Shown: positions 1-64,000 of the stretch, one piece after another
Numbering within the stretch: the first letter of the stretch is position 1
How the letters are laid out: every line of letters begins with the position of its first letter
Origin: Deltaproteobacteria bacterium
GTDB taxonomy: Bacteria > Myxococcota_A > UBA9042
Assembly (NCBI GenBank): GCA_016875335.1
Contig: VGRO01000004.1
Coordinates: 32,158-96,157 of the forward strand
Length of the DNA: 64,000 nucleotides
Reading direction: 5' to 3'
Program-made: the position numbers and the translations under genes
Notes under the pieces: generated by a model
Databases searched by the model: none
The model's input: the letters and a program-made list of their open reading frames with translations, nothing else
What the model was told of the DNA's origin: nothing

Positions 1-1177
1 GTACGTCGAGTTCGTTGCATACCGTCTTGGTGACCACGCCGTCGGCGTCCAGTTGGTGGCGGGCCTGGAACAGCTTGACAGCGGCCTCCAGCGCGTCGTC
101 GAAGCGCTCGCCGTCGGGTCCCGGGTCGTAGCCTTCGGCGCGCAGCCGGGCGCGCAGCGCCGCAACCATCGGGCTGGACTCGCCCTTCTTGAGTTGCTTG
201 GCCGCCAGCTTGGGCAGGGGTGTCCAGCCTCCGGCGTCGACCAAGCGCCGGTAGGTGTCGAACGCGCCGAGCAGCAGCGGGTATTGGGTGTGGGTCGGCT
301 GTCGGCCGCGCAGCGCATCACCCAGCCGGCCCTTGCCGCCGTCGATCAGGCGCACCAGTTCGTCGGCGTGCTTGTCGGCCATGCGTTTGATCTCGGTCGG
401 CGCGGTGTACTTCTGCGGGTGGGCCGGCATGCCCAGCGTCGCGTCAATGGCGTAGCGCAGGGTCGCGCGCAGCAGTTCGACCTCGGCGCGCACCAGGGCC
501 AGACGACTGGCGTTTGCCGCGCGCACCAGCGCCGGCAGGGCGCGGTCCAAGGCCATCAAGCCGGCTTTGCCCAGTTGATCGCCACCCTTGCGCGCCAATT
601 CCACGGCACTGCCCTCGCCGCCGCGCAGCCATTGGCTTGCCGCCGCGGCCACCAACGCCGCCTGCGGCTGGCGCTCCAGCGACAACCACACCGCGCGCTC
701 GGCGTGCAACGCAGCCGTCACCGCCGCGGTCGCTTCGTCGATGGCCTTGATGCGGTAAGCGGATTTGTCGATGCCGTGGCGGTCGAGCTGTTGCAGTTCG
801 TCCAGCAGTTCCAGGCCGTCCGCGGTGATCGCGCCGCCGCGATCGACCAGCCGCATCGTGCCCGCACCGACCAGGGCCTTGAGCGGCTTGGCGTCGGCAC
901 CGGCCGCCTTGAACTCTTTTTGCAGCGCCGCAGCTTCGGCGGCGTGCGCCAGCTTGACCTCGGCGGCGACGCGCGCGGTCCATTCCGCCCACGTCGGCAC
1001 GGGGGGCGGCGCTGGCGTCGTCGGCGCAGGGGCGGCCTCTGCCGGCGCGGCTTGGGGTGTCGCGGGCTTGGGCTTGGGCTCCGGGGTGCCATCGCAGGCG
1101 GCCAGTGCCAAAGTTGCGCCGAGCGGCAAGCAGGAGCGCCGCCAGCGAGCGGCGGTCAGGAAGGTGCGTTGGTTCAT
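1..1177 (-). CDS. L,D-transpeptidase (YcbB/LdtD-like) lipoprotein, N-terminal part; the gene continues past the window start (3' end off-window)
   Basis: My own translation of the minus strand from the ATG at 1177: MNQRTFLTAARWRRSCLPLGATLALAAC, a lipobox signal. It is followed by a PG_binding_1-like motif (...RLRAEGYDPGPDGERFDDALEAAVKLFQARHQLDADGVVTKTVCNEL). The ORF is missing from the track because no stop falls in the window. The listed plus ORF 53..1525 is its antisense shadow. Confidence 0.6.
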   Translation of the reverse strand, partial: MNQRTFLTAARWRRSCLPLGATLALAACDGTPEPKPKPATPQAAPAEAAPAPTTPAPPPVPTWAEWTARVAAEVKLAHAAEAAALQKEFKAAGADAKPLKALVGAGTMRLVDRGGAITADGLELLDELQQLDRHGIDKSAYRIKAIDEATAAVTAALHAERAVWLSLERQPQAALVAAAASQWLRGGEGSAVELARKGGDQLGKAGLMALDRALPALVRAANASRLALVRAEVELLRATLRYAIDATLGMPAHPQKYTAPTEIKRMADKHADELVRLIDGGKGRLGDALRGRQPTHTQYPLLLGAFDTYRRLVDAGGWTPLPKLAAKQLKKGESSPMVAALRARLRAEGYDPGPDGERFDDALEAAVKLFQARHQLDADGVVTKTVCNELDV

Positions 1178-1330
1178 GGCGGCTGGATCGTCCGCCGTGC
1201 GGGGTGGGGCGGCGTTGGGACGATAATCGACGCGCGAGACGCGTCAAATCTTCGAGGTGGCTCGATGGTGCTGTCCGTTGGCTCCAGAATCATCGCGTCG
1301 CCAGCGGGGGCATGCCCCGGCCATCGCCGA

Positions 1331-2476
1331 TCACAGGGCCGCCAGCAACGCCCGCCGCAGCGCCACCGCGTCGTTGTCGTCCTCGAAATCGGGGACGTAC
1401 CACACCTGGGCGTGCGCGGGCAGGCCAGCCGGCACCGCGGGGCGCCGCGCATCGTTGGCCAGGGCCAAACTGCGCGCGGCCCCGGACCAGCGCCGGCACA
1501 GCGGCTCCACCGACCACGCCGCTGACAATTGCGCCGTGCGCTCGGCCAGCTCGATGTCGGCGCCAAGCTGCGGGCCGATGGCGTGGACGGTCAACCCGTC
1601 GGGCGCGGTGTGCGCGGCGATCGGCGCCGCCAGGGCGGACTGCCACGCTGCCGGCAGGCGCTCGCCCAGGCCGTGCAACGCCGACAGGGCGTCATTGACC
1701 GGGAACAACAACCGCAGATCGCCGGTCACCGGCGCCAACTGCAGGGCTGCGGTGGGCTGAGGGGGCGCCGAGGCGCGCAGCACCGCCGACACCGCGCCAA
1801 CGTCGCTGGCGGCCACCTTGAGGTCATGCAGCGTCCAGGCCGCGCCGGGGCCGAGCCCGGCGATGACTTCGCGGATGGCCGGCAGCGCGCCACCAAACGG
1901 CACCTTGCCCGAAAGGGCCACGGTGTGGTCGCAGGTCGGAAAGCGCCAGATGTTGCGCGGTCGCTGCAGCTCCACCCGCACCAGGTCGAGATCGGCGGCC
2001 GTGCCTGTGGCCACCGATTGCAGCAGCGCGAGGTGGGTCGCGCCGAGATCGACGCAGAGCGCCGACAGGAATTCGGCGGCGCCCATCGCCGGCGATCGCA
2101 CCCACACCAGCTCCCAGGGTTGCTGCCGGCCCGATCCCACCAGCGCGTGCAAGGCCGTCGCCCAAGCCGCCGCCGCGGCGGGTCCGCCCAAATGGGCGTG
2201 CTCCGCGGGCCAGCGCCCGGTCGGGTCGGCGCCATCGGCCCCCGGCAGCTCGAGGTCCAGCACCATCAGCACCAGGCGCGGCCCGTCGCCCGGCGCCGGC
2301 GGCCCGGCCGAGCGCAGGCACAAGGCGTCGCCCCACGGCAAGGCGACGGCCTGCTCGCGCACGCCACTGCCGACCGCAAACAGCAGGTCGAGCATTGCGA
2401 ACCGCAGCCCCAGCGGGTCGCCGTGGCGCTGGCGCAGTTTGGCCAGCGATCGGGGCAGGTCGAACGGCATCGGCAC
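1331..2476 (-). CDS. hypothetical protein
   Basis: 381-aa ORF with more varied composition (W, F, H, D, E present) than the overlapping alternative frames. No recognisable domain; it sits upstream of the Ldt gene on the same strand. Confidence 0.35.
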   Translation of the reverse strand: MPMPFDLPRSLAKLRQRHGDPLGLRFAMLDLLFAVGSGVREQAVALPWGDALCLRSAGPPAPGDGPRLVLMVLDLELPGADGADPTGRWPAEHAHLGGPAAAAAWATALHALVGSGRQQPWELVWVRSPAMGAAEFLSALCVDLGATHLALLQSVATGTAADLDLVRVELQRPRNIWRFPTCDHTVALSGKVPFGGALPAIREVIAGLGPGAAWTLHDLKVAASDVGAVSAVLRASAPPQPTAALQLAPVTGDLRLLFPVNDALSALHGLGERLPAAWQSALAAPIAAHTAPDGLTVHAIGPQLGADIELAERTAQLSAAWSVEPLCRRWSGAARSLALANDARRPAVPAGLPAHAQVWYVPDFEDDNDAVALRRALLAAL

Positions 2477-2719
2477 GCTCTATGGCGCGCGGCGGCGCGC
2501 GGACCCCAAGGCTTCCAGGGTTTGCGGCTTTTGGCAACGGCGGCCGCCCGGAGAAATGTACCCCGCGCGCGTTGACCAAATTGCCCTTGGCTGCTACATT
2601 TCCGCGTCCTTGCGCCGGGTTGCGGTCCGCGCGTCGTGGATTTATCGAGTAGTTCCGAGAAGTTGCCGCGCGCAGTCGTGATCACTTCTGCCGGCGAATC
2701 CCCTCCCTGCGCACCCTGG

Positions 2720-3169
2720 ATGTCGATGCTGCCTGTCCTCGCGTCTGCGTTGAACCTTGCCCTGCACGCACAGGTCGCCCTGCTGCCGATCGTGGCCCAG
2801 GCCGATCCCTTGGCCGGCGGCGGCGCGCCCGTCGCGGCCGGCGAGCCCGTCGCGGCAGCCCCGGCGCAAGCCGCAAACGGCGGCGCGTGGATTTCGTGGG
2901 TGATGATGCTCGGCGTCTTCGCGATCTTCTATTTTCTGGTGCTGCGGCCCCAGCAGAAGAAGGCCAACCTGCACAAGACGTTCTTGGACGCCCTGCAACC
3001 CGACGCCTCGGTCGTCACCTCGGGCGGCATCTACGGCAAGGTGGTGTCGATCCAGGATCAGATCGTGACCGTCGAGATTGCCGACCGCGTGCGCATCCGC
3101 GTCCACAAGAGCCATGTCGCCGGATCGGCCGCCAACGCCGCTGACGCCCTGGCCGCCCAACAGCGCTGA
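2720..3169 (+). CDS. yajC: preprotein translocase subunit YajC (with an Ala/Pro-rich N-terminal extension)
   Basis: C-terminal half matches the YajC signature: TM helix WISWVMMLGVFAIFYFLVLRPQQKK, then ...SGGIYGKVVSIQDQIVTVEIADRVRIRV. Lies immediately upstream of secD-secF. Start chosen at the internal ATG 2720 (MSMLPVL...); the listed ATG 2636 is also possible. Confidence 0.8.
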   Translation: MSMLPVLASALNLALHAQVALLPIVAQADPLAGGGAPVAAGEPVAAAPAQAANGGAWISWVMMLGVFAIFYFLVLRPQQKKANLHKTFLDALQPDASVVTSGGIYGKVVSIQDQIVTVEIADRVRIRVHKSHVAGSAANAADALAAQQR

Positions 3170-3216
3170 ATTGGACGGCTCGCGACGGCCGAACTGTCCT
3201 GCAACCCCGGAGTCCC

Positions 3217-5034
3217 ATGGAATCGAAACGCAATTGGAAGGCCTGGTGGGTGTTCGGCCTTCTGGCGCTTGCCGTGCTGCAACTGCTGCCGACCTTCCTG
3301 GGCGACGCGCTGCCGTCGTTCTACACCGACGTGTTCGAGAAGCGGCTGAGCTACGGCCTGGACCTCAAGGGCGGCCTGGAGCTGCGCTACGCCGTGGACT
3401 ACAAGAAGGCAATCGGCGACAACACCAATCGCCTGCGCGACTCGCTGGCCGACCGGCTCGGTGACGCCTATGCCAAGAAGCAAGGCAAGGACTGGAATAC
3501 GCTGGGCGAAGGCGAGCGCAAGGCCATCAGCGAGCGCTGGACCACCACCCGAACGGCGTTCAACACCCTCAAGATCGAATCCAAGACCCCTGCAGACATG
3601 GAGTTGTTGACCGGCGACTTGGTCAACACCGTCGATTCGCGGTTCGGCCTGCACGGCCAGGGCGACAATGCCAAGATCCTGGTCATGCCCGACAAGGCGG
3701 TCCAGGAACTGAAGAAGGACATCGTCGAGCAGACGCTCACGGTCATCCGCAAGCGCGTGGACGCCTTTGGCCTGGTCGAACCCGACGTGCGCCAATCGGG
3801 CGAGGCCGACATCGACTTGCAGCTGCCGGGTCTGGCCGACCGCCAGATGCGCATGGTGCGCGAACGCATCGGCCAGGCGGCGCAGTTGACGTTCCGGCCG
3901 GTCAAGAACGATGCGCGCCTGTTCGACGACAAGGCCGACGCCGTCACAGCCTTCAAGGCCGTCGCCGACAACAAGGCGCCGACGCTGCAGCACGTGCCGG
4001 CTGGCAACGGTGCCTACCTGCGCGCCGACCAGAAGTCCGAACTCATCCGGTTCGTCAAGACAGTGACCGTGCCCGACGACGTGCTCATCGGCTACGAGCA
4101 GGTCCAGGAGCGCGACCCGATGACCGCCAAGGTCAAATCGAGCTACTGGCGCACCTACAACCTGGAGAGCAAGACCGAGCTCACCGGCGACGACCTGACC
4201 CACGCCAACGTCGGCTACGAGAGCCAGGGGCGGTCCGACCCGGTGGTGTTCCTGGAGTTCAACGCCCGCGGCGCCAAGATTTTTGGCAACATGACCGAAA
4301 AGCACGTCAAGAACCAGGTGGCAATCCTGCTCGACGACGACGTCAACTCGGCGCCGGTCATCAACGAGAAGATCCCCAACGGCCGCGCGCGCATCACGCT
4401 TGGCCGCGGCAGCTCTCCGCAACTGATGATGGAAGAAGCCAAGAGCCTGGTGACCGTGCTCAACAACGGCGCCTACAAGGCCCCGGTCATCAAGGTCCAC
4501 GACATCGAGGTCGGCCCGTCGCTCGGCGCCGACGCGGTGCAGGGCGGCCTGCTGTCGATGGCGGTCGGCGTGCTGCTCGTGGTCGTTTTCATGGTCGTCT
4601 ACTACCGGCAAGGGGGCTGGATCGCCGACGCGGCCCTGGTGCTCAACCTGATCCTGCAGTTGGCGTGCCTGGTCTGGTTCAACGCCGCGCTCACGCTGCC
4701 GGGCATGGCCGGGCTGACGCTGACGACGGCGATGGCCGTGGATGCCAACATCTTGATTTTCGAGCGCATCCGCGAAGAGCTGCGCGCCGGGCGCAGCGTG
4801 CGCAACGCGCTCGACCTGGGGTACGGTCGCGCCTTCTGGACCATCTTTGACTCGCACATCACCGCCGGAATGGCGGGCGCGGTGCTGATGGTCTACTCGT
4901 CCGGCCCGATCTACGGGTTTGCGGTGACGCTGCTCATCGGCATCGGCACCTCGATGTTCACGTCGATTGTCGCCACGCGCCTGGTCTACGACTGGATGGG
5001 CGAGCGCGGCAAACTCGAAGAACTGTCGGTGTAG
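3217..5034 (+). CDS. secD: protein translocase subunit SecD
   Basis: 605 aa. N-terminal TM (WKAWWVFGLLALAVLQLL), a large periplasmic domain, and C-terminal TM bundle motifs (LTLPGMAGLTLTTAMAVDANILIFERIREE). Conserved yajC-secD-secF order. Confidence 0.95.
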   Translation: MESKRNWKAWWVFGLLALAVLQLLPTFLGDALPSFYTDVFEKRLSYGLDLKGGLELRYAVDYKKAIGDNTNRLRDSLADRLGDAYAKKQGKDWNTLGEGERKAISERWTTTRTAFNTLKIESKTPADMELLTGDLVNTVDSRFGLHGQGDNAKILVMPDKAVQELKKDIVEQTLTVIRKRVDAFGLVEPDVRQSGEADIDLQLPGLADRQMRMVRERIGQAAQLTFRPVKNDARLFDDKADAVTAFKAVADNKAPTLQHVPAGNGAYLRADQKSELIRFVKTVTVPDDVLIGYEQVQERDPMTAKVKSSYWRTYNLESKTELTGDDLTHANVGYESQGRSDPVVFLEFNARGAKIFGNMTEKHVKNQVAILLDDDVNSAPVINEKIPNGRARITLGRGSSPQLMMEEAKSLVTVLNNGAYKAPVIKVHDIEVGPSLGADAVQGGLLSMAVGVLLVVVFMVVYYRQGGWIADAALVLNLILQLACLVWFNAALTLPGMAGLTLTTAMAVDANILIFERIREELRAGRSVRNALDLGYGRAFWTIFDSHITAGMAGAVLMVYSSGPIYGFAVTLLIGIGTSMFTSIVATRLVYDWMGERGKLEELSV

Positions 5035-5076
5035 GTCCCCAACGCCCCGCTCCGCGCATCCGCACGCAAGGTCCTC

Positions 5077-6456
5077 ATGAGCACCGAACACAAACATTTC
5101 TCGCTTTTCAACCCCGACGCCAACTACGACTTCGTCGGCCGCCGGCAGTTGTACTACGCGCTGACCGGCGTCGGCATCCTGGCGTCCGTCATCGCCCTGG
5201 CCACGCTTGGTTTCAACAAGGGCATCGACTTCAAGGGCGGCAGCAAGCTCATCGTCGCGTTCGAGGGATCGTCCAACGTCGACCGCCATGCCGTGCACGA
5301 CGCGGTGGCGGGCACGCTGCAGCAAGCGACCGGCAAGAAGGACGTCGGCCAGGTCGAAGTGCAGGATTTTTCGACCGGCGGCACGGGTTCGGCCAAGAAA
5401 CACTTCAGCGTGGTGACCGAACTGACGTCGATGGTCACCGCCGAGAAGCGCACCGCGCTCACGGCCAAGATCAAAGACAAGTTTCCCAAGGCCGACGTGC
5501 AGTGGGCGGCCGAGGGCGAGGACCGTGTGTTCGTCACGCTCGTCGATCCCGTCAAAGTGACGCCGACCTACGACACCCTGCGCCAGGTGTTCGGCGAGGC
5601 CGGCTTCCCCAAGGTCGGCACCGGATCGGACGCCGAAAGCCAGTTGGACGTCAACCTTTTCCGCACGCTGCAGATGTTGCAGTCCGAGAACAAGAAGGAA
5701 GACGAGGTCAAGGCCGAAGAGCAGAAGTTGCGCGACCAGAAGGCCAAGGATCTCGCCGACCGCGCCGACAGCCGCTTTACCGTCGTGGTCGAGGAGTTCA
5801 AGGGCAAGATCGAGACGGGCCTGCAGGTCAAGTTCTCCAAGTCGTTCGCGGGCGTCGAGTCCAGCACAGCCATCTCGCCGTCGGTCGCCGACGACCTGAT
5901 GAGCCAGGGCCTGGTCGCAATCCTATACGCCATCGTCGGCATCATCCTGTACATCGTGTTGCGCTTCGACGTGCGCTACGCACCGGGCGCGCTCATCGCA
6001 TTGGTGCACGACGTGGTGCTGGTCATCGGCGCCTTCAGCGTGGCGCAGGTCAAGTTCTCGATGCCGGTCATCGCCGCCGTGCTCACGGTCGCCGGCTATT
6101 CGATCACCGACACCATCGTGGTGTTCGACCGAATCCGCGAAATGCAGGAGCGCCACGAGGGCGCGCCCATCGACGTCGTCATCAACTCGGCCATCAATAC
6201 GACCATGAGCCGGACCGTGTTGACCTCGTTGACGACGTTCATCACTTCGATCTCGATCTTCCTGTTTGGTGGCGGGCTTATCCGCGATTTCGCGTTCGCC
6301 ATGTGCATCGGCGTGGTCGTCGGCACGTTCAGCTCGATCTTCGTGGCGAGCCCGGTATTCCTGTGGCTGCACGAGCGCTTTGAGGCCCGCAAGGCGGCAA
6401 TGGCCAAGCAGGGCGGCGACCGCGCGCCCATCCAGATCGCGCCCGCCCAGGGGTGA
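5077..6456 (+). CDS. secF: protein translocase subunit SecF (unusually long, about 140-aa charged periplasmic insertion)
   Basis: N-terminal FSLFNPDANYDFVGRRQLYYALTGVGIL... and C-terminal SecF TM bundle (VLRFDVRYAPGALIALVHDVVLVIGAFS...IVVFDRIREM). At 459 aa it exceeds the typical ~310 aa. Confidence 0.9.
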   Translation: MSTEHKHFSLFNPDANYDFVGRRQLYYALTGVGILASVIALATLGFNKGIDFKGGSKLIVAFEGSSNVDRHAVHDAVAGTLQQATGKKDVGQVEVQDFSTGGTGSAKKHFSVVTELTSMVTAEKRTALTAKIKDKFPKADVQWAAEGEDRVFVTLVDPVKVTPTYDTLRQVFGEAGFPKVGTGSDAESQLDVNLFRTLQMLQSENKKEDEVKAEEQKLRDQKAKDLADRADSRFTVVVEEFKGKIETGLQVKFSKSFAGVESSTAISPSVADDLMSQGLVAILYAIVGIILYIVLRFDVRYAPGALIALVHDVVLVIGAFSVAQVKFSMPVIAAVLTVAGYSITDTIVVFDRIREMQERHEGAPIDVVINSAINTTMSRTVLTSLTTFITSISIFLFGGGLIRDFAFAMCIGVVVGTFSSIFVASPVFLWLHERFEARKAAMAKQGGDRAPIQIAPAQG

Positions 6457-6528
6457 CCGGGCGCCCGCTGCCGCGGGACTGGTGCGACCCCATCGACAGG
6501 CGACCGCGGCCGTGGTGCAATTGGCGCC

Positions 6529-8262
6529 ATGTTCGCCTCCTGGATCGTTCGACAGCCTGACCCCGCGCAATTCGATGACCTGTGCGCTGCGGGCCACGAC
6601 CCCTTGATCGCTCGGCTGTTGGCGCTGCGCGGCTTGGGCGACCCGGGCAGTGCCCAGCAGTTCCTGACTCCGCAACTGCGCGACCTGCCGGACCCGCACC
6701 GCATGGCCGATTGCGAGGCTGCCGCCGCCTTGCTGGTCCAGGCCGTACATGACGGCTGGTCCATCTGCATCTACGGCGACTACGACGTCGATGGCATCTC
6801 GGCGGCCGCGCTCTTGCACGACGTGTTGTCGATGGCGGGCGCGCGACCGCAGGTGTTCCTGCCCGACCGCATGCGCGACGGCTACGGCTTGCGCATGGAG
6901 CGCCTGCATGAACTCGCCGACGCAGGCGCGCAGCTTTTCATCTCGGCCGATTGCGGCAGCACCGCGGTCGCCGAGGTTGCGGCGATGCGCGACCGCGACC
7001 GTGCGTTCATCATCTGCGACCACCATGCGCTGGGACCAGAGCTGCCGCCAGCGACCTGCCACCTCAACCCGCGCCGGCCGCAGTGCCAGTACCCAGACAA
7101 GAACTTGTGCGCGGTCGGCGTGGCGTTCGTCCTGGCGCAGGCGTTCCGCCGCGCAGCGGTCCTGGCTGGACTGTGCCCAGTGGAGGCCATCGACTTGCGG
7201 GGCGTGATGGAGCTGGCGGCGCTCGGCACGATTGCCGACGTGGTCGAACTCAAGCACGTCAACCGCACCTTGGCCTGGCATGGGCTGCGGGCGCTCGGCG
7301 CCTCGACCCGTCCGGGGCTGCGGGCGCTGGTCCGGCACCTTCCGGTCGGCGGCATCGACGCCCAACGCATCGGGTTCGTGGTCGGTCCCAAGATCAATGC
7401 CGCCGGCCGGGTCGCCGAACCGCGCACAGCGTTCGACGTGCTGACCGTGCGCGATGCCGATACCGCCGAACTGCTGGCCTTGCAGCTGGACGTCGAGAAC
7501 AACCGGCGCAAGGCCCTGACCGAGACCATGGTTGCCGAGGCGCTGGTGCTCGCCCAGGAGAGCCCGATGGCCGGCGCGGTGGTGGTCGGCCAGCACGGCT
7601 GGCACCCGGGCGTGGTCGGCATCGTCGCCGCTCGGCTGGTCGAGGCGTTCCACATGCCGGCGTTTGCCTTGGCCGTCGACGACACCGGCACGGCGCGGGG
7701 GTCGGGCCGATCGGTGCCGGGCTATGACTTGGTCGGTGCGCTGCGCGACGCCGGCGCGGATCTGTTGCAGCGCTTTGGCGGCCACGCCTTTGCCGCCGGC
7801 ATCACGCTGCCGGGCGACGCCATCGACGCGCTGCGCCAGCGCCTCAGCGACCACGCGGCCGAACGGCTTGGCGCCAACCCGGCGCCGCGCACCTTGGAGG
7901 TCGACGCCGAACTGTCGCCGGCCGAGTGCGACCTCACGCTGCTCGACCGCCTGGAAAAGTTGGAACCCTTCGGTCGCGGCAACGAGGCGCCGCGGTTCCT
8001 GTTGCGCAACGTCGAGATCCGCGACCTGCGCGAGGTCGGCAAGTCAGGCGGTTGGGGCCAGGCCAGCCTGCACGTGCGCGGCGCCGGCAACGCTTGGTGG
8101 GCGCGGCCGTCGGTCAAGGCATTCGGTGCCTGGCGGCTGTGGCAGGGTCGCGGCAACGGCGACCCCGTGGACGTGGTATGCAAGCTGCAACGCAACAGCC
8201 ACAGGGGCGCCGTGTCTGTGCAGGCGGCCGTGGACCTGGTCGCGCCGGCGACATGCCAGTGA
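6529..8262 (+). CDS. recJ: single-stranded-DNA-specific exonuclease RecJ
   Basis: DHH phosphoesterase motifs (IYGDYDVDGISAAALL; IICDHHALGP) and a DHHA1 region (GGHAFAAGITL); 577 aa. Confidence 0.9.
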   Translation: MFASWIVRQPDPAQFDDLCAAGHDPLIARLLALRGLGDPGSAQQFLTPQLRDLPDPHRMADCEAAAALLVQAVHDGWSICIYGDYDVDGISAAALLHDVLSMAGARPQVFLPDRMRDGYGLRMERLHELADAGAQLFISADCGSTAVAEVAAMRDRDRAFIICDHHALGPELPPATCHLNPRRPQCQYPDKNLCAVGVAFVLAQAFRRAAVLAGLCPVEAIDLRGVMELAALGTIADVVELKHVNRTLAWHGLRALGASTRPGLRALVRHLPVGGIDAQRIGFVVGPKINAAGRVAEPRTAFDVLTVRDADTAELLALQLDVENNRRKALTETMVAEALVLAQESPMAGAVVVGQHGWHPGVVGIVAARLVEAFHMPAFALAVDDTGTARGSGRSVPGYDLVGALRDAGADLLQRFGGHAFAAGITLPGDAIDALRQRLSDHAAERLGANPAPRTLEVDAELSPAECDLTLLDRLEKLEPFGRGNEAPRFLLRNVEIRDLREVGKSGGWGQASLHVRGAGNAWWARPSVKAFGAWRLWQGRGNGDPVDVVCKLQRNSHRGAVSVQAAVDLVAPATCQ

Positions 8263-8359
8263 CACGGATCACCGGGAGGTTTGCTGGACAATGCACAGCG
8301 GCGGGCTACCTTGGCGCGCTCCGGCCCCTCCCCCACAACCGCCGGTTCCTGAGGATCTG

Positions 8360-8779
8360 ATGAAAACCCTTCTGTCCTTCGTCATCGCGACCCTTGGCTG
8401 CGCCGTCCTGGGCTGCGGCGGCGCCCAGTCCAAGCCGGCGGCCGACCCTGCGCCGACCCCAGCCGCGGCGGCGGCCGCACCCGCACCTGCCCCAGCCCCC
8501 GCGGTCACGCCGCCGGCCGGCGAAGTCAAGTGCCCGGTTTCGGGCGAGGGCTTTACCCCCTCGGCCACCTCGCCGTCGTCGGAATACAACGGCAAGACCT
8601 ACTACTTCTGCTGTCCCGGCTGCAAAAAGAAGTTCGACGCCGACCCGGCGAAGTTCGCCGCCAATCCGGCGCCAGCCAAGGCCGCGGACGCCAAGCCGTG
8701 CGGCGGCGATTGCGCCACGGGCAAGCCGTGCGCGGACTGCGCCGACAAAGAAGGCGCCAAGAAAGCCGAAACGAAGTAG
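8360..8779 (+). CDS. YHS-domain (putative metal-binding) lipoprotein
   Basis: Lipobox MKTLLSFVIATLGCAVLGC. YHS motif CPVSGEGFTP...YNGKTYYFCCPGCKKKFDADPAKF. C-terminal Cys-rich tail CGGDCATGKPCADCADKEG. Confidence 0.7.
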   Translation: MKTLLSFVIATLGCAVLGCGGAQSKPAADPAPTPAAAAAAPAPAPAPAVTPPAGEVKCPVSGEGFTPSATSPSSEYNGKTYYFCCPGCKKKFDADPAKFAANPAPAKAADAKPCGGDCATGKPCADCADKEGAKKAETK

Positions 8780-8791
8780 CGTGCGGCCGGG

Positions 8792-10360
8792 CTACTTGGC
8801 CGACAGCGCCGACTGCTTGGGTGAGCAGGCCTCGGCGTCTTGCTGCTGGTTGGTGCAGACGGTGCTGCGCACCGTGAGGTTGCCGGCGTTGTCGATGGCG
8901 GTCTTGACGGCGCTGAACTTGTTGTCGCCCTTGAGCCCGCCCGCGTCCGGCAGCTTGGCCAGCCCGGCCTTGTTGACGACGATGCCGAACTGACCGCCCT
9001 CAAACTCGCTGCCGGCCACGGCGATGTCGATGCCCAGTGCGCCGCTCGCGGCCTTGGGCTGGTGCGCCACCACTCCGGCGCGGGCGTTGTTGGCGAAGCG
9101 CGCGCCCTGGACCTTCAAGCTCGAACCGTGGAATGCCCCGAGGCCGTCGCCCACGTCTTCGAGCATGCCGCCCGCCGGTTCGGCGAATTTGCGGGCCTGC
9201 GTGCCCTCGATGCGCGCGCCGCTGACCTCGATGCGCCCGCCCTTGGCGGCGCCGGCGCCCAACAGGCCGTTGTTGCGCAGTCGCGCCTTGGCGCCCAACT
9301 GCAGCACGGCACCCGTGCCCTGGATCCAGGCGCCGCCGGTCTCGTTGCCCGACAGTTCGCCCTCGATGCTGACTTGCGCCTGCGTGGCGGCAATCAAGCC
9401 GGCCCGTCCGTTGCCAGTCACCGCGCTCTGGGCGTCGACCACCAGGGCGCCGGCCTTGGTCTTGGTGCTGGCGGCCACCACCACGCCGTCGGCAAAGTCG
9501 CCGGTCGCGGTCTTGGCGGTGTCACGGATGGCGCTGCGCGAAATCGAGGCGCCGCCTCCGAACAGCGCAAGGCCGAAATTGCTGTTCTTGCGGATGTCGG
9601 TGGCGGCAATCTGCACGGGCAGCTTGGGCGCATCGTTGCTGCCGGGCGCAAACGCCGGGTCGACGATGGCCACGCCGCCGCCCTGGTTGTTGGCGATGAC
9701 GCTGGCCGGTGCAAACGCCGGATCGACGATCGCCGCGCCGCCATCGGAGGCGCCGGGCTTGAACGCCGGGTCGACGATCGACACCGCCGCCACGCCGACC
9801 GCCAGCACGCCCGTGCCAATGTTGTTTTGGATTCTCGCGCTCTCCAGCACCAATTCGGCGCCACCCTCGGCCTGCACACCGTGACCGCCGGCGCCGTCCT
9901 TGGTCGGCTGGGTGCCGCTCACCGCCACATCGGAGAGCACCAGCGACGCCCCTGCTGCCGCAATGCCGTAGCCAGTCGCGCCCTTGACCGCCACGCCGCG
10001 GATGGTGGACTTGCCGCTGCCTTTGACCGTGATGCCGCTGGCGCCGCCGGCATCCAAGAACACCTGGGTCGCGCCCGGCCCCACCACGTGGACCCCGGCC
10101 GGCAAAGTGAAACTGCCGCCGTAGCTGCCCCCCGCCAGCACGACGGTATCGCCCGCCTTGGCGGCGGCCGCGGCCTGGGCTGGCGTGGCGTAGGGCGCCG
10201 CCTGGGTGCCGTCGCCGGAAGCGGAGCCGCAGGCGCTGGACACGTACTTGGCCGAACCGCTAGCGGCGGGCCAACTCTCCGTGCACGAGTCGGCACACCC
10301 CGCGAGGTGGCAAAGAGTGGAAATCGGAAAGCAAACGGCGAAAAGGCGGGCGATCTTCAT
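8792..10360 (-). CDS. secreted lipoprotein with right-handed parallel beta-helix (pectin-lyase-like) repeats
   Basis: Start MKIARLFAVCFPISTLCHLAGC (lipobox) at 10360. Repetitive G/A/V-rich beta-helix-like repeats (IVDPAFAPGS..., NNIGTGVLAVG...). The N-terminal 477 codons of listed ORF 8792..11794 are run-on upstream sequence; the plus ORF 8840..10369 is an antisense shadow. Confidence 0.65.
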   Translation of the reverse strand: MKIARLFAVCFPISTLCHLAGCADSCTESWPAASGSAKYVSSACGSASGDGTQAAPYATPAQAAAAAKAGDTVVLAGGSYGGSFTLPAGVHVVGPGATQVFLDAGGASGITVKGSGKSTIRGVAVKGATGYGIAAAGASLVLSDVAVSGTQPTKDGAGGHGVQAEGGAELVLESARIQNNIGTGVLAVGVAAVSIVDPAFKPGASDGGAAIVDPAFAPASVIANNQGGGVAIVDPAFAPGSNDAPKLPVQIAATDIRKNSNFGLALFGGGASISRSAIRDTAKTATGDFADGVVVAASTKTKAGALVVDAQSAVTGNGRAGLIAATQAQVSIEGELSGNETGGAWIQGTGAVLQLGAKARLRNNGLLGAGAAKGGRIEVSGARIEGTQARKFAEPAGGMLEDVGDGLGAFHGSSLKVQGARFANNARAGVVAHQPKAASGALGIDIAVAGSEFEGGQFGIVVNKAGLAKLPDAGGLKGDNKFSAVKTAIDNAGNLTVRSTVCTNQQQDAEACSPKQSALSAK

Positions 10361-10434
10361 GGTCGCTAGCCTAGCAAGCGGGACGCGTTGGGTGCAAGGC
10401 GCGGGTCCCTGTGAGAGTGCTGCGGCGCTGCCTG

Positions 10435-13400
10435 CTACTTGGGACCGCAGAAGAACTGGCCCGTGGCCGAAAAAGCCCGCGCGATGATCGACCGCTCGCC
10501 CGCGGCGCTGTGATCGCCAAAGCCGATCCAGCCACCGGCCGGCCGCGGAAACACCGTGCGCAGCACCGCACTGGACGGCACCACCAGCGCGCTCGTCCAC
10601 CCCAGTTTGCCGTCGCCGCCGACCCCCAGCGCCAGGGTCGCCAGTGCGCTCGCGACACCGGCCGCCTGTGCCACCACCACAGCACCTTGGCCGGCCGCGT
10701 GGCCCCCGAGCGGCAGTTGGCTGCCGTCGATGGCCAAGGTGTGATCGACCGCGAGCTTGCCGTCGCCGCTGAACCGCACGACGCGCACGTCGTTTTGCCC
10801 GGCGATTGCTTGCCGCGCGACCACCAGCAAGTCGCCGCTCGACAGGGCCAACACCCTGACCACCTCGACGTTGGACGGCGAGGCGACGGTCGCGGACCAC
10901 ACTGGGACCCCTGCTGTCGACAGCCGGATCACGAGCACGATGTTCTTGACCTCCTCGGCGCCAGCCACCACCCAGCCGTCGGCCAGGGCGGCGATGTCGG
11001 TCAATTGGCCGGGCTGCATCGGGTGCGTGAACGACCACAGGGACTTGCCGCCGAGATCGCGTGCCTCGGCGGCCGGCCGCCGCGTGGTCGCACCCGAAGC
11101 CACGTGACCGACGGCGACAAAGGTGCCCTTGCCGTCGGTGGCCACGCCGAACCAGGCCTGGGGACCGGTCTCGTCGGGGCTGTCGACCACCAGCAGCTTG
11201 CCCGCCGCATCGGCGCGGGCCCAGACGCTGTTGCGCTGCAGGGCGTTGCCGCCCTTGGGCTGACTCCAACCGACCAACCACGCGCCGCCATCGGCGGTGG
11301 CGGCGACGCCCTGCAGCGCTTCCTGGCCGCCAGGCACGACATCGTGGTACTGCACGGCGACCGGGGCCCCTGCCGAGTCGACGCGGGCGACCAGGCTGCC
11401 GGCGGCGTCGGACGGCACAGCGCTGACATTGTGGAACCCGGCCAGCCACCAGCCGGCCTGAGCTGCGGGCGCGCCGCCCAGCACGAATTCGGCGACCTTG
11501 GCGTCGCCAAAAAGTTGCTGCGTCCACGGACACGGACCGCAGTGGCCGGCCGCGCAGCTGTGGTCGCCCGAGCAGGCGGCGGTGGTCGCAGCAGCGGCTG
11601 CGAGGCAGCCGGCCGAAGGCGAACAGGTGTCGGTCGTGCACGGGTTGCCGTCGGTGCAGTCGTGGACGACCGAGCCGATGCAGGCCCCGTCCAGGCAGCG
11701 GTCGAGGTCGAGGCAGGCGTCGCCGTCGTCGCAGTCGCCGGTCTGGCGCACCGGCCGCGGACCGGCCCACAAGTCGCACTGCTGGCGCAGGCAAGGCGGA
11801 TCGTAGCCGACTGGACTCGGGTCGAGCTGGCTTTCGCCGGTGGCCACTTCCAGTCGTGCGACGGCGCCGTGGCGCGCGCCTTCCGCAGTCTCTCGCGTGC
11901 CGGTCACGACCACCTGGTGGCCGGCGAGGCGAACTCCGCCTTGCAGACGCACATTTCCGAAATCACTGCCAAATCCAACGCGATTCCACACGACGGTGTC
12001 CTTGGCCGATATCCGCACGGTCCACGACGAGCCAAAGGTGTCAGGCCCGCCGTAGTTGGCCGTGCCAAAGCCCACCACCGCGCCGTCGTGCAGGGGCACG
12101 GCACCAAACAGGATCGCACCATTGGGCAATGGGCCGCCGCCATTGGCCTTGTCGATGGCCACCGCGCTCAGGCGCTCGCCCTGGGCGTCGAAGCGCGTGA
12201 CCAGGATCTGCGAGAGGACGCCGCTGGTGGCCCGGCCGACGGCGACCGCTCCACCGTCCGGCGTGCGGGCGATGCCCTGCAGTTCGTCGAAGGCCGCGTT
12301 GGCGCCGTTCTTGCCATTGGTCCGGTCGAAGTAGTAGAGCAGCGGCTTGCCGTCCTTGCCGAGCGCGACGCTGCCGTCTTGATGCAGCACGCAGATCATC
12401 TCGTCTTGCTGGGCTGCGCCAGCCACCGCCGGCACGGTGCGGTAGCCGGCCGCGAGGATCCGCGCCGCCGCGCCCCAGCCGACCACCGCCACGCCGCTGA
12501 ACTGGTCGTGTTTGCTGTCGCCGTGGCGCAGTTCCCACTTCAAGCCGAGGTTGGCGTCCATCCCCGCGATCCAGCCGTCCGCCAGCCCTTTGGACGCGGA
12601 AAAGGAGTAGCCGACCGCGACCCAATCGCCCGACGGCAGCGCCGCGGCGCGCAAGAGCACGTCGTCTTCGCCGGCGCCCACGGTCTTGTCAGCGAGCACC
12701 TTGCCGGCGGCGCCGACCAGCAGCAGCCACCCGTCGGATTTGCCGGCCCCGGAAGACGTGCTGTCGCCGACCGCCAGCCAGGCGGCAGCCGGTCCACGCG
12801 CGAGGCCGCGCAGGCGGTCGATGCCGGGTTTTTCGAAGACCTTGTCCCACAGCACTTGGCCCTCGGCGCTGACCGCATGCAGCCAGCCGTCGGCCGCACC
12901 GTTGCTGCCAACGGTATGCCCGGCCGCCAACACCGCGTTGCCGTCAAGCGTGGCCGCGCCGGGCAGGTCGGCGGCGGTCGACGGCGCCGGCAGGTCCACA
13001 AACAGGTGGCAATCGCAACCGTCCTGACCGGTGGCAGCGTCGATGCGCAGCAGGAGCCCATCGGGCATGTCGGGGCTCTGGGTCGACGTCGCCTTGTCGG
13101 GCCGCGTGGCGCCGGCCAGGACCACGTCGCCGTCCGGCAACGCGCAACCGCCGCGGCCCTCTTCAGCGCCGTACTGGTCGTATTCGCGCTGCCAGAGGGT
13201 CTTGCCGGTGGCGTCGACGGCTGCCGCCCAGGCGTTGGCCTTGTCGTAGTTGGCGGCGACCACGGCCTTGTCGCCCGCGAGATTGCGGGTGCGGGTGCCC
13301 ATCGCCGTCCACCCGCCGCCGGGCCGCGGCGCCAAGGCCCGGACCACCTCGCCTCCGTCGTCGGGCAGCAGCCATTGGGCCAGTTCGGACCCATCGCCGG

Positions 13401-16400
13401 CCACCCGCACCAACCAACCGTCGCCGGGAGCCAGCAGATTGGCGGCGTTGCGCACGCCCCCCAAGGTCCAGGTGCCGTCGGCATTGGCGACAAGTGCGTG
13501 GAACGCCTCGTGCTGGGTGGTGCCGAACGACTTGGACCACACCGCGTTGCCGGCGAGGTCGAGGCGGACGACCCAGGCGTCCTGCTGTTGGCTCGGCGCC
13601 TTGGGGTTGCCGCGCTGGCCGACCGCCCACGCACCCTGGCCGTCGGGTTGCAGCGCCACCGCCCACAGGTGCTCGGACACGGCGGTCTGCGACCCTGTCT
13701 GCTGGCCGATGAGCTTGCTCCACGCGAGCTTTCCGGCCAGATCGATGCGGGCAACGAGCGCGTCGGTGGCGCCGCCCTTGGCGTTGTCGATGCGGCCGAC
13801 CGCCAGCGCGCCGCCGTCGGTCAGGGTTGCCACCCCGTCGAAGCGGCCGAGGTCGGTGGCCCCGCTGCCTGCGGGAGGCGGCAACACCAGTTGGGCCTGC
13901 ACATCGCCATTGGCGTCGACGCGCACCAGCCACGGCCGCTGGGCCGGCGCCTTGCCTTGGCCGACGCCAGCGAACCACGCGCCGCCATCGGGCCGCGGCG
14001 ATACCGCCAAGAGGCGATCGGCGCCCGAGGCAGGCGAAGGGCTGTCGGCGACATAGGTGCGCTCGAAAAGCCAGGCGCCCTGCGCGTCGTGCCACACCGC
14101 CCAGCCGCGGGTGGCCTGGGTGCCATCAACCGAGGCCGCGCCCACGGCGACGAGGCCGGCGCCCGGCAAGGCGGCGACTTCTTCCTGCTCTTCGCGCTGG
14201 GCCTTGCTGGCATATTTGCAGGCAGCGGGCCAGGTGCCCGGCGCCGACGCCAGCAGCGACACTTCGGCGCAGCCGCCGCGCTCGATCCTGCGCCACGCGC
14301 CGCACCCGCCGCACTGGCCTTGATGGCACAGGCGCCCCAGGCTGCACGGAGCCTGGTTGGCCGCGTGCACGCAGGTCTTGCCGTCACCGGCGCACGCGTC
14401 GTCAGTGCACGGGTTGGCGTCGTCGCAGCCGGTCGCGGTGACGCCCTGGCACAGACCGGCGGCGCACCCATCGCTGCCCGTACACGGGTTGTGATCGTCG
14501 CACGGCCCGCTAGCTACGGGTGCGTGGGCGCAGCCGCCTGGGCCGCAGCCGTCGGTGGTGCATGCGTTGTCGTCGTCGCATGCCGCGGCTGGGTTGGCCT
14601 CGTGCAGGCAGCCATCGACCACGTCGCAGCTGTCGAACGTGCAGGGGTCCTGGTCGTCGCAGTTGACCTTCTTGCCAGCGCAACCTCCGTCCAAGCACGC
14701 GTCGCCGCCGGTGCAGGCATTGCCGTCGTTGCAGGGGCCGCCGGGCGGGATGGCAGACTGCGTGCACTGGCCGGTCTTGGGGTTGCACTGCGCCTTGGTG
14801 CACGCTGTGTCCTGGTCCAGTGGGCAGACGACCACGGTCGATGGTTTGATCTTGCACTGGAACGGCAACTGGGCTTTGTCGCAGTACAGCGTGCCATTGC
14901 ACAGGTTGCCGTCTTCGTTCTTTGCGCAGTCCAGGTCGGCGTAGCAACCGCACAGGTCGCTGCCGGGAATGCACTTGCCGCCCAGGCACGTGTCGCCAAA
15001 GGTGCACAGCGAGCCGTCTTCACACGGGCTCTGGTTGGGTTGCGGCAGGTTGGCGCACTTGCCAGCCTTCGGGTCACAGGCATAGGTGTGGCATGGCGGC
15101 GGGGCGCCGCTGCCGCAGGTGACCACGGTCGCCGGGTTGACCGCGCACTGAAAGGGCACCTTCTGCTTGTTGCAGTACAGTGCGCCATTGCATGCGTTGC
15201 CGTCTTCGAACGGGGCGCACTGGCTGTCGGCCGTGCAACTGCAGGTGTTGGCGCCGGCCACGCACTGGCCCGCATCGCAAGCGTCGGTCTCGGTACACGG
15301 GTTGCCGTCGGCATCGCAGGCTTGGCCCTGGTTGCGCTGGGTCATCGCGCACTTGCCGGTTTGCGGGCTGCACAGATTGGCGAGGCAGAAGGTGTCGGCC
15401 GCCGGACTGCACGCCACCACGGTGTTGGGGTTGACCTTGCACGATCCCGTGGGTTTGTCGCAGTACAGGCTGCCGTTGCACGGGTTGCCATCCTCCTGTT
15501 GGGCGCAGTCCGCGTCCGCCTGGCAGACGCACACGTTGGGTCCGGCCTTGCAGCCGCCGGCTTTGCAGGCGTCGCCGGTCGTGCAAGGCGAGCCGTCGGC
15601 GTCGCACGCCGTTCCGTCCGCGAGCGCGGTCATCGCGCACTGGCCGCTGGCTTTCTGACAGACGTTGAGCGTACAAGCGGAGTCGCCGCCACCCGGACAC
15701 GTGACCACCGTCGCCGGGTTGACGGCGCACACGTAGGGCAGTTTGGCCTTGTCGCAGTACAGGGTCCCGTTGCACAGGTCTCCGTCGTCCTTGCCCTTGC
15801 AGTCGTCGGTGGCGGTGCAGGCGCACAGGTTGGTCGCGGCCTTGCACGCGCCGGCCAGGCAGGCGTCGTCGGGGGTGCACGGGTTGGCGTCGTCGCAGGC
15901 GGTTCCGTCCTTGGCCAGGACCACCGCGCACTTGCCGGTCTTGGGGTTGCACTGGTTCTTGCTGCACGCGGTGTCGGCGGCGCTCGGGCAACTGACCACC
16001 GTGGCCGGATTGATCTGGCACAGGTGCGGCGCCAGGGTCTTGTTGCAGAACAGCGTGCCATTGCACAGGTCGTTGTCTTCGACGGCCTTGCAGTCGCTGT
16101 CGCTCTGGCAACCACATGCGCTCGGACCCGACGCGCACGCTCCCGCCTTGCAGGTGTCGGCGACCGTACAGACCTGGCCGTCTTCGCACGGGCCGCCGTC
16201 GTTGACAGCTGCGTAGGCGCAGGCGCCGGTCGTGGGCGCGCAGGTGTTCTTGCTGCATGGCGTGTCGGAGGCCGGCGAGCAGGCGACGACCGTGCCCGGG
16301 TTGGTCTTGCACGACCAGGGCAGCGCCGACTTGTCGCAATAGGGCACGCCGTTGCACAGGTTGCCGTCGTCGGCACAGTCGGCGTTCTGCTTGCACAGGC

Positions 16401-17159
16401 ACAGGTCTGGGCCCGGCACACACGCGCCGGACAGGCAGTGGTCGCCGTCGGTGCAAATCTTGCCGTCTTCGCACGGCCCGGCCTGGTTGGTGGGCGTGGC
16501 TTCGCAGGCGCCGCTCAGCGGGTTGCACTGCTGGGCAAGGCACGGGCTTTCGGCGGGCGGGCACACGACTTGCGATCCGGGCTTGGCGGCGCACACGGCC
16601 GGGTTCTGTTTCTTGTCGCAAAAAAGATTCCGTTGCACAGGTTTGCGTCGTCCAGGGCCGCGCAGGCCGCGTCGCTGGTGCAGCCACAGCCGTTGGTGCC
16701 CGGCTGGCACAACCCGTCGGCGCAGTGGTCGGCGACGGTGCACGAATCGCCGTCGTCGCACGGGGCGTTGTCGAGCGACGGCACGACCGCGCAAGTCTTG
16801 GTGGCCACCAGGCAGCGCGCCTCGAGGCAGGGCAGATTGGGGTCGGGGCAATCGCCGTTCTTGGCGCATGGCGGGCCTGCGCGGGCTGCGGTGACGTCGC
16901 TCGCGGGCGGCACGTCGCTGGTGGAGCCGCTCTCGGTCGGCACGGCGTCGGCGCCGGTTTCGAGTTGCGCGTCGCCGGCACGCGCCTGGTCGGGCGCCGA
17001 CGCCAGGTCGCCCAGGGTCGCGTCCAAGGCGGCGACATCGGCAGCGGGTGCGGTACTGTCGGCCGCTGAGGTCGGCGCGTCACGACATGCGGCGAGCGCG
17101 ACCGAGAGGCCCAGGGCCATCGCCGACGATCGAACCCAGCGCGCAGCAAGCATCGCCAA
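10435..17159 (-). CDS. giant (about 2,240 aa) secreted lipoprotein: N- and C-terminal arrays of Cys-rich repeats (C-x-DG-x-C-T-x-D-x-C-x-x-G-x-C / LCNGxxxC) flanking beta-propeller-like repeats; frame interrupted by a 1-nt shift near 16620-16626
   Basis: ORF 16515..17159 has a lipobox N-terminus (MAMLAARWVRSSAMALGLSVALAAC) and then Cys repeats ending ...DDANLCNGIFF. ORF 10435..16869 resumes the same repeat (...NLFCDKKQNPAVC...) in another frame. The junction lies at an A6 run (plus strand gcaaaaaag, 16618-16626). The central region has about 20 repeats of DGG-W-AVG propeller type. The plus ORF 10411..17178 is an antisense shadow. Confidence 0.7.
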
Positions 17160-17297
17160 CCTCCGCGCGGCAGGCTAGCAGAGATCGGCTGGTGCGGGCA
17201 GGGGCGACGCAGGGATCGCGGTCGGCCGCCACGCTTGGCGTTTTGGCACGATGTGGCTATTTTGCGGTCAGGGCGTTTGTCCCTGGGAGGTTCGAGC

Positions 17298-17900
17298 ATG
17301 GCCGCGACCAGGGCGCAAGCCGACGCAGGGCAGGCACAACCGGCGCCTTCGGCCTTGGCGCCGTCGATGCTCATCGCGATGCCCGGCATGGAGGACGGCT
17401 TTTTTGCGCGTACGGTCATCTTGCTGGTCGAGCACGGCGCCGAGGGTGCGGGCGGCGTGGTGCTCAACCGGGTGGCCCCGCTCGACCTGGACACGCTGCT
17501 CAAGTCGACCGGGTTGGACAAGGCGCCGAGCGGGCCGCACCCGGTGTGGGTGGGCGGCCCGGTGTCGCCCCAGGCCGGGCTGGTGCTGTACTTGGACGAG
17601 GGCGGCAAGCGCTATGACCACGACATCGAAGTGCTGCCCGGTCTGCGGCTGTCGGCCTCGCTCAACGTGCTGCGCGACGTGGCGGCCGGCAAGGGCCCCA
17701 AGTCCTTCGGCCTCTACTTGGGCCGCGCCGGCTGGGGTCCCGGGCAACTGGAAGAGGAGTTGGCCAAGGGCGCGTGGCTGACCACCGAACCCGACCTGGC
17801 GTTGCTTTTCTGCACCGACGGCGACGCGGCGTGGCGGCGCGCGCTCAGCGGCCTTGGCACCGACGAACAGCACGTCGTGCGCGAAATCGCCAGTGCATAA
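17298..17900 (+). CDS. yqgE: YqgE/AlgH family protein (UPF0301)
   Basis: MLIAMPGMEDGFFARTVILLVEHGAEGAGGVVLNRV...WVGGPV... is typical of YqgE/AlgH. Start at ATG 17298 (MAATRAQ); the listed ATG 17235 is also possible. Confidence 0.8.
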   Translation: MAATRAQADAGQAQPAPSALAPSMLIAMPGMEDGFFARTVILLVEHGAEGAGGVVLNRVAPLDLDTLLKSTGLDKAPSGPHPVWVGGPVSPQAGLVLYLDEGGKRYDHDIEVLPGLRLSASLNVLRDVAAGKGPKSFGLYLGRAGWGPGQLEEELAKGAWLTTEPDLALLFCTDGDAAWRRALSGLGTDEQHVVREIASA

Positions 17901-18954
17901 CGCAGTTCTGGGCGCCCTTGCCGCTTTGCTCGCGGCGAGCGCGTGCGGCGAGGACGCGCCCGACCGCGCCGACGCCGCGACCGCGCCGACCGACACCGAC
18001 ACCGGCCGCGCCGCCAGCCCAGACACCGCCGGGCGCCTCGTCTTGGACGCCCCTGCCGCGGACCCGGGCAGCGCCGACGCACCGGCCGACCACGGCCCGC
18101 CCGTGTTGGACGTCGCGATCGATGGCGCAGCGCTGCCCGACGCGGCCGGTTGCACCCCGCTGTGCAAGGGCAAGGTCTGCGGTCCCAACGGCTGCGGGTC
18201 CGTGTGCGGGTTTTGCAAGTCGGGCGAGTTCTGCGCGGCCGACGGCAGCAAATGCCAGGGCTTTTGCGAAAAGAACTGCAAGGACAAGGTCTGCGGTTCC
18301 GACGGCTGCAACGGCCTGTGCGGCACCTGCGACAAGGGGTTTTCGTGCGGCGACGACTTCAAGTGCTACGCCGACGCCTGTCAGGGGTCGTGCACTGGCA
18401 AGGCGTGCGGCGACAACGGCTGCGGCAAGTCGTGTGGCGTCTGCGCCGGCAGCGACTACTGCGACGCTGGCCAGTGTATGGCCAACGCATGCAAGGGCCT
18501 CGATGTGCAAAAGGGCCAGTGCGACGGGGACCTGCTGCTGACCTGTTCGGGCACGGGCGCCGCTGCCAAGAAATTGGTCAAAGACTGCGCGGCCCCGCCC
18601 AACCTGCAGAACCTGACCTGCGGCTGGGACGCCGCCGCGAACAAGAACGGCTGCGTGCCCAAGACCTGCGACCCGAGCTGCACCACCGACGCCGGCGACA
18701 AGATGGTGTGCGGCAACAACGCCTGCGGGCAACCCTGCGGCACCTGCCCCGAGGGCTGGAAGTGCAATGTGACCTCGTGCGCGCCGGCCGAGGGCGCCTC
18801 GTGCACGCCCGGCAACTTTCCGCCCGAGGGCCAGTGCAGCGGCAGCACCTGGATCTACTGCAACACCGGCAAGCTCAAATTCGTCGATTGCAAGGCCGCT
18901 GGCATGGACAAGTGCGGCTGGAACGCGGCGGCCGGCAAGTTCGAGTGCCTATAG
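17854..18954 (+). CDS. Cys-rich secreted lipoprotein with repeated C-x-GK-x-CG-x-(N/D)GCG-x-x-CG-x-C modules
   Basis: Lipobox ...GALAALLAASAC; the GTG at 17892 overlapping the yqgE stop is a probable alternative start. At least five CGxxGCG modules (KVCGPNGCGSVCGFC; KVCGSDGCNGLCGTC; KACGDNGCGKSCGVC; MVCGNNACGQPCGTC). Confidence 0.6.
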   Translation: MAPTNSTSCAKSPVHNAVLGALAALLAASACGEDAPDRADAATAPTDTDTGRAASPDTAGRLVLDAPAADPGSADAPADHGPPVLDVAIDGAALPDAAGCTPLCKGKVCGPNGCGSVCGFCKSGEFCAADGSKCQGFCEKNCKDKVCGSDGCNGLCGTCDKGFSCGDDFKCYADACQGSCTGKACGDNGCGKSCGVCAGSDYCDAGQCMANACKGLDVQKGQCDGDLLLTCSGTGAAAKKLVKDCAAPPNLQNLTCGWDAAANKNGCVPKTCDPSCTTDAGDKMVCGNNACGQPCGTCPEGWKCNVTSCAPAEGASCTPGNFPPEGQCSGSTWIYCNTGKLKFVDCKAAGMDKCGWNAAAGKFECL

Positions 18955-19746
18955 GCCCGCTGCCATGTGCTGCTTGTAGCGCAGCCCCTCCCGGGCACCG
19001 TAGGGTCCGTAGAACACGTCGTCGAGCGTCAGGCCGTGGGCCGGCGCCGTCTGACCGGCCAGGGAGCGGTCGCCCGCCGACAACATGGCGTCCACGTCGG
19101 CAGGACGAAACCGGTGGCGACCGGCGCCGACCAGCGTCCCAGCGAGGATGCGCACCATGTTGTGCAAGAAGGCGTTGCCCTCGATGGTCAGTTCGACCAT
19201 TTCGCCGGCCAGGGCGACCTCGACCCGGTGCAGCGTCCGCAGTGTGGTGGCCGCCGTGCACTGCACCGATCGGAAGGCGGCAAAATCGTGCGCGCCGACG
19301 AACCGCTCTGCTGCCGCACGCATGGCGACCAGATCCAGTCGGCCTTTACAGTGCCAACTGTTGCGGCGCCACAGCGGCAACCGCACGGGCCCAGGCTGCA
19401 CGCGATAAATGTAGCGTTTGCCGATGGCGTCGGCGCGCACGTCGAACCCTTCGGGCAGGTCCTCGGCCGAAGTGACCTTGAGATCATCGCCCAGGTAGGC
19501 GTTCAGGCCCAGTTGCGCCCCTTTGGGCGGCATGGCCAGGCGCGTGCGCACCAGGACCGGCATGCGCCGCGCGTGGACCCCGGCGTCGGTGCGCGAGCTG
19601 GACCGCATCACCACCCTTTCGTCGAACTTGCGCTGCCAGGCGGCCTCGAGCTCACCGCCGACCGTGCGCAGGCCCTCGCCCTGGCGCTGGAAGCCACAGA
19701 ACCCGCCGCCGTCGAACTGCACCCACAGCAGCAGCGGGCGCATGCC
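18949..19746 (-). CDS. truA: tRNA pseudouridine(38-40) synthase TruA
   Basis: MRPLLLWVQFDGGGFCGFQRQ N-terminus and the catalytic RTDAGVHA motif. Start taken at the internal ATG 19746. Confidence 0.85.
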   Translation of the reverse strand, partial: GMRPLLLWVQFDGGGFCGFQRQGEGLRTVGGELEAAWQRKFDERVVMRSSSRTDAGVHARRMPVLVRTRLAMPPKGAQLGLNAYLGDDLKVTSAEDLPEGFDVRADAIGKRYIYRVQPGPVRLPLWRRNSWHCKGRLDLVAMRAAAERFVGAHDFAAFRSVQCTAATTLRTLHRVEVALAGEMVELTIEGNAFLHNMVRILAGTLVGAGRHRFRPADVDAMLSAGDRSLAGQTAPAHGLTLDDVFYGPYGAREGLRYKQHMAAGL

Positions 19747-19779
19747 GAAATCGACGGCAGCCGATTCGTCGCGCACGGC

Positions 19780-21532
19780 CTACAAGTCGAACGCGAGGCC
19801 GAACGTGAACACGCCGTCGCTGAGATCGATGCTCTTGGCGTTGCCGAAGTCGTTGAGCACGCGCCGATCGTATTCGATGTACAGGTAGCTGTGGTTGACG
19901 CCCATCTCGATGTCGAAACTGCGGGCGGCGCTCGGCTCCAACACGTCCATCAGAAAGCGCAGGCCGGCCACCGCGTGCCAGCCGCCGGTGCCGCCGAGCG
20001 CCTCCAGCTTGGTGCCGGCGGTGGTGGTGTAGGTCGCGTAGTCGCCGCTGCCGTTGAGCATCCACCAAAAGGCGTACATGGCGCCAATCTTGGCGTAGGG
20101 CACGAACGGGATGCCGGCCTTGTGGGCGAGCGGATCGAGGCGGTAGGTCAGGTCCAGGCTGAGCGGCACGATTTTCAAGGTGGTGGCGTCGGTGCTGGCC
20201 TTGCCGGTCGATTTCTCGAGGCCTTTGCCCTCCTTGGTGAACCAGCCGTAACCCAAGCCGACGGACAGCGAGCCAAAGCGGTCCCACAGACGCACGTCCG
20301 CGGCGCCGCCGATCTCCCAATCGGCGTTGCCGAAGATGTCGGCGTACGGCTTGGCCTTGCCGCCAAAAGGCGCGTCGATGCCGGGCAGGTAGCGGGTCGC
20401 GCGAAATTCGGCGCTGTTGTCGAGCGGCGAGTCGGCGTAAGCCGTCGCGGATCCCGTGCCCACTGCGGTCAGTACCAGCGCGGCCACCGCCAGGCCCCTG
20501 CGCCAGCGCCAGCCGCCGATGGCCAGAAGGGCCGCCAGCCCGGCCAGCCACCAGCCGCCGGCCGCCGGACGCGCGCCCGCGCTGCATGGGGCAAAGCCGC
20601 CCTCCTCGGTGCCGCCAGAGGTCTGGTAGTGCTGCCACGCGTCGATGACGTCGATGGGGGTGCCCTTGCCCAACTCTGAATAGCCCGACTCGTTGCCGTG
20701 ATCGTCCACGGCCGTGACCACCACGTAGTAGGGCGTACCGTTAGTCAAGTCCTTGATCTGGTAGTATTTTGTGGTCACCAGGGCGGACTTCTGCGGCTTG
20801 ATCGTCCCGGCGGCCACGCCGGTGGGATCGATCGGCAACGTCGCCCAATACACATGACTGCCCGCAACCTTGCTGCTGTCGCCGTGCTTCCAGGTAGCGG
20901 TCAGGTTGCCGCCACCGGGAGCAACGGACGACAGCGTGGGCGCGGGCGGGCCCGCCAGGTCGACGAGGATCTTGCTTTTGAACGCCACGACCTGCTGGTT
21001 GACGCCGGTCGACGCCTGGTCATTGACCAGGAAATACACGAAGGCGTCCTGTTCGCTGTTCTCGTCACAGGTCGTGTCCTTGCCGAGCAGCTGGTGCAGC
21101 TGGACCTCGACGCTGTAGGTCGCGCCGAGCTTGTAGGTCTGCTCGCTGTGCACGATGCACGAGGTGTTGGTGTCGTCCTTTTGCAGCGTGGTCTCGCCGC
21201 ACGCCTTGCCGCGCGGTGCGACCTTGACGACGCCGCTGTAGTTGCCGGGAAAGGACGGCGCCCAGGTCCAGTTGATTTTGACCACGGGGTTGGCCGCCGC
21301 CATGATCGCTTTGCAATCGGCGCGGTTGATGTAGTGCACGTCGTTGGCCTGGCCCGGCGTCGAGGCGCCCACGCCGAAATGGCTGGGCGGCGCCCAATCG
21401 GAACCCGAGGCGGTCTCAATGCTTTGGATGGCGACGACCGGCACCGCCCAGGCCGCGGTCGACCACACCGCCGCCGCACACGCCACCACAGCCGCGCCGA
21501 TGCCTTGGGTCCACGGGGTCCTACGGGTCATG
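19780..21532 (-). CDS. secreted protein: N-terminal FN3-like/Ig-like domains, an internal MYXO-CTERM-like motif, then an in-frame C-terminal ~200-aa domain with a signal-peptide-like start and an OMP-like terminus
   Basis: Signal peptide MTRRTPWTQGIGAAVVACAAAVWSTAAWA from ATG 21532. FN3-like segment (...TPYYVVVTAVDDHGNESGYSELG). Internal ...APCSAGARPAAGGWWLAGLAALLAIGGWRWRRG at 20497-20605, followed directly by LAVAALVLTAVGTGSATAYA↓DSP... and a C-terminus ...GVFTFGLAFDL. Confidence 0.6.
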
Positions 21533-21720
21533 CCTCTCCTGCGGGCAGCGACCGCAATCGGCGGTCCCGCACCGAACCGCCTTGCACGCGCCGTGCCAAG
21601 GTCGCGCCGTGCCAAAAGCCGTGCAGACGGGCATTTGTTCCCGTCGGCCGACGAGCGGGGTTGGCCATTTCGGTCACGCGAGGACCGCGCCACAGCGGTT
21701 GCGTGCCATTTTGGCAAGGG

Positions 21721-22749
21721 CTACGCCCCGTGCACCAGGCCGCCGGCAACCGCCAACTTGGCAATCTGCACGGCGTTGGTGGCGGCGCCCTTGCGCAGGT
21801 TGTCGGCGACGACCCACAGCGCCAGGCCATGGGGGACGGACGGATCCCGGCGGATGCGGCCGACGTACACCGGGTCGGTCTCGGCACAGTCCATCGGCAT
21901 CGGATAGCGCTTGTTGGCGAGGTCGTCGACCACCACCACGCCGTGGGCCGAAGCGAGCGCTTCGCGGGCCTGCGCGACCGTGATCGGCCGGTCGAACTCG
22001 GCGACCACCGACTCGCTGTGGCCGCAGGTCACGGGCACGCGCACGGCCGTCGGGCACACCGCCAGATCCGGCAACCCCATGATCTTGCGCGTTTCGTGCA
22101 CGAGCTTGAGCTCCTCTTCGGTGTAGCCACCTTCGGCCGGGCTGCCGATGTGCGGAATCACGTTGAAGGCAATGCGGGCGTTGTGCACCGCGATGTCAAA
22201 CGGTTTGCCGTTGAGCAGGGCCGCCGTCTGTTGCGCAAGCTCCTCGATGCCCTTCTGACCGGCGCCCGACACGCTCTGGTAGGTCGATACCACCACGCGA
22301 CGCAGTCCTGCCAGATCGTGCAAGGGCTTGAGCGCCACCACCATCTGGATCGTGCTGCAGTTGGGGTTGGCGACGATGCCCTTGTGGCCGATGAGCGCGG
22401 TGGGGTTGACCTCCGGGACCACCAGCGGCACGTCGGCGTGCATGCGAAAAGCACTGCTGTTGTCGATGCACAGGGCGCCGCGGCGGGCGGCCTCGGGGAG
22501 CAGGGCCTTGCTCACCGCCGATCCGGCGGACGCCAGCACGATGTCCACGCCGTCGAACGCCTTGGGCTCCGCGACCTGAACGTCCAACGACCGCGCGCCA
22601 AAGTCGACGGTCTCGCCGACCGATCGCGGCGACGCCAACGCCAGGACTTCAGTTGCGGGAAAGCGCAGCTCGTCGAGCACGCGCAGCATCTCGCGGCCGA
22701 CCGCGCCTGTCGCACCGAGGACCGCGACTGTGTAGCGTTTTTCTTGCAT
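21721..22749 (-). CDS. asd: aspartate-semialdehyde dehydrogenase
   Basis: VAVLGATGAVGREML Rossmann N-terminus; active-site region NPNCSTIQMVVAL; ...GAGQKGIEEL. Confidence 0.9.
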   Translation of the reverse strand: MQEKRYTVAVLGATGAVGREMLRVLDELRFPATEVLALASPRSVGETVDFGARSLDVQVAEPKAFDGVDIVLASAGSAVSKALLPEAARRGALCIDNSSAFRMHADVPLVVPEVNPTALIGHKGIVANPNCSTIQMVVALKPLHDLAGLRRVVVSTYQSVSGAGQKGIEELAQQTAALLNGKPFDIAVHNARIAFNVIPHIGSPAEGGYTEEELKLVHETRKIMGLPDLAVCPTAVRVPVTCGHSESVVAEFDRPITVAQAREALASAHGVVVVDDLANKRYPMPMDCAETDPVYVGRIRRDPSVPHGLALWVVADNLRKGAATNAVQIAKLAVAGGLVHGA

Positions 22750-23149
22750 GCGTGGCAACCGGGGATCGCTGGCGCGGCGACGGCGAAGTGGGCGGCACGC
22801 GCGCCGCCGAGGCGAGGGGAGGGGGCGAATCGCCGTTCACGCACAACAAGGCGTGCACCAACGGACTGCAGGTGGGGCGGGAACGACCGCCCCGCAAGCG
22901 AGCAACTGACCCCGCGCACGGTGGGCGCGGCCACGATTGGCTACCGTCTACTGTGGCGCGCCAGTCCTGTTGCACGCCGATCCTGTTTCACGCCGATCCT
23001 GTTGTGCGCCGTTAGGGACTGGAAAACAATAGGTCGATCACTCTCGCATCAGGACAGAGCCGCGAGTCGGACCTTTGGTCCGCGAGCTGGCGACCCACCG
23101 AGCAAGCAAACGGGCCCGAGAAATGATTGAGCAAATCATTTCCTGGCCC

Positions 23150-24229
23150 TTACTGAGGCGCCCGACCCGGCGGCGGCGGCGGGATGACCACGGGCGCGGC
23201 TCCGGGCGGCGGCGGTGGAATGTTGGGCGGGCCGCCCACGCCGGGCGGCGGCGGCGGCGGAATCATCGGCGCAGGGGGCGCCCAGTCAGGCCCGTGGATG
23301 CGCACGATGATGGTCGTGATGTTGTCGTGGCCGCCGCGTGCCTTGGCCAGGTCGGTCAATCTGTAGCACGCCGACTGGGCAGTCGGCGCGTTGCGCAGCA
23401 CCAGTTCGATCTCTTCGTCGCGCACCAGATCGGTCAAGCCGTCGCTGCACAGCAAGTAGTGGTCGCCGCGCCGCACGGTGTCGACGAAAAGGTCCACGAT
23501 CACCTGATCCTGCAATCCGAGCGCGCGAACGATCACGTTTTTGTACGGGAAGTTCTCGATCTCCTCGGGTTGCAGCAGGTTCATGCGGATGTACTCGTTG
23601 AGCAACGAGTGATCCTCGGTCAACTGCCGCAGCTTGCCGCCGCGCATCCGATACAGCCGGCTATCGCCCACGTTGGCGATGTGGATGCGGTTGCCCTGGA
23701 ACACGGCGCCGACGAGCGTGGTGCCCATGTCGCGCAATTGGTCGTGCTGCTGAGCCAGCCGATAGACGCTGATGTTGGCGCTTTCGACGGCCTTGCGCAG
23801 CCGCAGCGCGTGCGGGCTCGCTTCGGCCACCGTCATCTCGGCTTTGGCCCGCCGCGCGCGCAGATAAGCCGATCGCACGCGCTGGGTCAGGTCGGGGTTG
23901 CCGTAGAACGAGCGCAGCGCCTCGATCGTGAACGCGCTCGCCACCTCGCCGGCCGAGTGGCCGCCCATGCCGTCGGCGACCACGTACAACTGGTCCGCCT
24001 CCATTAGCAGGAGCGCATCCTCGTTGCCGTCGCGCACCAAGCCGACGTCGGTCAGGCCGTGGGTCTCGAATTTGAACCGCGACGGCTTGTGCGCTGGCGG
24101 CGGCGGGATCGCCGACGGTCCGGGGGCAGCGGCGGCGACCGCTGCGGGCGTGCTGGGTGCGCGGCGGGCGGCACCGCGCTTGGCCTTGGTCGCGGCGGGC
24201 GGTGGTGCGGCAGGTTTCGAATCGGCCAT
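23150..24229 (-). CDS. PP2C-family Ser/Thr protein phosphatase with a polyproline C-terminal tail
   Basis: PP2C motifs: LLLMEADQLYVVADGMGGHSAGEVAS; ...GTTLVGAVF...; ...LLCSDGLTDLV...; GGHDNITTIIV. C-terminus PPPPPPGVGGPPNIPPPPPGAAPVVIPPPPPGRAPQ. Start at internal ATG 24229 (MADSKPAA...). Confidence 0.8.
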   Translation of the reverse strand: MADSKPAAPPPAATKAKRGAARRAPSTPAAVAAAAPGPSAIPPPPAHKPSRFKFETHGLTDVGLVRDGNEDALLLMEADQLYVVADGMGGHSAGEVASAFTIEALRSFYGNPDLTQRVRSAYLRARRAKAEMTVAEASPHALRLRKAVESANISVYRLAQQHDQLRDMGTTLVGAVFQGNRIHIANVGDSRLYRMRGGKLRQLTEDHSLLNEYIRMNLLQPEEIENFPYKNVIVRALGLQDQVIVDLFVDTVRRGDHYLLCSDGLTDLVRDEEIELVLRNAPTAQSACYRLTDLAKARGGHDNITTIIVRIHGPDWAPPAPMIPPPPPPGVGGPPNIPPPPPGAAPVVIPPPPPGRAPQ

Positions 24230-24473
24230 GCGCGGTACCCATCGGCAAGCGGTCGAAGCGGAAGGGCGCCGTCTGCACGCGCCAGCAGCGCCGCGCGCGA
24301 CCAGGCGCGGCAGTGTATCGTCGCCGACCTCGGCGCAACCGACCGATTCACGACCGGCTGGGGATGCCGGCGGCGCACCGGGCGATGCGTGGCGGCGAAA
24401 GTACCTTGGCATCGGCAAGGTGTCAAACAAGGGGCGGCGGCGGTCGCATGTGCGCGCCGCCCGGACGCGGGAC

Positions 24474-25862
24474 CTACGGCCGCAAGCGGTCCATGAGGCG
24501 GGGAAATGCTATTGTTTCACGGACATGTGGAAGACCGCACACCCAGGCCACGGTGCGCTCCAGTCCCAGGCCGAAGCCGCCGTGCGGCACAGTGCCGTAC
24601 TTGCGCAGGTCGAGGTACCAGTCGAAGGCCGCCATCGGCAGCTTGTGATGCTCGATGGCGGCGCGCAACGTGTCGTGGTCGTCTTCGCGTTGGCCGCCGC
24701 CGATGACCTCGCCGTAGCCCTCAGGCGCGAGCATGTCCACGCTCAGGCTGCGCACCGGGTCGGCCGGGTCGCGCTTCATGTAGAAGGCCTTGACCTGGGC
24801 CGGGTAGCGCCGCACGAAGATGGGCCGGTCGTACTGCTGGGTCAGGATCGTCTCGTCGTCGCCGCCGAGGTCGTCGCCAAACGGGATGTCGCTGCCAAGC
24901 TCGTGCAGTTGATCAACCGCATCAGCATAGTCCAGTCGGATAAAAGGCTTGCGAATGGCCGCCAGAGCTTCGCGCCGCAGTTTGAGTTGACGGTGTTCTT
25001 CGGCTTCGCTGCGGATGCTGTCGATGAGGTCGAGTTCCGGGCCGCGGTCGCGCAGCACGTCCTGCGCGATCGTGCACACCAGGTCCTCGGCCAGGTCGAT
25101 GACACCGTCCAGGTCCAGGAACGCCGCCTCGGGCTCGACCATCCAGAACTCGGTCAGGTGACGGCGCGTCTTGCTCTTTTCGGCCCGGAAGGTCGGCCCG
25201 AAGGTGTATACGCGGCCAAGCGCCATCGCGGTCGCCTCGCTGTACAACTGGCCGGATTGGCTGAGGTACGCTTTCTGGTCGTGGTAGTCCGTCTCGAAAA
25301 GCGTGCTGGTGCCCTCACAGGCGTTGGGCGTAAAGATCGGGGTGTCGACCAGCACGTAGTCGTGGCTGTCGAAGAAGTCGCGGATCGATTTGACGATGCG
25401 GGCGCGCACCCGCAAGATGGCCGCCTGCCGCCGCGACCTCAGCCACAAATGGCGATGATCCATGAGGAACGCTACACCGTGCTCCTTGGGCGAAATCGGG
25501 TAGTCGGCGTGCGCTTCCGCTACCACCAACAGACCATCGGCTTGCAGTTCGAAACCGCTCGGCGCCCGCTCGTCTGCGCGCACCGTGCCGGCGACCACGA
25601 TCGAGGACTCTTGTTGCAGGTGATCGGCGCGCGCAAAGGTCGCCTCGTCGAAATCCCCTTTGAATAGAACTGCCTGTATGATGCCGCTGCCGTCGCGCAG
25701 TTGCAGAAAATGCAGCTTGCCCTTGCTGCGCCGGTTGTGCAGCCACCCGCGGATCTGCACGCGTTGGCCGGCGAACGCGGCGATCTCGGCGATTCGCGCG
25801 ACGGGCAAGTCGCCGATCGTGCAGGGCAGATGGTGGGGCGTGGGCAGGCTCGCGTCGGTCAT
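24474..25862 (-). CDS. asnS: asparagine--tRNA ligase
   Basis: 462 aa, class II aaRS. AsnRS-specific motif [24 protein letters not shown]; C-terminal [28 protein letters not shown]. Confidence 0.9.
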
Positions 25863-25989
25863 GGGATCCTGGCGGTCGGCAAGGGCGGGTGTTCGCAGGG
25901 GTCAAAAACACGGCGACCGCAGGCCGGCGGCCCGAGCGTGGGCGCGGGACCTCGACCTGCGGCCGCAGGCAGTGCGGGCGGGCGGCGGC

Positions 25990-26268
25990 CTACTTGCCGT
26001 CGACCTTGTTCTTCAGTTCGAGGCCCACCTTGAAGAACGGCATCTTCTTGGGGCCGACCTTGACCGCGGTGCCGGTCTTGGGGTTGCGGCCGGTGTACGC
26101 CGGGTAGTTGCGCACGGTGAAGTTGCCAAAATTGCGAATCTCGATGCGCTCGTCCTTCTTCATCGCGTCGACCATCAGGTCGAAGATGGAGTTCACGACG
26201 GTGGACGCCTTGTCCTTGGTCAGGTTGGCTTTGGACGCGACGGCTTCGATGAGGTCAGACTTGGTCAT
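25990..26268 (-). CDS. HU/IHF-family nucleoid DNA-binding protein
   Basis: 92 aa; MTKSDLIEAVASKANLTKDKASTVVNSIFDLMVDAMKKDERIEIRNFGNFTVRNYPAYTGRNPKTGTAV... Confidence 0.85.
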   Translation of the reverse strand: MTKSDLIEAVASKANLTKDKASTVVNSIFDLMVDAMKKDERIEIRNFGNFTVRNYPAYTGRNPKTGTAVKVGPKKMPFFKVGLELKNKVDGK

Positions 26269-26621
26269 GGCAGGGCCTCTGAGGGAACGGGTTGCGCGGC
26301 AATTGCGTCAACCGGGTGGATGGGTGGGCTGCGGAACCGTGGGAACAAAGGCAGACCGTCCGGCGGTGCGGCCCAACGCGCCAGTCCGGCGGACTGGGGG
26401 CGCCGCAGTCGGCGGCGGTCCCGAGACCGTGTTCCAGCCGGTCGGGGCACGGGCGTTGGACCCAACCCCTTGAACTGGCTGCAAGTTCCTCGCCAGCGCG
26501 ACCCCGCGCAGCAAGGGGATGCGGAGTGTAGGGCGGTTGCACCCAAGGTGCAAGGGGTCGCCATGTTTTTTCGGCAGGTTGCGGCCAACGGCGCCGCGCA
26601 CGCTCGCGATCGGCCCGCCTG

Positions 26622-28817
26622 CTATGGGCACTTGAGGTTCTTGTTGGGCTGCAGCGGGTACTTCTTCGTCCACAAATCTCCTTTGGAATCTGAGCCCTTG
26701 CAGGGCTTGAACGAGGCTGGCGACCACGTCGCGACGCCCGCGCACCACATGTCCTGCATGTCCATGGTCGGACCGGTCTTGGCGGTGTGCAGCTTGCCGT
26801 CGAGGTACACCTTGATCGTCGGCGTCGATTTGCCAAAGCCGTTGTTCGAGAAATAGTAGACCCCGACGAAGTACGGCAGGTTGGGCTGGGGCACGTGCAC
26901 GGCGATGATCTCCGGCCCCCACCCGTCCTTGTCGTCGCGGTCCAAGGCGGCGTCGTCGTCGAAATCGTCGCTTTTTCCCCACTTGCCGACCACGTTCCAC
27001 ACCGAGCAGTCCAGGCACGGCGCGTACCACGGGTCGGGCTCCCCGTTCTTGTCCAGGTCGGGTTGACCGGGTTCGTCGGGCGCGTCGGCGTGGGCAAGGT
27101 GGACATCCAGGTCCGATCCCGCCGGCTTGCTGCCGGTGGCCGGGTCGGTCTCGTCGGTCTTGTCGGGATCGGCCGGGGTATCCCAGGTCAGTTCGACGTA
27201 GAGCTTGTCGTCGCTGATGACGTTCAGCTCGTAGCTGGTCGGCCCGCAGCCGGGCGTGTCGAACGCATCCGCGATTTCAAGGGTCACCACGTATTTGCCG
27301 GCGATGTTCGGTTGCAGTTGCGGAGTCTTGACGTTGGCGGACGGCTGGAAGGTCGCGTACGACCCGGCCGGCTGCTGCAGGGTCCACTTGTACTTGGCGA
27401 TCGGCTGCCCGCTCGACCCCGGGACCGAGCAGCCGGCGTCGAACTTGAGCTTGCTTTGCGGCAGCACGTCGCCGCTGAGTGAACCGCCGGTCGCCAGCTT
27501 GACTGCCATGCACGCCTTGGGGCACTGCACCGTCGCCGCCGCCTTGCCTTGCAGCGCAAAGGCCGCGATTCCGGCGTTGCTGGTCACTGCGATCTTGCCC
27601 TTGCTGCTCGCACCCAACTGCGGTGCCGTGTAGCTCACGCCCAGGCTGCAGGTGGCGCCCTTGGGCACGACGACAGGGTGGGCGGCGCTCGGCGGCTTGC
27701 CGTTGAAACACGTGGACGCAAAGCTGACGGCAAAGCCCTGATCGACACCCTCGGCCACAGCGACGTCGGTGATGGCCAGATCTTCGGTGCCGCACGCCTG
27801 AATCTGCACTTCGCGCGGCTGCGGCACGCCGACGGGCACGACGCCGAAGTCGATGGGCCCTGGCGGCACGAATTTCACGCACGGCCCGGTGGTGTTGACG
27901 ACAAAGCTCAGGTCGACCTTTTCCTTGCCCGGCTCGTTGGTGGTGAGCCGCAGGATGGCCTGCGCCTTCTCCTCGCTGGCCAGATTCTTGAAAACGACCG
28001 GAATCTCCAGGGCGGTGCCGGCCGCGATTTCGACGGTCTTGCCTGCCGGCAGGTCGGCGCCTTTGGCAATGGTGTAGGGGCCGAGTTGGGCTTGCAAGGG
28101 CAGCGATCCGAGCATGGTGGCCGCGGAAAGGACCGCAGCCCCCTTGCCGTCGTTGGCGCAGAGCACGGTTGCCGTCGCCCCTTGGGCCAGACCGACCTTG
28201 CCGAAATCGGTGGTGGACGGCGTACAGTCCAGCTTGGGTGAGCCCAACCGCGTGGCAAACGTGGCCGTCCACGGCGTGTCGCCCTGCTTGACATCCCCTG
28301 AAAACGTGATCGCTACCTTGTACTTGCGCAGATCCGACCCCGCCGGCCGGGTGTAGCGCACGCTGAAGTTGACTTGGGTCAGCGCGCCAGCCGGCGCACA
28401 CTTGGGGTCGAATCCGGCTGGGATGACCGCCGGGAAGCCGGCCGGCGCACAGGGCTTGCCGTCGTGGGCGACACAGGCGAAGGCCGGCGCGGACACGGGC
28501 TTGCCGTCGCCGTCCGTTTCTTGCAGGGCGACGGCCTTGACGACCAGCGGCCGGCCCGACACCGCCTGCGCGTCGTTGCGGATGCGAAAGCTGAACTCGC
28601 GCGCGCCACCTGGCTGCAGGGCCACCACGTCGATGTCATAGGCGATGCCCGCAGCGTTGCCGGCCGCGTCCGAAACGCGCAGCACCGCGTTGTGGTCGAT
28701 GTTTTCGTTGGCGCATGCGCCGGACGTCGGCGCGTCGGTGCCGCAGCCGAGCACAGGGCCAGCGAGCACCGCGCCGGCAAGGCCGCAGGTTGTCCAGCTC
28801 CACATCCGACTGCGCAT
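26622..28817 (-). CDS. large secreted lipoprotein, paralog 1 of 3 (DUF1573/ASH-like Ig-fold repeats plus conserved acidic C-terminal domain)
   Basis: Lipobox start MRSRMWSWTTCGLAGAVLAGPVLGC at 28817. Repeats of PIDFGVVPVGVPQPREVQIQACGTEDLAITDV type. C-terminal domain ...ELTWDTPADPDKTD...DLDVHLAH...DLDKNGEPDPW...LDRDDKDGWGPE...VGVYYF... Confidence 0.7.
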   Translation of the reverse strand: MRSRMWSWTTCGLAGAVLAGPVLGCGTDAPTSGACANENIDHNAVLRVSDAAGNAAGIAYDIDVVALQPGGAREFSFRIRNDAQAVSGRPLVVKAVALQETDGDGKPVSAPAFACVAHDGKPCAPAGFPAVIPAGFDPKCAPAGALTQVNFSVRYTRPAGSDLRKYKVAITFSGDVKQGDTPWTATFATRLGSPKLDCTPSTTDFGKVGLAQGATATVLCANDGKGAAVLSAATMLGSLPLQAQLGPYTIAKGADLPAGKTVEIAAGTALEIPVVFKNLASEEKAQAILRLTTNEPGKEKVDLSFVVNTTGPCVKFVPPGPIDFGVVPVGVPQPREVQIQACGTEDLAITDVAVAEGVDQGFAVSFASTCFNGKPPSAAHPVVVPKGATCSLGVSYTAPQLGASSKGKIAVTSNAGIAAFALQGKAAATVQCPKACMAVKLATGGSLSGDVLPQSKLKFDAGCSVPGSSGQPIAKYKWTLQQPAGSYATFQPSANVKTPQLQPNIAGKYVVTLEIADAFDTPGCGPTSYELNVISDDKLYVELTWDTPADPDKTDETDPATGSKPAGSDLDVHLAHADAPDEPGQPDLDKNGEPDPWYAPCLDCSVWNVVGKWGKSDDFDDDAALDRDDKDGWGPEIIAVHVPQPNLPYFVGVYYFSNNGFGKSTPTIKVYLDGKLHTAKTGPTMDMQDMWCAGVATWSPASFKPCKGSDSKGDLWTKKYPLQPNKNLKCP

Positions 28818-28897
28818 CGACGCCACCACTGCCCGCGGCGCAAAACCGGGCCGCACGCCGCCAGTGTGCCACGCAGGCCGGCCGGGGTCCAAAACGC

Positions 28898-31231
28898 CTA
28901 CTTGGCGCAGGCTTTCAGCGTGATCGAGGTCAAACTCCAGTATTTCGGCACGATTTTGCCCGCCGACGGCGCCTTGAGGTTGGCGCCCCCGAAGTTGGCC
29001 AGGTCGCAGCTGGGCCATTTGACTTGGGTCACCCACCACATTTCACACTCGTTCATCGGCTGGTCGAACTTGGCCTTGAGCGCGCCCATGCAGTAGATGC
29101 GCACCGTCGCGGTGCTGGGCGAGCTGCTGTTGAAGCCGTGCGCGTCCCAGAAGTGCACGCCGACGCCGTAGTCCACGCCGTTCTCGGGCAGTTGCAGGTT
29201 CATGTTCTCGGGTCCCCAGCCGTTGGTGTCGTCGAGATCCAGGCTCGGGTCATCCGTCTGCAAGGCTGCGTTGCCCCACTTCGGGGCCGGGTTGATCCAG
29301 TACACGTCGTACACGCCATTGAACCACGGGTCGGTCTGGCCGTCCTTGTCCAGGTCGGGCTGGCAGTTCTTGGTGACCGTCGCGCTGCACTGTTGGGCTT
29401 GGTAGGCCTTGCTGTGCACCACGTGCAAGTCGAGGTCGGCGCCCTCGGCATTGGGCCCGTCGTCCTGCACGGTGTCCTCGGGGGTGTTCCACAGCAGCTC
29501 TACGTGGAAGGCCACGCTCGGCACCACCAGCACCGACAGGACCGCGGGCGCGCACGATTCGGTGCCACTGTCGTCCCACACCTGCAGCTTGACCTTGTAC
29601 TCGCCGGCTACCGTCAGCCACACGATCGGGCTGCCGTCGGGCTTGGTCCCCGGCACGCCCAACTGCACGTCGGCGGAGGTGTCGTTGGGGTGGAATTTGA
29701 CGCCGACCGCGCCGGCCGGGGCGTCGAGCAGCGTCCACTTGTACTTGACCACCTTTCCGGGCGGCGCGGCGTAGCTGGCAGACCCTTTGAGCTTGAGCGG
29801 CATCTGCGGTTCGATCTGCTCGCCCGGCTCGGGAACGATGACCGGCGTCGGGCACTTGGCCGCGTTACCGGTGCACGATAGCGTAATGGTCTTGTTGGGT
29901 TTCGCCGTCGAGTCGACCAGGTCCAGCTTTGCCGTGAACGGCTGGTTGACCCCGGCGCTGTCCTTGTTCTCGCTCGGTGGCGTACACGCGATGTCGAGCG
30001 TGGCCTTGCCGTTCTTGGCCAGGACCGTCGGCTGGTCCGGGGTCGGCAACTTCGCGTTCTTGAAAGCGTAAACGCCAGCGGTGTCGCCCGCGATCTTGGC
30101 CGAGTTGATCTGCACCTCGCCTTCGCCGCAGTTGGTCAGCGTCACGGTCTTGACCGACTCGGTGCCGACGTACACTAGGCCGTGATCCAAGGCTTTTTCT
30201 GGCTTGACCAAAAGGCACGGCACGTTGAGATTGCCGGCCAACTGCACGGTCGCCGCGCCGGCCGCGTTGCTGGTCAGCGTCAAGGTCGCCTTGCGTCCCT
30301 TGTCGTCGATGGGCGCGAAGACCACTTCGCCGTCCAGGCTCTTGCCCGGTTCAATCAGGATCGGCGGGGCGAAGGTGACGTCCTTGTCGCCCGTCGCGGT
30401 CTTGCCACCAAGCTTGACGGCAAAGGTCTTGTCCTGCAGGGGCCACTGGATGCCGGTGACCTCCAGCATCGCCTCGCCGGTATTCTGAACCGCCAGCGCT
30501 TGCACCGAAGGGGGAGCCCCCGGGGCGACCACGGCGAAATCGACGAACTGCGGCGCTACGTTGATTGCGGGCTTGCCCTGCTTGGTCTGCACGGCGAATT
30601 GCACGAAAGTCTGATCCGGGTCACCATCGGACTTGATCTGCACGTTCACGGACTTGGGCAGGTTGTCGGTCTTCTCGAAGCGGATGACGAAGCGGGCGGC
30701 GTCGATCGCCTCGCGGGTCGTACAGGCCGCCTCGAAGTCCTTGGGCACGATCGACCCCCATGTGTGGTCCTTGCACAGCACCGCGACGCCGTTCTTCTTG
30801 ACGATCTTGCCGTCCTTGTCGGCCGCGAGGCACGAAAACGCCGTCTCGCCGGCCGGCGCCACCACCTCGATCTTGCCGATGAGCAGTTCCAGCGCGGCGC
30901 TGGTCTGTGCCTCATTGGAGATCTGGAAGGCCGTGTCCACGGGCGGACCGCCGATCGTGGTCGCCGCGGCATTGACCACCACCGGGACCGTCGGGTTGAC
31001 GGCGGTCAGGCCCTGGCGCAGTTGCAGCTTGGCCTTGCGGTCCAGGCCCGTGGTGTTGTCCTTGTCGAAGCTGCATTTCTTGGCCACGACCGCGCCGCCG
31101 TCCGGACCCGTGCCCGCGCCGGTTCCCGACGACCCCTCCGACAAACAGGACGCCAAGGCGGCCAGGCACACCAAGGCCCCCGCGATCGCCGCGCTCGCGG
31201 CCGACCGCCCGTTGCAACGCATCTGCATCAT
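28898..31231 (-). CDS. large secreted lipoprotein, paralog 2 of 3
   Basis: Start MMQMRCNGRSAASAAIAGALVCLAALASC. DUF1573-like repeats (FVDFAVVAPGAPPSVQALAVQNTGEAMLEVTGI; LDHGLVYVGTESVKTVTLTNCGEGEVQINS). C-terminus ELLWNTPEDTVQDD...DLDLHVVH...DLDKDGQTDPW...LDLDDTNGWGPEN...VGVHFW... Confidence 0.7.
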   Translation of the reverse strand: MMQMRCNGRSAASAAIAGALVCLAALASCLSEGSSGTGAGTGPDGGAVVAKKCSFDKDNTTGLDRKAKLQLRQGLTAVNPTVPVVVNAAATTIGGPPVDTAFQISNEAQTSAALELLIGKIEVVAPAGETAFSCLAADKDGKIVKKNGVAVLCKDHTWGSIVPKDFEAACTTREAIDAARFVIRFEKTDNLPKSVNVQIKSDGDPDQTFVQFAVQTKQGKPAINVAPQFVDFAVVAPGAPPSVQALAVQNTGEAMLEVTGIQWPLQDKTFAVKLGGKTATGDKDVTFAPPILIEPGKSLDGEVVFAPIDDKGRKATLTLTSNAAGAATVQLAGNLNVPCLLVKPEKALDHGLVYVGTESVKTVTLTNCGEGEVQINSAKIAGDTAGVYAFKNAKLPTPDQPTVLAKNGKATLDIACTPPSENKDSAGVNQPFTAKLDLVDSTAKPNKTITLSCTGNAAKCPTPVIVPEPGEQIEPQMPLKLKGSASYAAPPGKVVKYKWTLLDAPAGAVGVKFHPNDTSADVQLGVPGTKPDGSPIVWLTVAGEYKVKLQVWDDSGTESCAPAVLSVLVVPSVAFHVELLWNTPEDTVQDDGPNAEGADLDLHVVHSKAYQAQQCSATVTKNCQPDLDKDGQTDPWFNGVYDVYWINPAPKWGNAALQTDDPSLDLDDTNGWGPENMNLQLPENGVDYGVGVHFWDAHGFNSSSPSTATVRIYCMGALKAKFDQPMNECEMWWVTQVKWPSCDLANFGGANLKAPSAGKIVPKYWSLTSITLKACAK

Positions 31232-31277
31232 GGTCCTTCTCTGGCGGCGGACGAGCGCGGTCCGCGCGCTGCGGCGG

Positions 31278-33656
31278 CTACTGGGTCTTGCACTGGGTGG
31301 CTGCGCCACCGACCGACCCGTTGAAGACCTTGTTGACGTAGCACTTGGTGATGCACCAGTCGCCCTTTGGCTGCCACATCAGGTTCTTCTTGGCCGGACA
31401 CGAGTAGCCCGATTGGTAGCAGGTGTCGAACACCTTCTTGCTGCCGCCCGATGCGGTGTTCGGCCAGTTGACGCGACCGACGAACCACATGTCGAGCGGG
31501 TCCATCTTGACCTTGGTGAACTGCAAGGCCAAACCGCCCTGGATATAGATGGACACGGTGGCGTAAGAGGTGCCGTAGCCGTGGTCGTTCCAGTAGTGGA
31601 CGCCGACGTGGTAGGCGACCGGGTCGTCGACCGTGCCCTCGGGATCGACCAGGTTCAGGTTCTCTGGACCGGCGCCGTCGGTGTCGTCCAGGTCCAGGGT
31701 CGGGTTGTCCTTGGTGTTGCCGGCGCCGCCCCACTCGGGCGCTGCGTTGAACCAGAACGTGTCCCACGGGTTGCTGAACCACGGATCGGCCTGGCCGTCG
31801 CAGTCCAGGTCGAGCGTCGAGGCCAGCGGGTGCGCAAAGTGCAGGTCGAGGTCGGCGCCGGCCGCGGGGCCGCTGTCGGTCTGGTCGGGGTCCGATGGCG
31901 TATCCCACAGCAGTTCGATGTGCAGGGCGTTGTTGGGGATGACCAGCACCTTCTGGCACGCCGGCACGCACGACTTGCTGTCGTTGGCGTCCCAGACCTC
32001 CAAGCAGAACTCGTATTCGCCGGACGCGTTGGCCAAAATCGACGGGTTGGCGAAGGACGCATTCGGCAACAACGGCTGGTTCGACCCCGCGGGCTGCTTG
32101 ACCGTCCACTTGTACTTCTTGATGGTGCCGCCGCCCGGGGCCTGTGACTTGTCGCCCTTGAGGTGGATGGTGGTCTGCGGCACCACCTGCTCGCCTTCGA
32201 CGACGATGACCTTGGCGATGGGGCAGGTGACCTTGACGCCCACGCCCTCGAGCTGCAACTTGGGCGAAACGAACGCATTGGACTTGACCGTGAGCACCGC
32301 GATGTCGGGCGGCTGACCGTCTTCGGTCAGGTCGCTCGGCGCGTAGGCGACCTTGAACGTGGCCTCGCCGTTGATGGGCAAGGTCATCGGGTTGTCGGCG
32401 CTGATGGGGCCGGTGCCGTTCTTGGTCTTGGAGAAAAGCGGCGTCTGGTCGATGGCGAATTCGTTGCTCTTGGTCTCCCCGGCGATGAAGTCGATGCTGG
32501 TGACCACCAGATCGACCGAACCGCAGTTCTTGATCTTGACCTCGGCGGTCCCGGGGGTGCTGCCCGGCACGGCGCCACCAAAGTTGTACTTGCCGGTCGG
32601 GGTCATGCACAGCGCCGGCACCGCGGTGTTGCCGTAGATGTCGAGCTTGCGGCTGGCGGTGTCGGGATCGGTGCTCTCGAACTTGACCGTGCCCGACTTC
32701 TTCTTGTCGTCCTTGGGCGCGAAGATGACCTCGAACTGCGCCGACTTGCCCACGTCGATTTCGAGCGGTTTGGCGAAGAGCCAGGGCTTGCCGCCCTGAT
32801 GGGCCTCGGTGTCGTGGTCGGCCGGGTCGACGAGCTTGATCGTGTACGCGGGATCGACCTCGGCCATCTTGATCGAGGTCAGCGTCAGCACGGCGTCGCC
32901 AGCGTTGACGGCCTGAAAGGTCTTGGGTTCGGTCTTGCCCGGTTGGGTATAGGGGAAGATCAGACCGTCGGCGGGCTGCAGCTCGAGCTTGGGCTTGCCC
33001 TGCTCGGTCTTGACGGTGAAGGAGAAGGTGCGATCGGACACCTCCTTCATGCCGCCAAGGTGCAGCGTGACCTTGGCCGTCCGGTCCTTGGCGTCAAAGC
33101 GCGTAAAGCGCACGTACAGGCTTTCCTTGTCCGCCTGCCCCGTCTTGGGCGTCAGGCCGACCGGGACGACCTCCTTCCAGGTGGTCTTGTCGCAACGGGT
33201 GGTCAGCGCGGCGTCGTGGAAGCACTCCAGGCTTTGTTTGTCAGGGGTTTCGTCTGGGCTGCCGGGGTTGTAGCCAAACTCGACCTTGGAGATCTTGAGC
33301 GAGGCGGCGTCGGACACGCTCTTGGTGTTGCGAATGAGCACCTGCAGCGCTTCGGTGCTCTTGCCCAGCTTGATCGAGCCCACCGACAACGCGATCGAAC
33401 CAGCGGGGGTCACGGTCTTGCCGAGCGAGGGCACCGTCAACTGGACGGCTGCGTTGCAGTCGATGGCCACGCCCGCGGCCGACACGCCGGTGCCCGACAA
33501 GCACGCGAATTCGCCGATTTTGTCGTTGCTGCCGGGTTTGTCGCCGCCGGGGCCGGAGCCGCCGCCCGGCAACCCGGAGTTACAGGCGGCGGCGAGCGCC
33601 AGGGCTGAGGCCAGCCACAGAGCGCGGGTCGTGCGGTCGGCAAGGCGGGTGTTCAT
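31278..33656 (-). CDS. large secreted lipoprotein, paralog 3 of 3
   Basis: Start MNTRLADRTTRALWLASALALAAAC at 33656, with a GGAG RBS. Same repeat/C-terminal architecture: ELLWDTPSDPDQTD...DLDLHFAH...LDCDGQADPW...LDLDDTDGAGPEN...VGVHYW... Confidence 0.7.
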   Translation of the reverse strand: MNTRLADRTTRALWLASALALAAACNSGLPGGGSGPGGDKPGSNDKIGEFACLSGTGVSAAGVAIDCNAAVQLTVPSLGKTVTPAGSIALSVGSIKLGKSTEALQVLIRNTKSVSDAASLKISKVEFGYNPGSPDETPDKQSLECFHDAALTTRCDKTTWKEVVPVGLTPKTGQADKESLYVRFTRFDAKDRTAKVTLHLGGMKEVSDRTFSFTVKTEQGKPKLELQPADGLIFPYTQPGKTEPKTFQAVNAGDAVLTLTSIKMAEVDPAYTIKLVDPADHDTEAHQGGKPWLFAKPLEIDVGKSAQFEVIFAPKDDKKKSGTVKFESTDPDTASRKLDIYGNTAVPALCMTPTGKYNFGGAVPGSTPGTAEVKIKNCGSVDLVVTSIDFIAGETKSNEFAIDQTPLFSKTKNGTGPISADNPMTLPINGEATFKVAYAPSDLTEDGQPPDIAVLTVKSNAFVSPKLQLEGVGVKVTCPIAKVIVVEGEQVVPQTTIHLKGDKSQAPGGGTIKKYKWTVKQPAGSNQPLLPNASFANPSILANASGEYEFCLEVWDANDSKSCVPACQKVLVIPNNALHIELLWDTPSDPDQTDSGPAAGADLDLHFAHPLASTLDLDCDGQADPWFSNPWDTFWFNAAPEWGGAGNTKDNPTLDLDDTDGAGPENLNLVDPEGTVDDPVAYHVGVHYWNDHGYGTSYATVSIYIQGGLALQFTKVKMDPLDMWFVGRVNWPNTASGGSKKVFDTCYQSGYSCPAKKNLMWQPKGDWCITKCYVNKVFNGSVGGAATQCKTQ

Positions 33657-33959
33657 GGTGCGGCTCCTGCGGAGTGCGGGTTGCGTTGTTTCGTTGGAAG
33701 CGAAGGAGTCAGAAGTTGGCCTGCGCTCGTCGTGGCGTTTGGCCGGTGGCCGTCGGGGTCTGTGGTCCCATCCAGGTCTGCGTTCCCATCCAGGTCTGCG
33801 TTTACTGGGCGCTTGCGGCGCGTACGGTGATGCCGCGGCGCCAACCGCAGGCACAACCTCCCGACTGTAACGGCGGGTCCGCGACCCGTCAACCACAAAA
33901 CGACGCCCAAAATCGGACCCGTGGGCGCGCTGGGGCCGACAGGCCCACGCTCGGCCCGT

Positions 33960-35531
33960 TCAGTCGCCGCCGGTCGGCACCTGATACCACTTGCGGGTCC
34001 ACTCGGTTAGCATGTTGTCGTCGGTGACAAAAGGCGTGTGCAACGTGCGCTCGACCAGTTTGGCGCAGGTTTCGGCCTGGCCGCCGTCGGGGCCGTAGGT
34101 GCTCTGGTCGGCGAGGCGCAAGATCTCGTCCAAGCGGCCGCGGTGCTGGGGATTGGCGAGATCGAAGATCTTGCGGCCGTCGACCACGATCTTTTCCAGT
34201 TCGGCGCGCCAGCGGTCGCGGTCGAGGGCGACCGGTTCGTCGCTCAAATACATGAAATTGATGATGCGCAGGCCGTGCTTGAAAGCGCCGCAGCCGGTCT
34301 TTTGCGCCGTCTCGCTCCAGGTAGTGTTGTAGACGAAAAGCCCGCCGGGGTTGAGGTGGTCCTTGACCAACTGCAGGTATTCCATGCTCAGCAGGTCGGT
34401 GATGTTGCCGCGCCAGTGCCAGGTGGTGTTCTGCAAGACCGTGTCGAACCTTTCTTTCGGGTGCGCGCGCAGCCAGCGGCGGCCGTCGTCGAACACCAGA
34501 TGGACTTTGGGGTTCTTGAGCAGCGACTGCACCTCGGGGAACTTGGCGACCAGCTCGGGGTAGCCGGGGTTGATCTCGACCACCGTCAGATCGGTCACGC
34601 CGGGCAGGTGCGCCACGACCTGCGCCCACGACCCGGACGACAAACCGATCATCAACACTTTCCCTGTATTGCGCGGCAAGCCCGCCAACGCATAGGCTCG
34701 CACGATCAGATTGCGATCGTGCACCACGTCGGTATTGAACACCCCGTCGTACATGCCGCCGCCATAGATCGCGCCGTCTTGGGACACGGTGATGACGCCT
34801 GAACGGTTCTCGACGACGTGGGCGAACTGCTGGCCCTGGTACTTCTTCTTCCACATCAGCCGTTCGTAGAGGCCCGCGTGCAAGCCGGGGCCGGCGAGCG
34901 CCCCGACCACGGCAAAGAGCGGCAACACCATCACGCCCACGGCCTTTTGCACGGGCTCGGTCGAACTCGCCCACCACAGGATCGACGTCAACACGACGCC
35001 CAGGACCATCAGCAGCGCGGAAATGTGTGGCAGCGGTAGCCATTGCATCAGCACAAAGCCGGTGAGCAGCGACCCAGTGACGCTGCCGGCGATGTTGGCG
35101 AGGTAGAGGTAGCTCAGTCTTTCGCCGACCTGCGCATCGGCGGCGATGCCGTAATGGGCGACCAGCGGCAAGATGGCGCCCATCAATCCAGCCGCAAGTG
35201 CGACGGCCGCGAGCGAAAACGCGTACGTGGCGAACGTCACCAATTGCGCCACCGCCGGCGCGAGGAGAAAGCTGACCGCAGTCGAGGCGAGCACCAGCCC
35301 CGCCGGCCAGCGCAGCCGCTTGGGGTCGCCGCCGACGCCGACCTCGTCGCAGACTTTGCGGGCGCCCAGGCTGCCCAACGCGATGCCGGCCAGATACGCA
35401 CCGAGCATGACGGCAAAACTGGACGGCGCGCCGCCGGTCAAGAAGCCATAGACGCGAAACCACACCATTTCGTAGGAAAGTGCGACGTATCCGGCGAGAC
35501 CGGTGACCAGCAGGGCCAGGCGAAATGACAT
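33960..35531 (-). CDS. membrane-anchored polyamine aminopropyltransferase (spermidine synthase-like with N-terminal ~7-TM domain)
   Basis: N-terminal 200 aa are hydrophobic helices. The C-terminal domain has spermidine-synthase motifs (VLMIGLSSGSWAQVV; TVVEINPGYPEL; VFDDGRRWL). This architecture is known from Mycobacterium SpeE. Confidence 0.8.
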   Translation of the reverse strand: MSFRLALLVTGLAGYVALSYEMVWFRVYGFLTGGAPSSFAVMLGAYLAGIALGSLGARKVCDEVGVGGDPKRLRWPAGLVLASTAVSFLLAPAVAQLVTFATYAFSLAAVALAAGLMGAILPLVAHYGIAADAQVGERLSYLYLANIAGSVTGSLLTGFVLMQWLPLPHISALLMVLGVVLTSILWWASSTEPVQKAVGVMVLPLFAVVGALAGPGLHAGLYERLMWKKKYQGQQFAHVVENRSGVITVSQDGAIYGGGMYDGVFNTDVVHDRNLIVRAYALAGLPRNTGKVLMIGLSSGSWAQVVAHLPGVTDLTVVEINPGYPELVAKFPEVQSLLKNPKVHLVFDDGRRWLRAHPKERFDTVLQNTTWHWRGNITDLLSMEYLQLVKDHLNPGGLFVYNTTWSETAQKTGCGAFKHGLRIINFMYLSDEPVALDRDRWRAELEKIVVDGRKIFDLANPQHRGRLDEILRLADQSTYGPDGGQAETCAKLVERTLHTPFVTDDNMLTEWTRKWYQVPTGGD

Positions 35532-35559
35532 GGGCGGCCTTGGGGCGAAGGTTGCGGGA

Positions 35560-35910
35560 TCAGTCCTCGCCGTCCAGGTCGGCCCACAGCAGGCGCGACA
35601 GGACGAGATCGTGCAGATCCTCGGGCACGGGGTGGGCGCTCAACAGCACCGGCGCCGCGGCGACAGCCCGTGCCAGTTGGCCGGGATCGGCGATGGCCCG
35701 CAGGCGCACCACGCCGTTTTCATTCTCCAGCAGTGCGCTCGGACCCGAGGTGCACGCCGACAGACAACTGGACCGTCCGACCTCTGCCGTCGCGCCCTGG
35801 GCCTTGGCCGCTTTCTTGGCGGCGGAGGTCATGCGGGCCAGCGACGCCGTCGGCGCAGGGCGCGGACAGCCGGAGCACAGGTGGATGCGCAGGTGGACGC
35901 CGTCGCTCAT
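35560..35910 (-). CDS. small Cys-motif protein (thioredoxin-like [2Fe-2S] ferredoxin-like / DUF1636-like); start overlaps the upstream stop (ATGA)
   Basis: MSDGVHLRIHLCSGCPRP...SSCLSACTSGPSALLENENGVVRLRAI (CxxC ... CxxxC-GP). Its ATG at 35910 overlaps the TGA of the LolA-like gene. Confidence 0.45.
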   Translation of the reverse strand: MSDGVHLRIHLCSGCPRPAPTASLARMTSAAKKAAKAQGATAEVGRSSCLSACTSGPSALLENENGVVRLRAIADPGQLARAVAAAPVLLSAHPVPEDLHDLVLSRLLWADLDGED

Positions 35911-36692
35911 TTGCCGAGCGCCTCGGGCACAAACATCGATTCGGGCAGCGGGGTCTTTTGGTCGACGTCGCGGGTCTCGACCGTGGTCACCGAGTTGCGC
36001 AGGTGGTTGATCATCCGAAACTTCTTCATCACCGTTCGGCCTGGCTCGCCGGCCTGTACCTGATCGACGACGAGCGTCTTGACGTGGGCGCCGGCCTTGT
36101 CGAAGAAGTTGATCTGCCGCGCCAGCCACAGCCGTTCGTCGATCCACAACTGCACTTTGCCGTAGGCATCTTGCCCGTCGACGATCGCCACGTCGATGCG
36201 GGTGCACGGCGCCCCGCCGATGGCCTCGCTGCCGGCCAGCTTGGCCTCGCCGGTCTGCAGCCCGCGGCCCTGCAGGTCACCGAAAGAGAAATCGGTGCCC
36301 ATGAAGGCTTCGTTGCGCTGCGAGCCGCTGATGCGCCGCAGCCGGCCGGTCTTGGGCAGCCACAGGTACTGGCTGGCCGCGCCGCCGCCCTCTTCGAGGA
36401 TGAGCAGTTCGGTGCCGACGGCGTCCGCAGGCTCCAGGAAGGTGACCCGCGACTTGAGGCGTCCGTCCTTGCCTCGCAATACCCGACTCAACGTCAGCCA
36501 CGTCTTGGACTTGCCGCTGGCCAGGGTCAGCGTGACCGACGTCTTGCTCTGGCCGGCCTGAAAGCCGCTGGCGTTGCGGTCGTTGGTCGCCTGCAACACT
36601 TTGCGTGCGGCGGGATCGTCGGCGCCCAGCGCGGGCAAGGACAGGGCCATCGACAAGATCGCCGCGGCGGCCAAGAAAAGATGCATGTCCAC
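35907..36692 (-). CDS. LolA-like outer-membrane lipoprotein-sorting family protein (periplasmic)
   Basis: Signal peptide MDMHLFLAAAAILSMALSLPALGA. Family-typical segments ...YLWLPKTGRLRRISGSQRNEAFMGTDFSFGDL... and ...KVQLWIDERLWLARQINFFDKAG... Confidence 0.65.
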   Translation of the reverse strand: MDMHLFLAAAAILSMALSLPALGADDPAARKVLQATNDRNASGFQAGQSKTSVTLTLASGKSKTWLTLSRVLRGKDGRLKSRVTFLEPADAVGTELLILEEGGGAASQYLWLPKTGRLRRISGSQRNEAFMGTDFSFGDLQGRGLQTGEAKLAGSEAIGGAPCTRIDVAIVDGQDAYGKVQLWIDERLWLARQINFFDKAGAHVKTLVVDQVQAGEPGRTVMKKFRMINHLRNSVTTVETRDVDQKTPLPESMFVPEALGK

Positions 36693-36707
36693 CTCGCGAC
36701 CGCGCGC

Positions 36708-37516
36708 CTACGCCGGCCGTGCGTGCAGCCACGCCTTGGTGCGGGCGTGTTCGGGGGCGCGCTCGGTGCGCTTGACCCGGTAGCCGCAGCCGCGCGAAAT
36801 CAACTGCACCGTGTGGGCGCGACCCGGGAAGGCCGCCTGGAGTGCGGCGAGCACCGCGTCTGTGTCGAAGAACTTGCAGGAAAAAATGTCGAAATACGCG
36901 CGCTGGCTGGCCAGGTCGATGTGCACGGCGATGTGCGATTCGGCGATCATGGTCATCGCCGACAGCCAACTGGCGCCGTCGGGCCCGGCGGCATCGGTCG
37001 ACCGCAGCACGTAGGGCCGCATGATCGGCGTCATGTCGATGCGCGGCGGCAGGTTGTCGAAGAGGTGGAAAAGGCCGTCCATGTCGCTCGGGCCGCAGTA
37101 GCCGTCGATGTTGAGCAACAGGTGCGGACCAAAGTCCTCGCTCGGGTGGACCGGCACCTCGTCGAACGGCCGCGGTCGCCGGGCGGTGTGAACCTCGACG
37201 GAGCGGACCGGCAGCGCGTTCTGGATGTAGGCGTTGGCCTCGTGGACGTCGAAGGCCCGCGGCGCGACCAGATCGACGAAGTAGCACTCGCGAAAGCTGA
37301 AGGTGTGCAAAGTCAGGTGGCCGCCCGGCAGCAATACGAACGCGCTGATGCCGCAGTCGTCGGGTTCGACACCGTTGTAGTACGGCAACAGCATCGGCGG
37401 CATCGCCGGCTGCAGCCCGAGGCGCGCCGGCAGCTCCTCGACCAACTCGTGGATCAACCGGATGTCGTCGAAGCGCGATCGGTGACCGCCAAAGCCATCG
37501 AGCGTATAGTGCAGCA
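36708..37516 (-). CDS. pyruvoyl-dependent AdoMetDC-family decarboxylase, tandem (pseudo-dimeric) fusion
   Basis: Real start MLHYTLDGFGG at 37516; the listed ORF 36708..39254 runs on upstream. The first half has a degenerate HLTLHTFSFRE motif with no Ser. The second half has the processing site AESHIAVHIDLASQRAYFDIFSCKFFD (ES↓H). Confidence 0.7.
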
Positions 37517-37583
37517 TGGTTCCAGGCGCGCGGCGATGGGGTTGTGGGCCGCGGGGCGCGCAATTGTGGCAGAGGTCGCGGTG

Positions 37584-39209
37584 GTGCAAAAGGGGTGCGG
37601 CGCGCAGTTCAGCCGGAGGCGTTCGGCAACGCGTGGGGCCTGCGCGGCGCTTGCGCTGGCGGCGTGGGCCTGTCCGGACCAGACGGCGGCCGATCCGATC
37701 GACGCATCGGAGGCAACGACCCCGACCGCGGACGACCCAGCGGACTTTGGAGGCGATGCGCCGACCGAGGCGCCACCGGCGGGCCCGACGCTTTTTTGGG
37801 GCGCGTGGGTGGGAGCGATCGGCGTCGACTTGGGCGCCGAGGATCCGGCTGAGGATGTGCTGACACTGCGCAACCGCCTGGAGTTGGACGTCCAGCATCC
37901 GCTGCCCGGCGGGCTGCAGACCCGGGTCAGCGCCAGGCTGCTGCACCGCGCCCAAGTCGGCCATGAGGGCGGCGTGCACAGACCGGCTTTTCGCGCAAGT
38001 CTGCCCGATCTGGGCATGCGCTACGACCTCGACAGCCAACTGCGCCACGCCCATGTGCAGTGGTCCGCCCCGTGGGGCCGGCTGACCGTCGGGCGCGACA
38101 CCGCCCAGTGGGGTGCGCTGGAGCTGCAGAGCGCGCTGCGCTTCTTGCAGCCGATGGATTTCAGCAACGGGCTGGTCGGCAGCCTCGCCAACCCGGACGA
38201 GTCCCCGCTCTTGCCCACGCTGATGGCGCGCCTGGAGCGTCCGGTCGGACCCGGCCAGCTCGACCTGGTGTTCCTGCCCTTCTTCGACCAGCACCGCTAT
38301 TCGCCGTTTGCCACCGACGCTGCGTTCGTGCGGCCTGGTCAGGGTCCAGAGCTTTCCGGGTCGATAGGGGCCGTGCTGCGGCGCCTCGACCTGCGGCTGG
38401 ACCGCCAGCTCTCGCAAGCCCTGATGATCGCACTGCAACCGCCGAGCGACACCCCGCTCGACGGCTCGCCGGCCGCGCGCTGGCGGGTGCCGATCGGTCG
38501 GTTCGACGTGGCCCTGGTCGCGGCCTGGACTTGGGATCGCCTGCCTGAGCTGCAATTGGACGCGGACCTGCTGCTGCTGCTGGCGCGCACCGCCGACGCC
38601 GGCTTCGACACAGCCCGGCTGGCGGCGATGTTCGCCGATCCGCAGGTGGCCGCCGCGGCCGACCGCGCCAAGGGCAAGTCGGTGCGCGATCTGGCCAAGG
38701 CGACCTGGCGCCGCCGTGGCATCGTCGGTCTGGAGGCCCAGGGTGAGGTGGCCGAGGGCTGGGTGGCGCGCGGCGAGCTGGCGTGGAGCCACCAGCGGGT
38801 CTTCATGGACACTGGGTTTCGGCCGCTGTTGTCGCCACTGGCCCAGGCCGGCGCCGGGCTGGAGCGCAGCTGGGGGGACCGCGTCGTCGCCCTGGTCGAG
38901 GTCGCAGGCCAGTGGGCCTACCGCGTGCCGGCGGACACGGAGCTGATGTTGGCGGCGGCGGTGCAATGGCAGGTGGGCGGCGGGGTCATCGTGCGGTGGG
39001 GTGAGGCCGACGCCTGGACCGGACAACTGGGCGGCACCTATGGCCTGACATTGCGCGACTGGGCCGTCGCGCCGCGGCTGAGCTGGCAAGCGGGTGATCG
39101 TTGGACTGCGGCGTTGGCCGCCGTGATCGCAGACGGACCGCCCAATTCCATCGGCGGCTGGTTCGGGGCGGACGATCAGGTGATCGTGGAACTGCGGCGC
39201 ACGTTCTAG
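37584..39209 (+). CDS. hypothetical lipoprotein, possibly an outer-membrane beta-barrel (C-terminal ...VELRRTF)
   Basis: Downstream part of listed ORF 35670..39209. Putative GTG start with ...RGACAALALAAWAC lipobox. Sequence is rich in W/Y/F and ends in Phe. The upstream part of that ORF is an antisense shadow. Confidence 0.45.
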   Translation: MQKGCGAQFSRRRSATRGACAALALAAWACPDQTAADPIDASEATTPTADDPADFGGDAPTEAPPAGPTLFWGAWVGAIGVDLGAEDPAEDVLTLRNRLELDVQHPLPGGLQTRVSARLLHRAQVGHEGGVHRPAFRASLPDLGMRYDLDSQLRHAHVQWSAPWGRLTVGRDTAQWGALELQSALRFLQPMDFSNGLVGSLANPDESPLLPTLMARLERPVGPGQLDLVFLPFFDQHRYSPFATDAAFVRPGQGPELSGSIGAVLRRLDLRLDRQLSQALMIALQPPSDTPLDGSPAARWRVPIGRFDVALVAAWTWDRLPELQLDADLLLLLARTADAGFDTARLAAMFADPQVAAAADRAKGKSVRDLAKATWRRRGIVGLEAQGEVAEGWVARGELAWSHQRVFMDTGFRPLLSPLAQAGAGLERSWGDRVVALVEVAGQWAYRVPADTELMLAAAVQWQVGGGVIVRWGEADAWTGQLGGTYGLTLRDWAVAPRLSWQAGDRWTAALAAVIADGPPNSIGGWFGADDQVIVELRRTF

Positions 39210-39401
39210 TTTCTTGCGGCCAGCCTCCGGCTGCTGCCGGCTGCCGCCGTCCAAAAAGTCAAACGCGCCCCCGGTCCAGGCCGCCGCCGCCTTTCTTTCG
39301 GAGGCGACGACGGTCGGATCGGTTGCGCGTTGATCGGCTGCGCCGCGAGTCCGGCCCTGCGGGGAGGCAGAGCCAGCCGTGGCCGTCGCGAGGTCGTGGG
39401 G

Positions 39402-39686
39402 CTACTTGATGTGCTCGACGCCCTGCTTCTCGACGGTGGCCTTCCACACCTTCTCTGGCAGCCACTTGGGGCGGTTCGCCGGAGCGGTGACTTCCTTGCG
39501 GCCGCCCTTGAACACGTGCACGCGCTTGGTGCCGCGCTCGCGCAGGCGGATTTCGGTGTAGCCGCGGGCGGCAGCCTTGAGCGCGGCGCCGCGCGGTTGC
39601 GCGTTGGAGAACACGATGTTGGTGTCCTTGCCGTTCTCCATCAGCACGAAGTTCTTCTTGTCCTTGGCGGGCTTGTCGTCGGCCAT
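39402..39686 (-). CDS. non-histone chromosomal protein MC1 family (archaeal-type) DNA-binding protein
   Basis: 95 aa from ATG 39686, with GGAGG 6 nt upstream. MADDKPAKDKKNFVLMENGKDTNIVFSNAQPRGAALKAAARGYTEIRLRERGTKRVHVFKGGRKEVTAPANRPKWLPEKVWKATVEKQGVEHIK aligns with Methanosarcina MC1 (KRNFALRD..G..HGVF.G.QPRQAALKAA.RG...IRLRERGTKKVHVF.G.R.EV..P.N.P.W.P). Confidence 0.7.
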   Translation of the reverse strand: MADDKPAKDKKNFVLMENGKDTNIVFSNAQPRGAALKAAARGYTEIRLRERGTKRVHVFKGGRKEVTAPANRPKWLPEKVWKATVEKQGVEHIK

Positions 39687-40314
39687 GTTGCCTCCAGTTG
39701 CTTTGGGACTGCATTGCGCGCAGTCAGTTGTGCGACGGCCGCGCGGGCGGCCTTCGGTCCAGATCACCTTGCCTGGGCGCACCGACGCCGGGGGAAAGGG
39801 CGCCCGTCGGGGGGCGACCCTGTCTTGGCGACAGTACGGCGACCCGCCGATCGCGCCTGGACGGACCGACTCCCGTCAGCCGGCCGCAGCGCTGGATCGC
39901 GGTCGCGGCGCGCATTGCGCCCTTGGCGCGCTGTATCGGCCGATTCGCGCAAGATTGCAAGGGGGCACGCGGCGCGGGGCGCAGATTCGCTCAAAAAAGC
40001 CGAGACCGGGTCTGGACGAGCGCAGTAGACGATAAGCGGCGCAACCTGCGATTCCATCGATATTACACGTATTTTAGAGTATCGTCTCCGGTGCGAGCGA
40101 CGCGAACAGGGCCGCTGTGGGGTTGTGATCACGATCCGTGCCACGTGATCACGGCCCGCGGCTCCGGCCTGCGCGGCATGGTCGAATCGCCAGCCGCCGT
40201 GCTACGGTCGCCCCATTGCGGCGCACCGCGCCCAGGGGATCGATCCTGCCCGTGTCCGCCGCCCGGCCCAGCGCGACGTGTTCCCCGAACCGGCTGCGGC
40301 GGTGGCTGGCCCGG

Positions 40315-42825
40315 GTGAGGTCGTGGCTGTCGCTCATCCTTGTGGCTGCGGTGGTCGGTTCGCTCGCGCCGCAGCGCACGGCCGAGGCCCGCCCGGGCCG
40401 GGTCAACCGCGCCAAGGACGAGGCCGCTTCACCGAGGCGCGGGAGCAAGGCTGCGCCGGCCGCGCGCGCCCGCTCGGCCGCCAAGCCCAAACCGAACCGC
40501 ACGGCCAAGGGCGCCGTCCACCGACGAGGCGAGCGCGGCCGCGACAAGCCGGGCAAGCTGCGCAAGGTGCGGCCGGCGCCTCCCGGCAAGCGAACCACGG
40601 CCAAGCCGGTGCCCGACCTGGAGCCGTCTGCAGCCGACGACCCTCACCCCGACCCCGCCGGCCTGCCAGTCGCGGCGACCTGGAGCGAGCTGCACCGGGT
40701 GGTCCAGTTGTGGCGCGTGGGCAAAACCGGGCGACTCGCCGAGGAGTTGCAGCACCTGCAGCGCGCCAAAGACAAGGACCTGGCGGCCGCCGCATCCCAC
40801 GTGTTGGCGCGGGTACTGGCGCGCCACGGCCAGGGTACGGCGGCGGCCAAGGCGCTGGCCCGGTCCCGGATCGTCGCCGACAGCCTTCCCGCCGCGCACC
40901 GCTGGGCGGGCATTGAGGTGGCACAGGCGCAGGGCAAGTCCAAGGTGGCCCTGGACAAGCTGCGGTCGTTCCGCGCCGATTTCGGCAGTTTTCGCTGGGC
41001 AGCCGCCGACCTGCTGTATTCGCGCCTGCACGAAAAGGTCGGCCCTGCCGAGGCGGCGGCGCAGACAGCGCTGGCCCTTTACGACAAGAGCGCCGAGCAC
41101 CTGCCGCGCGACGAGCTTTTGGCGCGCGCGGCGCGGGTGCTGCAGGCCGTCGACCGCGCACGCAGCGACCAACTGTGGAAAAAACTGATTCTGACGCACC
41201 CCGAATCGCAGTTCGTGGACGAGGCGGCCGAGCGCGTGGCGCTGGCCTCGCTCAGCGACGCCGAACAGTTTGACCGCATGGTGACGCTGTTTTCGCGGCG
41301 GGCCTACGAGCGCTGCCGGTCTGTGGGCGTGCAATTGTGGGTCAAAGGCTACCGACGCAACGAAGTCGGCTATTTTTTGGGCAAGATCGGCAGCGAACGG
41401 CTCAGGGACGACTACCCTGGGGCAGCGATGTACCTGGCCGAGGCGGCCACCCCCGACGCGCCGCTCTACCAGAACGCGCTGCCGTCGTACGCGCTGGTGC
41501 TCGGCAAGATCGGCAAGACCGACGAGGCAATCGCCCGCTACGATCAATGGCTTGCGCGCTTTGCCGGGGCCAAGAACGACCGCCGCATCGACCTGCACTA
41601 CGACCGCGCGCGCACCTTGCACATGGCCGGCCGCAGCCTACAAGCAGCCCGCGATTTGGGCGCGGCCCTGGACCAGGACGACAAGGACATCGACGTCGGC
41701 AAGTACCGGTGGTTCGTCGGCTTCTGGACCCTGCTGGGCGGCCGACCTGCCGAGGCAATTGACCTGCTCAAACCGCTGATGCCCAACACAAATCCGCTGG
41801 TGGGCGCCAAGGCGCGCTATTGGGTGGCCAAGGCACAAGACCGGCTTGGCGATCGCAAGGCCGCGACCGAAACGCTGCTGCAACTGGTCGACAAGTACCC
41901 GCTGACCTACTACAGCGGCCTGGCCGAGAACCTCTTGGAGGACTGGGGCCTCGGCGACAAGCTGCCGCCGCGGGAGGATTTTTCGAAGGTCCCGGTAGCC
42001 GTGACCGACCCCTTCGCAGGCATGCGGATGAACGACAACCTGCGGTCGCTGCGCATCGCCTGCGCGCTGGGCGAGCCAGACGTGGCACGGACGGCCTGGG
42101 ACACGCTGCAGGCGGGCTTGCGCATGGAGCTGGGAGCCGAGCGCCTGCGCAAGCTGCGGCTGGACCTCTCGGATGCGCTTGAGCTGTTCGCCGACGCCCG
42201 CAGCGACGCCCTGCGCAACCACCGCGACGTGCTGCAGCGGATGCCGACCCGCGACACCCTGGCGGCGTGGCGAGGCATCTATCCGCGGGCCTTTGCCACC
42301 CACGTCGTCGCCGCCGCCGAACGCTGGGGCGCGCCCGAATGGATGGTCTACGCCCACATGTTGCAGGAGTCAGCGTACCGACCGGAGCTCATCTCTGGAG
42401 CGCCGGCCTATGGCCTGCTGGAGCTGCTCGACCGCACCGCGCAGCGCCTGGCCAGCGAGGCCCGCGAGGACTACCAGTTGTGGATGCTGATGTGGCCCGC
42501 CCACAACGTGCGGTGGGGCACCCAGTACCTGGCGGCGCTGTACAAGAAGTTTCACCGCCAGTTGCCGTTTGCGATCGCGTCGTACAACGGCGGCCCGATG
42601 TTGCTGCAGTACCACATGCGGCAGCAGCACAAGCTCAGTCGCGGCTTCGACGAAATGATCGACGACCTCGGCCCGCACGAGTCGCGCAACTACGTGCGGA
42701 TGGTCATCGGTCACTTCTTGCGCTATCTGGCGATCTACGAGAAGCCCGACCGCGCCAAGGCGTACCGCAATCAGTTGCTGCCGCGGGCGTGGCAGGACGC
42801 CTACCTGGCCGACCCGGACTATTGA
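40315..42825 (+). CDS. soluble lytic murein transglycosylase (Slt family) with long N-terminal superhelical domain
   Basis: C-terminal SLT domain (VYAHMLQESAYRPELISGAPAYGLLELL; ASYNGGPMLL). Putative GTG start 40315 gives signal MRSWLSLILVAAVVGSLAPQRTAEA; the listed ATG 40138 gives an R-rich leader. Confidence 0.75.
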   Translation: MRSWLSLILVAAVVGSLAPQRTAEARPGRVNRAKDEAASPRRGSKAAPAARARSAAKPKPNRTAKGAVHRRGERGRDKPGKLRKVRPAPPGKRTTAKPVPDLEPSAADDPHPDPAGLPVAATWSELHRVVQLWRVGKTGRLAEELQHLQRAKDKDLAAAASHVLARVLARHGQGTAAAKALARSRIVADSLPAAHRWAGIEVAQAQGKSKVALDKLRSFRADFGSFRWAAADLLYSRLHEKVGPAEAAAQTALALYDKSAEHLPRDELLARAARVLQAVDRARSDQLWKKLILTHPESQFVDEAAERVALASLSDAEQFDRMVTLFSRRAYERCRSVGVQLWVKGYRRNEVGYFLGKIGSERLRDDYPGAAMYLAEAATPDAPLYQNALPSYALVLGKIGKTDEAIARYDQWLARFAGAKNDRRIDLHYDRARTLHMAGRSLQAARDLGAALDQDDKDIDVGKYRWFVGFWTLLGGRPAEAIDLLKPLMPNTNPLVGAKARYWVAKAQDRLGDRKAATETLLQLVDKYPLTYYSGLAENLLEDWGLGDKLPPREDFSKVPVAVTDPFAGMRMNDNLRSLRIACALGEPDVARTAWDTLQAGLRMELGAERLRKLRLDLSDALELFADARSDALRNHRDVLQRMPTRDTLAAWRGIYPRAFATHVVAAAERWGAPEWMVYAHMLQESAYRPELISGAPAYGLLELLDRTAQRLASEAREDYQLWMLMWPAHNVRWGTQYLAALYKKFHRQLPFAIASYNGGPMLLQYHMRQQHKLSRGFDEMIDDLGPHESRNYVRMVIGHFLRYLAIYEKPDRAKAYRNQLLPRAWQDAYLADPDY

Positions 42826-42835
42826 CGTTGGCCGG

Positions 42836-44131
42836 CTACCAGCGCAGGTCTGCGCCGACCGCCAGCCGCACCTCGAACTCGCTGTACAGGGGCGACGTCC
42901 CGGCCGGCACCGCGGGCCGCACCCGCCACTTGCGGCCGACGGCGAACTGCGCGTACCACGGCCCCTGCACCCACAGCCGTGCCGCCAGATTGCCGGTCCA
43001 GTCCACAGGATCGCCGGGGCCGTTGTCGAAAAACACCTTGGCGACCATGGCGTTGATTTGCAGTTTCTGGTTCGGGTCGGTGCCGAACCAGGCTGTGGCG
43101 TCCAGCCGGCGGTCGTGCAGCCAATCGACCACGCCGGCAAAGCGAAACTTGTGGGCCCGCGCCCACTCGACCGACGCGCGCACCCCGGCGGTGGCCTTGT
43201 CGGTGGCTTGGGCGTTGCCAGCGATGGGTCCGCGCAAGCTGCGGGTCTGCAGTTCGTACAGGGTGCCGAACCAGCCGGGCAAGTAGGGGCTACCAAACGG
43301 GGCCACCACGCGGCCTTCCAGGTTGATCACGGCCGCAAATTCGCCACGGCGGTGCCAGCTCAGGCCCAGGTGCACGGCCAAGGCGTCGGCCGCGTGGCCG
43401 GAAAGCGACAGGTAGGTGGTCAGTGCCCGTCGATCGTCGCCCCAGGCGAGCAGCGACAGGTCCATCGCCAACGCCGGGGCGTCGGGGCGCCATGGGCCGT
43501 CGTCGCGTGCGGTGGGCGCCTCCAGGCCGTCGCTGCCCGTCAGCTCGCGGTCCCAGGCGGCCTGCAACCCGAAGCGCAGCTTGCGCCAAAAGCCCTCGCC
43601 GACCGGCCGGCCCCAGGCGCGCAACGCCAACAGATCCCAGCGCAGGACGTCGTTGGTCAAGAGCGAAAACCCGAAATCGGGCTTCTGCACGTCGACCAGC
43701 GCGCCCGCGTGCCAGGTGTCGTATTGCCAGTTGTTGTAGTAGCGGTAGACCAACTCGCCGTGGCCGAGCGAGACGCCGGTCAGGTCGCCCAGGTGGACGC
43801 TGACGTCGCCCGACCAGCCGCCATAGTCGAAAAAGCGCAGGATGCGGCCAAAGTCGCTGACCTCGTCCCAGTCCTGGCAGCGCAGACCGGGGGTCTTGCA
43901 GCCGTCGGCCGGCTCGCCGTCGAGCACCCGGTAGCGCACGGGGGCGCCCAGGCCCAACTGCCACGCGCCGGACTGCAACCACAGCTGCGGGCTGACATCG
44001 ACGAAACCGTCGGTGCCGAGAAAGCCCGTGCCGATTTCGGTGCCGGCCCCGACGCGGGTGTCGCTGGCCCAGGCCGGCGGGCCGCAGAACAGGGTCGCTA
44101 CAGCCAACAGGGCGGTACCGGACAGTTTCAT
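42836..44131 (-). CDS. hypothetical outer-membrane beta-barrel protein
   Basis: Signal peptide MKLSGTALLAVATLFCGPPAWASD from ATG 44131. Aromatic-rich beta-strand-like pattern and C-terminal ...LAVGADLRW. Its start overlaps the xerC/D stop (ATGA). Confidence 0.5.
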   Translation of the reverse strand: MKLSGTALLAVATLFCGPPAWASDTRVGAGTEIGTGFLGTDGFVDVSPQLWLQSGAWQLGLGAPVRYRVLDGEPADGCKTPGLRCQDWDEVSDFGRILRFFDYGGWSGDVSVHLGDLTGVSLGHGELVYRYYNNWQYDTWHAGALVDVQKPDFGFSLLTNDVLRWDLLALRAWGRPVGEGFWRKLRFGLQAAWDRELTGSDGLEAPTARDDGPWRPDAPALAMDLSLLAWGDDRRALTTYLSLSGHAADALAVHLGLSWHRRGEFAAVINLEGRVVAPFGSPYLPGWFGTLYELQTRSLRGPIAGNAQATDKATAGVRASVEWARAHKFRFAGVVDWLHDRRLDATAWFGTDPNQKLQINAMVAKVFFDNGPGDPVDWTGNLAARLWVQGPWYAQFAVGRKWRVRPAVPAGTSPLYSEFEVRLAVGADLRW

Positions 44132-45144
44132 ATTTTGGCTTGCGGCGGCCGGTGGGCGTGCGGGTGGGCGCGGTCGTACACGCGCATCAGGTGCGCGGTG
44201 CTGGCGTGGGTGTAGCGCTGGGTGGTCGACAACCGGGCGTGGCCCAGCAGTTCCTGCACCTCGCGCACATCGCTGCCGGCGTCGATCAGGTGGGTGGCAA
44301 ACGAGTGGCGCAGGGCGTGCGGGTTGATGGTCTTGTGCAGGCCCGCCATCAGGCAGCGCTTGTCGAGCATGCGCGCGACCGAGCGCGTCGACAGCCGCGA
44401 CCCGCGCCAGTTCAGGAAAAGCGCCCGCTCCGCATCGGGCCGCTGCGCCAGGGTCAGCGACCCCGACAACACGCCGCGCTGCAACAGCTCGCGCCGCGCC
44501 GGCAGCCATGCCTGCAGCGCCGTTTGCGCCTTGGTGCCGTAGGGCACGATGCGGGTCTTCTTGCCCTTGCCGCGCACCCGCAGCAGCCGCTCGTCGTCGC
44601 GGGCGTGCACGACGTCCAAGCCCACCAGCTCCGACACCCGCAGGCCCGCGCCGTACATCAGCTCCAAGATGGCGACGTCGCGCAGTTGCAACAGCGGATC
44701 GCCGTCGTCGCCATCGAGCGGCCGCGACAAGAGCGCAATCACCTCGTCGATGCTGAGCATCCGGGGCAGGGACTTGCGCTGGCGCGGGCCGCGCAGCCCG
44801 TCGAGCGGGTTGCTGGCGGTCCAGCCCAACTGCGTCAAGAACCGATAGAACGTGCGCAGAGCGCTCAGCCGCCGCGCCACCGACGCCGGCGCCAGGGCGT
44901 CGTGCAGCGCCTCGGCGTAGTCATGCAGGTCGTCGCGGCTGGCCGCCTCGGGAGCGACCTGGCGCTGGCGCAGGAACTCGGCGAAGTGTTGCAGGTCGAT
45001 GCGGTAGGCGCGCACCGAATGCGCCGACAGGTGCCGCTCGACCACCAGGGCGTCCAGGAATGCGGCGACAACGTCGCGATCGGTGGCTTTGCGCGCAGCG
45101 GGCTCGGGTGCGCGGTGGCCAAAGGGTGGGGTCGAACCGTCCAT
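44128..45144 (-). CDS. site-specific tyrosine recombinase XerC/XerD
   Basis: Start MDGSTPPFGH at 45144. Catalytic residues in ...LRHSFATHLIDAGSDVREVQELLGHARLSTTQRYTH... (R...HxxR...Y). Confidence 0.85.
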   Translation of the reverse strand: MDGSTPPFGHRAPEPAARKATDRDVVAAFLDALVVERHLSAHSVRAYRIDLQHFAEFLRQRQVAPEAASRDDLHDYAEALHDALAPASVARRLSALRTFYRFLTQLGWTASNPLDGLRGPRQRKSLPRMLSIDEVIALLSRPLDGDDGDPLLQLRDVAILELMYGAGLRVSELVGLDVVHARDDERLLRVRGKGKKTRIVPYGTKAQTALQAWLPARRELLQRGVLSGSLTLAQRPDAERALFLNWRGSRLSTRSVARMLDKRCLMAGLHKTINPHALRHSFATHLIDAGSDVREVQELLGHARLSTTQRYTHASTAHLMRVYDRAHPHAHRPPQAKI

Positions 45145-45214
45145 GGGGCGATTGTGCCGCGCGGGCGACGGGTGTCGATTTTTTTCCTGGGCGTCGCCCG
45201 GGCTCGCGCCCCTA

Positions 45215-45392
45215 GGAGCCTGTCGGACTATCGTCCGACAGGCTCCGTGGTGGTTGCGATCGGGGCAGCGACCAAGAACTGCCTGAAGTAAATTCAGGCA
45301 GTTTCGGTCGCTGGCAGGCCGCAGCCGCGGCCTGCCTAGGAGCCTGTCGGCCAGAAACTGCCGATTCTGGCATTTCGCCGACAGGCTCCTAG
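45215..45392. repeat. cluster of four perfect hairpins/palindromes in the xerC-yaeQ divergent intergenic region
   Basis: GGAGCCTGTCGGAC-TATC-GTCCGACAGGCTCC (45215-45246). AACTGCCTGAA-GTAAA-TTCAGGCAGTT (45276-45302). GGCAGGCCGC-AGCC-GCGGCCTGCC (45312-45335). CTAGGAGCCTGTCGGC...25 nt...GCCGACAGGCTCCTAG (45336-45392). Confidence 0.7.
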
Positions 45393-45434
45393 TGTACACT
45401 GCCGCCGCCCGCCGCCGCGGGGCCAGTCTGGGCC

Positions 45435-45983
45435 GTGTCCACGCCGTTTCGCTGCCAAATCCGCCTCGTCCTTTCGGACCTCGACCGCAACGTGTTCGCA
45501 CAGCGCACGGTGGCGATGGCGCAGTTTCCCGACGAGCCCGATCAGCACGTGCTGTTGCGGTTCCTGGCGTGGGTGTGGTTCTACGACGAGGCGCTGCAGG
45601 ACGGCCAGGGTTTCCTCGACCAGACCCAGGCCGACCTGTGGGCCCAGGATCTGACCGGTGCACTGACGCTGTGGATCGAGTGCGGGCCGCCGCCGCTCAA
45701 GCGCCTGTGCAAGGCGCTGGGCCGATCGCGGACCGCCCGGTTCATTGCGCTGTGCGGCACCGAAAGCGAGGCCCGGGACCTGCGCAAGGCCTTGCGCGCC
45801 GAACGGCCGCGGCACCTCGATCGCGTCGAACTGTATTTCGTCGACAGCGAATTCCTGGATTGGTTGGAGAGCCACGGCCGCCGCAACATGGACTGGACCG
45901 CCACCTTGAGCGACGGCACGCTGTACCTGGACTGCGACGGCCACACCCACCAGTGCCTTTTGCACGCGGTCGCGGTTGCATGA
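45435..45983 (+). CDS. yaeQ: YaeQ family protein
   Basis: N-terminus ...RCQIRLVLSDLDRNVF...HVLLRFLAWVWFYDE... matches the YaeQ pattern (ATIYKAxLxLSDxDRxxY...RLLAWAxxxDE); 182 aa. Confidence 0.8.
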   Translation: MSTPFRCQIRLVLSDLDRNVFAQRTVAMAQFPDEPDQHVLLRFLAWVWFYDEALQDGQGFLDQTQADLWAQDLTGALTLWIECGPPPLKRLCKALGRSRTARFIALCGTESEARDLRKALRAERPRHLDRVELYFVDSEFLDWLESHGRRNMDWTATLSDGTLYLDCDGHTHQCLLHAVAVA

Positions 45984-46002
45984 ACCTCGCAACGGAACCC
46001 GT

Positions 46003-47187
46003 ATGAACGAGATCGTGTTCTTCCTCGAACGCCGCGAGGCCACCTACCTGGCGCGCCTGCGGGCGCTGGTCGACATCAACAGCGGCCTGGACAATCCGGC
46101 GGGCCGCGACCGCGTGCTCGACCACCTGGAAATCGGCTACAAGACCCTGGGGTTTTCCTGCGAGCGCGTGCAGCGCCCGGGCGACATGACCCACCTGGTG
46201 GCGCGCCGCCCGTCGACCAAGCCGGGGGCGACCAAGGTGTTGATCCTCGGCCACTTCGACACCGTGTACGATTCGACCAGTCCGTTTCAGACCTTCACCG
46301 AACAGGGCCCGTGGCTGGCCGGCCCCGGTGTCGGCGACATGAAAGGCGGACTGGTGGTGACGCAGGCGGCGTTGGACGCGCTGTACCATGTCGGCCACCT
46401 CGGCGATTTCGACTGGGTGTGCTGCCACAACGCCGACGAGGAGATCCAGTCGCCGACGTCGCGCGACCTCATCGAGCAGTGCGCCGCCGACCGCGACCTG
46501 TGCCTGGACTTCGAGATCGGCCGCAAGACCGGCGCTGTGGTGCGATCGCGATCGGGCGTCGGTCGGTTCTTCGTAACCGTGCACGGCAGGAGCGCGCACG
46601 CCGGCATGGACCACAGCGTCGGCGTCAACGCCATTGTCGGCCTGTCCAGGATCATCGTGGAGCTGGCGGAACTGACCGACCCGGCGCGCGGTACCACCGT
46701 CAACGTCGGCGTCGTCAAGGGCGGCACCAAGCGCAACGTCGTTCCCGACGAAGCCAAGGCTGAAGTGGACGTGCGCGTCCAGTCGATCGAAGAGGGCGAG
46801 CGGGTCGAGCGCCGGATCCGCGAACTGTGCGGCGGCGAGCCGGTGCCGGGGGCTCGCGTGGAGCTGCTGGGCGGCATCGGCCGGCCGCCGTGGCAACGCA
46901 ACCCGCTGTGCGACAGGTTGATTGCCCACTTCCAGCGCGTCGCCGACGAGCATGGCCTCGCGCTCGGCGCCGAAGACACCGGCGGCGGGTCGGATGCCAA
47001 CTTCACGGCGGCGCTCGGCATCCCGACCATCGACGGCCTGGGGCCGGTCGGCGAGAAACCGCACACCTTCGACGAGCGCATCCAGCGCCATTCGGTGGTC
47101 GAGCGCGCCAAGCTGGTAGCGCTGGCACTGCTGGCCTACAAGCCCGACCGCGACGGCACGCCGGTGGATCCCGGCGAGGTCAACTGA
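46003..47187 (+). CDS. M20-family metallopeptidase (carboxypeptidase G2/ArgE/DapE-like)
   Basis: Metal-binding motifs: ILGHFDTVY; GPGVGDMKGG; HNADEEIQS; HGRSAHAGMDHSVGVNAI. Confidence 0.8.
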   Translation: MNEIVFFLERREATYLARLRALVDINSGLDNPAGRDRVLDHLEIGYKTLGFSCERVQRPGDMTHLVARRPSTKPGATKVLILGHFDTVYDSTSPFQTFTEQGPWLAGPGVGDMKGGLVVTQAALDALYHVGHLGDFDWVCCHNADEEIQSPTSRDLIEQCAADRDLCLDFEIGRKTGAVVRSRSGVGRFFVTVHGRSAHAGMDHSVGVNAIVGLSRIIVELAELTDPARGTTVNVGVVKGGTKRNVVPDEAKAEVDVRVQSIEEGERVERRIRELCGGEPVPGARVELLGGIGRPPWQRNPLCDRLIAHFQRVADEHGLALGAEDTGGGSDANFTAALGIPTIDGLGPVGEKPHTFDERIQRHSVVERAKLVALALLAYKPDRDGTPVDPGEVN

Positions 47188-47205
47188 CAACCCCGCACCG
47201 CGCCT

Positions 47206-49590
47206 TTGGTTTGTGACGGTCCGTTTGCGCGCGCGGTCGCAGCCGCCAATACTGCCCGAGGACCCGCGCCGCCCCCGCCGGGAACCGCCAAGGAACGCGT
47301 GGCCACGGTCCTCTTGCTGCAACCGCCGATTGTGCTGCACGGCGCGTTCATCGACTACCCGTACTTTGCGAGCCTGGGCCTGTGGCAAGCGGCGGCGGCG
47401 CTGCGCGCGGCGGGCCACGCGGTGCAGGTGCTGGACGCGTTGTGCCAGCCGTCGTCGGGCCTGATCGCCGAAACCAAGGATTTGATTCGCCTGGGCATTC
47501 CGTTTTCAGGGTTCGTCGCAAAGCTGCCGCAGCCGGCTCCCGATGTGGTGGTGGTGGGCCACAGCCCATGGCTGCGCTCGCGGCCCGCAGCGGCGGAACT
47601 GCGCAAGCTCGCCCTGCACCTGCATCAGAAGTGGCCGGGCTCGCACCTGGTGCTCGCCGATTGCGACGTCGGCGGCATGCACTACATCGAGTGGGGAGAG
47701 GCCGAACTCGACGACCTCGGCTTTTCGTGGGGCTGCAAGTACGAGGCGGATGTGGCGTTGCCGGCGCTGGTGGCGCAGTTGGCGGCTGGCCAGGTGCCCG
47801 CGTCCCGCGTGGTGGTCGGCCCGCCGGGCGACGAGGCCTTGGACGGCCTGCCGCTGCCAGCCTACGACCTCGTGGACGTCGACGCCTTTGAGCGGTTCGC
47901 GGGCCGCGTCGCCAACGCCCGCCACAAGCAGGAGATTTTCGACCTGACCCCGCCGCTCATGGCGGTCAAGACCAGCCGCGGCTGCGTGTACCAGTGCAAC
48001 TTCTGCACGAGCAACCCTTGGCAGCGCGCGGGGTTGGCGGGCAAGGCCTACCGGCGCCACAGCCCAGCACAGCTCGACGAGCACGCGCGCTTGCTGGCGG
48101 AACGCTACGGTGTGCGGCGCTGGGTGGTGCTCGACGAACTGGTCAACGTCCATCCGGGCCACTTCGACGCGCTGCTCGACGTCGCCGAACGCCACGGCTT
48201 GCGCCTCGATTTCCCCAACGGCATGCGCGCCGACCGGCTGACCGAGGCCCAGGTGGCGCGGCTGGCCCGGTTGTGCCCGCTGCTGTCGATCTCGGCGGAA
48301 TCGGCCAACGCCCGCGTGGCCAACGAGGTCATCGGCAAGCGCTTCGACCTGTCGGCGACCGAGCGGGTGGCTGGCTGGTGTCGCAGCCACGGCCTGCGCC
48401 TGGTGGTGCACTGGATGATCGGCCAGCCGAGCGAGACCAAGGCCGAGATCAAGCGCACGCTGCAGACCGCGTGGGACCTCTACGAGGGGTTCGGGGCGGA
48501 GCCGCTGGTGCAATTCGCCACGCCGATCCTCGGCACGGTCCTGCACAAGACGGCGACCGACCGGCAACTGTGGACGACGCGCGAGGATCGCGACATCGGG
48601 CCGCTTTTCCAAGGCCGGCCAGTGCTGCGCGGACCCGATTGGGGCCCGGCAGACCTATGGGCCTACAAGCGCGTGTTCGAGACCCGCCTGGCCATGCACC
48701 GGCCGCGCAAGGTCATCGTCAACACGACGTATGTGTGCAACAACCACTGCGTGTTTTGCGCGACCGGCAACCGCAGCGACTGGCACGGCGACACCGACAA
48801 GCAGATCGCCTTTTTGGCCGAACGACGCGCCCAGGGGTTCGACCTGTGCGACTTCGACGGCGGCGAGCCCACCACCAACCCGCGGCTTTTCGAGCTCATC
48901 CGCGCCGCGCGGGGCCTGGGCTATCAGCAGGTCAACCTGACCACCAATGGCCGGATGATGGCGCTGCCGCGCAATGCGGAAAAGGTGGTGCGATCCGGCA
49001 TCACCTCGCTCTTGGTGTCGCTGCACGGCCCCAACGAAGCCGTGCACGAAGAAAACGTGCAGGCCAAGGGCGCGTTCGCCCAGACGATCTCGGGCATCCG
49101 CAATGCCCGGCCGCTGTGCGACGCGACAGGCGTCGAGTTCGGCGTCAACGTCACCTTGACCAAGGTCAATACACCGGTGCTCTTGGAGTACGGCCAGCTT
49201 CTGGTCGACCTCGGCGTCCGGCTGTGCAATGTGCAGTTCTTGACGCCGTTTGGCCGGGCGAGCGCCGAGTGCCAGCCGGACCCGGCGGTCGCCGCGCAGT
49301 TGGTCATGCGGCTCATCGACCAGTTCGGCGACAAGATCCGGTTTCAGGTCATCAATCTTCCGCTCTGCTACCTGCCCGGCTACGAGGAATTCGGGCTGAG
49401 CGACATCGGCAAGCTGCAGCGCCATATGATTTTTGTGTCGATGGACGACGTCAACCTGTTCGACTACCTGCAGAGCCGCCGCCGCCACGAGAAAGCGTGC
49501 GAGAGCTGCCCGATGGCGGTCGCGTGCGAGGGCTTCTACTACTGGCCCGACCAATGGAAGGACGAGGCGCGCGCGCGTTGGGGCGACTGA
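47206..49590 (+). CDS. fused double radical-SAM enzyme: N-terminal B12-binding-like domain plus radical-SAM core 1 (CVYQCNFC), then radical-SAM core 2 (CNNHCVFC) with C-terminal Cys cluster (SPASM/twitch-like)
   Basis: Two CX3CX2C motifs: SRGCVYQCNFCTS (about aa 262) and VNTTYVCNNHCVFCATG (about aa 515). The N-terminal VATVLLLQPPIVLHGAFIDYPYFASLGLWQAAAALRAAGH resembles a class-B rSAM B12 domain. C-terminus ...KACESCPMAVACEGFYYW. Confidence 0.75.
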   Translation: MVCDGPFARAVAAANTARGPAPPPPGTAKERVATVLLLQPPIVLHGAFIDYPYFASLGLWQAAAALRAAGHAVQVLDALCQPSSGLIAETKDLIRLGIPFSGFVAKLPQPAPDVVVVGHSPWLRSRPAAAELRKLALHLHQKWPGSHLVLADCDVGGMHYIEWGEAELDDLGFSWGCKYEADVALPALVAQLAAGQVPASRVVVGPPGDEALDGLPLPAYDLVDVDAFERFAGRVANARHKQEIFDLTPPLMAVKTSRGCVYQCNFCTSNPWQRAGLAGKAYRRHSPAQLDEHARLLAERYGVRRWVVLDELVNVHPGHFDALLDVAERHGLRLDFPNGMRADRLTEAQVARLARLCPLLSISAESANARVANEVIGKRFDLSATERVAGWCRSHGLRLVVHWMIGQPSETKAEIKRTLQTAWDLYEGFGAEPLVQFATPILGTVLHKTATDRQLWTTREDRDIGPLFQGRPVLRGPDWGPADLWAYKRVFETRLAMHRPRKVIVNTTYVCNNHCVFCATGNRSDWHGDTDKQIAFLAERRAQGFDLCDFDGGEPTTNPRLFELIRAARGLGYQQVNLTTNGRMMALPRNAEKVVRSGITSLLVSLHGPNEAVHEENVQAKGAFAQTISGIRNARPLCDATGVEFGVNVTLTKVNTPVLLEYGQLLVDLGVRLCNVQFLTPFGRASAECQPDPAVAAQLVMRLIDQFGDKIRFQVINLPLCYLPGYEEFGLSDIGKLQRHMIFVSMDDVNLFDYLQSRRRHEKACESCPMAVACEGFYYWPDQWKDEARARWGD

Positions 49591-49612
49591 CCGCGCGGAC
49601 CGGTCGACCCGA

Positions 49613-52009
49613 TCACGGCGCCTGGTACGCTGCGGCCGCGGGCAGCACCTTGGCGGCCTGGGCGCGCAAGACGAAAAACGACAGCTTGCGGCGGTCGTGC
49701 CAGGCCGGCGGCTGGTCCCATTTGTCCCAGGTGTAGTGCAGGACACCCTGCGCTGGGATGCGCCATGCCTTGCCCTTGCCATCGGCCGCCACCGCGGGCT
49801 GGGCCAGGGGCAGCGTGTCGCTCGGGTCGATCTCGGCCTCGCCGGTGCCGCCCAGGCTGGCGGCGACGATGCCGATGCCCTGCACGGTCGAGGTGTCGAC
49901 GGTGGCCGTGCTCTGGTTGGCGTGGTCGATGGCGCGCAGCGCGCTCGGGTCCGAGAACTGCAAAAGCGCCCAAGGAATCCGCAGTTCCATGACGCCAGTC
50001 TTGCGGTCGTACCAGAAGTGGCTGGCCGAGTTCTGCGCTTGGGACCCGGTGCGAAGCCGACCGGTTTGCTGGCCGAGCGAGGTGGCGAGCAGGTGAAACG
50101 CCGCCTTGCCGTCGGGCAACTTTTCGTGCCACGCGTAGTCGCCGTTGGTGCGGGTCTGGGCCAACAGCCACTGGCCCTTGTCGTTGGCGACGGTGCGGTA
50201 CGCCTGCCAAATCTGCTGGGTGCCCTGGCCGATGCCGAAAAGGTCGTAGGGTTGGTCCACCCACAGTTGCACGTCGCTGTCGCTGTGGATGCGCACCTGA
50301 AACTCGATGCGCCGCTCGGTTTGCAGCACGCCGACGGGGTCGAAGCGACTGTCGCCGCGCAGCGGATCGACGGTGTCCAGACCGATCACGTAGTCCACGC
50401 GATCCCACTGCACCTGGCCATCGCCGTCGGGGTCGAGGCTCTCGACACGCAGACGCAGGTGCAGGTAGCCGGCATCGTGGTCGACCGTGACGTCCTTGAG
50501 CGTGCGCATGGCGTCGAAGCCGTCGCCACGCGGCGACAACAGCGGAAACGTCTTGACCAACTGCGGCGCCTTGCCCGACCAGTCGTCCTGTTGTCCATCG
50601 ATCCGGTGGGCGCGCGTCGCCGCTTCTGGCAAGAGCGCCACGACACCAAAATGCTGATTCGGGTTCTGGGGGTTGTACCAAAGGCGTTGGCGATGTGCCG
50701 GCAACACCACCGGGCCCGTCAGCCACGATTCGCGGTACCACTGGTCCACCACGTCGCCAATCATCGCGCCGTGCAGGCCGGCCTGCGCCACCGTGCGCAA
50801 CGCGCGCAAGCTGGCCCAACCTTGCTCCAATTCGTTGTAGCCGCCATGGTTCAGGCCGCTGGGTGAGAAGTGCGCGCACCCGGGACTGGACGGGTGGCCG
50901 GTCTCCGCGACCAGAACGGCGAACTTGCCGTGGGCCGCGCGCAAGGCTTTCAGGTAGCCGAGCCACGGGTTGGGACCGTCGGCGTCGCTGGTCGCCGCGT
51001 ACTCGGGCTGGTGCATCACGAAATCGGGGTAATACGGAAAACTCTGGTAGGCCATGAACACGCCCGCCGAAAAACTGCCGCGGTACTCGACCGCGTTCAG
51101 GTCCAGTGTCTCGTACTCTTCGGCGCTGGCCGGGAACGGCTGCTCGGTGTAGTGCTTGATCGGATCGGTGGTCGGCCAATTGAGCCAGCCGACCGGCCGC
51201 TGCTGCCCGTAGCGCGCCTTTTCGGTGGCGACGACGAGGTCCATCAGTTCGACGATGAAGCCCTCGATGGCGCGGCCCGCAGGCAGGGCCACGAACTGGC
51301 CCCCAGGATGACCTTTTGGCGGGTGGCTGAGCGCCGTCTCGTGCAGAATCAGCGGATCCAACTCGCGGCCGATGAGCCACCCGAGCGTCCACGGCGAGAC
51401 GTCGGCGGTGTAGGTGCCAAACGCCCGGCCCCAGTTGCCGGGGTTGTCCTTCGATCCCGGTAAAATGGTTCGCCGGCCGTGGACGACATCGACCGCCTTG
51501 TCGATCTCGTCCTTGATCGCGGCGACCAGATTGGGGTGCAGATAGTCCTTGGCCAGGGCGGCCTGGGCGTCGTCGGCCGGGTCCTTGAGCCACGCACCCT
51601 GCAACAGGAACAACGGCCGCTTGGGGTGGTGCAGGTTCCATCGCCGCAGTTCCTGATAGAACTCAGGGCTTTGGATGGTCTTGACCCGCAGCGTATTGAC
51701 GCCCATTTCGCCCGCGGTCTCCAGCCAGCGGCGGATCTGCGCGCGGTCGGCGTCGTATTCGCCCGGGCTGCGGCCTGGCAGGGCGGTCGCGAAGTTCAAG
51801 CCATAAGGCCACAGCGGCTGCCAACTGCCGCCGTTTGCCGAGGCGTAGAACCCGTACTGGTCGGTGCGGAACTGGTAGCGGACGCTCACCGTCGCCGCCG
51901 AAAGGGCAGCGAGGTCGCCCAATTGCGGTGCCGCGTCGTCGTTGCAGCCGAGCACGCCCATCCACGCTGCCAGGACCACCGCCGTCGCCTTGCTTGCCCG
52001 CGTCGCCAT
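49613..52009 (-). CDS. putative glycoside-hydrolase-like (TIM-barrel) secreted lipoprotein
   Basis: Lipobox MATRASKATAVVLAAWMGVLGC. Central region with GH-like acid/aromatic patterns (GWLNWPTTDP; LVAETGHPSSPGCAH; NELEQGWASL). 798 aa; family assignment is uncertain. Confidence 0.5.
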   Translation of the reverse strand: MATRASKATAVVLAAWMGVLGCNDDAAPQLGDLAALSAATVSVRYQFRTDQYGFYASANGGSWQPLWPYGLNFATALPGRSPGEYDADRAQIRRWLETAGEMGVNTLRVKTIQSPEFYQELRRWNLHHPKRPLFLLQGAWLKDPADDAQAALAKDYLHPNLVAAIKDEIDKAVDVVHGRRTILPGSKDNPGNWGRAFGTYTADVSPWTLGWLIGRELDPLILHETALSHPPKGHPGGQFVALPAGRAIEGFIVELMDLVVATEKARYGQQRPVGWLNWPTTDPIKHYTEQPFPASAEEYETLDLNAVEYRGSFSAGVFMAYQSFPYYPDFVMHQPEYAATSDADGPNPWLGYLKALRAAHGKFAVLVAETGHPSSPGCAHFSPSGLNHGGYNELEQGWASLRALRTVAQAGLHGAMIGDVVDQWYRESWLTGPVVLPAHRQRLWYNPQNPNQHFGVVALLPEAATRAHRIDGQQDDWSGKAPQLVKTFPLLSPRGDGFDAMRTLKDVTVDHDAGYLHLRLRVESLDPDGDGQVQWDRVDYVIGLDTVDPLRGDSRFDPVGVLQTERRIEFQVRIHSDSDVQLWVDQPYDLFGIGQGTQQIWQAYRTVANDKGQWLLAQTRTNGDYAWHEKLPDGKAAFHLLATSLGQQTGRLRTGSQAQNSASHFWYDRKTGVMELRIPWALLQFSDPSALRAIDHANQSTATVDTSTVQGIGIVAASLGGTGEAEIDPSDTLPLAQPAVAADGKGKAWRIPAQGVLHYTWDKWDQPPAWHDRRKLSFFVLRAQAAKVLPAAAAYQAP

Positions 52010-52097
52010 CGGATGCCACCTCCTGCGGCCCGGACGCTACCACAAGGCGCGCCAACCGGCGATTGGAGCCCGCGGTCCGCCGTGGCAGACTGCGGGC

Positions 52098-53678
52098 ATG
52101 GCCGACCCGCCCCCCGACCTGACCGCCCGACCCCAGCGCCTCGACGCCGCACTGCCGTGGCTGGCGGGCGTGCCGTTGTGCGCGCTGGCCTTGCAACCGA
52201 TCTCCGATTCCGACGTGCCGATGCATGCGGCGGTGGGCCGGTGGATGCTGCGGCAGGGCGCGATCCTGCCCACGCCGGACCCGCTGGTGTGGACCGACCG
52301 CGGCGGCGATGCCCCGCACGAGTGGCTGGCGCAGGGGGTGCTGGGCGCCGTGGCCGATGCTGCAGGCCTTGGTGCGCTGCGCATGGTGTTGCTGGCGCTG
52401 GCGGTCGGCTGCCTGTTGCTGCTGGCGCGATCGCTGCGCCGGGCGGGCGCGGGACCGGCCGCGACGGCCGCACTGCTCGTCGGCTGGACTGCCGCCGTCG
52501 CCCCGCACCTGGCGATGCGCCCGCACGTGTTCGGCTGGTGGGCGGCGCTGGCGGTCCTGGGACTCGGGCTGGCCGACCCGCGGCCGTGGTCGCTGCGCTG
52601 CGCGGTCGGCTGGGGCGTGGCCACGGCACTGTGGGCCAACCTGCACAGCAGCGCGGTCGCGGCGCCGTTGTATGCCGCGCTGGCCTGGGTGGACGCCGCC
52701 TGGCATGCCCGCGCCGACCTGCGGGGCGCCTGGTGGCGGCAGCCGACCCTGCGCTGGATCGCGGTCGCGGCGGGCGCCCTGTGTCAGCCGCTGGGGCCGG
52801 GCATCGTCCCCTACGTGTTGCGCTCTCAGGCGATCAACGGCCCGTTGAGCGACGAATGGCAGGGGCTGTTGCGCGCCGACGTGTTGCGCGATCACCCGCA
52901 GGTCGTCGCCGTATGGGCCGCGGCGGCCGTCGCCGTGGCGATGGCGCTGCGGACACCGCGACTGTCGTTTCCGGGGGTGGTTGCTGCCGCATTCGCCCTG
53001 GCACACGCAGCGTGGACCCGGCGCATGACCGTGTTCCTGTTCGTGCCGGCGTTGCTGGCCGGCCGGCGCTGGGGCCAGTGGCTGGGCTGGCGGCCGCTCG
53101 CTTGGGTCGCAGTCGCCATGGCGTGGGCGGCGTGGGTGCCAGACGCGGTCCAGCGGGCATGGTCGCTCCCGGCGATCGACGGCCGGGTGTTCCCGGTCAA
53201 GGCGGCGGCGTTCCTGCACCAGACTGGGCTGCGCGGCCGCCTTTTCAACCCCGACCCCTGGGGCGGCTACCTCAGCTGGCAACTTGCACCGCAGTACCAG
53301 GTGTTCCTGGACGGCCGATGGCTGCTGGCCGGCGAGCAGGTGGTGCGCGACGGCCTGGCGATGCAGATCCGGCGGCCAGGTGTGGACGCGTTGTTCGAGC
53401 GCTACGGCATTGAGGTGTTCTTGCAGCGCACGGCCGACTACGTGCAGGTGCCGCCGCCCGACCCGACCCGCTTTGCCCTGGCGTGGCGCGACGGCCAGGC
53501 CGTGGTCCTTGTGCGCAAAGGTCCGAACTGGATGGACAATGTCGCCAAGGTCTGTGCGTTCTATCGCAGTTTTGCGTGGCTGGCGCCGCACGGGCGATGG
53601 GCGGGGTCGCTGCGCGGCGCTGCGGGCCAGCCCAGCCCGACCGACGTGCCCGAGGTCATGGCCGGCTGCGGGCCATAG
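52098..53678 (+). CDS. polytopic integral membrane protein, GT-C-like (putative polyprenyl-phosphate-sugar-dependent glycosyltransferase)
   Basis: Start MADPPPDLTARP at 52098. At least 10 hydrophobic helices. An acidic first-loop motif (PISDSDVPMH) resembles GT-C DD/DE loops. Convergent with the DprE1-like gene. Confidence 0.45.
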   Translation: MADPPPDLTARPQRLDAALPWLAGVPLCALALQPISDSDVPMHAAVGRWMLRQGAILPTPDPLVWTDRGGDAPHEWLAQGVLGAVADAAGLGALRMVLLALAVGCLLLLARSLRRAGAGPAATAALLVGWTAAVAPHLAMRPHVFGWWAALAVLGLGLADPRPWSLRCAVGWGVATALWANLHSSAVAAPLYAALAWVDAAWHARADLRGAWWRQPTLRWIAVAAGALCQPLGPGIVPYVLRSQAINGPLSDEWQGLLRADVLRDHPQVVAVWAAAAVAVAMALRTPRLSFPGVVAAAFALAHAAWTRRMTVFLFVPALLAGRRWGQWLGWRPLAWVAVAMAWAAWVPDAVQRAWSLPAIDGRVFPVKAAAFLHQTGLRGRLFNPDPWGGYLSWQLAPQYQVFLDGRWLLAGEQVVRDGLAMQIRRPGVDALFERYGIEVFLQRTADYVQVPPPDPTRFALAWRDGQAVVLVRKGPNWMDNVAKVCAFYRSFAWLAPHGRWAGSLRGAAGQPSPTDVPEVMAGCGP

Positions 53679-55149
53679 CCACCGCTGGCGCCACGGCCCG
53701 CCGCCACTGCGCCGATTGCAGCACGCCCGCGGGGTCGCAGTGCTGCTGCCAAGTGGCCCATTGCAGCAGCCGGTCGGGCCCGAACATCGCCAGCACGGAC
53801 TCGGGTCGCACGGTCGCGTCCTTGGCGAAATAGACCCGGCCGCCCGCCGCAGCCACCAGATCATCCATGTCGTGGCACAGTTGCCACAGCGCGGCCCGGT
53901 TGGCGGTCGTCACCGCGAAATCCTGGGCCAGCGAGTAGCCGTCCAGGCCGTGGCTGAGCAGAAAGCGGTCGGCGCGGTGGCGCTTGACCACCGACAGCCA
54001 GTTGACCAAACCGCGGCGTTGCTGCATTTCCAGCAGCGCCTGAAATACCGCGCGGGCGCGATCGGCCGGCACGAAAGCCTGGTGCTGGATGAGGCCGCCC
54101 GGGCTGTACACCTTCTTCCAATCCGGCACGTAGTCGAGCAGGAAATGGAAGGCGCCATGGGTTTGGCGATAGCGCTTGTCGCGCGCCAGCAACACGCCCG
54201 ACCACCAGCGTCCGAGGTTGACAAGACGCATCCCCCTTGGGTTCGAGAACGGCTTGAGAAACCGCCACATCCACGCCTTGGGTACGACGCCGAACAAGCG
54301 GGTCGGAAGTTGCTGGCTGTGGACTTGGAGAGCCTGGCCGGTGTCTGCCTCGTCGCCGGCGTGCAGATGGTAGGCGGCATGAATCAGGCTGCGGCCCAGG
54401 CCCTTGCCGGTCGCGAAGGCGTCCAGCCACGCGACCAGGTAGTCGGCGCTGGCGGCGTGCCGTTCGAAAAACCCAAACAGTCCATCGAGGTCGGGCGCGG
54501 TGGTCGCCCACACGTCCAGACGCGCGGCCTCGACGCGCTTGAGTTGCAATTCGACCTCGGTGATGACCCCGAGCGTGCCGGCCCCCGACACCACCGCAAA
54601 GAAAAGCGGGTCGGCCGGCGTCAGTTCCCGGTGCTCGCCGGACGGAAAGACGACTTTGATCGCAAGCAGATGGTCGCCGATGGGCCCCACGCGAAACGCG
54701 TTTTTGCCGTGGATGTTCATCGCTGCGGCGCCGCCCAGCGTCGGCGCCATGGTCCCCGAGACCACCGGCGGCCACCAACCGTGCGGCACCGCCGCCTGCC
54801 AGATCTGTTGCAACGTCGCGCCAGCCTGCGCCCGCACCACGCCGGTCGCGGGGTCGAAGCGCAAGATGTGGTCCATCCCCGACAGGTCGATCACCACATC
54901 GCCGTACGCCGCGTCGCCGTACGAACAACCCCCGCCGCGCAAGGCCACGGTGCGGCCGTGGTGCCGCGCCCAGTCGAGAACGGCCGCCGCGGACTGCGGG
55001 TCGTACAGCCGCACCACATCGGCCGGCCCGCCGACCGCCATGCCCCAACCCAGCACGGTCTGGCGCGCGGAAACGATGGCGTGCACGGTCAGATCGCCAG
55101 CCGGCGGAACACGATCGACGGGATGCACCGCACGATGGCCATGATCCAC
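53656..55149 (-). CDS. FAD-dependent oxidoreductase, DprE1 (decaprenylphosphoryl-beta-D-ribose 2'-oxidase) homolog
   Basis: ...QTVLGWGMAVGG...ALRGGGCSYGDAAYGDVVIDLSGMD...GWWPPVVSGTMAPTLGGAAAMNIHGKN... aligns with M. tuberculosis DprE1 (LTGWGRTAPS...ARGLGRSYGDNA...GLVIDMT...VTVGGAIACDIHGKN). The start may be the GTG at 55086, which avoids overlapping the SDR gene. Confidence 0.75.
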   Translation of the reverse strand: MDHGHRAVHPVDRVPPAGDLTVHAIVSARQTVLGWGMAVGGPADVVRLYDPQSAAAVLDWARHHGRTVALRGGGCSYGDAAYGDVVIDLSGMDHILRFDPATGVVRAQAGATLQQIWQAAVPHGWWPPVVSGTMAPTLGGAAAMNIHGKNAFRVGPIGDHLLAIKVVFPSGEHRELTPADPLFFAVVSGAGTLGVITEVELQLKRVEAARLDVWATTAPDLDGLFGFFERHAASADYLVAWLDAFATGKGLGRSLIHAAYHLHAGDEADTGQALQVHSQQLPTRLFGVVPKAWMWRFLKPFSNPRGMRLVNLGRWWSGVLLARDKRYRQTHGAFHFLLDYVPDWKKVYSPGGLIQHQAFVPADRARAVFQALLEMQQRRGLVNWLSVVKRHRADRFLLSHGLDGYSLAQDFAVTTANRAALWQLCHDMDDLVAAAGGRVYFAKDATVRPESVLAMFGPDRLLQWATWQQHCDPAGVLQSAQWRRAVAPAVAMARSRP

Positions 55150-55826
55150 CGATAGCCCCAGTGCACGTACACGGTGTGTTCGCCGCGCGCGATCGCCCGC
55201 GAAATGCGCCGGGCTGCAACCTCCGCCGACACCGTGAGCGGCAACTTGCGTGCACCGAGCATCGGCGTTCGCACCGGCCCCGGCTTGACGGTGACCACCT
55301 GCACGCCGAGCACGGAAAGGCGATTTCTTAGCGATTCAAGATAGGTATGCAGCGCCGCCTTGCTCGCGCCATACGCCGGGGCCTGGCGGCGGCCGCGGTC
55401 GCCGGCGACCGATCCGATGCCACACAGCACGCCCCGGCCCTGGTCTGCCATGTGTGCGGCGCCGAGGTTGAGCCACGCCATGGCGCCGATGACGTTGACT
55501 TCGATGATGTGCCGGTCCTTGGCGATGGCGAATTCGCGCGGTCCTACCTCGGTCATCACGCCTGAACTGTAGACCAGCGCGTCGCAGCCGCCGAGTTCGC
55601 CGAGCAACGTGTGCCAGCATTCCGCCACCGCAGCTTCATCGACCGCGTCGCAGGTGCGCACGACGGCTTTTGCGCCGCGTGCGGTGACCGCGGTAGCGAT
55701 GTCGTGCAATTCGGTTGCGCGGCGGGCGACCAGGCCCAAGCTGCGCCCTGGCCGGGCCATCTCGACGGCCAAGGCGGCGCCGATCCCCGACGAGGCGCCC
55801 ACGATGACGATGCGCTGTAGTTCCAT
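55089..55826 (-). CDS. short-chain dehydrogenase/reductase, DprE2 (decaprenylphospho-2'-keto-ribose reductase) homolog
   Basis: VIVGASSGIGAAL Rossmann motif; YGASKAAL catalytic Y-x3-K. The C-terminus ...VYVHWGYRWIMAIVRCIPSIVFRRLAI matches the DprE2 C-terminus (...[27 protein letters not shown]). Confidence 0.75.
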   Translation of the reverse strand: MELQRIVIVGASSGIGAALAVEMARPGRSLGLVARRATELHDIATAVTARGAKAVVRTCDAVDEAAVAECWHTLLGELGGCDALVYSSGVMTEVGPREFAIAKDRHIIEVNVIGAMAWLNLGAAHMADQGRGVLCGIGSVAGDRGRRQAPAYGASKAALHTYLESLRNRLSVLGVQVVTVKPGPVRTPMLGARKLPLTVSAEVAARRISRAIARGEHTVYVHWGYRWIMAIVRCIPSIVFRRLAI

Positions 55827-55889
55827 GGAGGTCCCGGGCCGCCGCAGCGGCTGCTGGGCGCGGATTGCACGCCGGTCCCTGCCTCCGTG

Positions 55890-56648
55890 TCAATGGCCCG
55901 AGACGGCCATGGCCTTGCGCACCAACAGCGACAGCGCCGCGCCGAGCAGCAGCCAGTGCAACAGGCGCCGAAATGGCTCGGGCGCGATGCGCTGGTGGGC
56001 GCTGTGTCCGATCCACTTGCCGAGAACCAGACAAGGCAGCAACGCGGCGCTGCCGCGCAAGGTCCGCCCGTCCAACTGGCCGAGCGAGGCGTACTGCGCC
56101 ACCAGCACCGTGCCGAGCACCAGCCACAGGGCCGACAGCGTGGCGCGAAGGGCCGATTTGTCTTGCAGTTGCCGGCTGGTCGCCCACACGATGAGCGGTC
56201 CACCCGACCCGTACAGGCCGTGCACCACACCGCCGCCCACCAGGCCCGCCCAATGCGCAACAGGCGACGGCGCCTTGGCGGAGCTGCCCCGCACCAGTTC
56301 GAGGGCCGCCAGGACCGCCACCAGAACGGCATAGGCGAGCACCAGCCACGGCCCTGGCGGCGCGACCCGGTACACGACGAGGCCGACCACCATGCCGGCG
56401 CCGATGGCCGGCAGCATCGTTCGTGTCAGCAACGCCTGCGAGACGTGGCCGCGGTCGCGCACGGAAATCCAAAGTGACAGCAACAGGTTGACCGGAACGT
56501 ACAGCGGCAGCAGCGCGTCGAGCGGCAAGAACTGTGCGCCCAACGTCACCGTGATGACCGTGCCGCCAAACCCGGTCAGCGCCTCGGCCGCGAACGCCAG
56601 GGCCACCACCGCAAACAGCGGCGCCGGCAATTCGAAAGGCGCGGGCAT
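55890..56648 (-). CDS. TauE/SafE (DUF81) family anion-exporter membrane protein
   Basis: Two-repeat 4-TM architecture with glycine-rich motifs (EALTGFGGTVITV; GLVGGGVVHGLYGSGGPLIV). Confidence 0.7.
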   Translation of the reverse strand: MPAPFELPAPLFAVVALAFAAEALTGFGGTVITVTLGAQFLPLDALLPLYVPVNLLLSLWISVRDRGHVSQALLTRTMLPAIGAGMVVGLVVYRVAPPGPWLVLAYAVLVAVLAALELVRGSSAKAPSPVAHWAGLVGGGVVHGLYGSGGPLIVWATSRQLQDKSALRATLSALWLVLGTVLVAQYASLGQLDGRTLRGSAALLPCLVLGKWIGHSAHQRIAPEPFRRLLHWLLLGAALSLLVRKAMAVSGH

Positions 56649-56651
56649 GGA

Positions 56652-57989
56652 TCAGCGCGCGCCGGGATCGTCCAGCGCATCGAGGAACCCGACGATGAGT
56701 TCGGCGGCCATGCCGCGATCGGGCAGGCTGCCCATCATGCCGTACATGGCCGCCTGGCCGTCGTCGGCTGCGGGCATGCCGCGCACCTCGTCGGCGCTCC
56801 GGCGCAGATCGGCGAGGAAGGCCTGGACGTGCGGCGCATGGGCGGCGGTGATCATGGCGTGCAGCGCTGGCGGCAGTTGCTGGCGGTCGAGATGCCAGCC
56901 TCGCGCCTGCATGGCGTCGCCCAATCGATAGACATCGCCGTCGTCCATGGTGAAGGCGAACACAGTGGCGTCCGGTGCGCCGAGCACCCGCAGGCCAGCA
57001 ATCGCCGCGATACCGTCCATCATGGCCCGGGCAGCGGCGAGGCTCCCGCGTGCCAGGCCGAGGTAACCGTCCTGGCCCAGGTGGTGCAGGACCGCCCATG
57101 CGGCCGCGATGGGGCCGCCGGGCCGGGTGCCCGCTGCCGACGGTGACCCCCACAGACCGCCCGGCCAATCCGCGTGGCCCATGAACTGATGCTTGCGCAA
57201 CTCGCGATCGCGGTACAGCACCAGCGACGCCCCCTTGGCAGCGTAGCCGTACTTGTGCAGATCGCACGAGATCGAGGTGACGCCGGGCACAGCGAGGTTC
57301 CACGGCGGCAGGGTCCGACCGTGCTCGGCATCCAGCACCCCGACGAACGGCAGGATCATGCCACCCAGGCATGCATCGACGTGGCACAGGGTTCCGTGGG
57401 CGCGGGCCAGCGACGCCAGTTCCGGGATGGGATCGATGACGCCGTGCGGATACGCAACGGAGCTGCCAACCACCAGCACGGTGCGGTCGGTGATGAGTTC
57501 GGCCGCCGCCGCGGGGTCGGCGCGAAAGTCGGCCCGCAGCGGCACCCAAATGGGCTCCATGTCGAAGTAGTGCGCGGCCTTGACGAAGGCAGGATGCGCG
57601 GTCGTCGGCAAGAGCAACTGGGGATGGCGAATGCCCTTTTCTGCGCGCCCCCAGTCGCGGGCGGTCTTGCACGCCATCAACACCGATTCGGTGCCGCCCG
57701 AGGTCAATGTGCCGACAGCATTGGGGTCGCCGAGCAGACCCGCGGCGATGCCCAAAACCTCGGTCTCCATCTGGCGGAGACTCGGAAAGGCCATGGGATT
57801 CAAGGCGTTTTCAGAGAAGCACCGCAAGAAAGCCGCTTCGAGGACCGCCTTGACGTCGTCACCCGCATGGTAGACCAAGCTGAAGGTGCGACCGTCGCGC
57901 CAGTTGGCGTCGCCGGATCGGTAGCGATCGATGGTGGCGAGCACACGGTCGGCCGGCCACCCCGCGGCGGGCAAGGCGTCGATGGACAT
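56652..57989 (-). CDS. PLP-dependent group II decarboxylase / sphingosine-1-phosphate-lyase-like enzyme
   Basis: Fold-type I PLP motifs (TSGGTESVLMA; SISCDLHKYGYAAKGAS with the PLP Lys); 445 aa. Confidence 0.7.
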   Translation of the reverse strand: MSIDALPAAGWPADRVLATIDRYRSGDANWRDGRTFSLVYHAGDDVKAVLEAAFLRCFSENALNPMAFPSLRQMETEVLGIAAGLLGDPNAVGTLTSGGTESVLMACKTARDWGRAEKGIRHPQLLLPTTAHPAFVKAAHYFDMEPIWVPLRADFRADPAAAAELITDRTVLVVGSSVAYPHGVIDPIPELASLARAHGTLCHVDACLGGMILPFVGVLDAEHGRTLPPWNLAVPGVTSISCDLHKYGYAAKGASLVLYRDRELRKHQFMGHADWPGGLWGSPSAAGTRPGGPIAAAWAVLHHLGQDGYLGLARGSLAAARAMMDGIAAIAGLRVLGAPDATVFAFTMDDGDVYRLGDAMQARGWHLDRQQLPPALHAMITAAHAPHVQAFLADLRRSADEVRGMPAADDGQAAMYGMMGSLPDRGMAAELIVGFLDALDDPGAR

Positions 57990-58168
57990 GGCGTTCCTTG
58001 ATGAATCGGGTCGTTGCAGCAGCCCGGCGAACTGCCGACGGCAAGGGCTGAAGGCGGGGCCATGCTGCGTTCAGAGAACCAAGCGCGGCCTGCACGCCGC
58101 GTTCGGCCGCACCGTCCGCGACCGGGCGATTGTACACACCCACCTGGTCGGCGCAAACGTTCTTATTT

Positions 58169-59562
58169 TCAAGGCTTGTTCTGCAGTCTGCCGGCCGCCA
58201 CCTGGGACATCGCGCTCGCGCACAAGGCGAGCAACAGCGGGTCGAGGTAGGCGCGGAATCGATAGTTCTCTCCATGTTCCAAAGTGTTGCCGACTGCAGC
58301 GACCCACAGCGTGGTCCATGCCGCGACGGCGAGCACCGCCAACTCTGGTCGGTGCGGTCCGGCGCGCAGGGCACGTGACAAGCGGGCGGCCAGGATCGCC
58401 AGCGCCACAAGCACACCAAAGGCCAGCACCACTGGCGCCCCGTCGAGTTCGACCAGGGCAAAGCGGGTCCAAGCCACGTGCAGGTCGTCGATCGGCTGTC
58501 GCGCCGGTCGCAAGAAGGGATAGACCCCCACAGGCCGCAGCCACGCAAGCCACGAACCCAAAAGCGCCCGCGCCCAGGCCGCCGGTTCGGCCGCGTAGAT
58601 CGCGATGGCATCCGCAGCCATCTGCCGCGATACATCGATGTAGGCGACGTGGTTGAAGTTGGGCGCGCCCGAGCGCTTGTGCACCGCGCACAGGGCGGGG
58701 TGCGGATCCCGGCACGGCAGCGGCGGCGCCACATAGGCTGTCAACTCACGGAAAGGGCCGATGGCGCCAAACCGCGAAATACGCCCCTGGTCGGCCAGTG
58801 CGCTGCGGACCTGCGGCGAACTGTGGGCGTGCGCGGTGCGCAAAAGACTCATCCCCGCCCATGAGCTGGCGTTGGGGCTGCCAAACTGCGCCAGGTTCTT
58901 GGCGTATGGCAGGACCATCAGGCCGATCGCGACGCTGGCTGCCGCCCAGATGCGGCGGCGATCGGTCGGGTGGCACCAAGCCGCGAGCGCGAACAGGCCC
59001 ACCGCCCACAGCGGATGGAACAGGCTGCGCAGCCAGCCCAAGGCGACGACGACGCCTGCGACGGCCATCCAACGGCGCAGCGACGTCTGCACTGCGGTCG
59101 GCACGAGCCAAATCAGCGCGGTCACCAGCAAGGTCACCGGCAGGTCGTAGAAAAGCCAGTGCGCAAGGAGCCAATAGCCAGGACTGGCCATCAGCAGCGC
59201 CCCGGCCAGCCAGGCCGTGCGCGGTCCAGCGCCCAAGCGCAACGCCAATCTCCAGGTCAGCAGTCCTCCGACCGCGCCCATGGCGTCCAGGCCGAGGTGA
59301 ACGACCCAACCCTGCGGGTCGATGCCGCCGGCCAACAGGGCAGCCACAGTCGCGTTGTACAGCGGCGGCTGGGCGTGCAGGCGCCACAGCGTTCCCAGCG
59401 GGTCGGCGCGGAGCCATGCAACGTCGACGAGTTGCCAGGTGCGGTCGAGCGGTGCAAAAACGCCGACACCGCGGTGATGGACGAAGGCACAGAGGGCGAC
59501 CCACAAGGCGACCAGGCCGAGCGCAGGAAGCCAGGTTGTTCGAACACGTTCGCTGGGCGTCA
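58169..59562 (-). CDS. polytopic integral membrane protein (GT-C/DUF2029-like; putative glycosyltransferase)
   Basis: Start MTPSERVRTTWLPALGLVALWVALCAF at 59562, with GAGGGGG upstream. At least 10 TM helices. It lies in the same minus-strand gene string as the DprE2/DprE1 homologs. Confidence 0.45.
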
Positions 59563-60123
59563 TCACCCCCTCGCGGGACCCGGCAGCATAGCGCGCGCGC
59601 CCGACCGAGCGCATCCGTCGCTGGACCGACTGGTCGATGGTGTCTTTTTTCGAACTCACAAAAAAGGACGGTGACGGTGGGCCTGTGGACTGCGGGGACG
59701 ACGTCGAAAATACCCGTTGATAGAGGGGGTTGCAGGCGATCTGCCTGTGGACTGGGTCGTGAAGAACGGCGTATTCGTCCCCAGGGCGGAGCGGACCTGT
59801 ATGCGTCATCCCCAGGCCTGGGGATGGTCGGCGACGGATGCACAGGCTTTTTCACAGGGCGCCATTCAAGAATGTGAAGATCTACCTTGAACACTTGAAA
59901 CATACACGGTTTATTTCAAGAACGCCATGTGGAAGACACCCGTTGCTCGTGCGGAGCAGCCCACGACTGCCGCGCCGCTGCCTTGGTTCCAGGGCTCCGG
60001 GGACATTGGGAGGTTGACACTGCTGGTTCGGTGGCGTACACTTTCGGCCCCGCTGGCCTTTGCGCCAGCCCGCCACCCTCGCGCAGGGGGGCATCGGGTT
60101 GTCAAAGGGTTGCCATCTTGCTT

Positions 60124-60195
60124 GGGCGAATAGCTCAGCGGTAGAGCGGCGCCTTTACACGGCGTTGGCCGCAGGTTCGATCCCTGCTTCGCCCA
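60124..60195 (+). tRNA. tRNA-Val (anticodon UAC)
   Basis: Cloverleaf folded by hand: acceptor GGGCGAA/TTCGCCC; D-arm GCTC-AGCGGTA-GAGC; anticodon arm GCGCC-TTTACAC-GGCGT; T-arm GCAGG-TTCGATC-CCTGC; discriminator A; no encoded CCA. Confidence 0.85.
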
Positions 60196-60221
60196 CTGCC
60201 GCAACCGTGGTCTTCAAAAAC

Positions 60222-60295
60222 GGAGTGGTAGTTCAGTCGGTTAGAACGCTGGCCTGTCAAGCCAGAGGCCGCGGGTTCAAGTCCCGTCCGCTCCG
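60222..60295 (+). tRNA. tRNA-Asp (anticodon GUC)
   Basis: GGAGTGGTAGTTCAGTCGGTTAGAACGCTGGCCTGTCAAGCCAGAGGCCGCGGGTTCAAGTCCCGTCCGCTCCG closely resembles canonical bacterial tRNA-Asp. Anticodon loop CTGTCAA. Confidence 0.85.
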
Positions 60296-60301
60296 CCCCA
60301 A

Positions 60302-60420
60302 ATTCAGTCGCACAGCCGCCCCAGATTCAGTCGCGCAGCAGTCCTCAGGCTCAGTCACGCAGCGGGCCTTGGATTCAGTCGCGTAGCGGGCCCCAGATTC
60401 AGTCGCGCAGGCGGCAGGGG
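60302..60420. repeat. five tandem degenerate 23-25-bp direct repeats (consensus ATTCAGTCGCGCAGCGGGCCCCAG) immediately 3' of tRNA-Asp
   Basis: Units start at 60302, 60325, 60348, 60373 and 60397, are contiguous with no spacers, and share the core TCAGTC(G/A)CGCAG. Confidence 0.8.
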
Positions 60421-60474
60421 CGCCCGCGGCGGCGCGGCTGTGGTCGTTTTCTGCTGTTTCGTCCGCCCGGGGAG

Positions 60475-61158
60475 GTGGTCGTGTTGCAGTTGCCCGGGAT
60501 GGCGCTGGCTTTCGCATCCCCCCTGCCGCCGGCCTTGACGCGGGTCCTCGACCGCGAAGTCCTCGTATCGCTTGGACAGTTTGGCCGGTGGGGACGCTTC
60601 GTGCGACCGGTGCACCTCAAGATCGCCGCCGATCCTGCCATGCTGCGCGGGGCAGCGTTGTTGCCGACAGCGCTCGATTTGCGCGGCCTGTGCCGCGGCG
60701 ACGACGTCTGGGTGCTCGACCCTGCCGCATGGCCCGACCCACCGACCGACCGCGAGTTGGCGGACCTCTTGCTGCACGAACTGGCCCATGCGATGTGGAA
60801 CCAGAGTACGGCCCCGGCTGCCGGTGTGGCGCCTGTGACGCCGCCCACTTGGTTTCGAGAGGGTTTTGCGGTGGTCGTCGCCGAAGGAGCGCCCCCAGCC
60901 GCAGCCCGGCGCGCGATCGACGGCGCCACCTTGGCGCATGCCGCGTACGCCGACGATGCCGCTATCGTCAACCTGGGGCCGGTGGCCTACACGGCCGCGG
61001 CGGTGGCGTTCGACGCCTGGATCGCACGCTTCGGTCGCCGCGGTCTGGCCGCGTTGCAGCGCGGACTGCGGGCCGGCAAGTCGTTCGGACGCGCGTTCGA
61101 GTCGTCATGCGCCACCACCGACCGGGCGTTCATTGACGACCTGTGCAAGAGGGTGTAG
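60475..61158 (+). CDS. hypothetical protein with HEXXH zinc-metallopeptidase-like motif
   Basis: ...DRELADLLLHELAHAMWNQ... (HELAH). No signal peptide seen; the start is uncertain (GTG upstream possible). Confidence 0.45.
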   Translation: MVVLQLPGMALAFASPLPPALTRVLDREVLVSLGQFGRWGRFVRPVHLKIAADPAMLRGAALLPTALDLRGLCRGDDVWVLDPAAWPDPPTDRELADLLLHELAHAMWNQSTAPAAGVAPVTPPTWFREGFAVVVAEGAPPAAARRAIDGATLAHAAYADDAAIVNLGPVAYTAAAVAFDAWIARFGRRGLAALQRGLRAGKSFGRAFESSCATTDRAFIDDLCKRV

Positions 61159-61407
61159 CCGAATCACGTTCGTCGCGCGATCGAAGCGCCTGCAGGCGGA
61201 TCGCGAGCGCGCCCGGAGCGACCGAGCCAGCAGCACACCTTTGCGGACGGGGAGGACGCAAGCAGCGAGATGCCAAGGATCTTCGGCCGCAGCAGGACGG
61301 GGTTTCGGCTGCACCCTCCAGGATGTTGTCATTGAACTGACGCGCGCCGCCGCGGTTTGCCCAGGATCTCTTTTGCGCTACGGTAGCCGCCTGCGCAGGG
61401 GGCGACC

Positions 61408-64000
61408 ATGGCCAACGACGACGACAAGACCGACCCATCCGCGGCACCGCCAACCATCTCACCAGCCGGTCAACGCCGCCGCGACAAGTACTCATCCACG
61501 CTAATGTTGACTCCGGGCATGGTCGATTTGCCGCCCGAGATGATCGCGCGCATGGCCATCGCCCAAGCCAGCGTGCCGCAAGCGACTGCGCAGGTCGACG
61601 CGGCAGCGCGGGTAGCGCGCGAACGGGAACGCCTGGAACTGGCGAGCAAGCGCAAAGTGCACTGGCGGCGCTGGGGACCCTACGTGTCCGAGCGTCAGTG
61701 GGGGACGGTGCGCGAAGACTACTCGGCCGACGGCAATGCGTGGTCGTATTTGCCTTTCGATCATGCCCATTTGCGTGCGTACCGCTGGGGCGAGGACGGC
61801 ATCGGTGGTCTGTGCGACAACCGCCAGCGGCTGTGCTGGGCCCTGGCGCTGTGGAATGGCAAGGACCCGATCCTCAAGGAACGCCTTTTCGGCCTCGCCG
61901 GACCCGAAGGCAACCACGGCGAGGACCCCAAGGAACTGTACTGGTACACCGATGCCCTGCCCAGCCACTGCTACGGCAAGATGGTGTACAAGTACCCGTG
62001 CGAACGTTTTCCGTACGAGGCGCTGCGGGCCGAGAACCGCCGCCGCGGCAAACTGGACCCCGAGTTCGAGCTGCAGGACACGGGCGTTCTGGACCATGGC
62101 TACTTCGACGTGGTCATCGAGCACGCCAAAGCCGACGTCGACGACGTGTTGCTGCGGGTGACCGCGACCAACCGGTCGAACGAACCGCGCACGCTGCACT
62201 TGCTGCCGACGGTCTGGTTCCGCAACACCTGGTCGTGGGACCACGGTGCGGCCAAGCCGGTCCTGGCCAAAGGGCCCACGGACGCCGCGGTCGGTCGCCT
62301 GGACCTGGACCACCCGACGCTGGGCAAGCGCTGGTACTACGTGCAAGCACCAGGGTCGTGGTTGCTGACCGAAAACGAGAGCAACGGTGAACGCCTCGGC
62401 TGGTGGCCCGCGCTGCAGCCGCGCGCCCACTACAAGGATGCCTTTGCCGACGCGGTGTTGCACGACGACTTGGACGCCTGTCACCCACACAGCGGCACCA
62501 AGGCCGCCTCCTGGCATGTGCTGCACCTGGCGCCAGGGCAGACCCAAGTGGTGCGCTGCCGGCTGTGCGATCAGCCAACCGAGGCGCCTTTTGCCGAGTT
62601 CGAGGCGGTCTTCGCCGAGCGCACGGCCGACCTCGACGCCTACTACGCCGCCGTCGGATCGACTGGCATGACCGAGGACGAGACGCGGGTGTTCCGCCAA
62701 GCGTTGGCCGGGTTGCTGTTCACCAAGCAGTATTACGGTTTCGACCTGCGGCGCTGGTTCGACGGCGATCCCGCCCAGCCCAAGCCGCCAGAACGCCGCA
62801 AGCAGGGCCGCAATGCCCACTGGCTGCACCTGCACCACGACGATGTGCTGTCGATGCCTGACAAATGGGAGTACCCGTGGTACGCGGCATGGGACCTGGC
62901 GTTCCATTGCGTGGCGTTCGCGCTGGTCGACGCCGACTACGCCAAGCGCCAACTGCGCCTGATGCTGCGCGAATGGTACATGCACCCCAATGGCCAGATC
63001 CCGGCCTACGAGTGGAACTTCGGCGACGTCAATCCGCCGGTCCACGCCTGGGCGGCGTGGCGCGTGTACAAGATCGAGCAGCGCGCCACCGGCAAGGGCG
63101 ACACCGACTTTTTGGAGAAGATTTTTCACAAGCTGCTCATCAACTTCACCTGGTGGGTCAACCGCAAGGATGCCGAGGGCAACAACGTCTTCGAAGGCGG
63201 TTTCTTGGGGCTGGACAACATCGGCGTCTTCGACCGTTCGGCGCCGCTGCCCAACGGCGGACGCATCGAGCAGAGCGACGCCACCAGTTGGATGGCGATG
63301 TACTCGTTGAACCTGCTGGCCATTGCCCTGGAACTGGCGCGCACCAACAAGGCCTACGAGGACGTGGCCAGCAAGTTCTTTGAACATTTCATGTACATCG
63401 CCGACGCGATGCGCACGACCCACCTGTGGGACGACCAGGACGGGTTCTTCTACGACGTGTTGGCGCTGCCCGGCCACCAGAAGATGCCGATGCGCGTGCG
63501 CAGCATGGTCGGCCTCATCCCGCTCTTCGCCGTCGAGACGATCAGTGACGGCGTGCTGGAGAAGTTGCCGCGTTTTCGGACGCGCCTGCAGTGGTTCCTC
63601 GACAATCGCCGCGACCTGCACCAGACCGTCAGCCAGATCGCGCAGGTCAACGACAAGGGGCTGCGCCTGCTCAGCGTGCTCGACGAGACGCGCCTGCGGC
63701 GTATCGCCCAGGTCATGCTCGACGAAGCGGAATTCCTCAGCGATTACGGGGTGCGCAGCTTGTCGCGCGCCCACAGCGACCGGCCCTATGTGCTGGTGCT
63801 CGACGGATCGCGCCACGAAGTGCGCTACGACCCGGCCGAGTCGTCCACCGGCATGTTCGGCGGAAACAGCAATTGGCGCGGGCCGATCTGGTTCCCGGTC
63901 AACTTTCTGGTCATCGAGGCGTTGCAGCGCTTCCACTACTACTTTGGCGATCGCGTCCTGGTCGAGATGCCGAGCGGATCGGGCCATCGCGTCAACCTCG
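61408..64000 (+). CDS. MGH1-like glycoside hydrolase (GH63 / six-hairpin glucosidase family), 3'-partial; runs off the window end
   Basis: My own translation from ATG 61408 (AGGGGG RBS 7 nt upstream) stays open for >860 codons to the window end: MANDDDKTD...[55 protein letters not shown]...[67 protein letters not shown]... These are typical GH63/MGH1 motifs. It is not in the ORF track because it has no stop. The listed minus ORF 61501..63987 is its antisense shadow. Confidence 0.65.

Follow-up and report, generated by a model that had tools for sequence, protein, structure and literature searches.

A one-base frame break in a giant Cys-rich propeller lipoprotein gene of a Myxococcota-like bacterium, probably a recent deletion

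Positions 17153..10435 on the minus strand of the window (the whole 64,000-nt stretch of DNA analysed here, GC content 68.3%) carry a 6.7-kb gene whose reading frame changes once, at about 16620-16631. The ORF list holds two long frames at this place, one of 214 aa (16515..17159, minus strand) and one of 2144 aa (10435..16869, minus strand). The preliminary description had joined them into one gene, and the translations, the GC3 shift and the alignment to orthologs agree that they are its two halves. The N-terminal ORF is sensible through ...ALDDANLCNG and continues as nonsense (IFFATRNRTRP...); the large ORF is R/P-rich nonsense through ...RKPVQR and then reads NLFCDKKQNPAVC... In the frame plot, GC3 changes between about 16650 and 16620 from 0.94 to 0.66 in frame A and from 0.62 to 0.88 in frame C. 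The start codon is ATG at 17153-17151, and a Shine-Dalgarno-like GGAGG, read from the sequence, lies 6 nt 5' of it (17160..17164, minus strand). The N-terminal segment runs in frame A (16632..17153, minus strand) and covers residues 1-174, ending in ...LCN, plus two bases of Gly175, as placed by the GC3 plot, the translation and the ortholog alignment. It leads into the frame junction GG-AATC-TTTTTT-GC (16618..16631, minus strand), within which one base is absent. On the plus strand, 16618-16626 reads gcAAAAAAg, as noted before, with the A6 run at 16620-16625. The out-of-frame tail of the N-terminal ORF (16515..16617, minus strand) ends with TGA at 16517-16515, and the real gene reads the same DNA in frame B. 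The main gene body extends in frame B (10435..16629, minus strand) from NLFCDKK... to ...FFCGPK, with the stop codon at 10437-10435. Addition of one base at the junction gives a single ORF of 2239 aa, which accords with the proposed lipoprotein of about 2240 aa with Cys-rich and propeller repeats. Of the two run lengths that had been suggested to restore the frame, A7 does so, whereas with A5 the frame stays broken.

Downstream, 65 nt 3' of the giant gene, lies the gene of a right-handed beta-helix protein (8792..10369, minus strand; Pfam PF13229, 3e-11), and the terminator scan gave no terminator-like site between the two. A beta-helix neighbour is also present in the gene table of the ortholog locus L001. 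The antisense ORF at 10411..17178 (plus strand, 2255 aa) was rejected as a real gene, as it encodes R/A/G-rich nonsense and shows the position-specific GC pattern that a coding frame has when read in reverse complement.

The repaired protein begins with a lipoprotein signal peptide, MLAARWVRSSAMALGLSVALAAC (17085..17153, minus strand, including the start codon), which ends in the lipobox L-A-A-C with Cys23. Inspected by eye, MLAARWVRSSAMALGLSVA-LAAC fits the signal peptidase II pattern [LVI][ASTVI][GAS]C, and all orthologs have an N-terminal signal peptide ending in a lipobox-like Cys. Seven tandem super-repeats of about 97 aa with 14 Cys each follow (14740..16868, minus strand; residues 96 to ~805), the frame break lying in the first unit. 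An AlphaFold2 model of two such units reached a pLDDT of 83; the super-repeat has no structural neighbour in the PDB and no Pfam model. Next come five Dicty_CTDC-like repeats of about 26 aa (14350..14733, minus strand; residues 808-935), which score 31.9 bits against Pfam PF00526 (gathering threshold 27) over five matched stretches. Residues 808-935 resemble the CTDC proteins of Dictyostelium, and the pattern C-x-D-x-N-x-C-T-x-D-x-C also occurs within each super-repeat. In contrast to those proteins, the super-repeat as a whole falls outside Pfam and solved structures, the host is bacterial and the protein is a lipoprotein.

A central beta-propeller-repeat region of about 800 aa (11794..14202, minus strand; residues 985-1787) matches the CylK propeller in the PDB (phmmer, 1.5e-9), gives a weak match to an NCBIfam SBBP-lipoprotein model and is estimated, from its length alone, to hold about 16 blades. 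It is followed by a second cluster of two to three CTDC-like Cys repeats, recognized by Cys spacing and sequence (11530..11793, minus strand; residues 1788-1875). The Cys-rich parts are therefore not organized in about 12 plus 4 modules of about 40 aa, as first described, but in seven 14-Cys super-repeats of about 97 aa, the five ~26-aa Dicty_CTDC-like repeats and this later cluster. The C-terminal 364 aa (10438..11529, minus strand; residues 1876-2239), ending in a conserved F-C-G-P, are predicted to form a seven-bladed beta-propeller with 27 strands (AlphaFold2 pLDDT 89.2, pTM 0.90). The best Foldseek match of this model is the C-terminal domain of CylK (PDB 7ROO/7FH6; TM 0.82, E 9e-17), and a profile search (hmmsearch) recovers the same relationship at 3e-13, so that the region can be assigned, as modelled, to the SBBP/CylK-like seven-bladed fold. 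The identity to CylK is however only about 15%, the catalytic N-terminal domain of CylK is absent and nothing suggests an alkylating activity. Pfam SBBP (PF06739) gave no match at E <= 0.1. Like the LipL53-type SBBP proteins of Leptospira, the protein is a lipoprotein, and it scores 17.3 bits against the corresponding model NCBIfam NF047494, far short of the cut-off of 400.

Comparison with orthologs bears on whether the split is a shared property of the gene. Ten full-length orthologs were found (38-75% identity, 2135-2260 aa), and in 10 out of 10 the gene is a single intact ORF, which answers the question raised earlier whether relatives also carry two separate ORFs. At the break site they all have exactly three residues from CNG to C. 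The frame of the gene is thus interrupted relative to intact full-length orthologs, which is one of the features expected of a frameshift pseudogene. The closest ortholog is syntenic and 75% identical, and the repaired protein is collinear with the ortholog P0002 with almost no gaps. All 147 of 147 conserved Cys columns are kept, as are 322 of the 323 ortholog-invariant columns, the sole miss being an alignment gap in a linker. In relative-rate comparisons, the changes unique to the repaired protein and to the respective ortholog numbered 118 vs 98, 99 vs 102 and 88 vs 91 (p >= 0.2). Collinearity, the preserved columns and the lack of rate acceleration together mean that the lesion is single and young; the relative rates and the conserved columns led to the rejection of an old pseudogene. 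A second copy of the species was sought by protein-guided scans in genome_contigs and metagenome_contigs, and only relatives of at most 73% identity were recovered. A degenerate DNA pattern of the junction, allowing 8-12 nt between its anchors, matches the window and had no match in metagenome_contigs, a collection in which the source contig is itself absent. A query with the first 303 residues returned the frameshifted 212-aa ORF as the sole near-identical match, in a list that carries little weight since it also missed P0001 and P0002, both of which should match this query.

Two bases are candidates for the loss, a T from an ancestral T7 (the run at 16620-16625) and the third-position C of the GGC codon upstream of it (between 16630 and 16629). 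In the DNA alignment the relatives have GGC Axx where the window has GG-AAT, and the gap falls into the Gly codon, 4 nt 5' of the run. Because the relatives all read AAC GGC Axx at the junction, this comparison favors the loss of the Gly-codon C. All relatives have GGC as the Gly codon; at its six other CNG motifs the gene itself uses GGC or GGG and never GGA. The codon-frequency ratio of GGN AAT CTT TTT to GGA ATC TTT TTT is 1.67 and the motif residue-frequency ratio of NLF to IFF is 2.5. These codon and motif priors modestly favor the loss of C and are too weak to set against the mutability of T7, which is higher, slippage from T7 to T6 being the likelier mutational route. The earlier proposal that the homopolymer acts as a slippage site is no more than plausible, and the alignment gap points to the Gly codon instead. 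Such runs, described earlier as rare, are not rarer than chance predicts: A6/T6 was matched 12 times in the window, in 11 tracts, where dinucleotide-preserving shuffles gave 6.6 +/- 3.0, and no fewer than 3 tracts sit within intact coding sequences. The run at the junction is nevertheless the only A/T run of at least 6 in the gene, and the position of the lesion at most 4 nt away hints at a slippage-prone site that is possibly reversible.

Slippage between T7 (ON) and T6 (OFF) in the 5' coding region might stochastically switch a large surface lipoprotein, and the sample would then have been mostly OFF. We regard such phase variation as improbable, although several features are compatible with it. 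With one T added the frame is restored as NG-IFF-CDK, and both Ile (30 of 755) and Phe (28 of 755) are found among family members at the motif positions concerned. The lesion is close to the only long A/T run, the codons flanking that run end in A or T unusually often compared with the rest of the genome, and the encoded lipoprotein is one of a very large set of paralogs (1643 matches). As in simple-sequence-repeat contingency loci such as the poly-G tracts of Campylobacter and the tracts of Neisseria and Helicobacter, the gene of a surface protein has a mononucleotide run in its 5' coding sequence, here at codons 177-178 of 2239, and one unit toggles the frame. However, PhasomeIt applies cut-offs of at least 10 for poly-A/T and at least 7 for poly-G/C (PMC6321876), and the tract here counts 6 nt, or 7 after repair. 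The tract is not conserved either: L001 and L002 have AAGCTGTAC and the other relatives ACNCTGTAC, the closest orthologs reading AAG CTG TAC, and no ortholog is split. The alignment gap outside the run and the absence of GGA from the other CNG motifs argue in the same direction. Nor is there a sign of length heterogeneity, as an independent contig from the Logan assembly passes straight through the site.

The frame could also be rescued during expression, by ribosomes shifting -1 on C UUU UUU G or by polymerase adding a U on the T6 run, so that some full-length protein with NG-IFF-CDK is made. The direction fits: judged from the sequence, one U re-read after UUU UUU enters the downstream frame, and A-site re-pairing from UUU to UUU would be perfect. 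In that sense the site resembles dnaX (A AAA AAG) and the transposases of the IS3 family, in which a slippery run likewise lies at a frame overlap. In contrast to those systems, no canonical X XXY YYZ heptamer is present; the zero frame is AUC UUU UUU GCG, the heptamer C UUU UUU, and re-pairing in the P site would have to take place on CUU. Neither GGAG nor AGGA occurs 6-17 nt upstream as an SD-like stimulator. The 107 nt downstream fold less well than shuffled sequences (z = +1.35), and a structural -1 stimulator was rejected on this ground. The frameshift is conserved in 0 of 10 orthologs, all of them single ORFs, and efficient transcriptional slippage is known from runs of about 9 or more, which T6 does not reach. 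Programmed frameshifting at the junction thus finds no support, and recoding of either kind is in our view very improbable. Taken together, there is a small chance that the T run is functional, either switching ON and OFF between T6 and T7 at a low rate or permitting -1 slippage, so that some cells or ribosomes would make the full-length 2239-aa protein. If so, it would represent stochastic expression control of one member of a huge adhesin-like family in an uncultured high-GC Myxococcota-like lineage. To our knowledge such switches are not known in this lineage, and reads with mixed T6 and T7 would be a first hint of slippage-based surface-protein switching in it.

The gene of the organism might also be intact, with the base lost from the reads or from their consensus and not from the DNA. 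The sequence comes from a contig of 99,328 bp assembled from a metagenome (MAG 'Deltaproteobacteria bacterium', locus tag FJ100_01655), all orthologs are intact, and a lone lesion beside a homopolymer, in a gene whose conservation is otherwise perfect, is what an error would look like. The Logan assembly of the public run SRR7985589, for which the literature search gave no match, nevertheless contains a 6.9-kb contig with 100% identity to window positions 14889-21805, including the broken junction GGAATCTTTTTTGCG. This assembly is k-mer based and was made with a different assembler; it probably shares its reads with the MAG. Because the junction is identical in it, an artefact of the assembler becomes less likely, and such agreement implies low-noise reads. 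The match speaks against assembler artefacts only; a systematic read error or a mixed population would appear in both assemblies, since the reads are probably shared. No repeat of at least 15 nt is found at the junction; the longest exact repeat touching it measures 14 nt, and a repeat-driven misjoin was rejected. The GC3-based map of the 64-kb window revealed no other frame-broken gene. Short-read homopolymer errors typically need runs longer than six. Overall, a sequencing or assembly artefact appears unlikely, and the lesion is probably present in the cells and not in the reads alone. Reads of which more than 95% carry GGAATCTTTTTTGC at normal coverage would establish a real, near-fixed frameshift.

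We therefore favor a genuine and very recent one-base deletion in the 5' part of the 6.7-kb lipoprotein gene, with a probability of roughly 0.58. The preliminary description had left error, phase variation and pseudogene unranked; a young, real frameshift fits best, a pure assembly error less well, and phase variation is weakly supported. The intact protein would consist of a lipid anchor, a linker, a stalk of the seven 97-aa super-repeats and the Dicty_CTDC repeats, and three CylK/SBBP-like beta-propeller regions, and may act at the cell surface in binding. After the deletion, translation from the real start is expected to stop after 212 aa, and the remaining ~2060 codons would have no signal peptide of their own, so that the gene would be a nascent pseudogene or a loss-of-function allele in the sampled dominant genotype. 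As judged from the predicted product, the lesion probably abolishes function. Young single-lesion pseudogenes of bacteria show the same picture of one disabling indel in a gene otherwise like its functional orthologs, here a large gene of an expanded family in which the relative L010 is further decayed; in contrast to them, the sequence here was assembled from a metagenome instead of being read from a clone.

Taken as a frameshift, the case has little weight and adds another gene split by a single lesion to those of metagenome-assembled genomes. Its main use is the correction of an annotation. The 212-aa gene call, which is the product read from the real start, is present in both IMG and the Logan assembly, and the downstream starts chosen by annotators give proteins of 2043 or 2067 aa, neither beginning at a natural N-terminus; all of these calls belong to one 2239-aa gene. 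Of more interest than the frameshift itself is the protein family. The gene belongs to a very large paralogous family of uncultured freshwater Myxococcota-like bacteria, with more than 1600 uncharacterised relatives that combine a lipid-anchored, disulfide-rich stalk made of the 97-aa 14-Cys super-repeat with interchangeable heads, in this case CylK-like propellers.

Members of this family do decay. In L010 an in-frame stop and three changes of frame have left the gene in 4 ORFs, and most of its neighbours are intact.

Two ORFs on the minus strand together encode one giant protein. The first starts with ATG at 17153, with GGAGG 6 nt upstream, and opens MLAARWVRSSAMALGLSVALAAC..., followed by a Cys-rich module up to ...ALDDANLCNG; beyond this point 38 nonsense codons lead to TGA at 16515. 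The second ORF (16869..10435) begins with 80 R/P-rich nonsense codons and then continues with NLFCDKKQNPAVC... for 2064 codons. Third-position GC switches from the first to the second frame at about 16650 to 16620, and the addition of one base at the junction yields a single ORF of 2239 aa. Translations, GC3 shift and one-base repair thus bear out the preliminary description, in which the two ORFs were regarded as one gene with a broken frame. The coding strand at the junction reads AAC GGA ATC TTT TTT GCG, where T6 corresponds to the plus-strand A6 at 16620-16625. Of the two run lengths suggested to restore the frame, A5 or A7, one added base does so and A5 does not. In the NCBI MAG “Deltaproteobacteria bacterium” the gene is locus FJ100_01655 on a 99,328-bp contig. 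An uninterrupted plus-strand ORF of 2255 aa (10411-17178) spans the entire giant gene including the frame junction. It was rejected as a real gene because it translates into R/A/G-rich nonsense and shows the codon-position GC pattern of a shadow frame; in this high-GC genome such an antisense ORF can trap gene callers.

The repaired protein opens with a lipoprotein signal peptide (residues 1-23) and a low-complexity linker; from residue 96 to about 805, seven super-repeats follow in tandem, each 94-98 aa long and containing 14 Cys. Dicty_CTDC repeats (residues 808-935; PF00526, 31.9 bits) precede two SBBP/CylK-like propeller regions (residues 985-1787 and 1876-2239), between which two to three further CTDC-like repeats are located. 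The C-terminal 364 aa form a seven-bladed propeller in the predicted model (pLDDT 89, pTM 0.90), with CylK as best match (TM 0.82, E 9e-17). The protein ends with F-C-G-P (10438-10452, minus strand), which contains the sole Cys of the last propeller; this motif or a close variant is found 1-5 residues before the stop in all eleven orthologs and might serve as a signal for sorting or attachment, or else pair in an intermolecular disulfide. We infer a putative lipid-anchored, disulfide-stiffened stalk that would present binding domains outside the cell.

Relatives were sought among 5.8 billion protein clusters. The search recovered a truncated call of the window gene itself (P0001, 2043 aa, JGI), more than 1600 partial relatives and ten full-length orthologs (2135-2260 aa, 34-75% identity), whose source MAGs all carry the label Myxococcales or Deltaproteobacteria. 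All ten are single ORFs with a lipobox-type signal peptide, so that the earlier alternative of orthologs with two separate ORFs does not hold; at the junction, exactly three residues separate CNG from C in the orthologs. Eight of the ten share the same super-repeat unit lengths, and deviations in the remaining two are confined to places where the CNG...C unit marker is absent or occurs twice; the array is therefore old and not recently amplified. Elsewhere, in the same and related MAGs (relatives P0011-P0120), the same Cys-rich stalk is joined to varied C-terminal domains, among them RCC1, beta-helix, fibrinogen-like (fibrinogen C), LamG, NHL and FGE-sulfatase, and the source MAG encodes at least eight paralogs with this stalk (FJ100_ locus tags). 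The frameshift is an ordinary finding with practical value for annotation correction, and it draws attention to giant Cys-rich stalk proteins as an uncharacterised family.

Apart from the break, the gene is well preserved. The repaired protein is collinear with the intact full-length ortholog P0002 (4 gap positions in 2239) and keeps 147 of 147 conserved Cys columns and 322 of 323 ortholog-invariant columns, the single missed column being an alignment gap within the low-complexity linker. In relative-rate tests (unique changes 118 vs 98, 99 vs 102, 88 vs 91; p >= 0.2) its branch is not longer than the intact ortholog's. The one lesion is therefore very young, not real, or bypassed.

Two routes to the present sequence can be considered, both requiring one additional nucleotide for repair. 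Alignment to four distinct relatives places the gap in a Gly codon (window AAC GG- AAT CTT TTT TGC); the corresponding sequence is AAC GGC AAG CTG TAC TGC in the two closest orthologs, and AACGGCA is present at this site in all aligned relatives. In the six other CNG motifs of the giant gene the Gly codon is GGC five times, GGG once and never GGA. On this reading, a C was lost, T6 would be ordinary coding sequence (Leu-Phe-Cys) and the protein would read NG-NLF-C. Alternatively, an ancestral GGA ATC TTT TTT TGC, encoding NG-IFF-C, was shortened from T7 to T6. NLF is favoured over IFF only 2.5-fold by residue frequencies in 755 family motifs and only 1.7-fold by codon frequencies. A 7-nt run acquires indels orders of magnitude more often than a unique site does, and we estimate that a lesion adjoining the run would otherwise be a coincidence of well under 1%. 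The run had been considered rare in this genome, which our counts contradict: the window (68.3% GC) contains 11 A/T tracts of 6 or more, at least three of them inside intact genes, and 12 A/T-run matches were observed vs 6.6 +/- 3.0 in dinucleotide-preserving shuffles. The homopolymer by itself is not unusual; the only notable point is that no more than 4 nt separate the frame break from the sole A/T run of 6 or more in the 6.7-kb gene.

Phase switching through this short tract appears improbable, because 6-7 T is far below the length of 10 or more from which A/T tracts are called phase-variable (PhasomeIt, PMC6321876), the tract is absent from the closest orthologs and no length heterogeneity is visible in the assembled sequence. 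Recoding is more doubtful still: a −1 shift after UUU UUU would reach the correct frame, but C UUU UUU departs from the canonical heptamer, there is no SD-like element upstream, the downstream 107 nt fold worse than shuffles (z +1.35) and none of the ten orthologs shares the frameshift. A read or assembly artefact is unlikely, though less so. Logan, an independent assembly of the public run SRR7985589, also contains the frameshifted 212-aa ORF; the Logan contig of 6917 bp matches window 14889-21805 at 100% identity, GGAATCTTTTTTGCG included. Exact repeats that touch the junction do not exceed 14 nt, and no other frame-broken gene stood out in a GC3-based map of the 64-kb window. These observations argue for low-noise reads and against an assembler artefact. 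However, Logan and the MAG were probably built from the same reads, which leaves room for systematic read error or a mixed population. The scanned genome and metagenome contig collections contained no second contig of the species, and an N-terminal protein search returned no near-identical second copy, a weak result since its list omitted P0001 and P0002, which must match. The 14-mer AACCTGTGCAACGG (coding strand, 16630-16643 and 16349-16362) is common to super-repeats 1 and 2 and ends exactly at the GG where repeat 1 seems to miss C and repeat 2 goes on GGC; it is too short to affect assembly and probably coincidental. We favour, with a probability of roughly 0.6, a genuine, very recent one-base deletion that has turned one of many paralogs into a nascent pseudogene or loss-of-function allele.

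Decay seems to occur within this family: in a relative at 9001-14544 of a 91-kb contig (JGI 3300045015, Ga0438300_000057), one in-frame stop and three frame changes leave four ORFs of 404, 434, 279 and 713 aa among mostly intact neighbours. This relative, about four super-repeats shorter, is a pseudogene with several lesions unless its assembly is locally poor. A neighbouring GGDEF gene is also split in two.

The locus of the closest ortholog (L001, 75% identity) is syntenic, with AlgH-like DUF179, TruA and an fn3 protein upstream. The downstream neighbour in both is a right-handed beta-helix (Pel9A-like) gene, about 65 nt past the giant gene (window 8792-10369, minus strand; L001 12815-14383). 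Since no terminator-like site was found between them, the two genes are probably co-transcribed, and the frameshift could therefore be polar on the beta-helix gene.

Elsewhere on the minus strand, three paralogous genes in tandem (26622-28829, 28898-31222 and 31278-33572), each of ~750 aa and with a lipoprotein-like N-terminus, show weak Ig-like matches (HYDIN/ASH/PKD); their common C-terminal module (...DLDLH...DPW...DDxDGxGPE...) had no Pfam match. At 36708-39401, which includes two A6/T6 runs (36881, 37792), the coding-potential signal is equally strong on both strands; on the minus strand, ~530 aa of the translation are nonsense, and only the part near the C-terminus resembles a protein.

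Follow-up and report, generated by a model that had tools for sequence, protein, structure and literature searches.

The fused gene described here, on the minus strand of a 64-kb stretch of DNA from an uncultured myxobacterium (the window, by which we mean this whole stretch), arose in evolution by fusion of two neighbouring, translationally coupled genes, which are still separate in Myxococcus xanthus, and its product is likely a precursor that is cut in two. The fusion retained both the C-terminal tag of the first protein, SgmI, and the signal peptide of the second, an outer-membrane beta-barrel, and the tag is therefore now internal. Since both signals were kept, two proteins are probably cut from the one precursor. 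The gene is a new variant of the MYXO-CTERM/myxosortase sorting system, which is itself known.

Architecture of the fused gene product

The reading frame is uninterrupted by any stop codon and encodes a product of 583 aa. A first-pass annotation made from the sequence had recognized the continuous frame; its start codon, however, lies at 21531 and not at 21532 as given there. Along the protein, a putative N-terminal signal peptide is followed by two beta-sandwich domains, one of them of the fibronectin type III (FN3) fold, then by a cysteine, a hydrophobic helix and an Arg cluster, a second hydrophobic segment and the barrel. The gene, its parts and its two neighbours are as follows.

21721..22758, minus strand: asd (aspartate-semialdehyde dehydrogenase; Pfam), upstream neighbour, marks positional orthology
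19780..21531, minus strand: fused gene, 583 codons plus the stop codon at 19780-19782
21445..21531, minus strand: putative N-terminal signal peptide, aa 1-29, MTRRTPW...STAAWA followed by VP; putative cleavage site after STAAWA
20959..21444, minus strand: first beta-sandwich domain, aa 30-191 (from the alignment and AlphaFold)
20662..20937, minus strand: fibronectin type III domain, aa 199-290
20578..20601, minus strand: Cys signature motif GGFAPCSA, aa 311-318; lipidation and myxosortase cleavage are predicted at Cys316
20509..20556, minus strand: first hydrophobic helix GWWLAGLAALLAIGGW, aa 326-341; predicted membrane-spanning part of the internal MYXO-CTERM-like signal
20497..20508, minus strand: basic cluster RWRR, aa 342-345; predicted cytoplasmic loop
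20434..20493, minus strand: second hydrophobic segment LAVAALVLTAVGTGSATAYA, aa 347-366; internal and signal-peptide-like
19783..20433, minus strand: outer-membrane beta-barrel domain, aa 367-583; 8 strands
18949..19776, minus strand: truA (tRNA pseudouridine synthase; Pfam), downstream neighbour, starts 4 nt past the stop of the fused gene

NCBI annotates the 583-aa protein as a 'hypothetical protein'. The elements of its putative N-terminal signal peptide (MTRR, the hydrophobic stretch, and AWA before VP) were read by eye; A29 is nearly invariant in an alignment of 20 sequences, and AlphaFold predicts a helix at residues 7-29. The first beta-sandwich domain carries four invariant cysteines (73, 111, 125 and 155) and aligns from residue 57 onwards to the profile NF045522, which represents the MXAN_2561/SgmI family. 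Over residues 57-343 (profile positions 27-300 of 304) the match reaches 92.8 bits (E 2.7e-26). This score falls short of the equivalog cutoff of 150 bits, and the N half is a homologue of SgmI over its full length at a sub-equivalog level.

The C-terminal domain, which the first-pass annotation had called beta-barrel-like, belongs to the MXAN_2562 family: residues 373-582 match positions 3-207 of 208 of the profile NF040596 with 198.4 bits (cutoff 100), and the AlphaFold model has the fold of an 8-stranded outer-membrane barrel. The domain ends in G-L-A-F-D-L, which resembles a BAM beta-signal. Its fold is similar to those of the OmpA N-domain, OmpW, NspA, OprF-N and the Legionella Dot/Icm porin III, at an identity of only 11-20%, and to our knowledge none of these is produced from the C-terminal half of a precursor, following a signal peptide that is internal.

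Two sorting signals at the junction

The cysteine, hydrophobic helix and Arg cluster of the junction occupy residues 311-345. The stretch from APCSAG to RWRRG comprises residues 314-346 (20592..20494), with Cys316 at 20586..20584, and the range 20497..20605 to which the signal had been assigned earlier covers residues 310-345 and is right to within one codon. AlphaFold predicts a helix at 326-342. In the alignment of 20 sequences, G311, G312, C316, A318, R342, A366, S368 and P369 are invariant, and conservation reaches 90% or more at F313, A314, W327 and A364.

The tag has the layout of a MYXO-CTERM signal, namely the invariant C316, the hydrophobic stretch 326-341 and the invariant R342, with a weak basic cluster (RWRR). 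The generic MYXO-CTERM profile TIGR03901 (cutoff 20 bits) scores the window segment below its cutoff, at 11.8 bits, because this cluster is degenerate; weak clusters are also seen among the closest relatives, where they read RWRR, RCR, RWRN and RRW. For comparison, segments of fused homologues score 18.4 and 22.4 bits, and canonical split homologues 20.3 and 16.7 bits. The assignment of the tag therefore rests on its homology to the tail of the SgmI family: in NF045522, the profile of the MYXO-CTERM-anchored MXAN_2561 family, the segment matches positions 267-302 of 304, at the C-terminal end. Its location is another matter. A MYXO-CTERM domain lies by definition at the extreme C-terminus (Haft preprint 10.1101/2023.06.07.544157), whereas the present tag ends at residue 345 of 583 and is followed by 237 residues.

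From the tag the frame runs on into the second hydrophobic segment, LAVAALVLTAVGTGSATAYA, which is the positional homologue of the N-terminal signal peptide on stand-alone barrel genes. A signal peptidase I site is predicted behind A364-Y-A366, at the end of LAVAALVLTAVGTGSATAYA (20434), with D367 next. Across 124 distinct fused junction sequences the same order is found, Cys, hydrophobic, basic, hydrophobic and small-x-small. The Cys is kept in 124/124, including two parser failures that were read by eye, the second hydrophobic segment is likewise present in all 124, and 123 have at least two basic residues within a 6-residue window. Both of the elements that the first-pass annotation had pointed out thus proved real, the MYXO-CTERM-like signal by its alignment to the NF045522 tail, its invariant columns and the layout of the 124 junctions, and the in-frame signal-peptide-like segment by the invariant A366 and its presence in every junction. 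Judged from these sequences, selection appears to act on both sorting signals, whereas the linker drifts in sequence and length.

In some relatives a different tag, CFI-box-CTERM (NF041770, 85-97 bits), replaces MYXO-CTERM. It is terminal in one split locus (L033) and internal in five fused proteins (P0140, P0142, P0083, P0039 and P0046). CFI-box-CTERM is about 70 aa long, whereas the tag of the window protein is of the short, MYXO-CTERM-like form.

Fused and split loci

All 20 homologues from the protein database have the continuous ORF at full length (578-632 aa, 43-100% identity), as do 33 independent genome assemblies. In 46 other Myxococcota genomes, among them Myxococcus, Corallococcus, Archangium, Lujinxingia and Polyangiales MAGs, each half is encoded by a gene of its own; the two lie next to each other, their order is that of the fused gene, and in 42 of the 46 they overlap by ATGA. 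The comparison of orthologues that had been proposed with the first-pass annotation hence gave a continuous gene within the fused clade and two genes elsewhere. Uniform continuity, named beforehand as a sign of one stable protein with a conserved linker, does hold within the fused clade; it refutes only the reading as an artefact, because the linker conserves a pair of sorting signals and not the linker sequence.

In the split loci the barrel gene has its Shine-Dalgarno sequence within the Arg/Lys codons of the tag, for example CGG AGG AAG (R-R-K). The barrel gene always lies directly downstream of the SgmI-family part or is fused to it. About half of the best 150 relatives of the barrel domain are fused; the 124 junctions were collected overall. 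On a tree of the barrel domain, the 34 fused sequences from genome loci form one clade. A neighbour-joining tree of 228 barrel domains would require at least 32 fusion/fission changes, a count that is not to be trusted because the tree, built on about 215 aa at 35-40% identity, is weak and some 'stand-alone' metagenome proteins may be fragments.

The neighbourhood also connects the two forms. The gene asd is adjacent and upstream in 31/33 fused and 45/47 split loci, and truA is downstream in all 33 fused loci and adjacent in 5 split ones. In M. xanthus the genes sgmI (MXAN_2561) and MXAN_2562 belong to the same two families, stand in the same order and are both downstream of asd. The sgmI product in Myxococcus is an FN3 protein with a Cys/transmembrane helix/Arg tag, and MXAN_2562 encodes a barrel protein of about 210 aa that has a signal peptide of its own. 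Myxococcus and its relatives thus have two genes with an ATGA overlap, whereas the window has a single ORF with an internal tag and an internal signal peptide. By sequence and position, the fused gene is the positional orthologue of the sgmI and MXAN_2562 gene pair. The first-pass suggestion that a MYXO-CTERM-bearing FN3 protein had been fused to its downstream outer-membrane partner is strongly supported by the assignment of the halves to MXAN_2561 and MXAN_2562, by the 46 split genomes and by the shared slot next to asd.

Comparison with known systems

The prototype of the MYXO-CTERM/MrtX system, TraA, combines a tripartite tag with an N-terminal signal peptide; the window protein has a tag of like make-up and a putative signal peptide at its N-terminus. 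Its gene overlaps that of its envelope partner, traB, by 4 bases (PMC3325183). TraB is an OmpA-domain protein and is unrelated to the window barrel.

An internal 'C-terminal' sorting signal has a precedent in the midcut-by-XrtH family (NF033207), which we take to be a curated family with an exosortase-type sorting signal in the middle of the protein. It differs from the present case in the type of tag (PEP-CTERM) and in the enzyme (the exosortase XrtH). The window protein is not a member, scoring 13.9 bits against a cutoff of 45 (E 0.04, aa 313-381), and the likeness is one of analogy only. Our literature search found no paper on the family NF033207, and no mention of an internal MYXO-CTERM, of 'midcut' or of a fusion of sgmI with MXAN_2562.

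Proposed processing of the precursor

Processing into two products is a plausible mechanism and the one that we prefer, given that both signals are conserved in some 124 divergent junctions. Guided by the N-terminal signal peptide, Sec would export the FN3 part over the inner membrane until the helix of the tag (aa 326-341) stops the transfer, leaving RWRR in the cytoplasm. Residues 347-366 would then restart export, with RWRR reused as their n-region, so that this basic cluster may have two roles, closing the tag as its Arg cluster and opening the next signal peptide as its n-region. With a stop of transfer followed by restarted export, the junction would form a helical hairpin in the inner membrane. 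Signal peptidase I would cleave past A364-Y-A366 and free the barrel, which BAM would insert into the outer membrane, and the tag would be processed at Cys316 by a myxosortase (MrtX), releasing a lipidated surface domain. A single precursor would in this way yield the surface protein and the barrel that partners it in a strict 1:1 ratio.

TraA with a FLAG tag beyond its MYXO-CTERM is still cleaved by MrtX (PMC11980579), and the tag therefore need not be strictly terminal. After the cut by signal peptidase, the tag of the window protein would retain about 20 extra hydrophobic residues, an extension that is larger than the FLAG of the literature and embedded in the membrane. Within the 64-kb window we found no myxosortase (CPBP), no type II secretion genes and no other or terminal MYXO-CTERM proteins; the only export-related genes there are yajC-secD-secF and a LolA-like gene.

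The two products may also interact, as suggested by the coupling of the genes, their fusion and a shared phenotype: MXAN_2562 is apparently co-transcribed with sgmI, and the transposon-insertion fitness profiles of the two genes are alike (bioRxiv 10.64898/2026.08.28.747804). More broadly, we lean towards the view that tags of the myxosortase class (MYXO-CTERM and, in relatives, CFI-box-CTERM) function naturally at internal positions of a polypeptide. They would do so through a Sec hairpin, a basic cluster with a dual role and three cuts (by signal peptidase at the N-terminus, by myxosortase at the Cys and by signal peptidase at the internal AxA), and would yield a surface lipoprotein and its dedicated barrel partner at 1:1.

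Alternative explanations

The internal tag could be a relic that no myxosortase processes, in which case signal peptidase alone would cut and free the barrel, and the FN3 part would stay anchored in the inner membrane by the hairpin, facing the periplasm. The sub-threshold TIGR03901 score of the window segment, the degenerate basic cluster of its subclade, the lack of a detectable myxosortase in the 64-kb window and the position of canonical tags at the very C-terminus (Haft preprint 10.1101/2023.06.07.544157) all agree with such a relic. We nevertheless regard it as unlikely. A plain stop-transfer anchor would not need the Cys or the GG..C.A signature, and yet both are invariant in the 20 homologues and kept in all 124 junctions; moreover, other fused members exceed the MYXO-CTERM cutoff (22.4 bits), and MrtX tolerates a C-terminal extension (PMC11980579). 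Quite improbable is a scheme in which the two proteins are still made separately, with the barrel translated from an internal start at the junction and the fusion arising as read-through of a bicistronic message. The ancestral pair was indeed translationally coupled, and in the window an in-frame GTG (V349) has AGGGG 7 nt ahead of it, but this pair of a Shine-Dalgarno-like sequence and a start is missing in the closest relatives (L001 and L010), as it is in the majority of the 33 fused loci. A search of 34 fused loci for a conserved Shine-Dalgarno sequence and start codon past the basic cluster gave sporadic matches only. The triplet AGG, which makes the Shine-Dalgarno sequence in split loci, is rare in the fused ones (3 of 135 basic-cluster codons), where the cluster is written with CGC or CGG. 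A product initiated at V349 would in addition have no positively charged n-region, and the full-length fusion would be made even with internal initiation.

The order of a passenger followed by a barrel recalls type Va autotransporters, and the coexistence of fused and split forms has a counterpart in autotransporters and two-partner secretion, so that the gene might encode an intact protein whose C-terminal barrel exports or displays the FN3 passenger. Type V translocator barrels have 12 to 16 strands and adjoin the passenger directly, with no membrane helices in between. The present barrel has 8, two hydrophobic helices with a basic loop lie between the domains, and the split homologues each have their own complete sorting signals; we have rejected this possibility as very improbable. 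As for the continuous frame itself, the first-pass annotation had considered an assembly error or a stop codon lost by mutation, to which a sequencing frameshift in a two-gene locus may be added. The source is a metagenome-assembled genome, and a single frameshift at the ATGA overlap separates a split locus from a fused one. The chance of such an artefact is nevertheless negligible, and it was rejected, since the ORF is continuous in 20/20 homologues (down to 43% identity), in 33 assemblies and across 124 junctions, and the fused clade is monophyletic among genome loci.

Implications

Generic annotation rules for MYXO-CTERM, which expect a terminal tag, would miss the window protein. The split loci display a compact gene design in which the Arg/Lys codons of the tag double as the ribosome-binding site for the gene that follows, and therefore one frameshift can turn two coupled genes into one working precursor. 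Such dual-use codons may explain the apparent interconversion of fused and split forms. The fused proteins are also a natural experiment on whether a myxosortase-type tag has to be terminal, which bears on substrate recognition by MrtX and on the design of surface display.

The fusion is Rosetta-stone evidence that SgmI, which acts in S-motility and adhesion, works with the MXAN_2562 barrel, in parallel to TraA and TraB. By analogy, it suggests that MYXO-CTERM surface proteins in general may have dedicated outer-membrane partners. If the proposed processing of the fused precursor is true, it would mean that the anchoring or function of SgmI-type surface proteins depends on a cognate barrel, and that a bacterial envelope 'polyprotein' exists in more than a hundred divergent lineages.

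Architecture of the fused gene

The ORF at 19780..21531 on the minus strand encodes 583 aa with no internal stops, confirming the first-pass annotation that the frame runs on past an internal MYXO-CTERM-like tag; the start codon lies at 21531, not at 21532 as then given. The range assigned to the tag, 20497..20605, corresponds to residues 310-345 and was right to within a codon.

Parts of the fused protein
aa 1-29 (-), signal-peptide-like N-terminus, ending AWA/VP
about aa 30-191 (-), Cys-containing beta-sandwich
aa 204-285 (-), FN3 domain (Pfam fn3; AlphaFold strands 199-290)
aa 311-318 (-), GGFAPCSA motif
aa 326-341 (-), hydrophobic helix
aa 342-345, window 20497-20508 (-), basic stretch RWRR
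aa 347-366 (-), second hydrophobic stretch, ending AYA
last 217 aa (-), C-terminal domain, last residues GLAFDL

Each half falls within a curated family, and the sorting system too is already known. The NCBIfam model NF040596 ('MXAN_2562 family outer membrane beta-barrel protein') covers aa 373-582 at 198.4 bits (cutoff 100), and this assignment bears out the earlier 'OMP-like domain'. FN3 domains were matched in the N-terminal part, and NF045522 ('MXAN_2561 family MYXO-CTERM-anchored protein', NCBIfam) aligns with aa 57-343 (92.8 bits, E 2.7e-26), below its 150-bit equivalog cutoff. MXAN_2561 encodes the FN3 protein SgmI, which has been implicated in motility that depends on type IV pili; sgmI and MXAN_2562 are apparently co-transcribed, and insertions in them give similar fitness profiles (bioRxiv 10.64898/2026.08.28.747804). 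The NCBI product name of the fused protein is just 'hypothetical protein'.

Origin of the continuous frame

A protein search retrieved 20 homologues (43-100% identity), all of 578-632 aa with query coverage of 94-100%. In their alignment, G311, G312, C316, A318, R342, A366, S368 and P369 are invariant and F313, A314, W327 and A364 nearly so; the residues between them vary, and loop length differs by up to about 15 residues. We then scanned one genome per species, which yielded 80 loci, and searched their stop-to-stop ORFs with HMMs that we built for each half (N and C). A single ORF contains both halves in 33 loci, all in MAGs of uncultured Myxococcota, many of lake origin. The assembly error or mutated stop raised earlier is ruled out by these 33 loci and the 20 of 20 full-length homologues.

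In 46 other loci, from Corallococcus, Myxococcus, Pyxidicoccus, Archangium, Vitiosangium, Lujinxingia and Polyangiales MAGs, the halves are separate adjacent genes in unchanged order, as the proposal of a two-gene fusion had anticipated. Gene 1 stops after a canonical tag (e.g. ...GGCAAAGGGLAGGAVLAALGIWLSSRRKVS*), and gene 2 begins with a canonical signal peptide (e.g. MSSTAVGLGVAALLLAVPAVAQE...). The genomic slot is identical in the two states: asd lies immediately upstream in 31/33 fused and 45/47 split loci, and truA immediately downstream in 33/33 fused and 5 split loci. Judged by sequence comparison, the window gene is a fusion of two genes that are separate in other Myxococcota. The split genes share an ATGA stop/start overlap in 42 of 46 loci, and therefore a single-base deletion just upstream would merge the frames. 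They resemble traA/traB, likewise a MYXO-CTERM protein and an envelope partner whose genes overlap by four bases (PMC3325183).

Spread of the fused form

HMMER, run exhaustively with only the barrel domain as query, matched 1241 cluster representatives with E values up to 1e-3, 695 of them up to 1e-10. Among 169 pooled proteins (the best barrel-domain matches plus the 20 first-search homologues), 99 are joined to an SgmI-like N part, 66 stand alone and 4 are long proteins without such a part. Pool and genome loci together gave 124 distinct fused junctions. The second hydrophobic segment is present in every one, two or more basic residues fall within a 6-residue window in 123, and an upstream Cys was found by parser in 122 and by inspection in the remaining 2. 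In some relatives CFI-box-CTERM (NF041770, 85-97 bits) substitutes for MYXO-CTERM, with additional hydrophobic segments after it; it is terminal in one split locus (L033, 4352-6685) and internal in the fused proteins P0039, P0046, P0083, P0140 and P0142.

A neighbour-joining tree of barrel domains from the genome loci groups the 34 fused sequences, the window's among them, in a single clade. In a larger tree, also built by neighbour joining, genes seem to have changed repeatedly from one state to the other, fused or split, beyond the two big pure clades; the number of changes it gives is unreliable.

Neighbouring genes

A PP2C-family phosphatase with a proline-rich C-terminal tail (PPPPPPGVGGPPNIPPPPPG...; 23150-24508, -) adjoins asd in 28/33 fused-clade loci. 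Convergent with truA, a 366-aa secreted-looking, very Cys-rich protein with repeated CG..GCG..CG.C motifs (17854-18954, +) has no Pfam match; it occupies the same position in 32/33 fused-clade loci (45-86% identity) and in 0 split loci. The giant ORF at 10435-17079 (-; about 2214 aa) has as its sole Pfam match PF00526, the Cys-rich 'Dictyostelium (slime mold) repeat' (31.9 bits, 3 stretches). Three large ORFs in a row at 26622-33959 (-; about 806, 826 and 893 aa) carry PKD or Ig-like (HYDIN/VesB-like) domains and Cys-containing C-terminal ends, with a MYXO-CTERM tail in none of the three; a spermine-synthase-like and a LolA-like gene follow (33960-36707). A 157-aa ORF at 39402-39875 (-) matches the full profile of PF05854, 'Non-histone chromosomal protein MC1' (E 2.4e-28, 98.7 bits). 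MC1 is a chromatin protein known from archaea (Methanosarcinales and Halobacteria), and so is unexpected in a Myxococcota genome.

Five loci (L011, L013, L020, L025, L032) lie on MAG contigs titled 'Klebsiella pneumoniae' or 'uncultured Enterobacteriaceae'. These labels look wrong, since the contigs carry the Myxococcota-type HU-(aaRS)-PP2C-asd-fusion-truA locus with 70-87% protein identity to the window.

Proposed processing of the junction

The split relatives identify each junction element, namely a tag and a Sec signal peptide. The tag's Arg cluster would be cytoplasmic, as would the likewise basic n-region of the following signal peptide; joined head to tail the two are topologically compatible, and the junction would form a helical hairpin sharing one basic loop. 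The Cys signature is conserved, and so is a small-x-small site ahead of (A/D/E)SP; the sequence between them drifts, as would be expected had both processing steps been retained. The barrel starts a few residues past the AxA site, and a barrel tethered to an inner-membrane helix could not reach the outer membrane, which argues for cleavage. We infer every processing step of the fused precursor. MrtX (MXAN_2755) mediates Cys-dependent cleavage of MYXO-CTERM, which persists with a FLAG tag after the MYXO-CTERM in M. xanthus and E. coli (PMC11980579). Going by its name, the curated 'midcut-by-XrtH' family (NCBIfam), to which aa 313-381 give a weak sub-threshold match, may be a precedent for a sorting signal in the middle of a protein. 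Our literature search found no paper on this family, on a MYXO-CTERM or CFI-box tag in an internal position, or on an SgmI-barrel fusion.

With TIGR03901, whose cutoff is 20 bits, the tag of the window itself reaches 11.8 bits. The window's closest subclade (with L001, L002 and L010) has a degenerate basic cluster, variously RWRR, RWRN, RRW or RCR, and the remaining fused clade has RRRR or RRRK; recognition may be relaxed or altered in this subclade. In the 64-kb window there is no gene for a myxosortase, for type II secretion or for a protein with a terminal MYXO-CTERM.

The fused loci have lost an AGG-rich Shine-Dalgarno (AGG makes up 3/135 basic-cluster codons) and have no conserved internal start, so that the barrel would be made within the precursor. 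In 42 of 46 split loci the tag's Arg/Lys codons, e.g. CGG AGG AAG, supply the barrel gene's GGAGG Shine-Dalgarno (examples at L047 6230-6250 and L068 6360-6380); there, one short sequence directs protein sorting as well as translation.

Follow-up and report, generated by a model that had tools for sequence, protein, structure and literature searches.

Three predicted lipoprotein genes on the minus strand

The window analysed here, a stretch of 64,000 nucleotides, derives from a member of an uncultured, mostly freshwater clade of Myxococcota. It contains three consecutive minus-strand genes, designated A, B and C (Table 1), which lie exactly where they were originally predicted and show coding-type GC3 values of 0.84–0.88. 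The product of gene A is an exact match to NCBI entry MBM4342084.1 ("hypothetical protein FJ100_01710" of a Deltaproteobacteria MAG). The three products align collinearly with 28–30% identity overall and 39–47% in an all-beta C-terminal domain of 200–217 residues (C-domain), so that the acidic C-terminal module they had been suggested to share is real. About 100 columns are invariant across the three proteins, among them the motifs already recognised in the original prediction: ELxW-TP, DLD(L/V)H, DLDx(D/N)G..DPW, LDxDDxxGxGPE, VGV(H/Y)(Y/F)(W/F) and MW.

Table 1. Features of the three-gene locus (positions in the window; aa, residues of the product)
Feature	Position	Strand	Remarks
Gene A (P3; third gene of the original prediction)	31278..33656	-	792 aa; ORF and translation
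Gene A signal peptide and lipobox LALAAA-C25	33582..33656	-	read from sequence
Gene A disordered Gly/Ser/Pro tether			about 30 residues, aa 26-56, after the lipobox Cys; pLDDT <50 at residues 1-49
Gene A Ig-like beta-sandwiches (three)	32232..33488	-	choice-of-anchor D / ASH-PapD-like; ~aa 57-220, 222-330, 335-475
Gene A PKD domain	31935..32219	-	~aa 480-574
Gene A C-domain	31281..31931	-	aa 576-792; DUF2135-like, apparently TerD-like beta sandwich
Gene B (P2)	28898..31231	-	777 aa; architecture as in gene A
Gene B lipobox AALAS-C29	31145..31231	-	read from sequence
Gene B PKD domain	~29513..29797	-	
Gene B C-domain	28901..29512	-	without Cys-rich tail
Gene C (P1)	26622..28817	-	731 aa; architecture as in gene A
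Gene C lipobox GPVLG-C25	28743..28817	-	read from sequence
Gene C PKD-equivalent region	~27204..27488	-	
Gene C C-domain	26625..27203	-	most divergent of the three (YVELTW, DLDKNG, VGVYYF)
Spacer 5' of gene A	33657..33959	-	303 bp
Sigma-70-like match TTGACG-17-TACAGT	33892..33864		upstream of gene A; consensus match alone, not evidence of function
Spacer between gene C and HU gene	26269..26621	-	353 bp; no terminator or structured RNA detected
HU gene	25990..26268		downstream of gene C

A positively charged n-region, a hydrophobic h-region and a lipobox of the type [LVI..][ASTVIG][GAS]C can be read directly in all three sequences, as in substrates of SPase II, and the lipobox recurs in almost all orthologues. 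The products are thus predicted lipoproteins, in agreement with the original reading. At position +2 the orthologues carry S, G, T or A but never K; according to the sorting rule of Myxococcus xanthus this would direct them to the outer membrane.

The full-length AF2 model of the gene A product (pLDDT 89.5) was built on a shallow alignment of the stalk, since a protein word search yielded 10 homologues. It shows three beta-sandwich domains followed by a PKD domain and the C-domain. The presence of Ig-like repeats is further corroborated by NCBIfam choice_anch_D (NF012200), which scores 46.3, 58.2 and 47.8 bits in the three proteins (cut-off 45) with two matching stretches in each. The naming of these repeats as ASH/DUF1573 could not be upheld with Pfam, where ASH, HYDIN, Cep192 and DUF1573 all remain below their gathering thresholds (ASH, PF15780, 17–22 bits versus 27; DUF1573, PF07610, 14.7 versus 26.1); the likeness to ASH/PapD-like domains is one of fold. 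Pfam models for PKD (PF22352 / PF18911 / PF00801) recognise gene A above threshold (33.4 bits versus 27), score 20.2–21 bits in gene B (sub-threshold) and do not match gene C; the region is collinear in the three proteins by alignment and adopts the PKD fold in the gene A model. Secreted and cell-surface proteins are the typical carriers of choice-of-anchor D and PKD domains. Like the ASH-PapD and DUF1573 modules of bacterial surface proteins, these domains are generic stalk elements, uninformative on function. Peptidoglycan-binding domains (OmpA, LysM, SPOR) or other domains of the envelope machinery were not found in the three proteins with Pfam and NCBIfam.

The distances between genes A and B (46 bp) and between genes B and C (80 bp) are compatible with transcription as one unit; co-transcription, like joint action of the products, is suggested by these short spacers and the conserved gene order. 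In other genomes the neighbour upstream of gene A is divergently transcribed, so that in these genomes a promoter has to be located immediately 5' of gene A. A terminator had been supposed in the stretch that separates gene C from the HU gene, yet on the minus strand a consensus scan found no hairpin followed by a T-run, folding was no more stable than that of shuffled sequence (z = -0.27) and Rfam gave no match. A functional tie to the polyamine and LolA-like genes upstream was considered and rejected, as this context is shared with a single other locus (L001) among those examined.

The C-terminal domain and its relatives

The AF2 model of the C-domain is all-beta and of high confidence (pLDDT 93.5, pTM 0.90). 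With the three isolated C-domains, Pfam and NCBIfam returned no match at E ≤ 10, phmmer against PDB sequences yielded a chance-level match to a phage tail-tube protein only (E 0.08) and Foldseek of the model against the PDB gave nothing significant. The profile search suggested with the original prediction detected thousands of relatives with similarity well above chance, including 2,636 clusters at 50% identity from metagenomes (E ≤ 1e-30), a count somewhat inflated because the query profile also spanned the PKD domain. All family members are named "hypothetical protein" in the databases, and the literature on DUF2135/YfaP, the yfaS operon and choice-of-anchor D contained no functional study of these domains that we could find. 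The C-domain did not turn out to be a characterised domain under a known name; it has neither a name nor an assigned function, a Pfam or NCBIfam model or a solved structure.

A remote relationship emerged from profile–profile comparison. Aligned with hhalign to a DUF2135 profile of 81 sequences, the C-domain reaches 95.7% probability (E 8.4e-9, 86 columns, 30% identity); with YfaP alone the probability is 63%. Pfam matches to DUF2135 (PF09906) occur in 15 of 123 C-domain relatives (best E 0.0037), all below the gathering threshold and none in the window. Both groups share a series of motifs in the same order, namely (L)xLxW-DT, (T/A)DLDLH, LDxDxTxGxGPE, Yx(V)x(V)xY(Y/W) and a final W. Both are also exported, judging from the signal peptide of YfaP, and both are uncharacterised, yfaP having no regulator or GO assignment (PMC12356324). 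They differ in context and in size. YfaP is a small protein of the Escherichia coli yfaA-T-S-Q-P alpha-2-macroglobulin operon, whereas the window proteins combine a lipobox with three Ig-like domains and one PKD domain. Compared with the compact DUF2135 shape of about 110–130 residues, the C-domain has an insert of about 40 residues (DLDCDGQADPWFSNPWDTFWFNAAPEWG) between DLDLH and the GPE loop, which holds a DxDxDG loop and four conserved Trp/Phe, as well as a longer C-terminal half of which about 90 residues remain unaligned. In class A this half ends in a Cys-rich tail (CYQSGYSC...WCITKCY...C in gene A). Judged from these profiles and motifs, the C-domain is remotely related to the DUF2135 (YfaP) superfamily and best read as a new and unnamed branch of this known but uncharacterised group.

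Nearest to the C-domain model are the folds of CBMs, of the beta-sandwich domains at the C-terminus of subtilisins and of TerD, the last apparently being the closest. The relation to TerD remains a resemblance at the level of the modelled fold: hhalign against a two-sequence TerD profile was not significant (probability 0.15%, E 0.4), nor was DUF2135 against TerD; Pfam TerD (PF02342) matches neither the window C-domains nor the 123 relatives, and Foldseek against the PDB does not recover TerD. That TerD binds Ca2+ is stated in the title of PDB entry 2kxt and attributed to Pan et al. 2011 in PMC9191617. TerD (2kxt, 2qz7) is a cytoplasmic, stand-alone Ca2+-binding beta sandwich of about 190 residues encoded in ter operons, whereas the window proteins are stalked predicted lipoproteins surrounded by HU, aaRS, PP2C, ASD and polyamine genes, with no ter or TerY-vWA genes nearby. 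Other near systems are Ca2+-dependent beta-sandwich binding modules, i.e. CBM36/60-type CBMs (2xhh), the collagen-binding domain of collagenase (1nqd, 3jqw), PPC (5sv5) and the jelly-roll C-terminal domain of subtilisin (3afg). The comparisons originally proposed (dockerin, thrombospondin type 3, PPC, metalloproteases) produced weak generic beta-sandwich matches only.

E123 is found in all 123 homologues, and D74, D76, D78, G79, D82, D115, D116, D118, G119, G121 and P122 in at least 90% of them. The loop of the insert, D-x-D-x-(D/N)-G..D, is likewise kept in at least 90% and can be classed as Ca2+-type because this pattern belongs to the established Dx[DN]xDG class of Ca2+ loops (PMC3123361). 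The Asp-rich loops, for which Ca2+ coordination had been envisaged, would hence probably bind Ca2+. Less support was obtained for the conserved histidines as metal ligands. H37 and H145 are replaced by Tyr in gene C and its orthologue class, and as Tyr thus occupies two of three positions in class C, a His-based metal site was rejected as a family-wide feature.

Conservation of the triad and selection

The same ordered triad is found at the same chromosomal position in about 30 loci of Myxococcota MAGs; among the 79 loci collected there are 27 complete triads and four two-gene arrays. Wherever the sequenced flank reaches far enough, HU-(aaRS)-PP2C-ASD-fn3-TruA follows downstream. As to copy number, gene C is missing from three loci (L028, L029 and L033) that are syntenic in other respects. 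Since three related genomes do without gene C, the products need not form a strict complex of three parts. In most related genomes genes for vWA-domain partners adjoin these genes.

Orthologues share 35–85% identity and are closer to each other than the paralogues of the window (28–30%). The best matches of each window paralogue are the genes at the same position in other genomes, and for 88 of 89 C-domains the nearest neighbour belongs to the same positional class. Paralogue identity within a locus (0.46, 0.39 and 0.40) equals the value between loci for the same pair of classes, which speaks against recent duplication or gene conversion. The triad is an old conserved unit, probably an operon, and not a recent local expansion.

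The proposed comparison of selection on stalks and C-domains was carried out between the window and its L001 orthologues. With a nucleotide identity of 80–85% L001 is a distinct locus, so that dN/dS can be compared. The C-domains gave 0.007 (gene A), 0.038 (gene B) and 0.083 (gene C), the stalks 0.16–0.28; for reference, HU gave 0.043 and the aaRS 0.067, and thus the C-domain of gene A is held more tightly than both. Over all regions the range of 0.007–0.28 indicates purifying selection throughout. Amino-acid identities of the closest orthologues follow the same gradient, with 77–79% in the N-terminal Ig region and 90–99.5% in the C-domain. The C-domain family as a whole is multi-copy, with many paralogues per genome.

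Possible roles of the predicted lipoproteins

With moderate confidence we propose that A, B and C make up a conserved operon whose products are lipid-anchored stalks presenting a Ca2+-stabilised, non-catalytic binding head, and that the paralogues act together. Each of the three anciently diverged lipoproteins would be anchored via its lipobox Cys and continue in a flexible tether of about 30 residues, a rod, roughly 15–20 nm long, in which three ASH/PapD-like Ig domains are followed by one PKD domain, and the terminal head. The near-invariant residues of the head are mostly Asp, Glu and Gly in the predicted loops (DLDLH, D-x-D-x-D-G..DPW, LDLDDTDGxGPE) together with buried Trp and Tyr. These loops would coordinate two or three Ca2+ ions of structural importance and thereby make the head rigid. 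Kept away from the membrane by the rod, the head would most likely serve as a binding module for an invariant, probably endogenous, ligand of the envelope or matrix, either a glycan or a protein. A, B and C would act jointly, whether by assembling into a hetero-oligomer or by engaging complementary partners.

A more specific alternative sees the head as a Ca2+-dependent lectin or CBM, and the proteins as glycan adhesins, for the organism's own exopolysaccharide or LPS or for glycans of prey or algae; we regard it as possible but rather improbable. An extended version of our proposal, in which A, B and C form an obligate Ca2+-dependent heteromeric complex of the envelope or surface specific to the freshwater Myxococcota clade and the head defines an extensive, as yet unnamed family (some two thousand clusters at 50% identity) bridging DUF2135 (YfaP) and TerD into one Ca2+-binding superfamily, is unlikely.

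It is distinctly doubtful that the proteins face the periplasm from the inner leaflet of the outer membrane, where they would be no surface adhesins but envelope-spanning struts or sensors in contact with an inner-membrane complex or peptidoglycan. The position of the locus among housekeeping genes, its vertical inheritance and the high conservation of the head, as expected with an endogenous partner, would agree with such a location, as would a rod length (taken from the gene A model) similar to the width of the periplasm and the case of YfaP, which as the prototype of DUF2135 possesses a signal peptide and comes from the periplasmic alpha-2-macroglobulin operon. However, the domains of envelope machinery named above are missing, the stalk modules are those of surface or secreted proteins, and many paralogues per genome would be unusual for a core envelope strut.

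Equally little credit can be given to the C-domain as an enzyme, e.g. a metal-dependent hydrolase acting on cell wall, polysaccharide or protein with a His/Asp/Glu active site positioned by the Ig-PKD stalk. Conservation of the head beyond that of housekeeping proteins would be compatible with an enzyme, too, but the His to Tyr replacements in class C, the non-catalytic nature of the closest folds, the failure to match any catalytic Pfam or NCBIfam family even weakly, and acidic residues located in motifs typical of structural Ca2+ sites all argue against it. Finally, a recent local expansion of surface adhesins, with N-terminal repeats that diversify in situ as originally predicted and are subject to positive or relaxed selection, is very improbable, for although the Ig regions are the less conserved part and the family is large, the shared order, the closeness of orthologues, the equal paralogue identities within and between loci and dN/dS values well under 1 everywhere contradict it at the whole-gene level.

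The immediate impact of our proposal of lipid-anchored stalks with a Ca2+-stabilised binding head is limited as the organisms are uncultured and the function is inferred. Nevertheless, the C-domain is abundant in metagenomes and in gene A more constrained than HU or an aminoacyl-tRNA synthetase, and the annotation of Myxococcota MAGs would benefit if it were defined as a family and linked to DUF2135/YfaP and the TerD fold. Ca2+-dependent binding offers a concrete and cheap hypothesis for YfaP of E. coli, a protein long of unknown function. Should the heteromeric, bridging version prove true, it would give a first functional handle on DUF2135 and possibly a link to the vWA-domain partners. The three-paralogue operon represents a clean system for the subfunctionalisation of duplicated surface lipoproteins.

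Architecture of the predicted tandem lipoproteins

Three consecutive genes of the window, designated A, B and C in order of transcription, encode proteins that are collinear from the signal peptide to the C-terminus (MAFFT alignment; coordinates in the table). Their pairwise identity is 28-30% overall and 39-47% over the last ~215 residues. The triplet with shared C-terminal motifs described in the original prediction is thus correct, since all motifs quoted there are invariant or nearly so. The G+C content of the window is 65-73%. The protein of gene A is deposited at NCBI as MBM4342084.1 (FJ100_01710), and the same metagenome-assembled genome (MAG) contains at least one further family member (FJ100_07105, P0136). 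In translation, a basic n-region and a hydrophobic stretch lead up to a lipobox at each N-terminus (LALAAA before C25 in A, AALAS before C29 in B, PVLG before C25 in C). The spacers measure 46 bp (A-B) and 80 bp (B-C), and the 303-bp gap 5' of gene A contains a single sigma-70-like consensus match. On the 3' side of gene C a gap of 353 bp precedes a HU gene. The terminator proposed for this gap was not recovered, as a consensus scan revealed no hairpin with T-run on the relevant strand, the predicted fold is not better than that of shuffled sequence (z = -0.27) and Rfam gave no match.

Features of the window and domains of the gene A protein
Feature	Position	Strand	Basis or remark
Gene A (P3), 792 aa	31278..33656	minus	ORF, coding-type GC3 (trio 0.84-0.88)
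Gene B (P2), 777 aa	28898..31231	minus	ORF, coding-type GC3 (trio 0.84-0.88)
Gene C (P1), 731 aa	26622..28817	minus	ORF, coding-type GC3 (trio 0.84-0.88)
Gene A, three sandwich domains	about aa 57-220, 222-330, 335-475		AF2 model
Gene A, PKD domain	about aa 480-574		AF2 model
Gene A, C-domain	aa 576-792		AF2 model
Gap between gene C and HU gene	26269..26621		
2214-aa ORF, Dictyostelium-type Cys-rich repeat	10435..17079	minus	Dicty_CTDC, E 1.1e-7
646-aa protein between ASD and TruA	19780..21720	minus	weak fn3 match only
Spermidine-synthase-domain protein, 523 aa	33960..35531	minus	domain match
LolA-like lipoprotein-sorting-family protein	35907..36692	minus	domain match
848-aa protein, AdoMetDC domain at residues 582-693	36708..39254	minus	domain match
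MC1-family protein, 157 aa	39402..39875	minus	C-terminal 85 residues vs Pfam MC1 (PF05854), E 2.4e-28

In all three proteins choice_anch_D (NCBIfam NF012200) scores above its cut-off in two stretches. The Pfam families ASH, HYDIN-Ig, Cep192_D4 and DUF1573 match only below their gathering thresholds. The K319L-like PKD domain of Pfam lies above threshold in A, below it in B and gives no match in C. Modelled at full length with AF2 (84-row alignment, mean pLDDT 89.5), the gene A protein shows disorder in residues 1-49 and is all-beta in the remainder. This means that the proposed ASH/DUF1573-like Ig repeats, which form a stalk N-terminal to PKD, are rightly named at the level of fold, but at the level of thresholds choice-of-anchor D passes instead.

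Orthology, synteny and selection

In a scan with one genome per GTDB species at least 521 relatives were found, and the best 79 loci were compared, nearly all of which come from Myxococcota MAGs of lakes or groundwater. Among these 79 the C-domain HMM (six-frame ORFs) detected three consecutive family genes on the same strand in 27 loci and two in four; gene C is missing in L028, L029 and L033. Within the arrays the scores always follow one pattern, falling from about 280-330 through 180-245 to 110-195 bits. Downstream of every array with enough sequenced flank, as in the window, there follow HU, in some loci an aaRS, PP2C, aspartate-semialdehyde dehydrogenase (ASD), a ~650-aa fn3 protein and TruA. 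Several records, including L022, L023, L029, L041, L044, L057 and L060, are entitled "uncultured Enterobacteriaceae" or "Klebsiella pneumoniae"; MAGs so titled that contain the triad in myxobacterial synteny are probably mislabelled bins.

By BLASTP, A matches best the first gene of the arrays, B the second and C the third, with 35-85% identity to orthologues versus 28-30% among the paralogues of the window. Mean C-domain identity within positional classes is 0.68 (A-A), 0.56 (B-B) and 0.54 (C-C), and across classes 0.46 (A-B), 0.39 (A-C) and 0.39 (B-C), the cross-class values being the same within and between loci. For 88 of 89 C-domains the nearest neighbour belongs to the same class, and the 51 singleton copies of the retrieved loci are all A-like, the retrieval being biased towards A. 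A Cys-rich tail occurs in class A only. The triad is ancient, conserved and syntenic.

The closest species-representative locus, L001 (SXRM01000383.1), has only 80-85% DNA identity to the window, yet the C-domain of gene A differs in one amino acid over 214 aligned codons (99.5%) at 85% DNA identity; the search listing had given "100% identical" for this pair before the recount. Between window and L001, dN/dS (Nei-Gojobori) of stalk, PKD and C-domain amounts to 0.276, 0.100 and 0.007 in gene A (the last at dS 0.56), 0.207, 0.165 and 0.038 in gene B, and 0.161, 0.086 and 0.083 in gene C, with HU (0.043), aaRS (0.067) and ASD (0.124) for comparison. Purifying selection on the C-domain is very strong. 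Of the suggested diversification in situ there is no sign, with dN/dS of 0.007-0.276, orthologues closer than paralogues and a triad that is syntenic across loci.

The C-terminal domain and its relatives

At E <= 10 the isolated C-domains matched neither Pfam nor NCBIfam, and no PDB sequence was matched significantly. A word-indexed search returned 168 homologues, all annotated "hypothetical protein" and all from Myxococcales, Myxococcota or Deltaproteobacteria MAGs. Some of them (~390-430 aa) comprise only lipobox, acidic linker, PKD and C-domain, which makes PKD plus C-domain the core unit. Searched exhaustively with a profile, 1.84 billion representatives yielded 2,636 clusters at E <= 1e-30, a count from a profile that included PKD and in which a few top matches are giant multi-PKD proteins, so that the true number is probably somewhat lower, in the order of two thousand.

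The AF2 model of the C-domain (123-row alignment) is confident and all-beta (pLDDT 93.5, pTM 0.90), and Foldseek found nothing significant with it in the PDB. The motif series resembles that of DUF2135/YfaP. With hhalign the C-domain profile reached 63% probability against YfaP of E. coli K-12 alone and 95.7% (E 8.4e-9, 86 columns) against a DUF2135 profile of 81 sequences from a dedicated search. Independently of this, DUF2135 is the sole non-Ig Pfam family that recurs in the 123 relatives (15 of them, best E 0.0037, all sub-threshold). The C-domain thus belongs to the DUF2135 superfamily as a remote branch without a name, distinguished by an insert of ~40 aa (DLDCDGQADPWFSNPWDTFWFNAAPEWG) and an extended C-terminal half. 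Neither the C-domain nor DUF2135 aligned significantly with TerD (two sequences verified against PDB); these alignments are collinear and pair the same motifs. The likeness to TerD would be one of fold only. Like the C-domain, DUF2135 and YfaP still await characterisation (PMC12356324).

In the 123 C-domain sequences E123 of the GPE motif is invariant (numbered as in the 250-aa query). Conservation reaches at least 90% for H37, E39, W42, T44, P45, D47, D60, D62, H64, D74, D76, D78, G79, D82, W84, F85, D90, W93, N95, W100, D108, D115, D116, D118, G119, G121, P122, Y140, H145, Y146, D149, D180, W182 and W189. The DDTDGxGPE loop pairs, in the non-significant hhalign alignment, with the GDNxTGEGDGDDE loop of TerD, which we take to be its Ca2+ site; such a site was reportedly described by Pan and co-workers in 2011. 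The residues D74-x-D76-x-D78-G79-x-x-D82 fit the Dx[DN]xDG pattern, a type of Ca2+-binding loop that recurs in numerous folds not related to one another (PMC3123361). From these two loops Ca2+ binding by the C-domain can reasonably be inferred. The same cannot be said of a His-based metal or catalytic site common to the family, because gene C and its orthologues have Tyr in place of H37 and H145.

Genomic neighbourhood and putative role

Directly upstream of the triad lies a polyamine-type gene group (33960..39254, minus strand). Among the 79 loci compared this upstream context is shared only with L001, in which the MC1-type gene is kept as well. MC1 is a non-histone chromatin protein of Methanosarcina-type archaea, and its presence in a myxobacterial genome may merit attention. 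In most other triad genomes a conserved, divergently transcribed block adjoins gene A upstream. It encodes a ~680-aa protein with a vWA match just below threshold (23.2 vs 23.8 bits), one of ~266 aa that resembles OMP barrels, one of ~327 aa that matches nothing in Pfam and two TPR proteins of ~670-690 aa, and is located ~0-8 kb from gene A in loci L005, L006, L008, L012, L023, L025, L028, L044-L048, L051, L060, L061 and L064. This block was not found within the 64-kb window. vWA domains accompany both DUF2135 (VIT-vWA-DUF2135 proteins) and TerD (TerY). The 646-aa fn3 protein is kept downstream of the triad (28-74% identity) in roughly two dozen triad loci with enough sequence, and in 8 loci a Dicty_CTDC-repeat protein lies close to singleton members of the family (e.g., L004:1-2492, minus strand). 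The remaining genes of the window are housekeeping genes (SecD, SecF, RecJ, TruA, ASD and others).

Genes A, B and C are co-oriented, tightly spaced lipobox genes with identical beads-on-a-string architecture. Their products may be co-expressed, lipid-anchored stalks that jointly present the C-domain as a Ca2+-stabilised, non-catalytic binding head, a reading to which we give even chances, most of the uncertainty sitting in its functional steps. In Myxococcus xanthus lipoproteins that lack Lys at position +2 are sorted to the outer membrane. Essentially all complete orthologues have a lipobox followed by S, G, T or A at +2, never by K, so that the proteins would be lipidated and sorted to this membrane. 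The acidic loops of the head are predicted Ca2+ sites; conservation of the entire head, and not merely of a pocket, suggests an invariant and probably endogenous ligand. That the head is specifically a Ca2+-dependent lectin we consider unlikely. A role of the proteins as a periplasmic strut seems quite improbable. That the strongly conserved head is an enzyme is distinctly improbable, since the nearest folds are non-catalytic and the His residues are not conserved in class C, which argues for a binding role. Diversifying adhesins, as originally predicted, are highly improbable in view of dN/dS against L001, synteny and orthology. For the preferred reading of jointly presented binding heads, the conserved gene order and the short spacers suggest that A, B and C would act together.

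The stalk modules are ordinary and the conserved, predicted operon of three paralogues is modestly surprising. The head represents a large, unnamed and uncharacterised family for which profile comparison now provides a remote link to DUF2135.

Follow-up and report, generated by a model that had tools for sequence, protein, structure and literature searches.

Several described systems resemble parts of the locus analyzed in the present study. SpeD1-SpeD2 fusions from Desulfotignum phosphitoxidans, Ca. Omnitrophica OLB16, and Victivallis vadensis carry two class 1b AdoMetDC-fold domains in one polypeptide and are encoded upstream of a normal speE gene (Li et al., JBC 2023, PMC10407285). In these fusions, the active AdoMetDC occupies the N-terminal half and is followed by an ornithine decarboxylase or a degraded domain, with only one half being catalytic in Victivallis (PMC10407285). 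AdoMetDC homologs are also reported to be encoded next to membrane proteins annotated as "fused MFS/spermidine synthase", the expected product of which is not spermidine (Li et al. 2019, Biochem J 476:2579; NF037959). Eukaryotic class 2 AdoMetDC (human 1msv/1jl0, potato 1mhm) and the AdoMetDC/prozyme of T. brucei form one pyruvoyl site per pseudo-dimer, and the non-processing half keeps a Ser and a His that serve the active site. In P. aeruginosa, a dedicated SpeD/SpeE-like pair within PA4773-PA4775 (speD2/speE2, PmrAB regulon), described by Johnson et al. in 2012 (cited in PMC11107197), reportedly provides a polyamine for the outer membrane surface under envelope stress.

Regarding envelope proteins, genes of the DUF1302 and DUF1329 families lie side by side in P. 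putida (PP_0765/PP_0766) and Shewanella (Sama_1588/1589) as a barrel gene and a LolA/LolB-like gene. These families show cofitness with an RND exporter and envelope or fatty-ester phenotypes, and the pair has been proposed to export an envelope component or to handle fatty esters (bioRxiv 10.1101/072470; 10.1101/2020.07.04.188060). What is known of the pair comes from such fitness data, which connect it with the envelope or with the handling of hydrophobic compounds.

A pseudo-dimeric decarboxylase of the AdoMetDC superfamily

The window, a stretch of 64,000 nucleotides from a Deltaproteobacteria bacterium, contains four tightly spaced minus-strand genes at 33960-37517 according to our reading of its open reading frames. 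The first (36708..37517, with its ATG at 37517 and not at 37516) was predicted to encode a 269-aa pyruvoyl-type decarboxylase of the AdoMetDC/SpeD superfamily. Pfam AdoMet_dc matched this protein in two stretches (E = 5.7e-21), and the N half (37164..37517, minus strand) and C half (36783..37142, minus strand) proved to be homologs of one another (hhalign 97.7%, E = 2e-12), in agreement with the tandem fusion of two AdoMetDC-like halves proposed in an initial annotation of this DNA. The same annotation assigned the ES|H processing site to the second half only, and our alignment confirmed this, with GG in the N half at the position of E193-S194 in the C half. Residues E193-S194-H195, H199, and C214 of the C half were invariant in 30 relatives, as were S58, G65-G66-H67, H71, and E77 of the N half in the alignment of relatives. 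The AF2 model (pLDDT 92.5) had a duplicated secondary-structure pattern and was matched by Foldseek to the AdoMetDC of T. maritima and Aquifex. These results support a pseudo-dimer of the AdoMetDC fold, the only processing site of which is located in the catalytic C half.

The invariant motif suggests that the protein self-cleaves between E193 and S194 to generate a pyruvoyl cofactor from Ser194, the codon of which (AESH motif; 36936..36938, minus strand) was read from the sequence. By homology, the single active site would resemble that of eukaryotic class 2 AdoMetDC in its construction, with the order of the two halves swapped: the pyruvoyl group and Cys214 would come from the C half, and Ser58 and His71 would come in trans from the "dead" N half. 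We take the counterparts of Ser58 and His71 to be Ser229 and His243 in the human enzyme and Ser55 and His68 in that of T. maritima, the cis/trans assignment being from the structural literature and not from coordinates. In addition to the C-terminal position of its active half, the window protein differs from class 2 AdoMetDC in being shorter (269 vs. approximately 330 aa) and in having no sequence similarity to PF01536; its arrangement arose independently, from class 1b.

The decarboxylase shares its class 1b domain composition and its size (approximately 270-320 aa) with the SpeD1-SpeD2 fusions, whereas its N half has no processing site, its C half is catalytic, its "dead" half is extremely conserved, and its partner genes encode envelope proteins. 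Since the order of the halves is the reverse of that in the published fusions and the protein is uncharacterized, it cannot be described as associated with arginine or ornithine decarboxylases, as initially suggested. Its score of 48 was below the TIGR03330 equivalog cut-off of 75.65, and the glutamate of the H-x-W/F-P-E motif was absent at the expected position in both halves (HTFSF in the N half and HIDLA in the C half). The ESH...H...C motif found in bona fide SpeD is retained in the C half, and with an HMM of this half, B. subtilis SpeD scored as high as any other reference. The decarboxylase would act in the cytoplasm, with AdoMet and a basic amino acid as the candidate substrates.

Envelope-protein genes conserved with the decarboxylase

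The second gene (35907..36686, minus strand) encodes a 259-aa LolA_like (TP_0789-like) periplasmic protein; this ATG start has GAGG ahead of it, and an alternative GTG start would extend the gene to 35907..36692. The LolA-like fold noted earlier was corroborated by a match to PF17131 (E = 4e-40); the protein also passed the DUF1329 cut-off (PF07044, 24.1 vs. 23.1 bits) and had PDB relatives 9tp6 and 3bk5. Its N-terminal hydrophobic segment, residues 1-23, is a predicted cleavable signal peptide, and the protein has no lipobox Cys.

The third gene (35560..35910, minus strand) encodes a DUF1636-like cytoplasmic protein of 116 aa with four cysteines, C12, C15, C49, and C53, in the CxxC...CxxxC arrangement originally pointed out. 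An earlier study connected DUF1636, which shares this atypical CxxC, to the thioredoxin-like ferredoxin fold (PMC4520260). Sub-threshold Pfam matches to DUF1636 were found in six of eight orthologs, and the AF2 model (pLDDT 80.6) gave an Aquifex thioredoxin-like [2Fe-2S] ferredoxin as its top Foldseek match, a weak one (E = 0.018). The ligand pattern, size, and predicted fold match those of DUF1636 and Aquifex Fd4 (1M2A), whereas the 4-Cys protein scores below the Pfam cut-off, carries a conserved C-terminal VLSRxxW motif specific to this clade, and has only a putative Fe-S cofactor. These observations, each of them weak, suggest a DUF1636-like protein with a thioredoxin-like [2Fe-2S] ferredoxin-type fold, which probably binds metal or Fe-S and assists the decarboxylase as an accessory protein.

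On the other side of the decarboxylase, a divergently transcribed gene (37581..39209, plus strand) encodes a 542-aa outer-membrane protein that starts with a signal-like segment and ends in Phe. This protein itself had no direct Pfam or PDB sequence match; a full-library search returned 189 relatives, and all ten of the distant ones examined passed the Pfam DUF1302 cut-off, which suggests a remote member of that family. The gene lies outside the region covered by the initial annotation, where it was overlooked, and belongs to the conserved module.

In a gene-neighborhood sample of 80 genome loci of the decarboxylase family, approximately 16-19 loci from freshwater Myxococcota shared a set comprising the divergent DUF1302-like gene, the decarboxylase gene, the LolA_like/DUF1329-like gene, and the DUF1636-like 4-Cys gene. 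The LolA_like gene was downstream of the decarboxylase gene in 19 of the 80 loci, and the DUF1302-like gene was divergently upstream in 16. Of the 80 loci, 16 had the 4-Cys motif; in each it came right behind the LolA or decarboxylase gene, and it had no other occurrence in the sample. Identities within the clade were 68-93% for the decarboxylase, 48-87% for the LolA_like protein, 42-82% for the outer-membrane protein, and 27-78% for the 4-Cys protein.

Our best reading, to which we assign a probability of approximately one half, is that the conserved unit couples a one-active-site decarboxylase to cell-envelope proteins of the DUF1302/DUF1329 type. The locus would then be a composite transcription unit with a conserved core, consisting of the divergent DUF1302-like gene followed by the decarboxylase/LolA_like/4-Cys operon, to which a SpdSyn-fold gene was appended in the lineage of the window. 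As judged from conserved gene order, the amine product or a derivative may feed a process directed to the envelope, in which the LolA_like protein would act as carrier together with the DUF1302-like barrel; a lipo-polyamine product is speculation. Similar to PP_0765/PP_0766-type pairs, a barrel gene accompanies a LolA/LolB-like DUF1329-type gene; however, both members are remote here, with the barrel below Pfam detection and the carrier fitting PF17131 better, and the two genes are divergent with the decarboxylase gene in between and no BNR or RND partner near. The resemblance to PA4773-PA4775 is in concept only because those enzymes are ordinary single-domain proteins with canonical residues and no LolA-like, DUF1302, or DUF1636 genes accompany them. 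Counting against envelope coupling are its basis in gene order, the absence of an RND or BNR partner of DUF1302/DUF1329 from the window, the much stronger conservation of the decarboxylase than of the partner proteins, and the restriction of the module, the members of which are all MAGs, to a single bacterial order.

The stronger conservation of the decarboxylase also bears on a somewhat doubtful alternative, in which the enzyme serves housekeeping polyamine metabolism as either a single-site AdoMetDC or an arginine/ornithine decarboxylase, with neighbors retained by descent and no shared pathway. The family is widespread (467 matches in several phyla), and over 50 loci from Methylomirabilota/Rokubacteria, Sorangium, Bacillota, Armatimonadota, and other Myxococcota have a decarboxylase of 47-59% identity that stands alone among unrelated neighbors, which in other Myxococcota are a methyltransferase, a radical SAM enzyme, and an aldolase; the basic role of the enzyme thus does not need the envelope genes. 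However, at least 16 loci retained the decarboxylase-LolA-Cys order, with overlaps or with gaps of 12-33 nt, together with the divergently oriented DUF1302-like gene, while their outer flanks (MC1, SLT, and PKD genes) all differed. The 4-Cys gene, found only at this position, follows the decarboxylase gene directly in two loci without a LolA gene between them (L017 and L018), and the normally adjacent DUF1302/DUF1329 pair is arranged around the decarboxylase gene here, both of which argue against this alternative.

The membrane SpdSyn-fold protein

The fourth gene (33960..35531, minus strand) encodes a 523-aa protein in which approximately six to seven hydrophobic segments, half of an MFS-like domain, precede a SpdSyn-fold domain (Pfam Spermine_synth, E = 2.7e-8). 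In a model that builds on the initial annotation, AdoMetDC supplies dcAdoMet to this protein as a membrane SpeE, which aminopropylates a membrane or envelope acceptor (giving a lipo-polyamine or similar), with the LolA-like protein shuttling the product across the periplasm. Such a model would match the polyamine-independent function of AdoMetDC, alongside MFS-SpdSyn fusions, that Li et al. reportedly described in 2019. We regard it as unlikely, although all four genes run in one direction, no more than 28 nt apart, in the window's lineage and its nearest relatives, the membrane protein scores above the NCBIfam threshold for "fused MFS/spermidine synthase" (NF037959, 54.6 vs. 40), the C half of the decarboxylase has the SpeD-like motif and HMM ranking described above, and the positive-inside rule would give the SpdSyn-like domain a cytoplasmic location with access to dcAdoMet.

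SpdSyn has three signature aspartates, the Asp of GGGDG, which binds the amine of dcAdoMet, and both Asp of DSxDP. In the alignment to 1UIR, the membrane protein has GLSSG for GGGEG and QNTTW for IDLTD, and the motifs GLxSGSW, EINP, DDGRRW, and NTxxxWR are found family-wide, with Ser, Asn, and Trp replacing the three aspartates. Of the proposed membrane-anchored aminopropyltransferase, the fold, the membrane segments, and the NF037959 assignment stand, whereas the replacement of these aspartates across the family speaks against the activity; as judged from its residues, the protein is unlikely to be an aminopropyltransferase of the classical type. The low TIGR03330 score and the missing glutamate of the decarboxylase also weigh against the SpeE model. 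Moreover, the flanks of 84 other loci of the membrane SpdSyn-like family had no SpeD-like, LolA-like, or Cys gene, the usual neighbor being a gene for a second TM half, and at least 13 loci contained the decarboxylase-LolA-Cys module with no SpeE-like gene within 10 kb. The anticipated co-occurrence of the LolA-like and Cys genes with a membrane SpeE did not hold; both accompany the decarboxylase instead. Only members of the window's lineage have the SpdSyn-like gene next to the module, to which it appears to be a late addition. Compared with the AdoMetDC/MFS-SpdSyn pairs, a SpeD homolog likewise lies beside a membrane SpdSyn-like protein, whereas the adjacency is confined to a single lineage and one TM half replaces the usual 6+6; the absence of the canonical aspartates may be a further difference.

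The reading of these ORFs or domain resemblances as chance products was rejected as wholly improbable because, although long spurious ORFs are common in high-GC DNA and several overlap the four genes, all four have high, real-gene-like GC3 and orthologs (27-93% identity) across numerous assemblies, in addition to strong Pfam matches and a confident structure model. The four genes are thus confirmed as real, and their co-transcription, as proposed earlier, is probable from their tight co-directional spacing. Of the gaps initially given as 15, -4, and 29 nt, the first is 15 nt with the GTG start of the LolA_like gene (21 nt with the ATG start) and the second is an ATGA overlap (-4), whereas the third is 28 nt. 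In favor of envelope coupling, some variant contexts also have an envelope character, with genes for an ECF sigma/anti-sigma pair upstream of decarboxylase-LolA in one locus (L012), and probably in another (L019; assigned by matching ORF sizes and positions), FadL/TodX after the module (L020), and a PlsC-type acyltransferase after the decarboxylase (L032). In the window, a terminator-like hairpin with a T-run (33905..33918, minus strand; a consensus match only) lies 3' of the fourth gene, and the gene beyond it has a promoter-like site of its own.

Operon layout and architecture of the decarboxylase

The four-gene anatomy proposed in the initial annotation was confirmed by four minus-strand ORFs with gene-like GC3 and by domain matches. 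In operon order, these ORFs encode a decarboxylase of 269 aa (36708..37517, with its ATG one base past the 37516 originally given), a LolA_like protein (35907..36686 or 35907..36692, there being two possible starts), a protein of 116 aa with four conserved cysteines (4-Cys protein, 35560..35910), and a membrane protein of 523 aa with a SpdSyn-like, that is, SpeE-like domain (33960..35531). The window has a G+C content of approximately 68%. Its best matches come from MAGs that carry the label Deltaproteobacteria or Myxococcota, and FJ100_01720 and FJ100_01715 match the Cys protein and the SpeE-like protein, respectively, with 100% identity. The first gap between the genes measures 15 or 21 nt, according to the LolA_like start, the second is an ATGA overlap, and the third measures 28 nt. 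Together with this spacing, the presence of a terminator-like hairpin 3' of the last gene and of a promoter-like site belonging to the next gene makes the co-transcription of the four genes plausible.

The interpretation of this locus as a polyamine operon that yields an envelope-associated (lipo)polyamine was only partly supported beyond this anatomy. A Pfam scan of approximately 20 neighbouring genes in the window revealed no RND, BNR, or canonical polyamine gene. An Rfam scan of window positions 33000-40500 at E<=1 detected no riboswitch or leader RNA 5' of the decarboxylase gene, tRNA being the sole type of match, and the scanning of seven distant decarboxylase loci at the gathering score yielded no riboswitch and nothing beyond a tRNA.

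Regarding the decarboxylase, PF02675 (AdoMet_dc) matched the protein in two stretches (75.3 bits against a cut-off of 25, E 5.7e-21), and a profile alignment of one half against the other by hhalign gave 97.7% with E 2e-12 over 107 columns. An AlphaFold model with 30 relatives as input (pLDDT 92.5, pTM 0.90) contained the strand-helix pattern twice, and each half was mapped by Foldseek onto the AdoMetDC of T. maritima and Aquifex (TM 0.77-0.82; 0.80-0.82 against 1tmi and 1vr7). The confident duplicated model and these matches therefore argue against any fold of the halves other than that of AdoMetDC, as had been predicted from the sequence. E193-S194-H195, H199, and C214 of the C half are invariant among the 30 relatives, and all functional SpeD homologs share a Glu-Ser processing site with a conserved His and Cys (PMC10407285 Fig. 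S5); the C half is accordingly predicted to possess the internal Glu-Ser self-processing site together with the conserved His and Cys.

In the N half, G65-G66 replaces E193-S194 and Cys214 has no counterpart, while D7, R13-S14-R15, Y46-Y47-N48-G49, D54-C55-G56, S58, H67, H71, and E77 are invariant. In human AdoMetDC, Ser229 and His243 of the non-processing half serve the single active site, and Ser55 and His68 are their equivalents in T. maritima. We take S58 and H71, both in the N half, to occupy exactly the positions of human Ser229 and His243, in which case the decarboxylase would be a one-site enzyme with the N half acting in trans. This apparently dead half (residues 1-118) is conserved at least as strongly as the active half. 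Judging from this conservation, the N half does not appear to be decaying and, more than a scaffold, may take part in substrate binding or regulation.

The substrate is less readily read from similarity to known types of SpeD. The decarboxylase scored 48.3 bits with the SpeD equivalog TIGR03330, which is below the cut-off of 75.65. The Glu of the motif H-x-(W/F)-P-E corresponds to human Glu247, which functions in ribose binding, and this glutamate is missing at the expected position in both halves. The N half, the putatively trans-acting one, reads H71-T-F-S-F, the C half of the window protein reads H199-I-D-L-A, and that of more distant family members reads HVFP-x; H-x-W-P-E is present in bona fide SpeD1 domains and in T. 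maritima SpeD. An HMM of the C half scored 33.9 and 32.3 bits on two ODC domains (reference sequences partly from OCR), 34.1 bits on B. subtilis SpeD, and 25-30 bits on other SpeD domains. The half-domain HMMs thus separated no substrate class, the scores of SpeD1, SpeD2 (ODC), and T. maritima/B. subtilis SpeD being equal with references that are approximate and include no SpeDA. None of speB, speY, aguA/B, or a second speD plus speE occurred among the neighbours in the Pfam-scanned decarboxylase loci, and neighbour clustering across the loci revealed no shared polyamine gene.

In published SpeD1-SpeD2 fusions, the N-terminal domain is an active AdoMetDC, the C-terminal domain is an ODC or degraded, and the fusion is sited upstream of a normal speE (PMC10407285). 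In contrast, the order is reversed in the present decarboxylase, the N half lacking the processing Ser and the C half retaining it, and no description of this reversed order, with an inactive N half and an active C half, was found in the literature searched. The putative reversed one-site SpeD architecture and the gene association described below appear to be new. As predicted from its sequences, this widespread family is a one-site pseudo-dimer in which the halves are ordered the other way round from those of eukaryotic AdoMetDC as well as of the published bacterial fusions. This design bears on the current model in which eukaryotic AdoMetDC arose from a SpeD fusion, and the reversed family would show that one-site enzymes have arisen repeatedly in evolution.

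Association of the decarboxylase with an envelope gene pair

The decarboxylase family comprises at least 467 proteins of Myxococcota, Methylomirabilota, Bacillota, Armatimonadota, and Deinococcota, which are annotated simply as 'S-adenosylmethionine decarboxylase'. A scan with one genome per species identified 148 decarboxylase loci, 80 of which were retained, and partner genes were sought in these by tblastn with the window proteins, or by a motif search in the case of the 4-Cys protein. The partners were found in a Myxococcota clade consisting mostly of freshwater MAGs, the decarboxylases of which are 68-93% identical. A LolA_like gene lies 3' of the decarboxylase gene in 19 loci of this clade, the 4-Cys gene follows the LolA gene in 14 and the decarboxylase gene directly in two (L017 and L018), and a homolog of the window gene at 37581..39209 (+) is located divergently upstream in 16. 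The LolA-like and Cys genes do, therefore, track the decarboxylase (19 and 16 loci), the initial annotation having proposed a co-occurrence test with membrane SpeE. Since the genes that lie farther out on either side in the window (MC1, SLT, and PKD genes) are not conserved across the module loci, the conservation of the module is not simply whole-neighbourhood synteny.

We favour, at about even odds (a probability of roughly 0.5), a functional coupling of the one-site pyruvoyl decarboxylase to a DUF1302/DUF1329-type pair with a DUF1636-like accessory protein, to which a non-canonical membrane protein of the SpdSyn fold would have been added recently. In the loci with decarboxylases of <=59% identity (Methylomirabilota/Rokubacteria, Sorangium, Bacillota, Armatimonadota, and others), the partner genes were present in none, and the neighbours were unrelated and lineage-specific. 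These loci are what a housekeeping decarboxylase with neighbours unrelated to it would leave, and the recurrence of the module between non-conserved flanks speaks against such an enzyme, which we consider rather unlikely. An attempt to find common neighbours for the decarboxylases that stand alone in other phyla, by the all-against-all clustering of flanking ORFs, was swamped by high-GC shadow ORFs and gave lineage-specific neighbours alone, namely, an SDR in Rokubacteria, and kinases.

The LolA_like protein scored 137.9 with PF17131 (cut-off 30) and 24.1 bits with PF07044 (DUF1329, cut-off 23.1) and has a signal peptide with an N-terminal hydrophobic segment and ALG|ADD; it is thus predicted to belong to the LolA_like/DUF1329 periplasmic carriers. 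The product of 37581..39209 (+), a protein of 542 aa, has no Pfam match and no PDB sequence match of its own, and its direct annotation by these searches failed, its probable identity emerging only via distant relatives: ten of ten distant homologs (E 1e-34 to 2e-7 against the query) passed the cut-off of DUF1302 (PF06980). Its signal-like N terminus and C-terminal Phe are consistent with an outer-membrane protein. DUF1302 and DUF1329 constitute a known gene pair that shows cofitness with an RND exporter as well as with a BNR protein, and a role in the export of an envelope component has been proposed for it (bioRxiv 10.1101/072470). P. putida needs the pair on Tween 20 and on fatty esters (bioRxiv 10.1101/2020.07.04.188060). 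Both families are known only from fitness screens, and the conserved link to the decarboxylase represents a possible biochemical handle on them.

Direct searches with the 4-Cys protein against Pfam, NCBIfam, and PDB sequences returned nothing. Its orthologs share CxxC...CLSGCxxG...VLSRxxW, and all 16 loci carry the four-Cys motif intact, as the motif search itself required. Six of eight orthologs matched the Pfam family DUF1636, each of them below the cut-off (11.9-24.1 against 31.6 bits), and the window protein had no match. The top Foldseek matches of a model with pLDDT 80.6 were 1m2b and 1f37, the thioredoxin-like [2Fe-2S] ferredoxin of Aquifex, and were weak (E 0.018, TM 0.42-0.47). DUF1636 has already been linked to this ferredoxin fold, with the same atypical CxxC (PMC4520260). 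The three lines, each of which is weak, agree on a tentative assignment to the DUF1636/thioredoxin-like [2Fe-2S] ferredoxin type.

Some decarboxylase loci differ in their surroundings. In L012 (7956-11581), genes for an ECF sigma factor and a zf-HC2 anti-sigma factor (Pfam) are co-directional with and immediately 5' of the decarboxylase-LolA_like pair, which hints at envelope-stress control of this pair, and the same two genes probably also precede decarboxylase-LolA in L019, as inferred from ORF sizes and positions matching those in L012. A FadL/TodX gene lies 3' of the module in L020. In L032 (7975-12401), from another Myxococcota MAG, genes for a B12-binding radical SAM protein, the decarboxylase, and a PlsC-type acyltransferase of 512 aa are co-directional in that order, and this context may be a lipid-related setting for the family. 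The decarboxylase is flanked by an aldolase and a SAM methyltransferase in L030. Several of these contexts are envelope-, lipid-, or SAM-flavoured, and none of them is decisive.

The SpdSyn-like membrane protein and possible pathways

The SpdSyn-like membrane protein has approximately 6-7 hydrophobic segments, the last of which is followed by a KKK-rich segment that suggests a cytoplasmic location for the SpdSyn-like domain. Its designation as an aminopropyltransferase held with respect to the fold: Spermine_synth (PF01564) scored 34 bits against a cut-off of 22.9, the PDB sequence matches were 1uir, 3anx, and 3o4f, and the subfamily NF037959, 'fused MFS/spermidine synthase', after which close homologs are named, scored 54.6 bits against a cut-off of 40. 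The assigned activity found no such support. Scores with SpeE equivalogs were far under the cut-offs (TIGR00417, 36.9 against 249.55; PRK00811, 42.5 against 260; PRK03612, 66.1 against 472). In aminopropyltransferases, the acidic residue of GGG(D/E)G binds the aminopropyl group of dcAdoMet, and D-x-x-D-P is the catalytic motif. With T. thermophilus SpeE (1UIR) as the motif reference, GGGEG is replaced by GLSSG and IDLTDP by QNTTWH. Since GLxSGSW, EINP, and NTxxxWR are conserved among 120 homologs, the family as a whole lacks all three of the acidic residues that are the hallmark of aminopropyl transfer. The name 'fused MFS/spermidine synthase' may mislead pathway reconstructions when it is applied to this group.

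The SpeE-like gene adjoins the decarboxylase module only in loci that are >=87% identical to the window, in which the whole neighbourhood is syntenic. Among the 85 loci of the SpeE-like family that were examined (five by look-up and 80 from a metagenome scan), a SpeD-like, LolA-like, Cys, or DUF1302-like gene was present in one, which belongs to the lineage of the window itself. Because the partner genes are lacking in the 84 other loci, the co-occurrence that succeeded for the decarboxylase fails for membrane SpeE, and the SpdSyn-fold protein would be a recent addition to the module. The pathway initially envisaged, in which dcAdoMet from the decarboxylase is passed to membrane SpeE, draws on the shared operon and the Spermine_synth fold and, given the missing acidic residues and the lack of co-occurrence, is unlikely. 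Most relatives of the SpeE-like protein have a second paralogous TM-half of roughly 200 aa, either fused N-terminally in forms of approximately 740 aa or encoded by a separate upstream gene that overlaps the start codon. The window protein has one TM half, and the second is missing.

Extending the favoured coupling of the decarboxylase to the DUF1302/DUF1329-type pair, it is conceivable, if improbable, that a single dedicated pathway unites the decarboxylase with the DUF1636-like Fe-S/metal protein, the LolA_like carrier, and the DUF1302-like barrel. In such a pathway, an amine-bearing envelope molecule would be made in the cytoplasm or inner membrane and delivered to the outer membrane, with the non-canonical SpdSyn-fold protein adding a further alkylation step in the lineage of the window. 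Candidates for the cargo would include lipid or glycolipid head groups that are decarboxylated or bear polyamines. If true, the DUF1302/DUF1329 family would gain its first cargo of known biochemistry. The AdoMetDC fold would likewise gain a substrate of a new class, handled by an enzyme that resembles the eukaryotic one-site form but has its halves reversed and evolved independently.

Other genes in the window

At 39402-39782 (-), adjoining the DUF1302-like gene, this bacterial contig encodes a protein homologous to MC1 of archaeal chromatin (PF05854, E 1.3e-28). It probably starts at an internal Met (MADDKPAK...), and its counterparts in L001, L010, and L011, the closest relatives, are 82-94% identical. 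Directly downstream of the operon, 26622-33896 (-) encodes three consecutive paralogous secreted proteins or lipoproteins of approximately 800-870 aa, which have PKD/Ig-like domains and a common Cys-rich C-terminal region; two of them are conserved, in close relatives only. The second decarboxylase locus of the window, which is unrelated to the module, is situated at 53659-58070 (-) and consists of genes for a PLP-dependent decarboxylase (Pyridoxal_deC), a TauE/SafE-type exporter, and a FAD_binding_4 oxidase. An ORF of approximately 2214 aa with gene-like GC3 spans 10435-17079 (-), and a protein of 800 aa with two Radical_SAM stretches is encoded at 47188-49587 (+), after the M20 peptidase and YaeQ genes.
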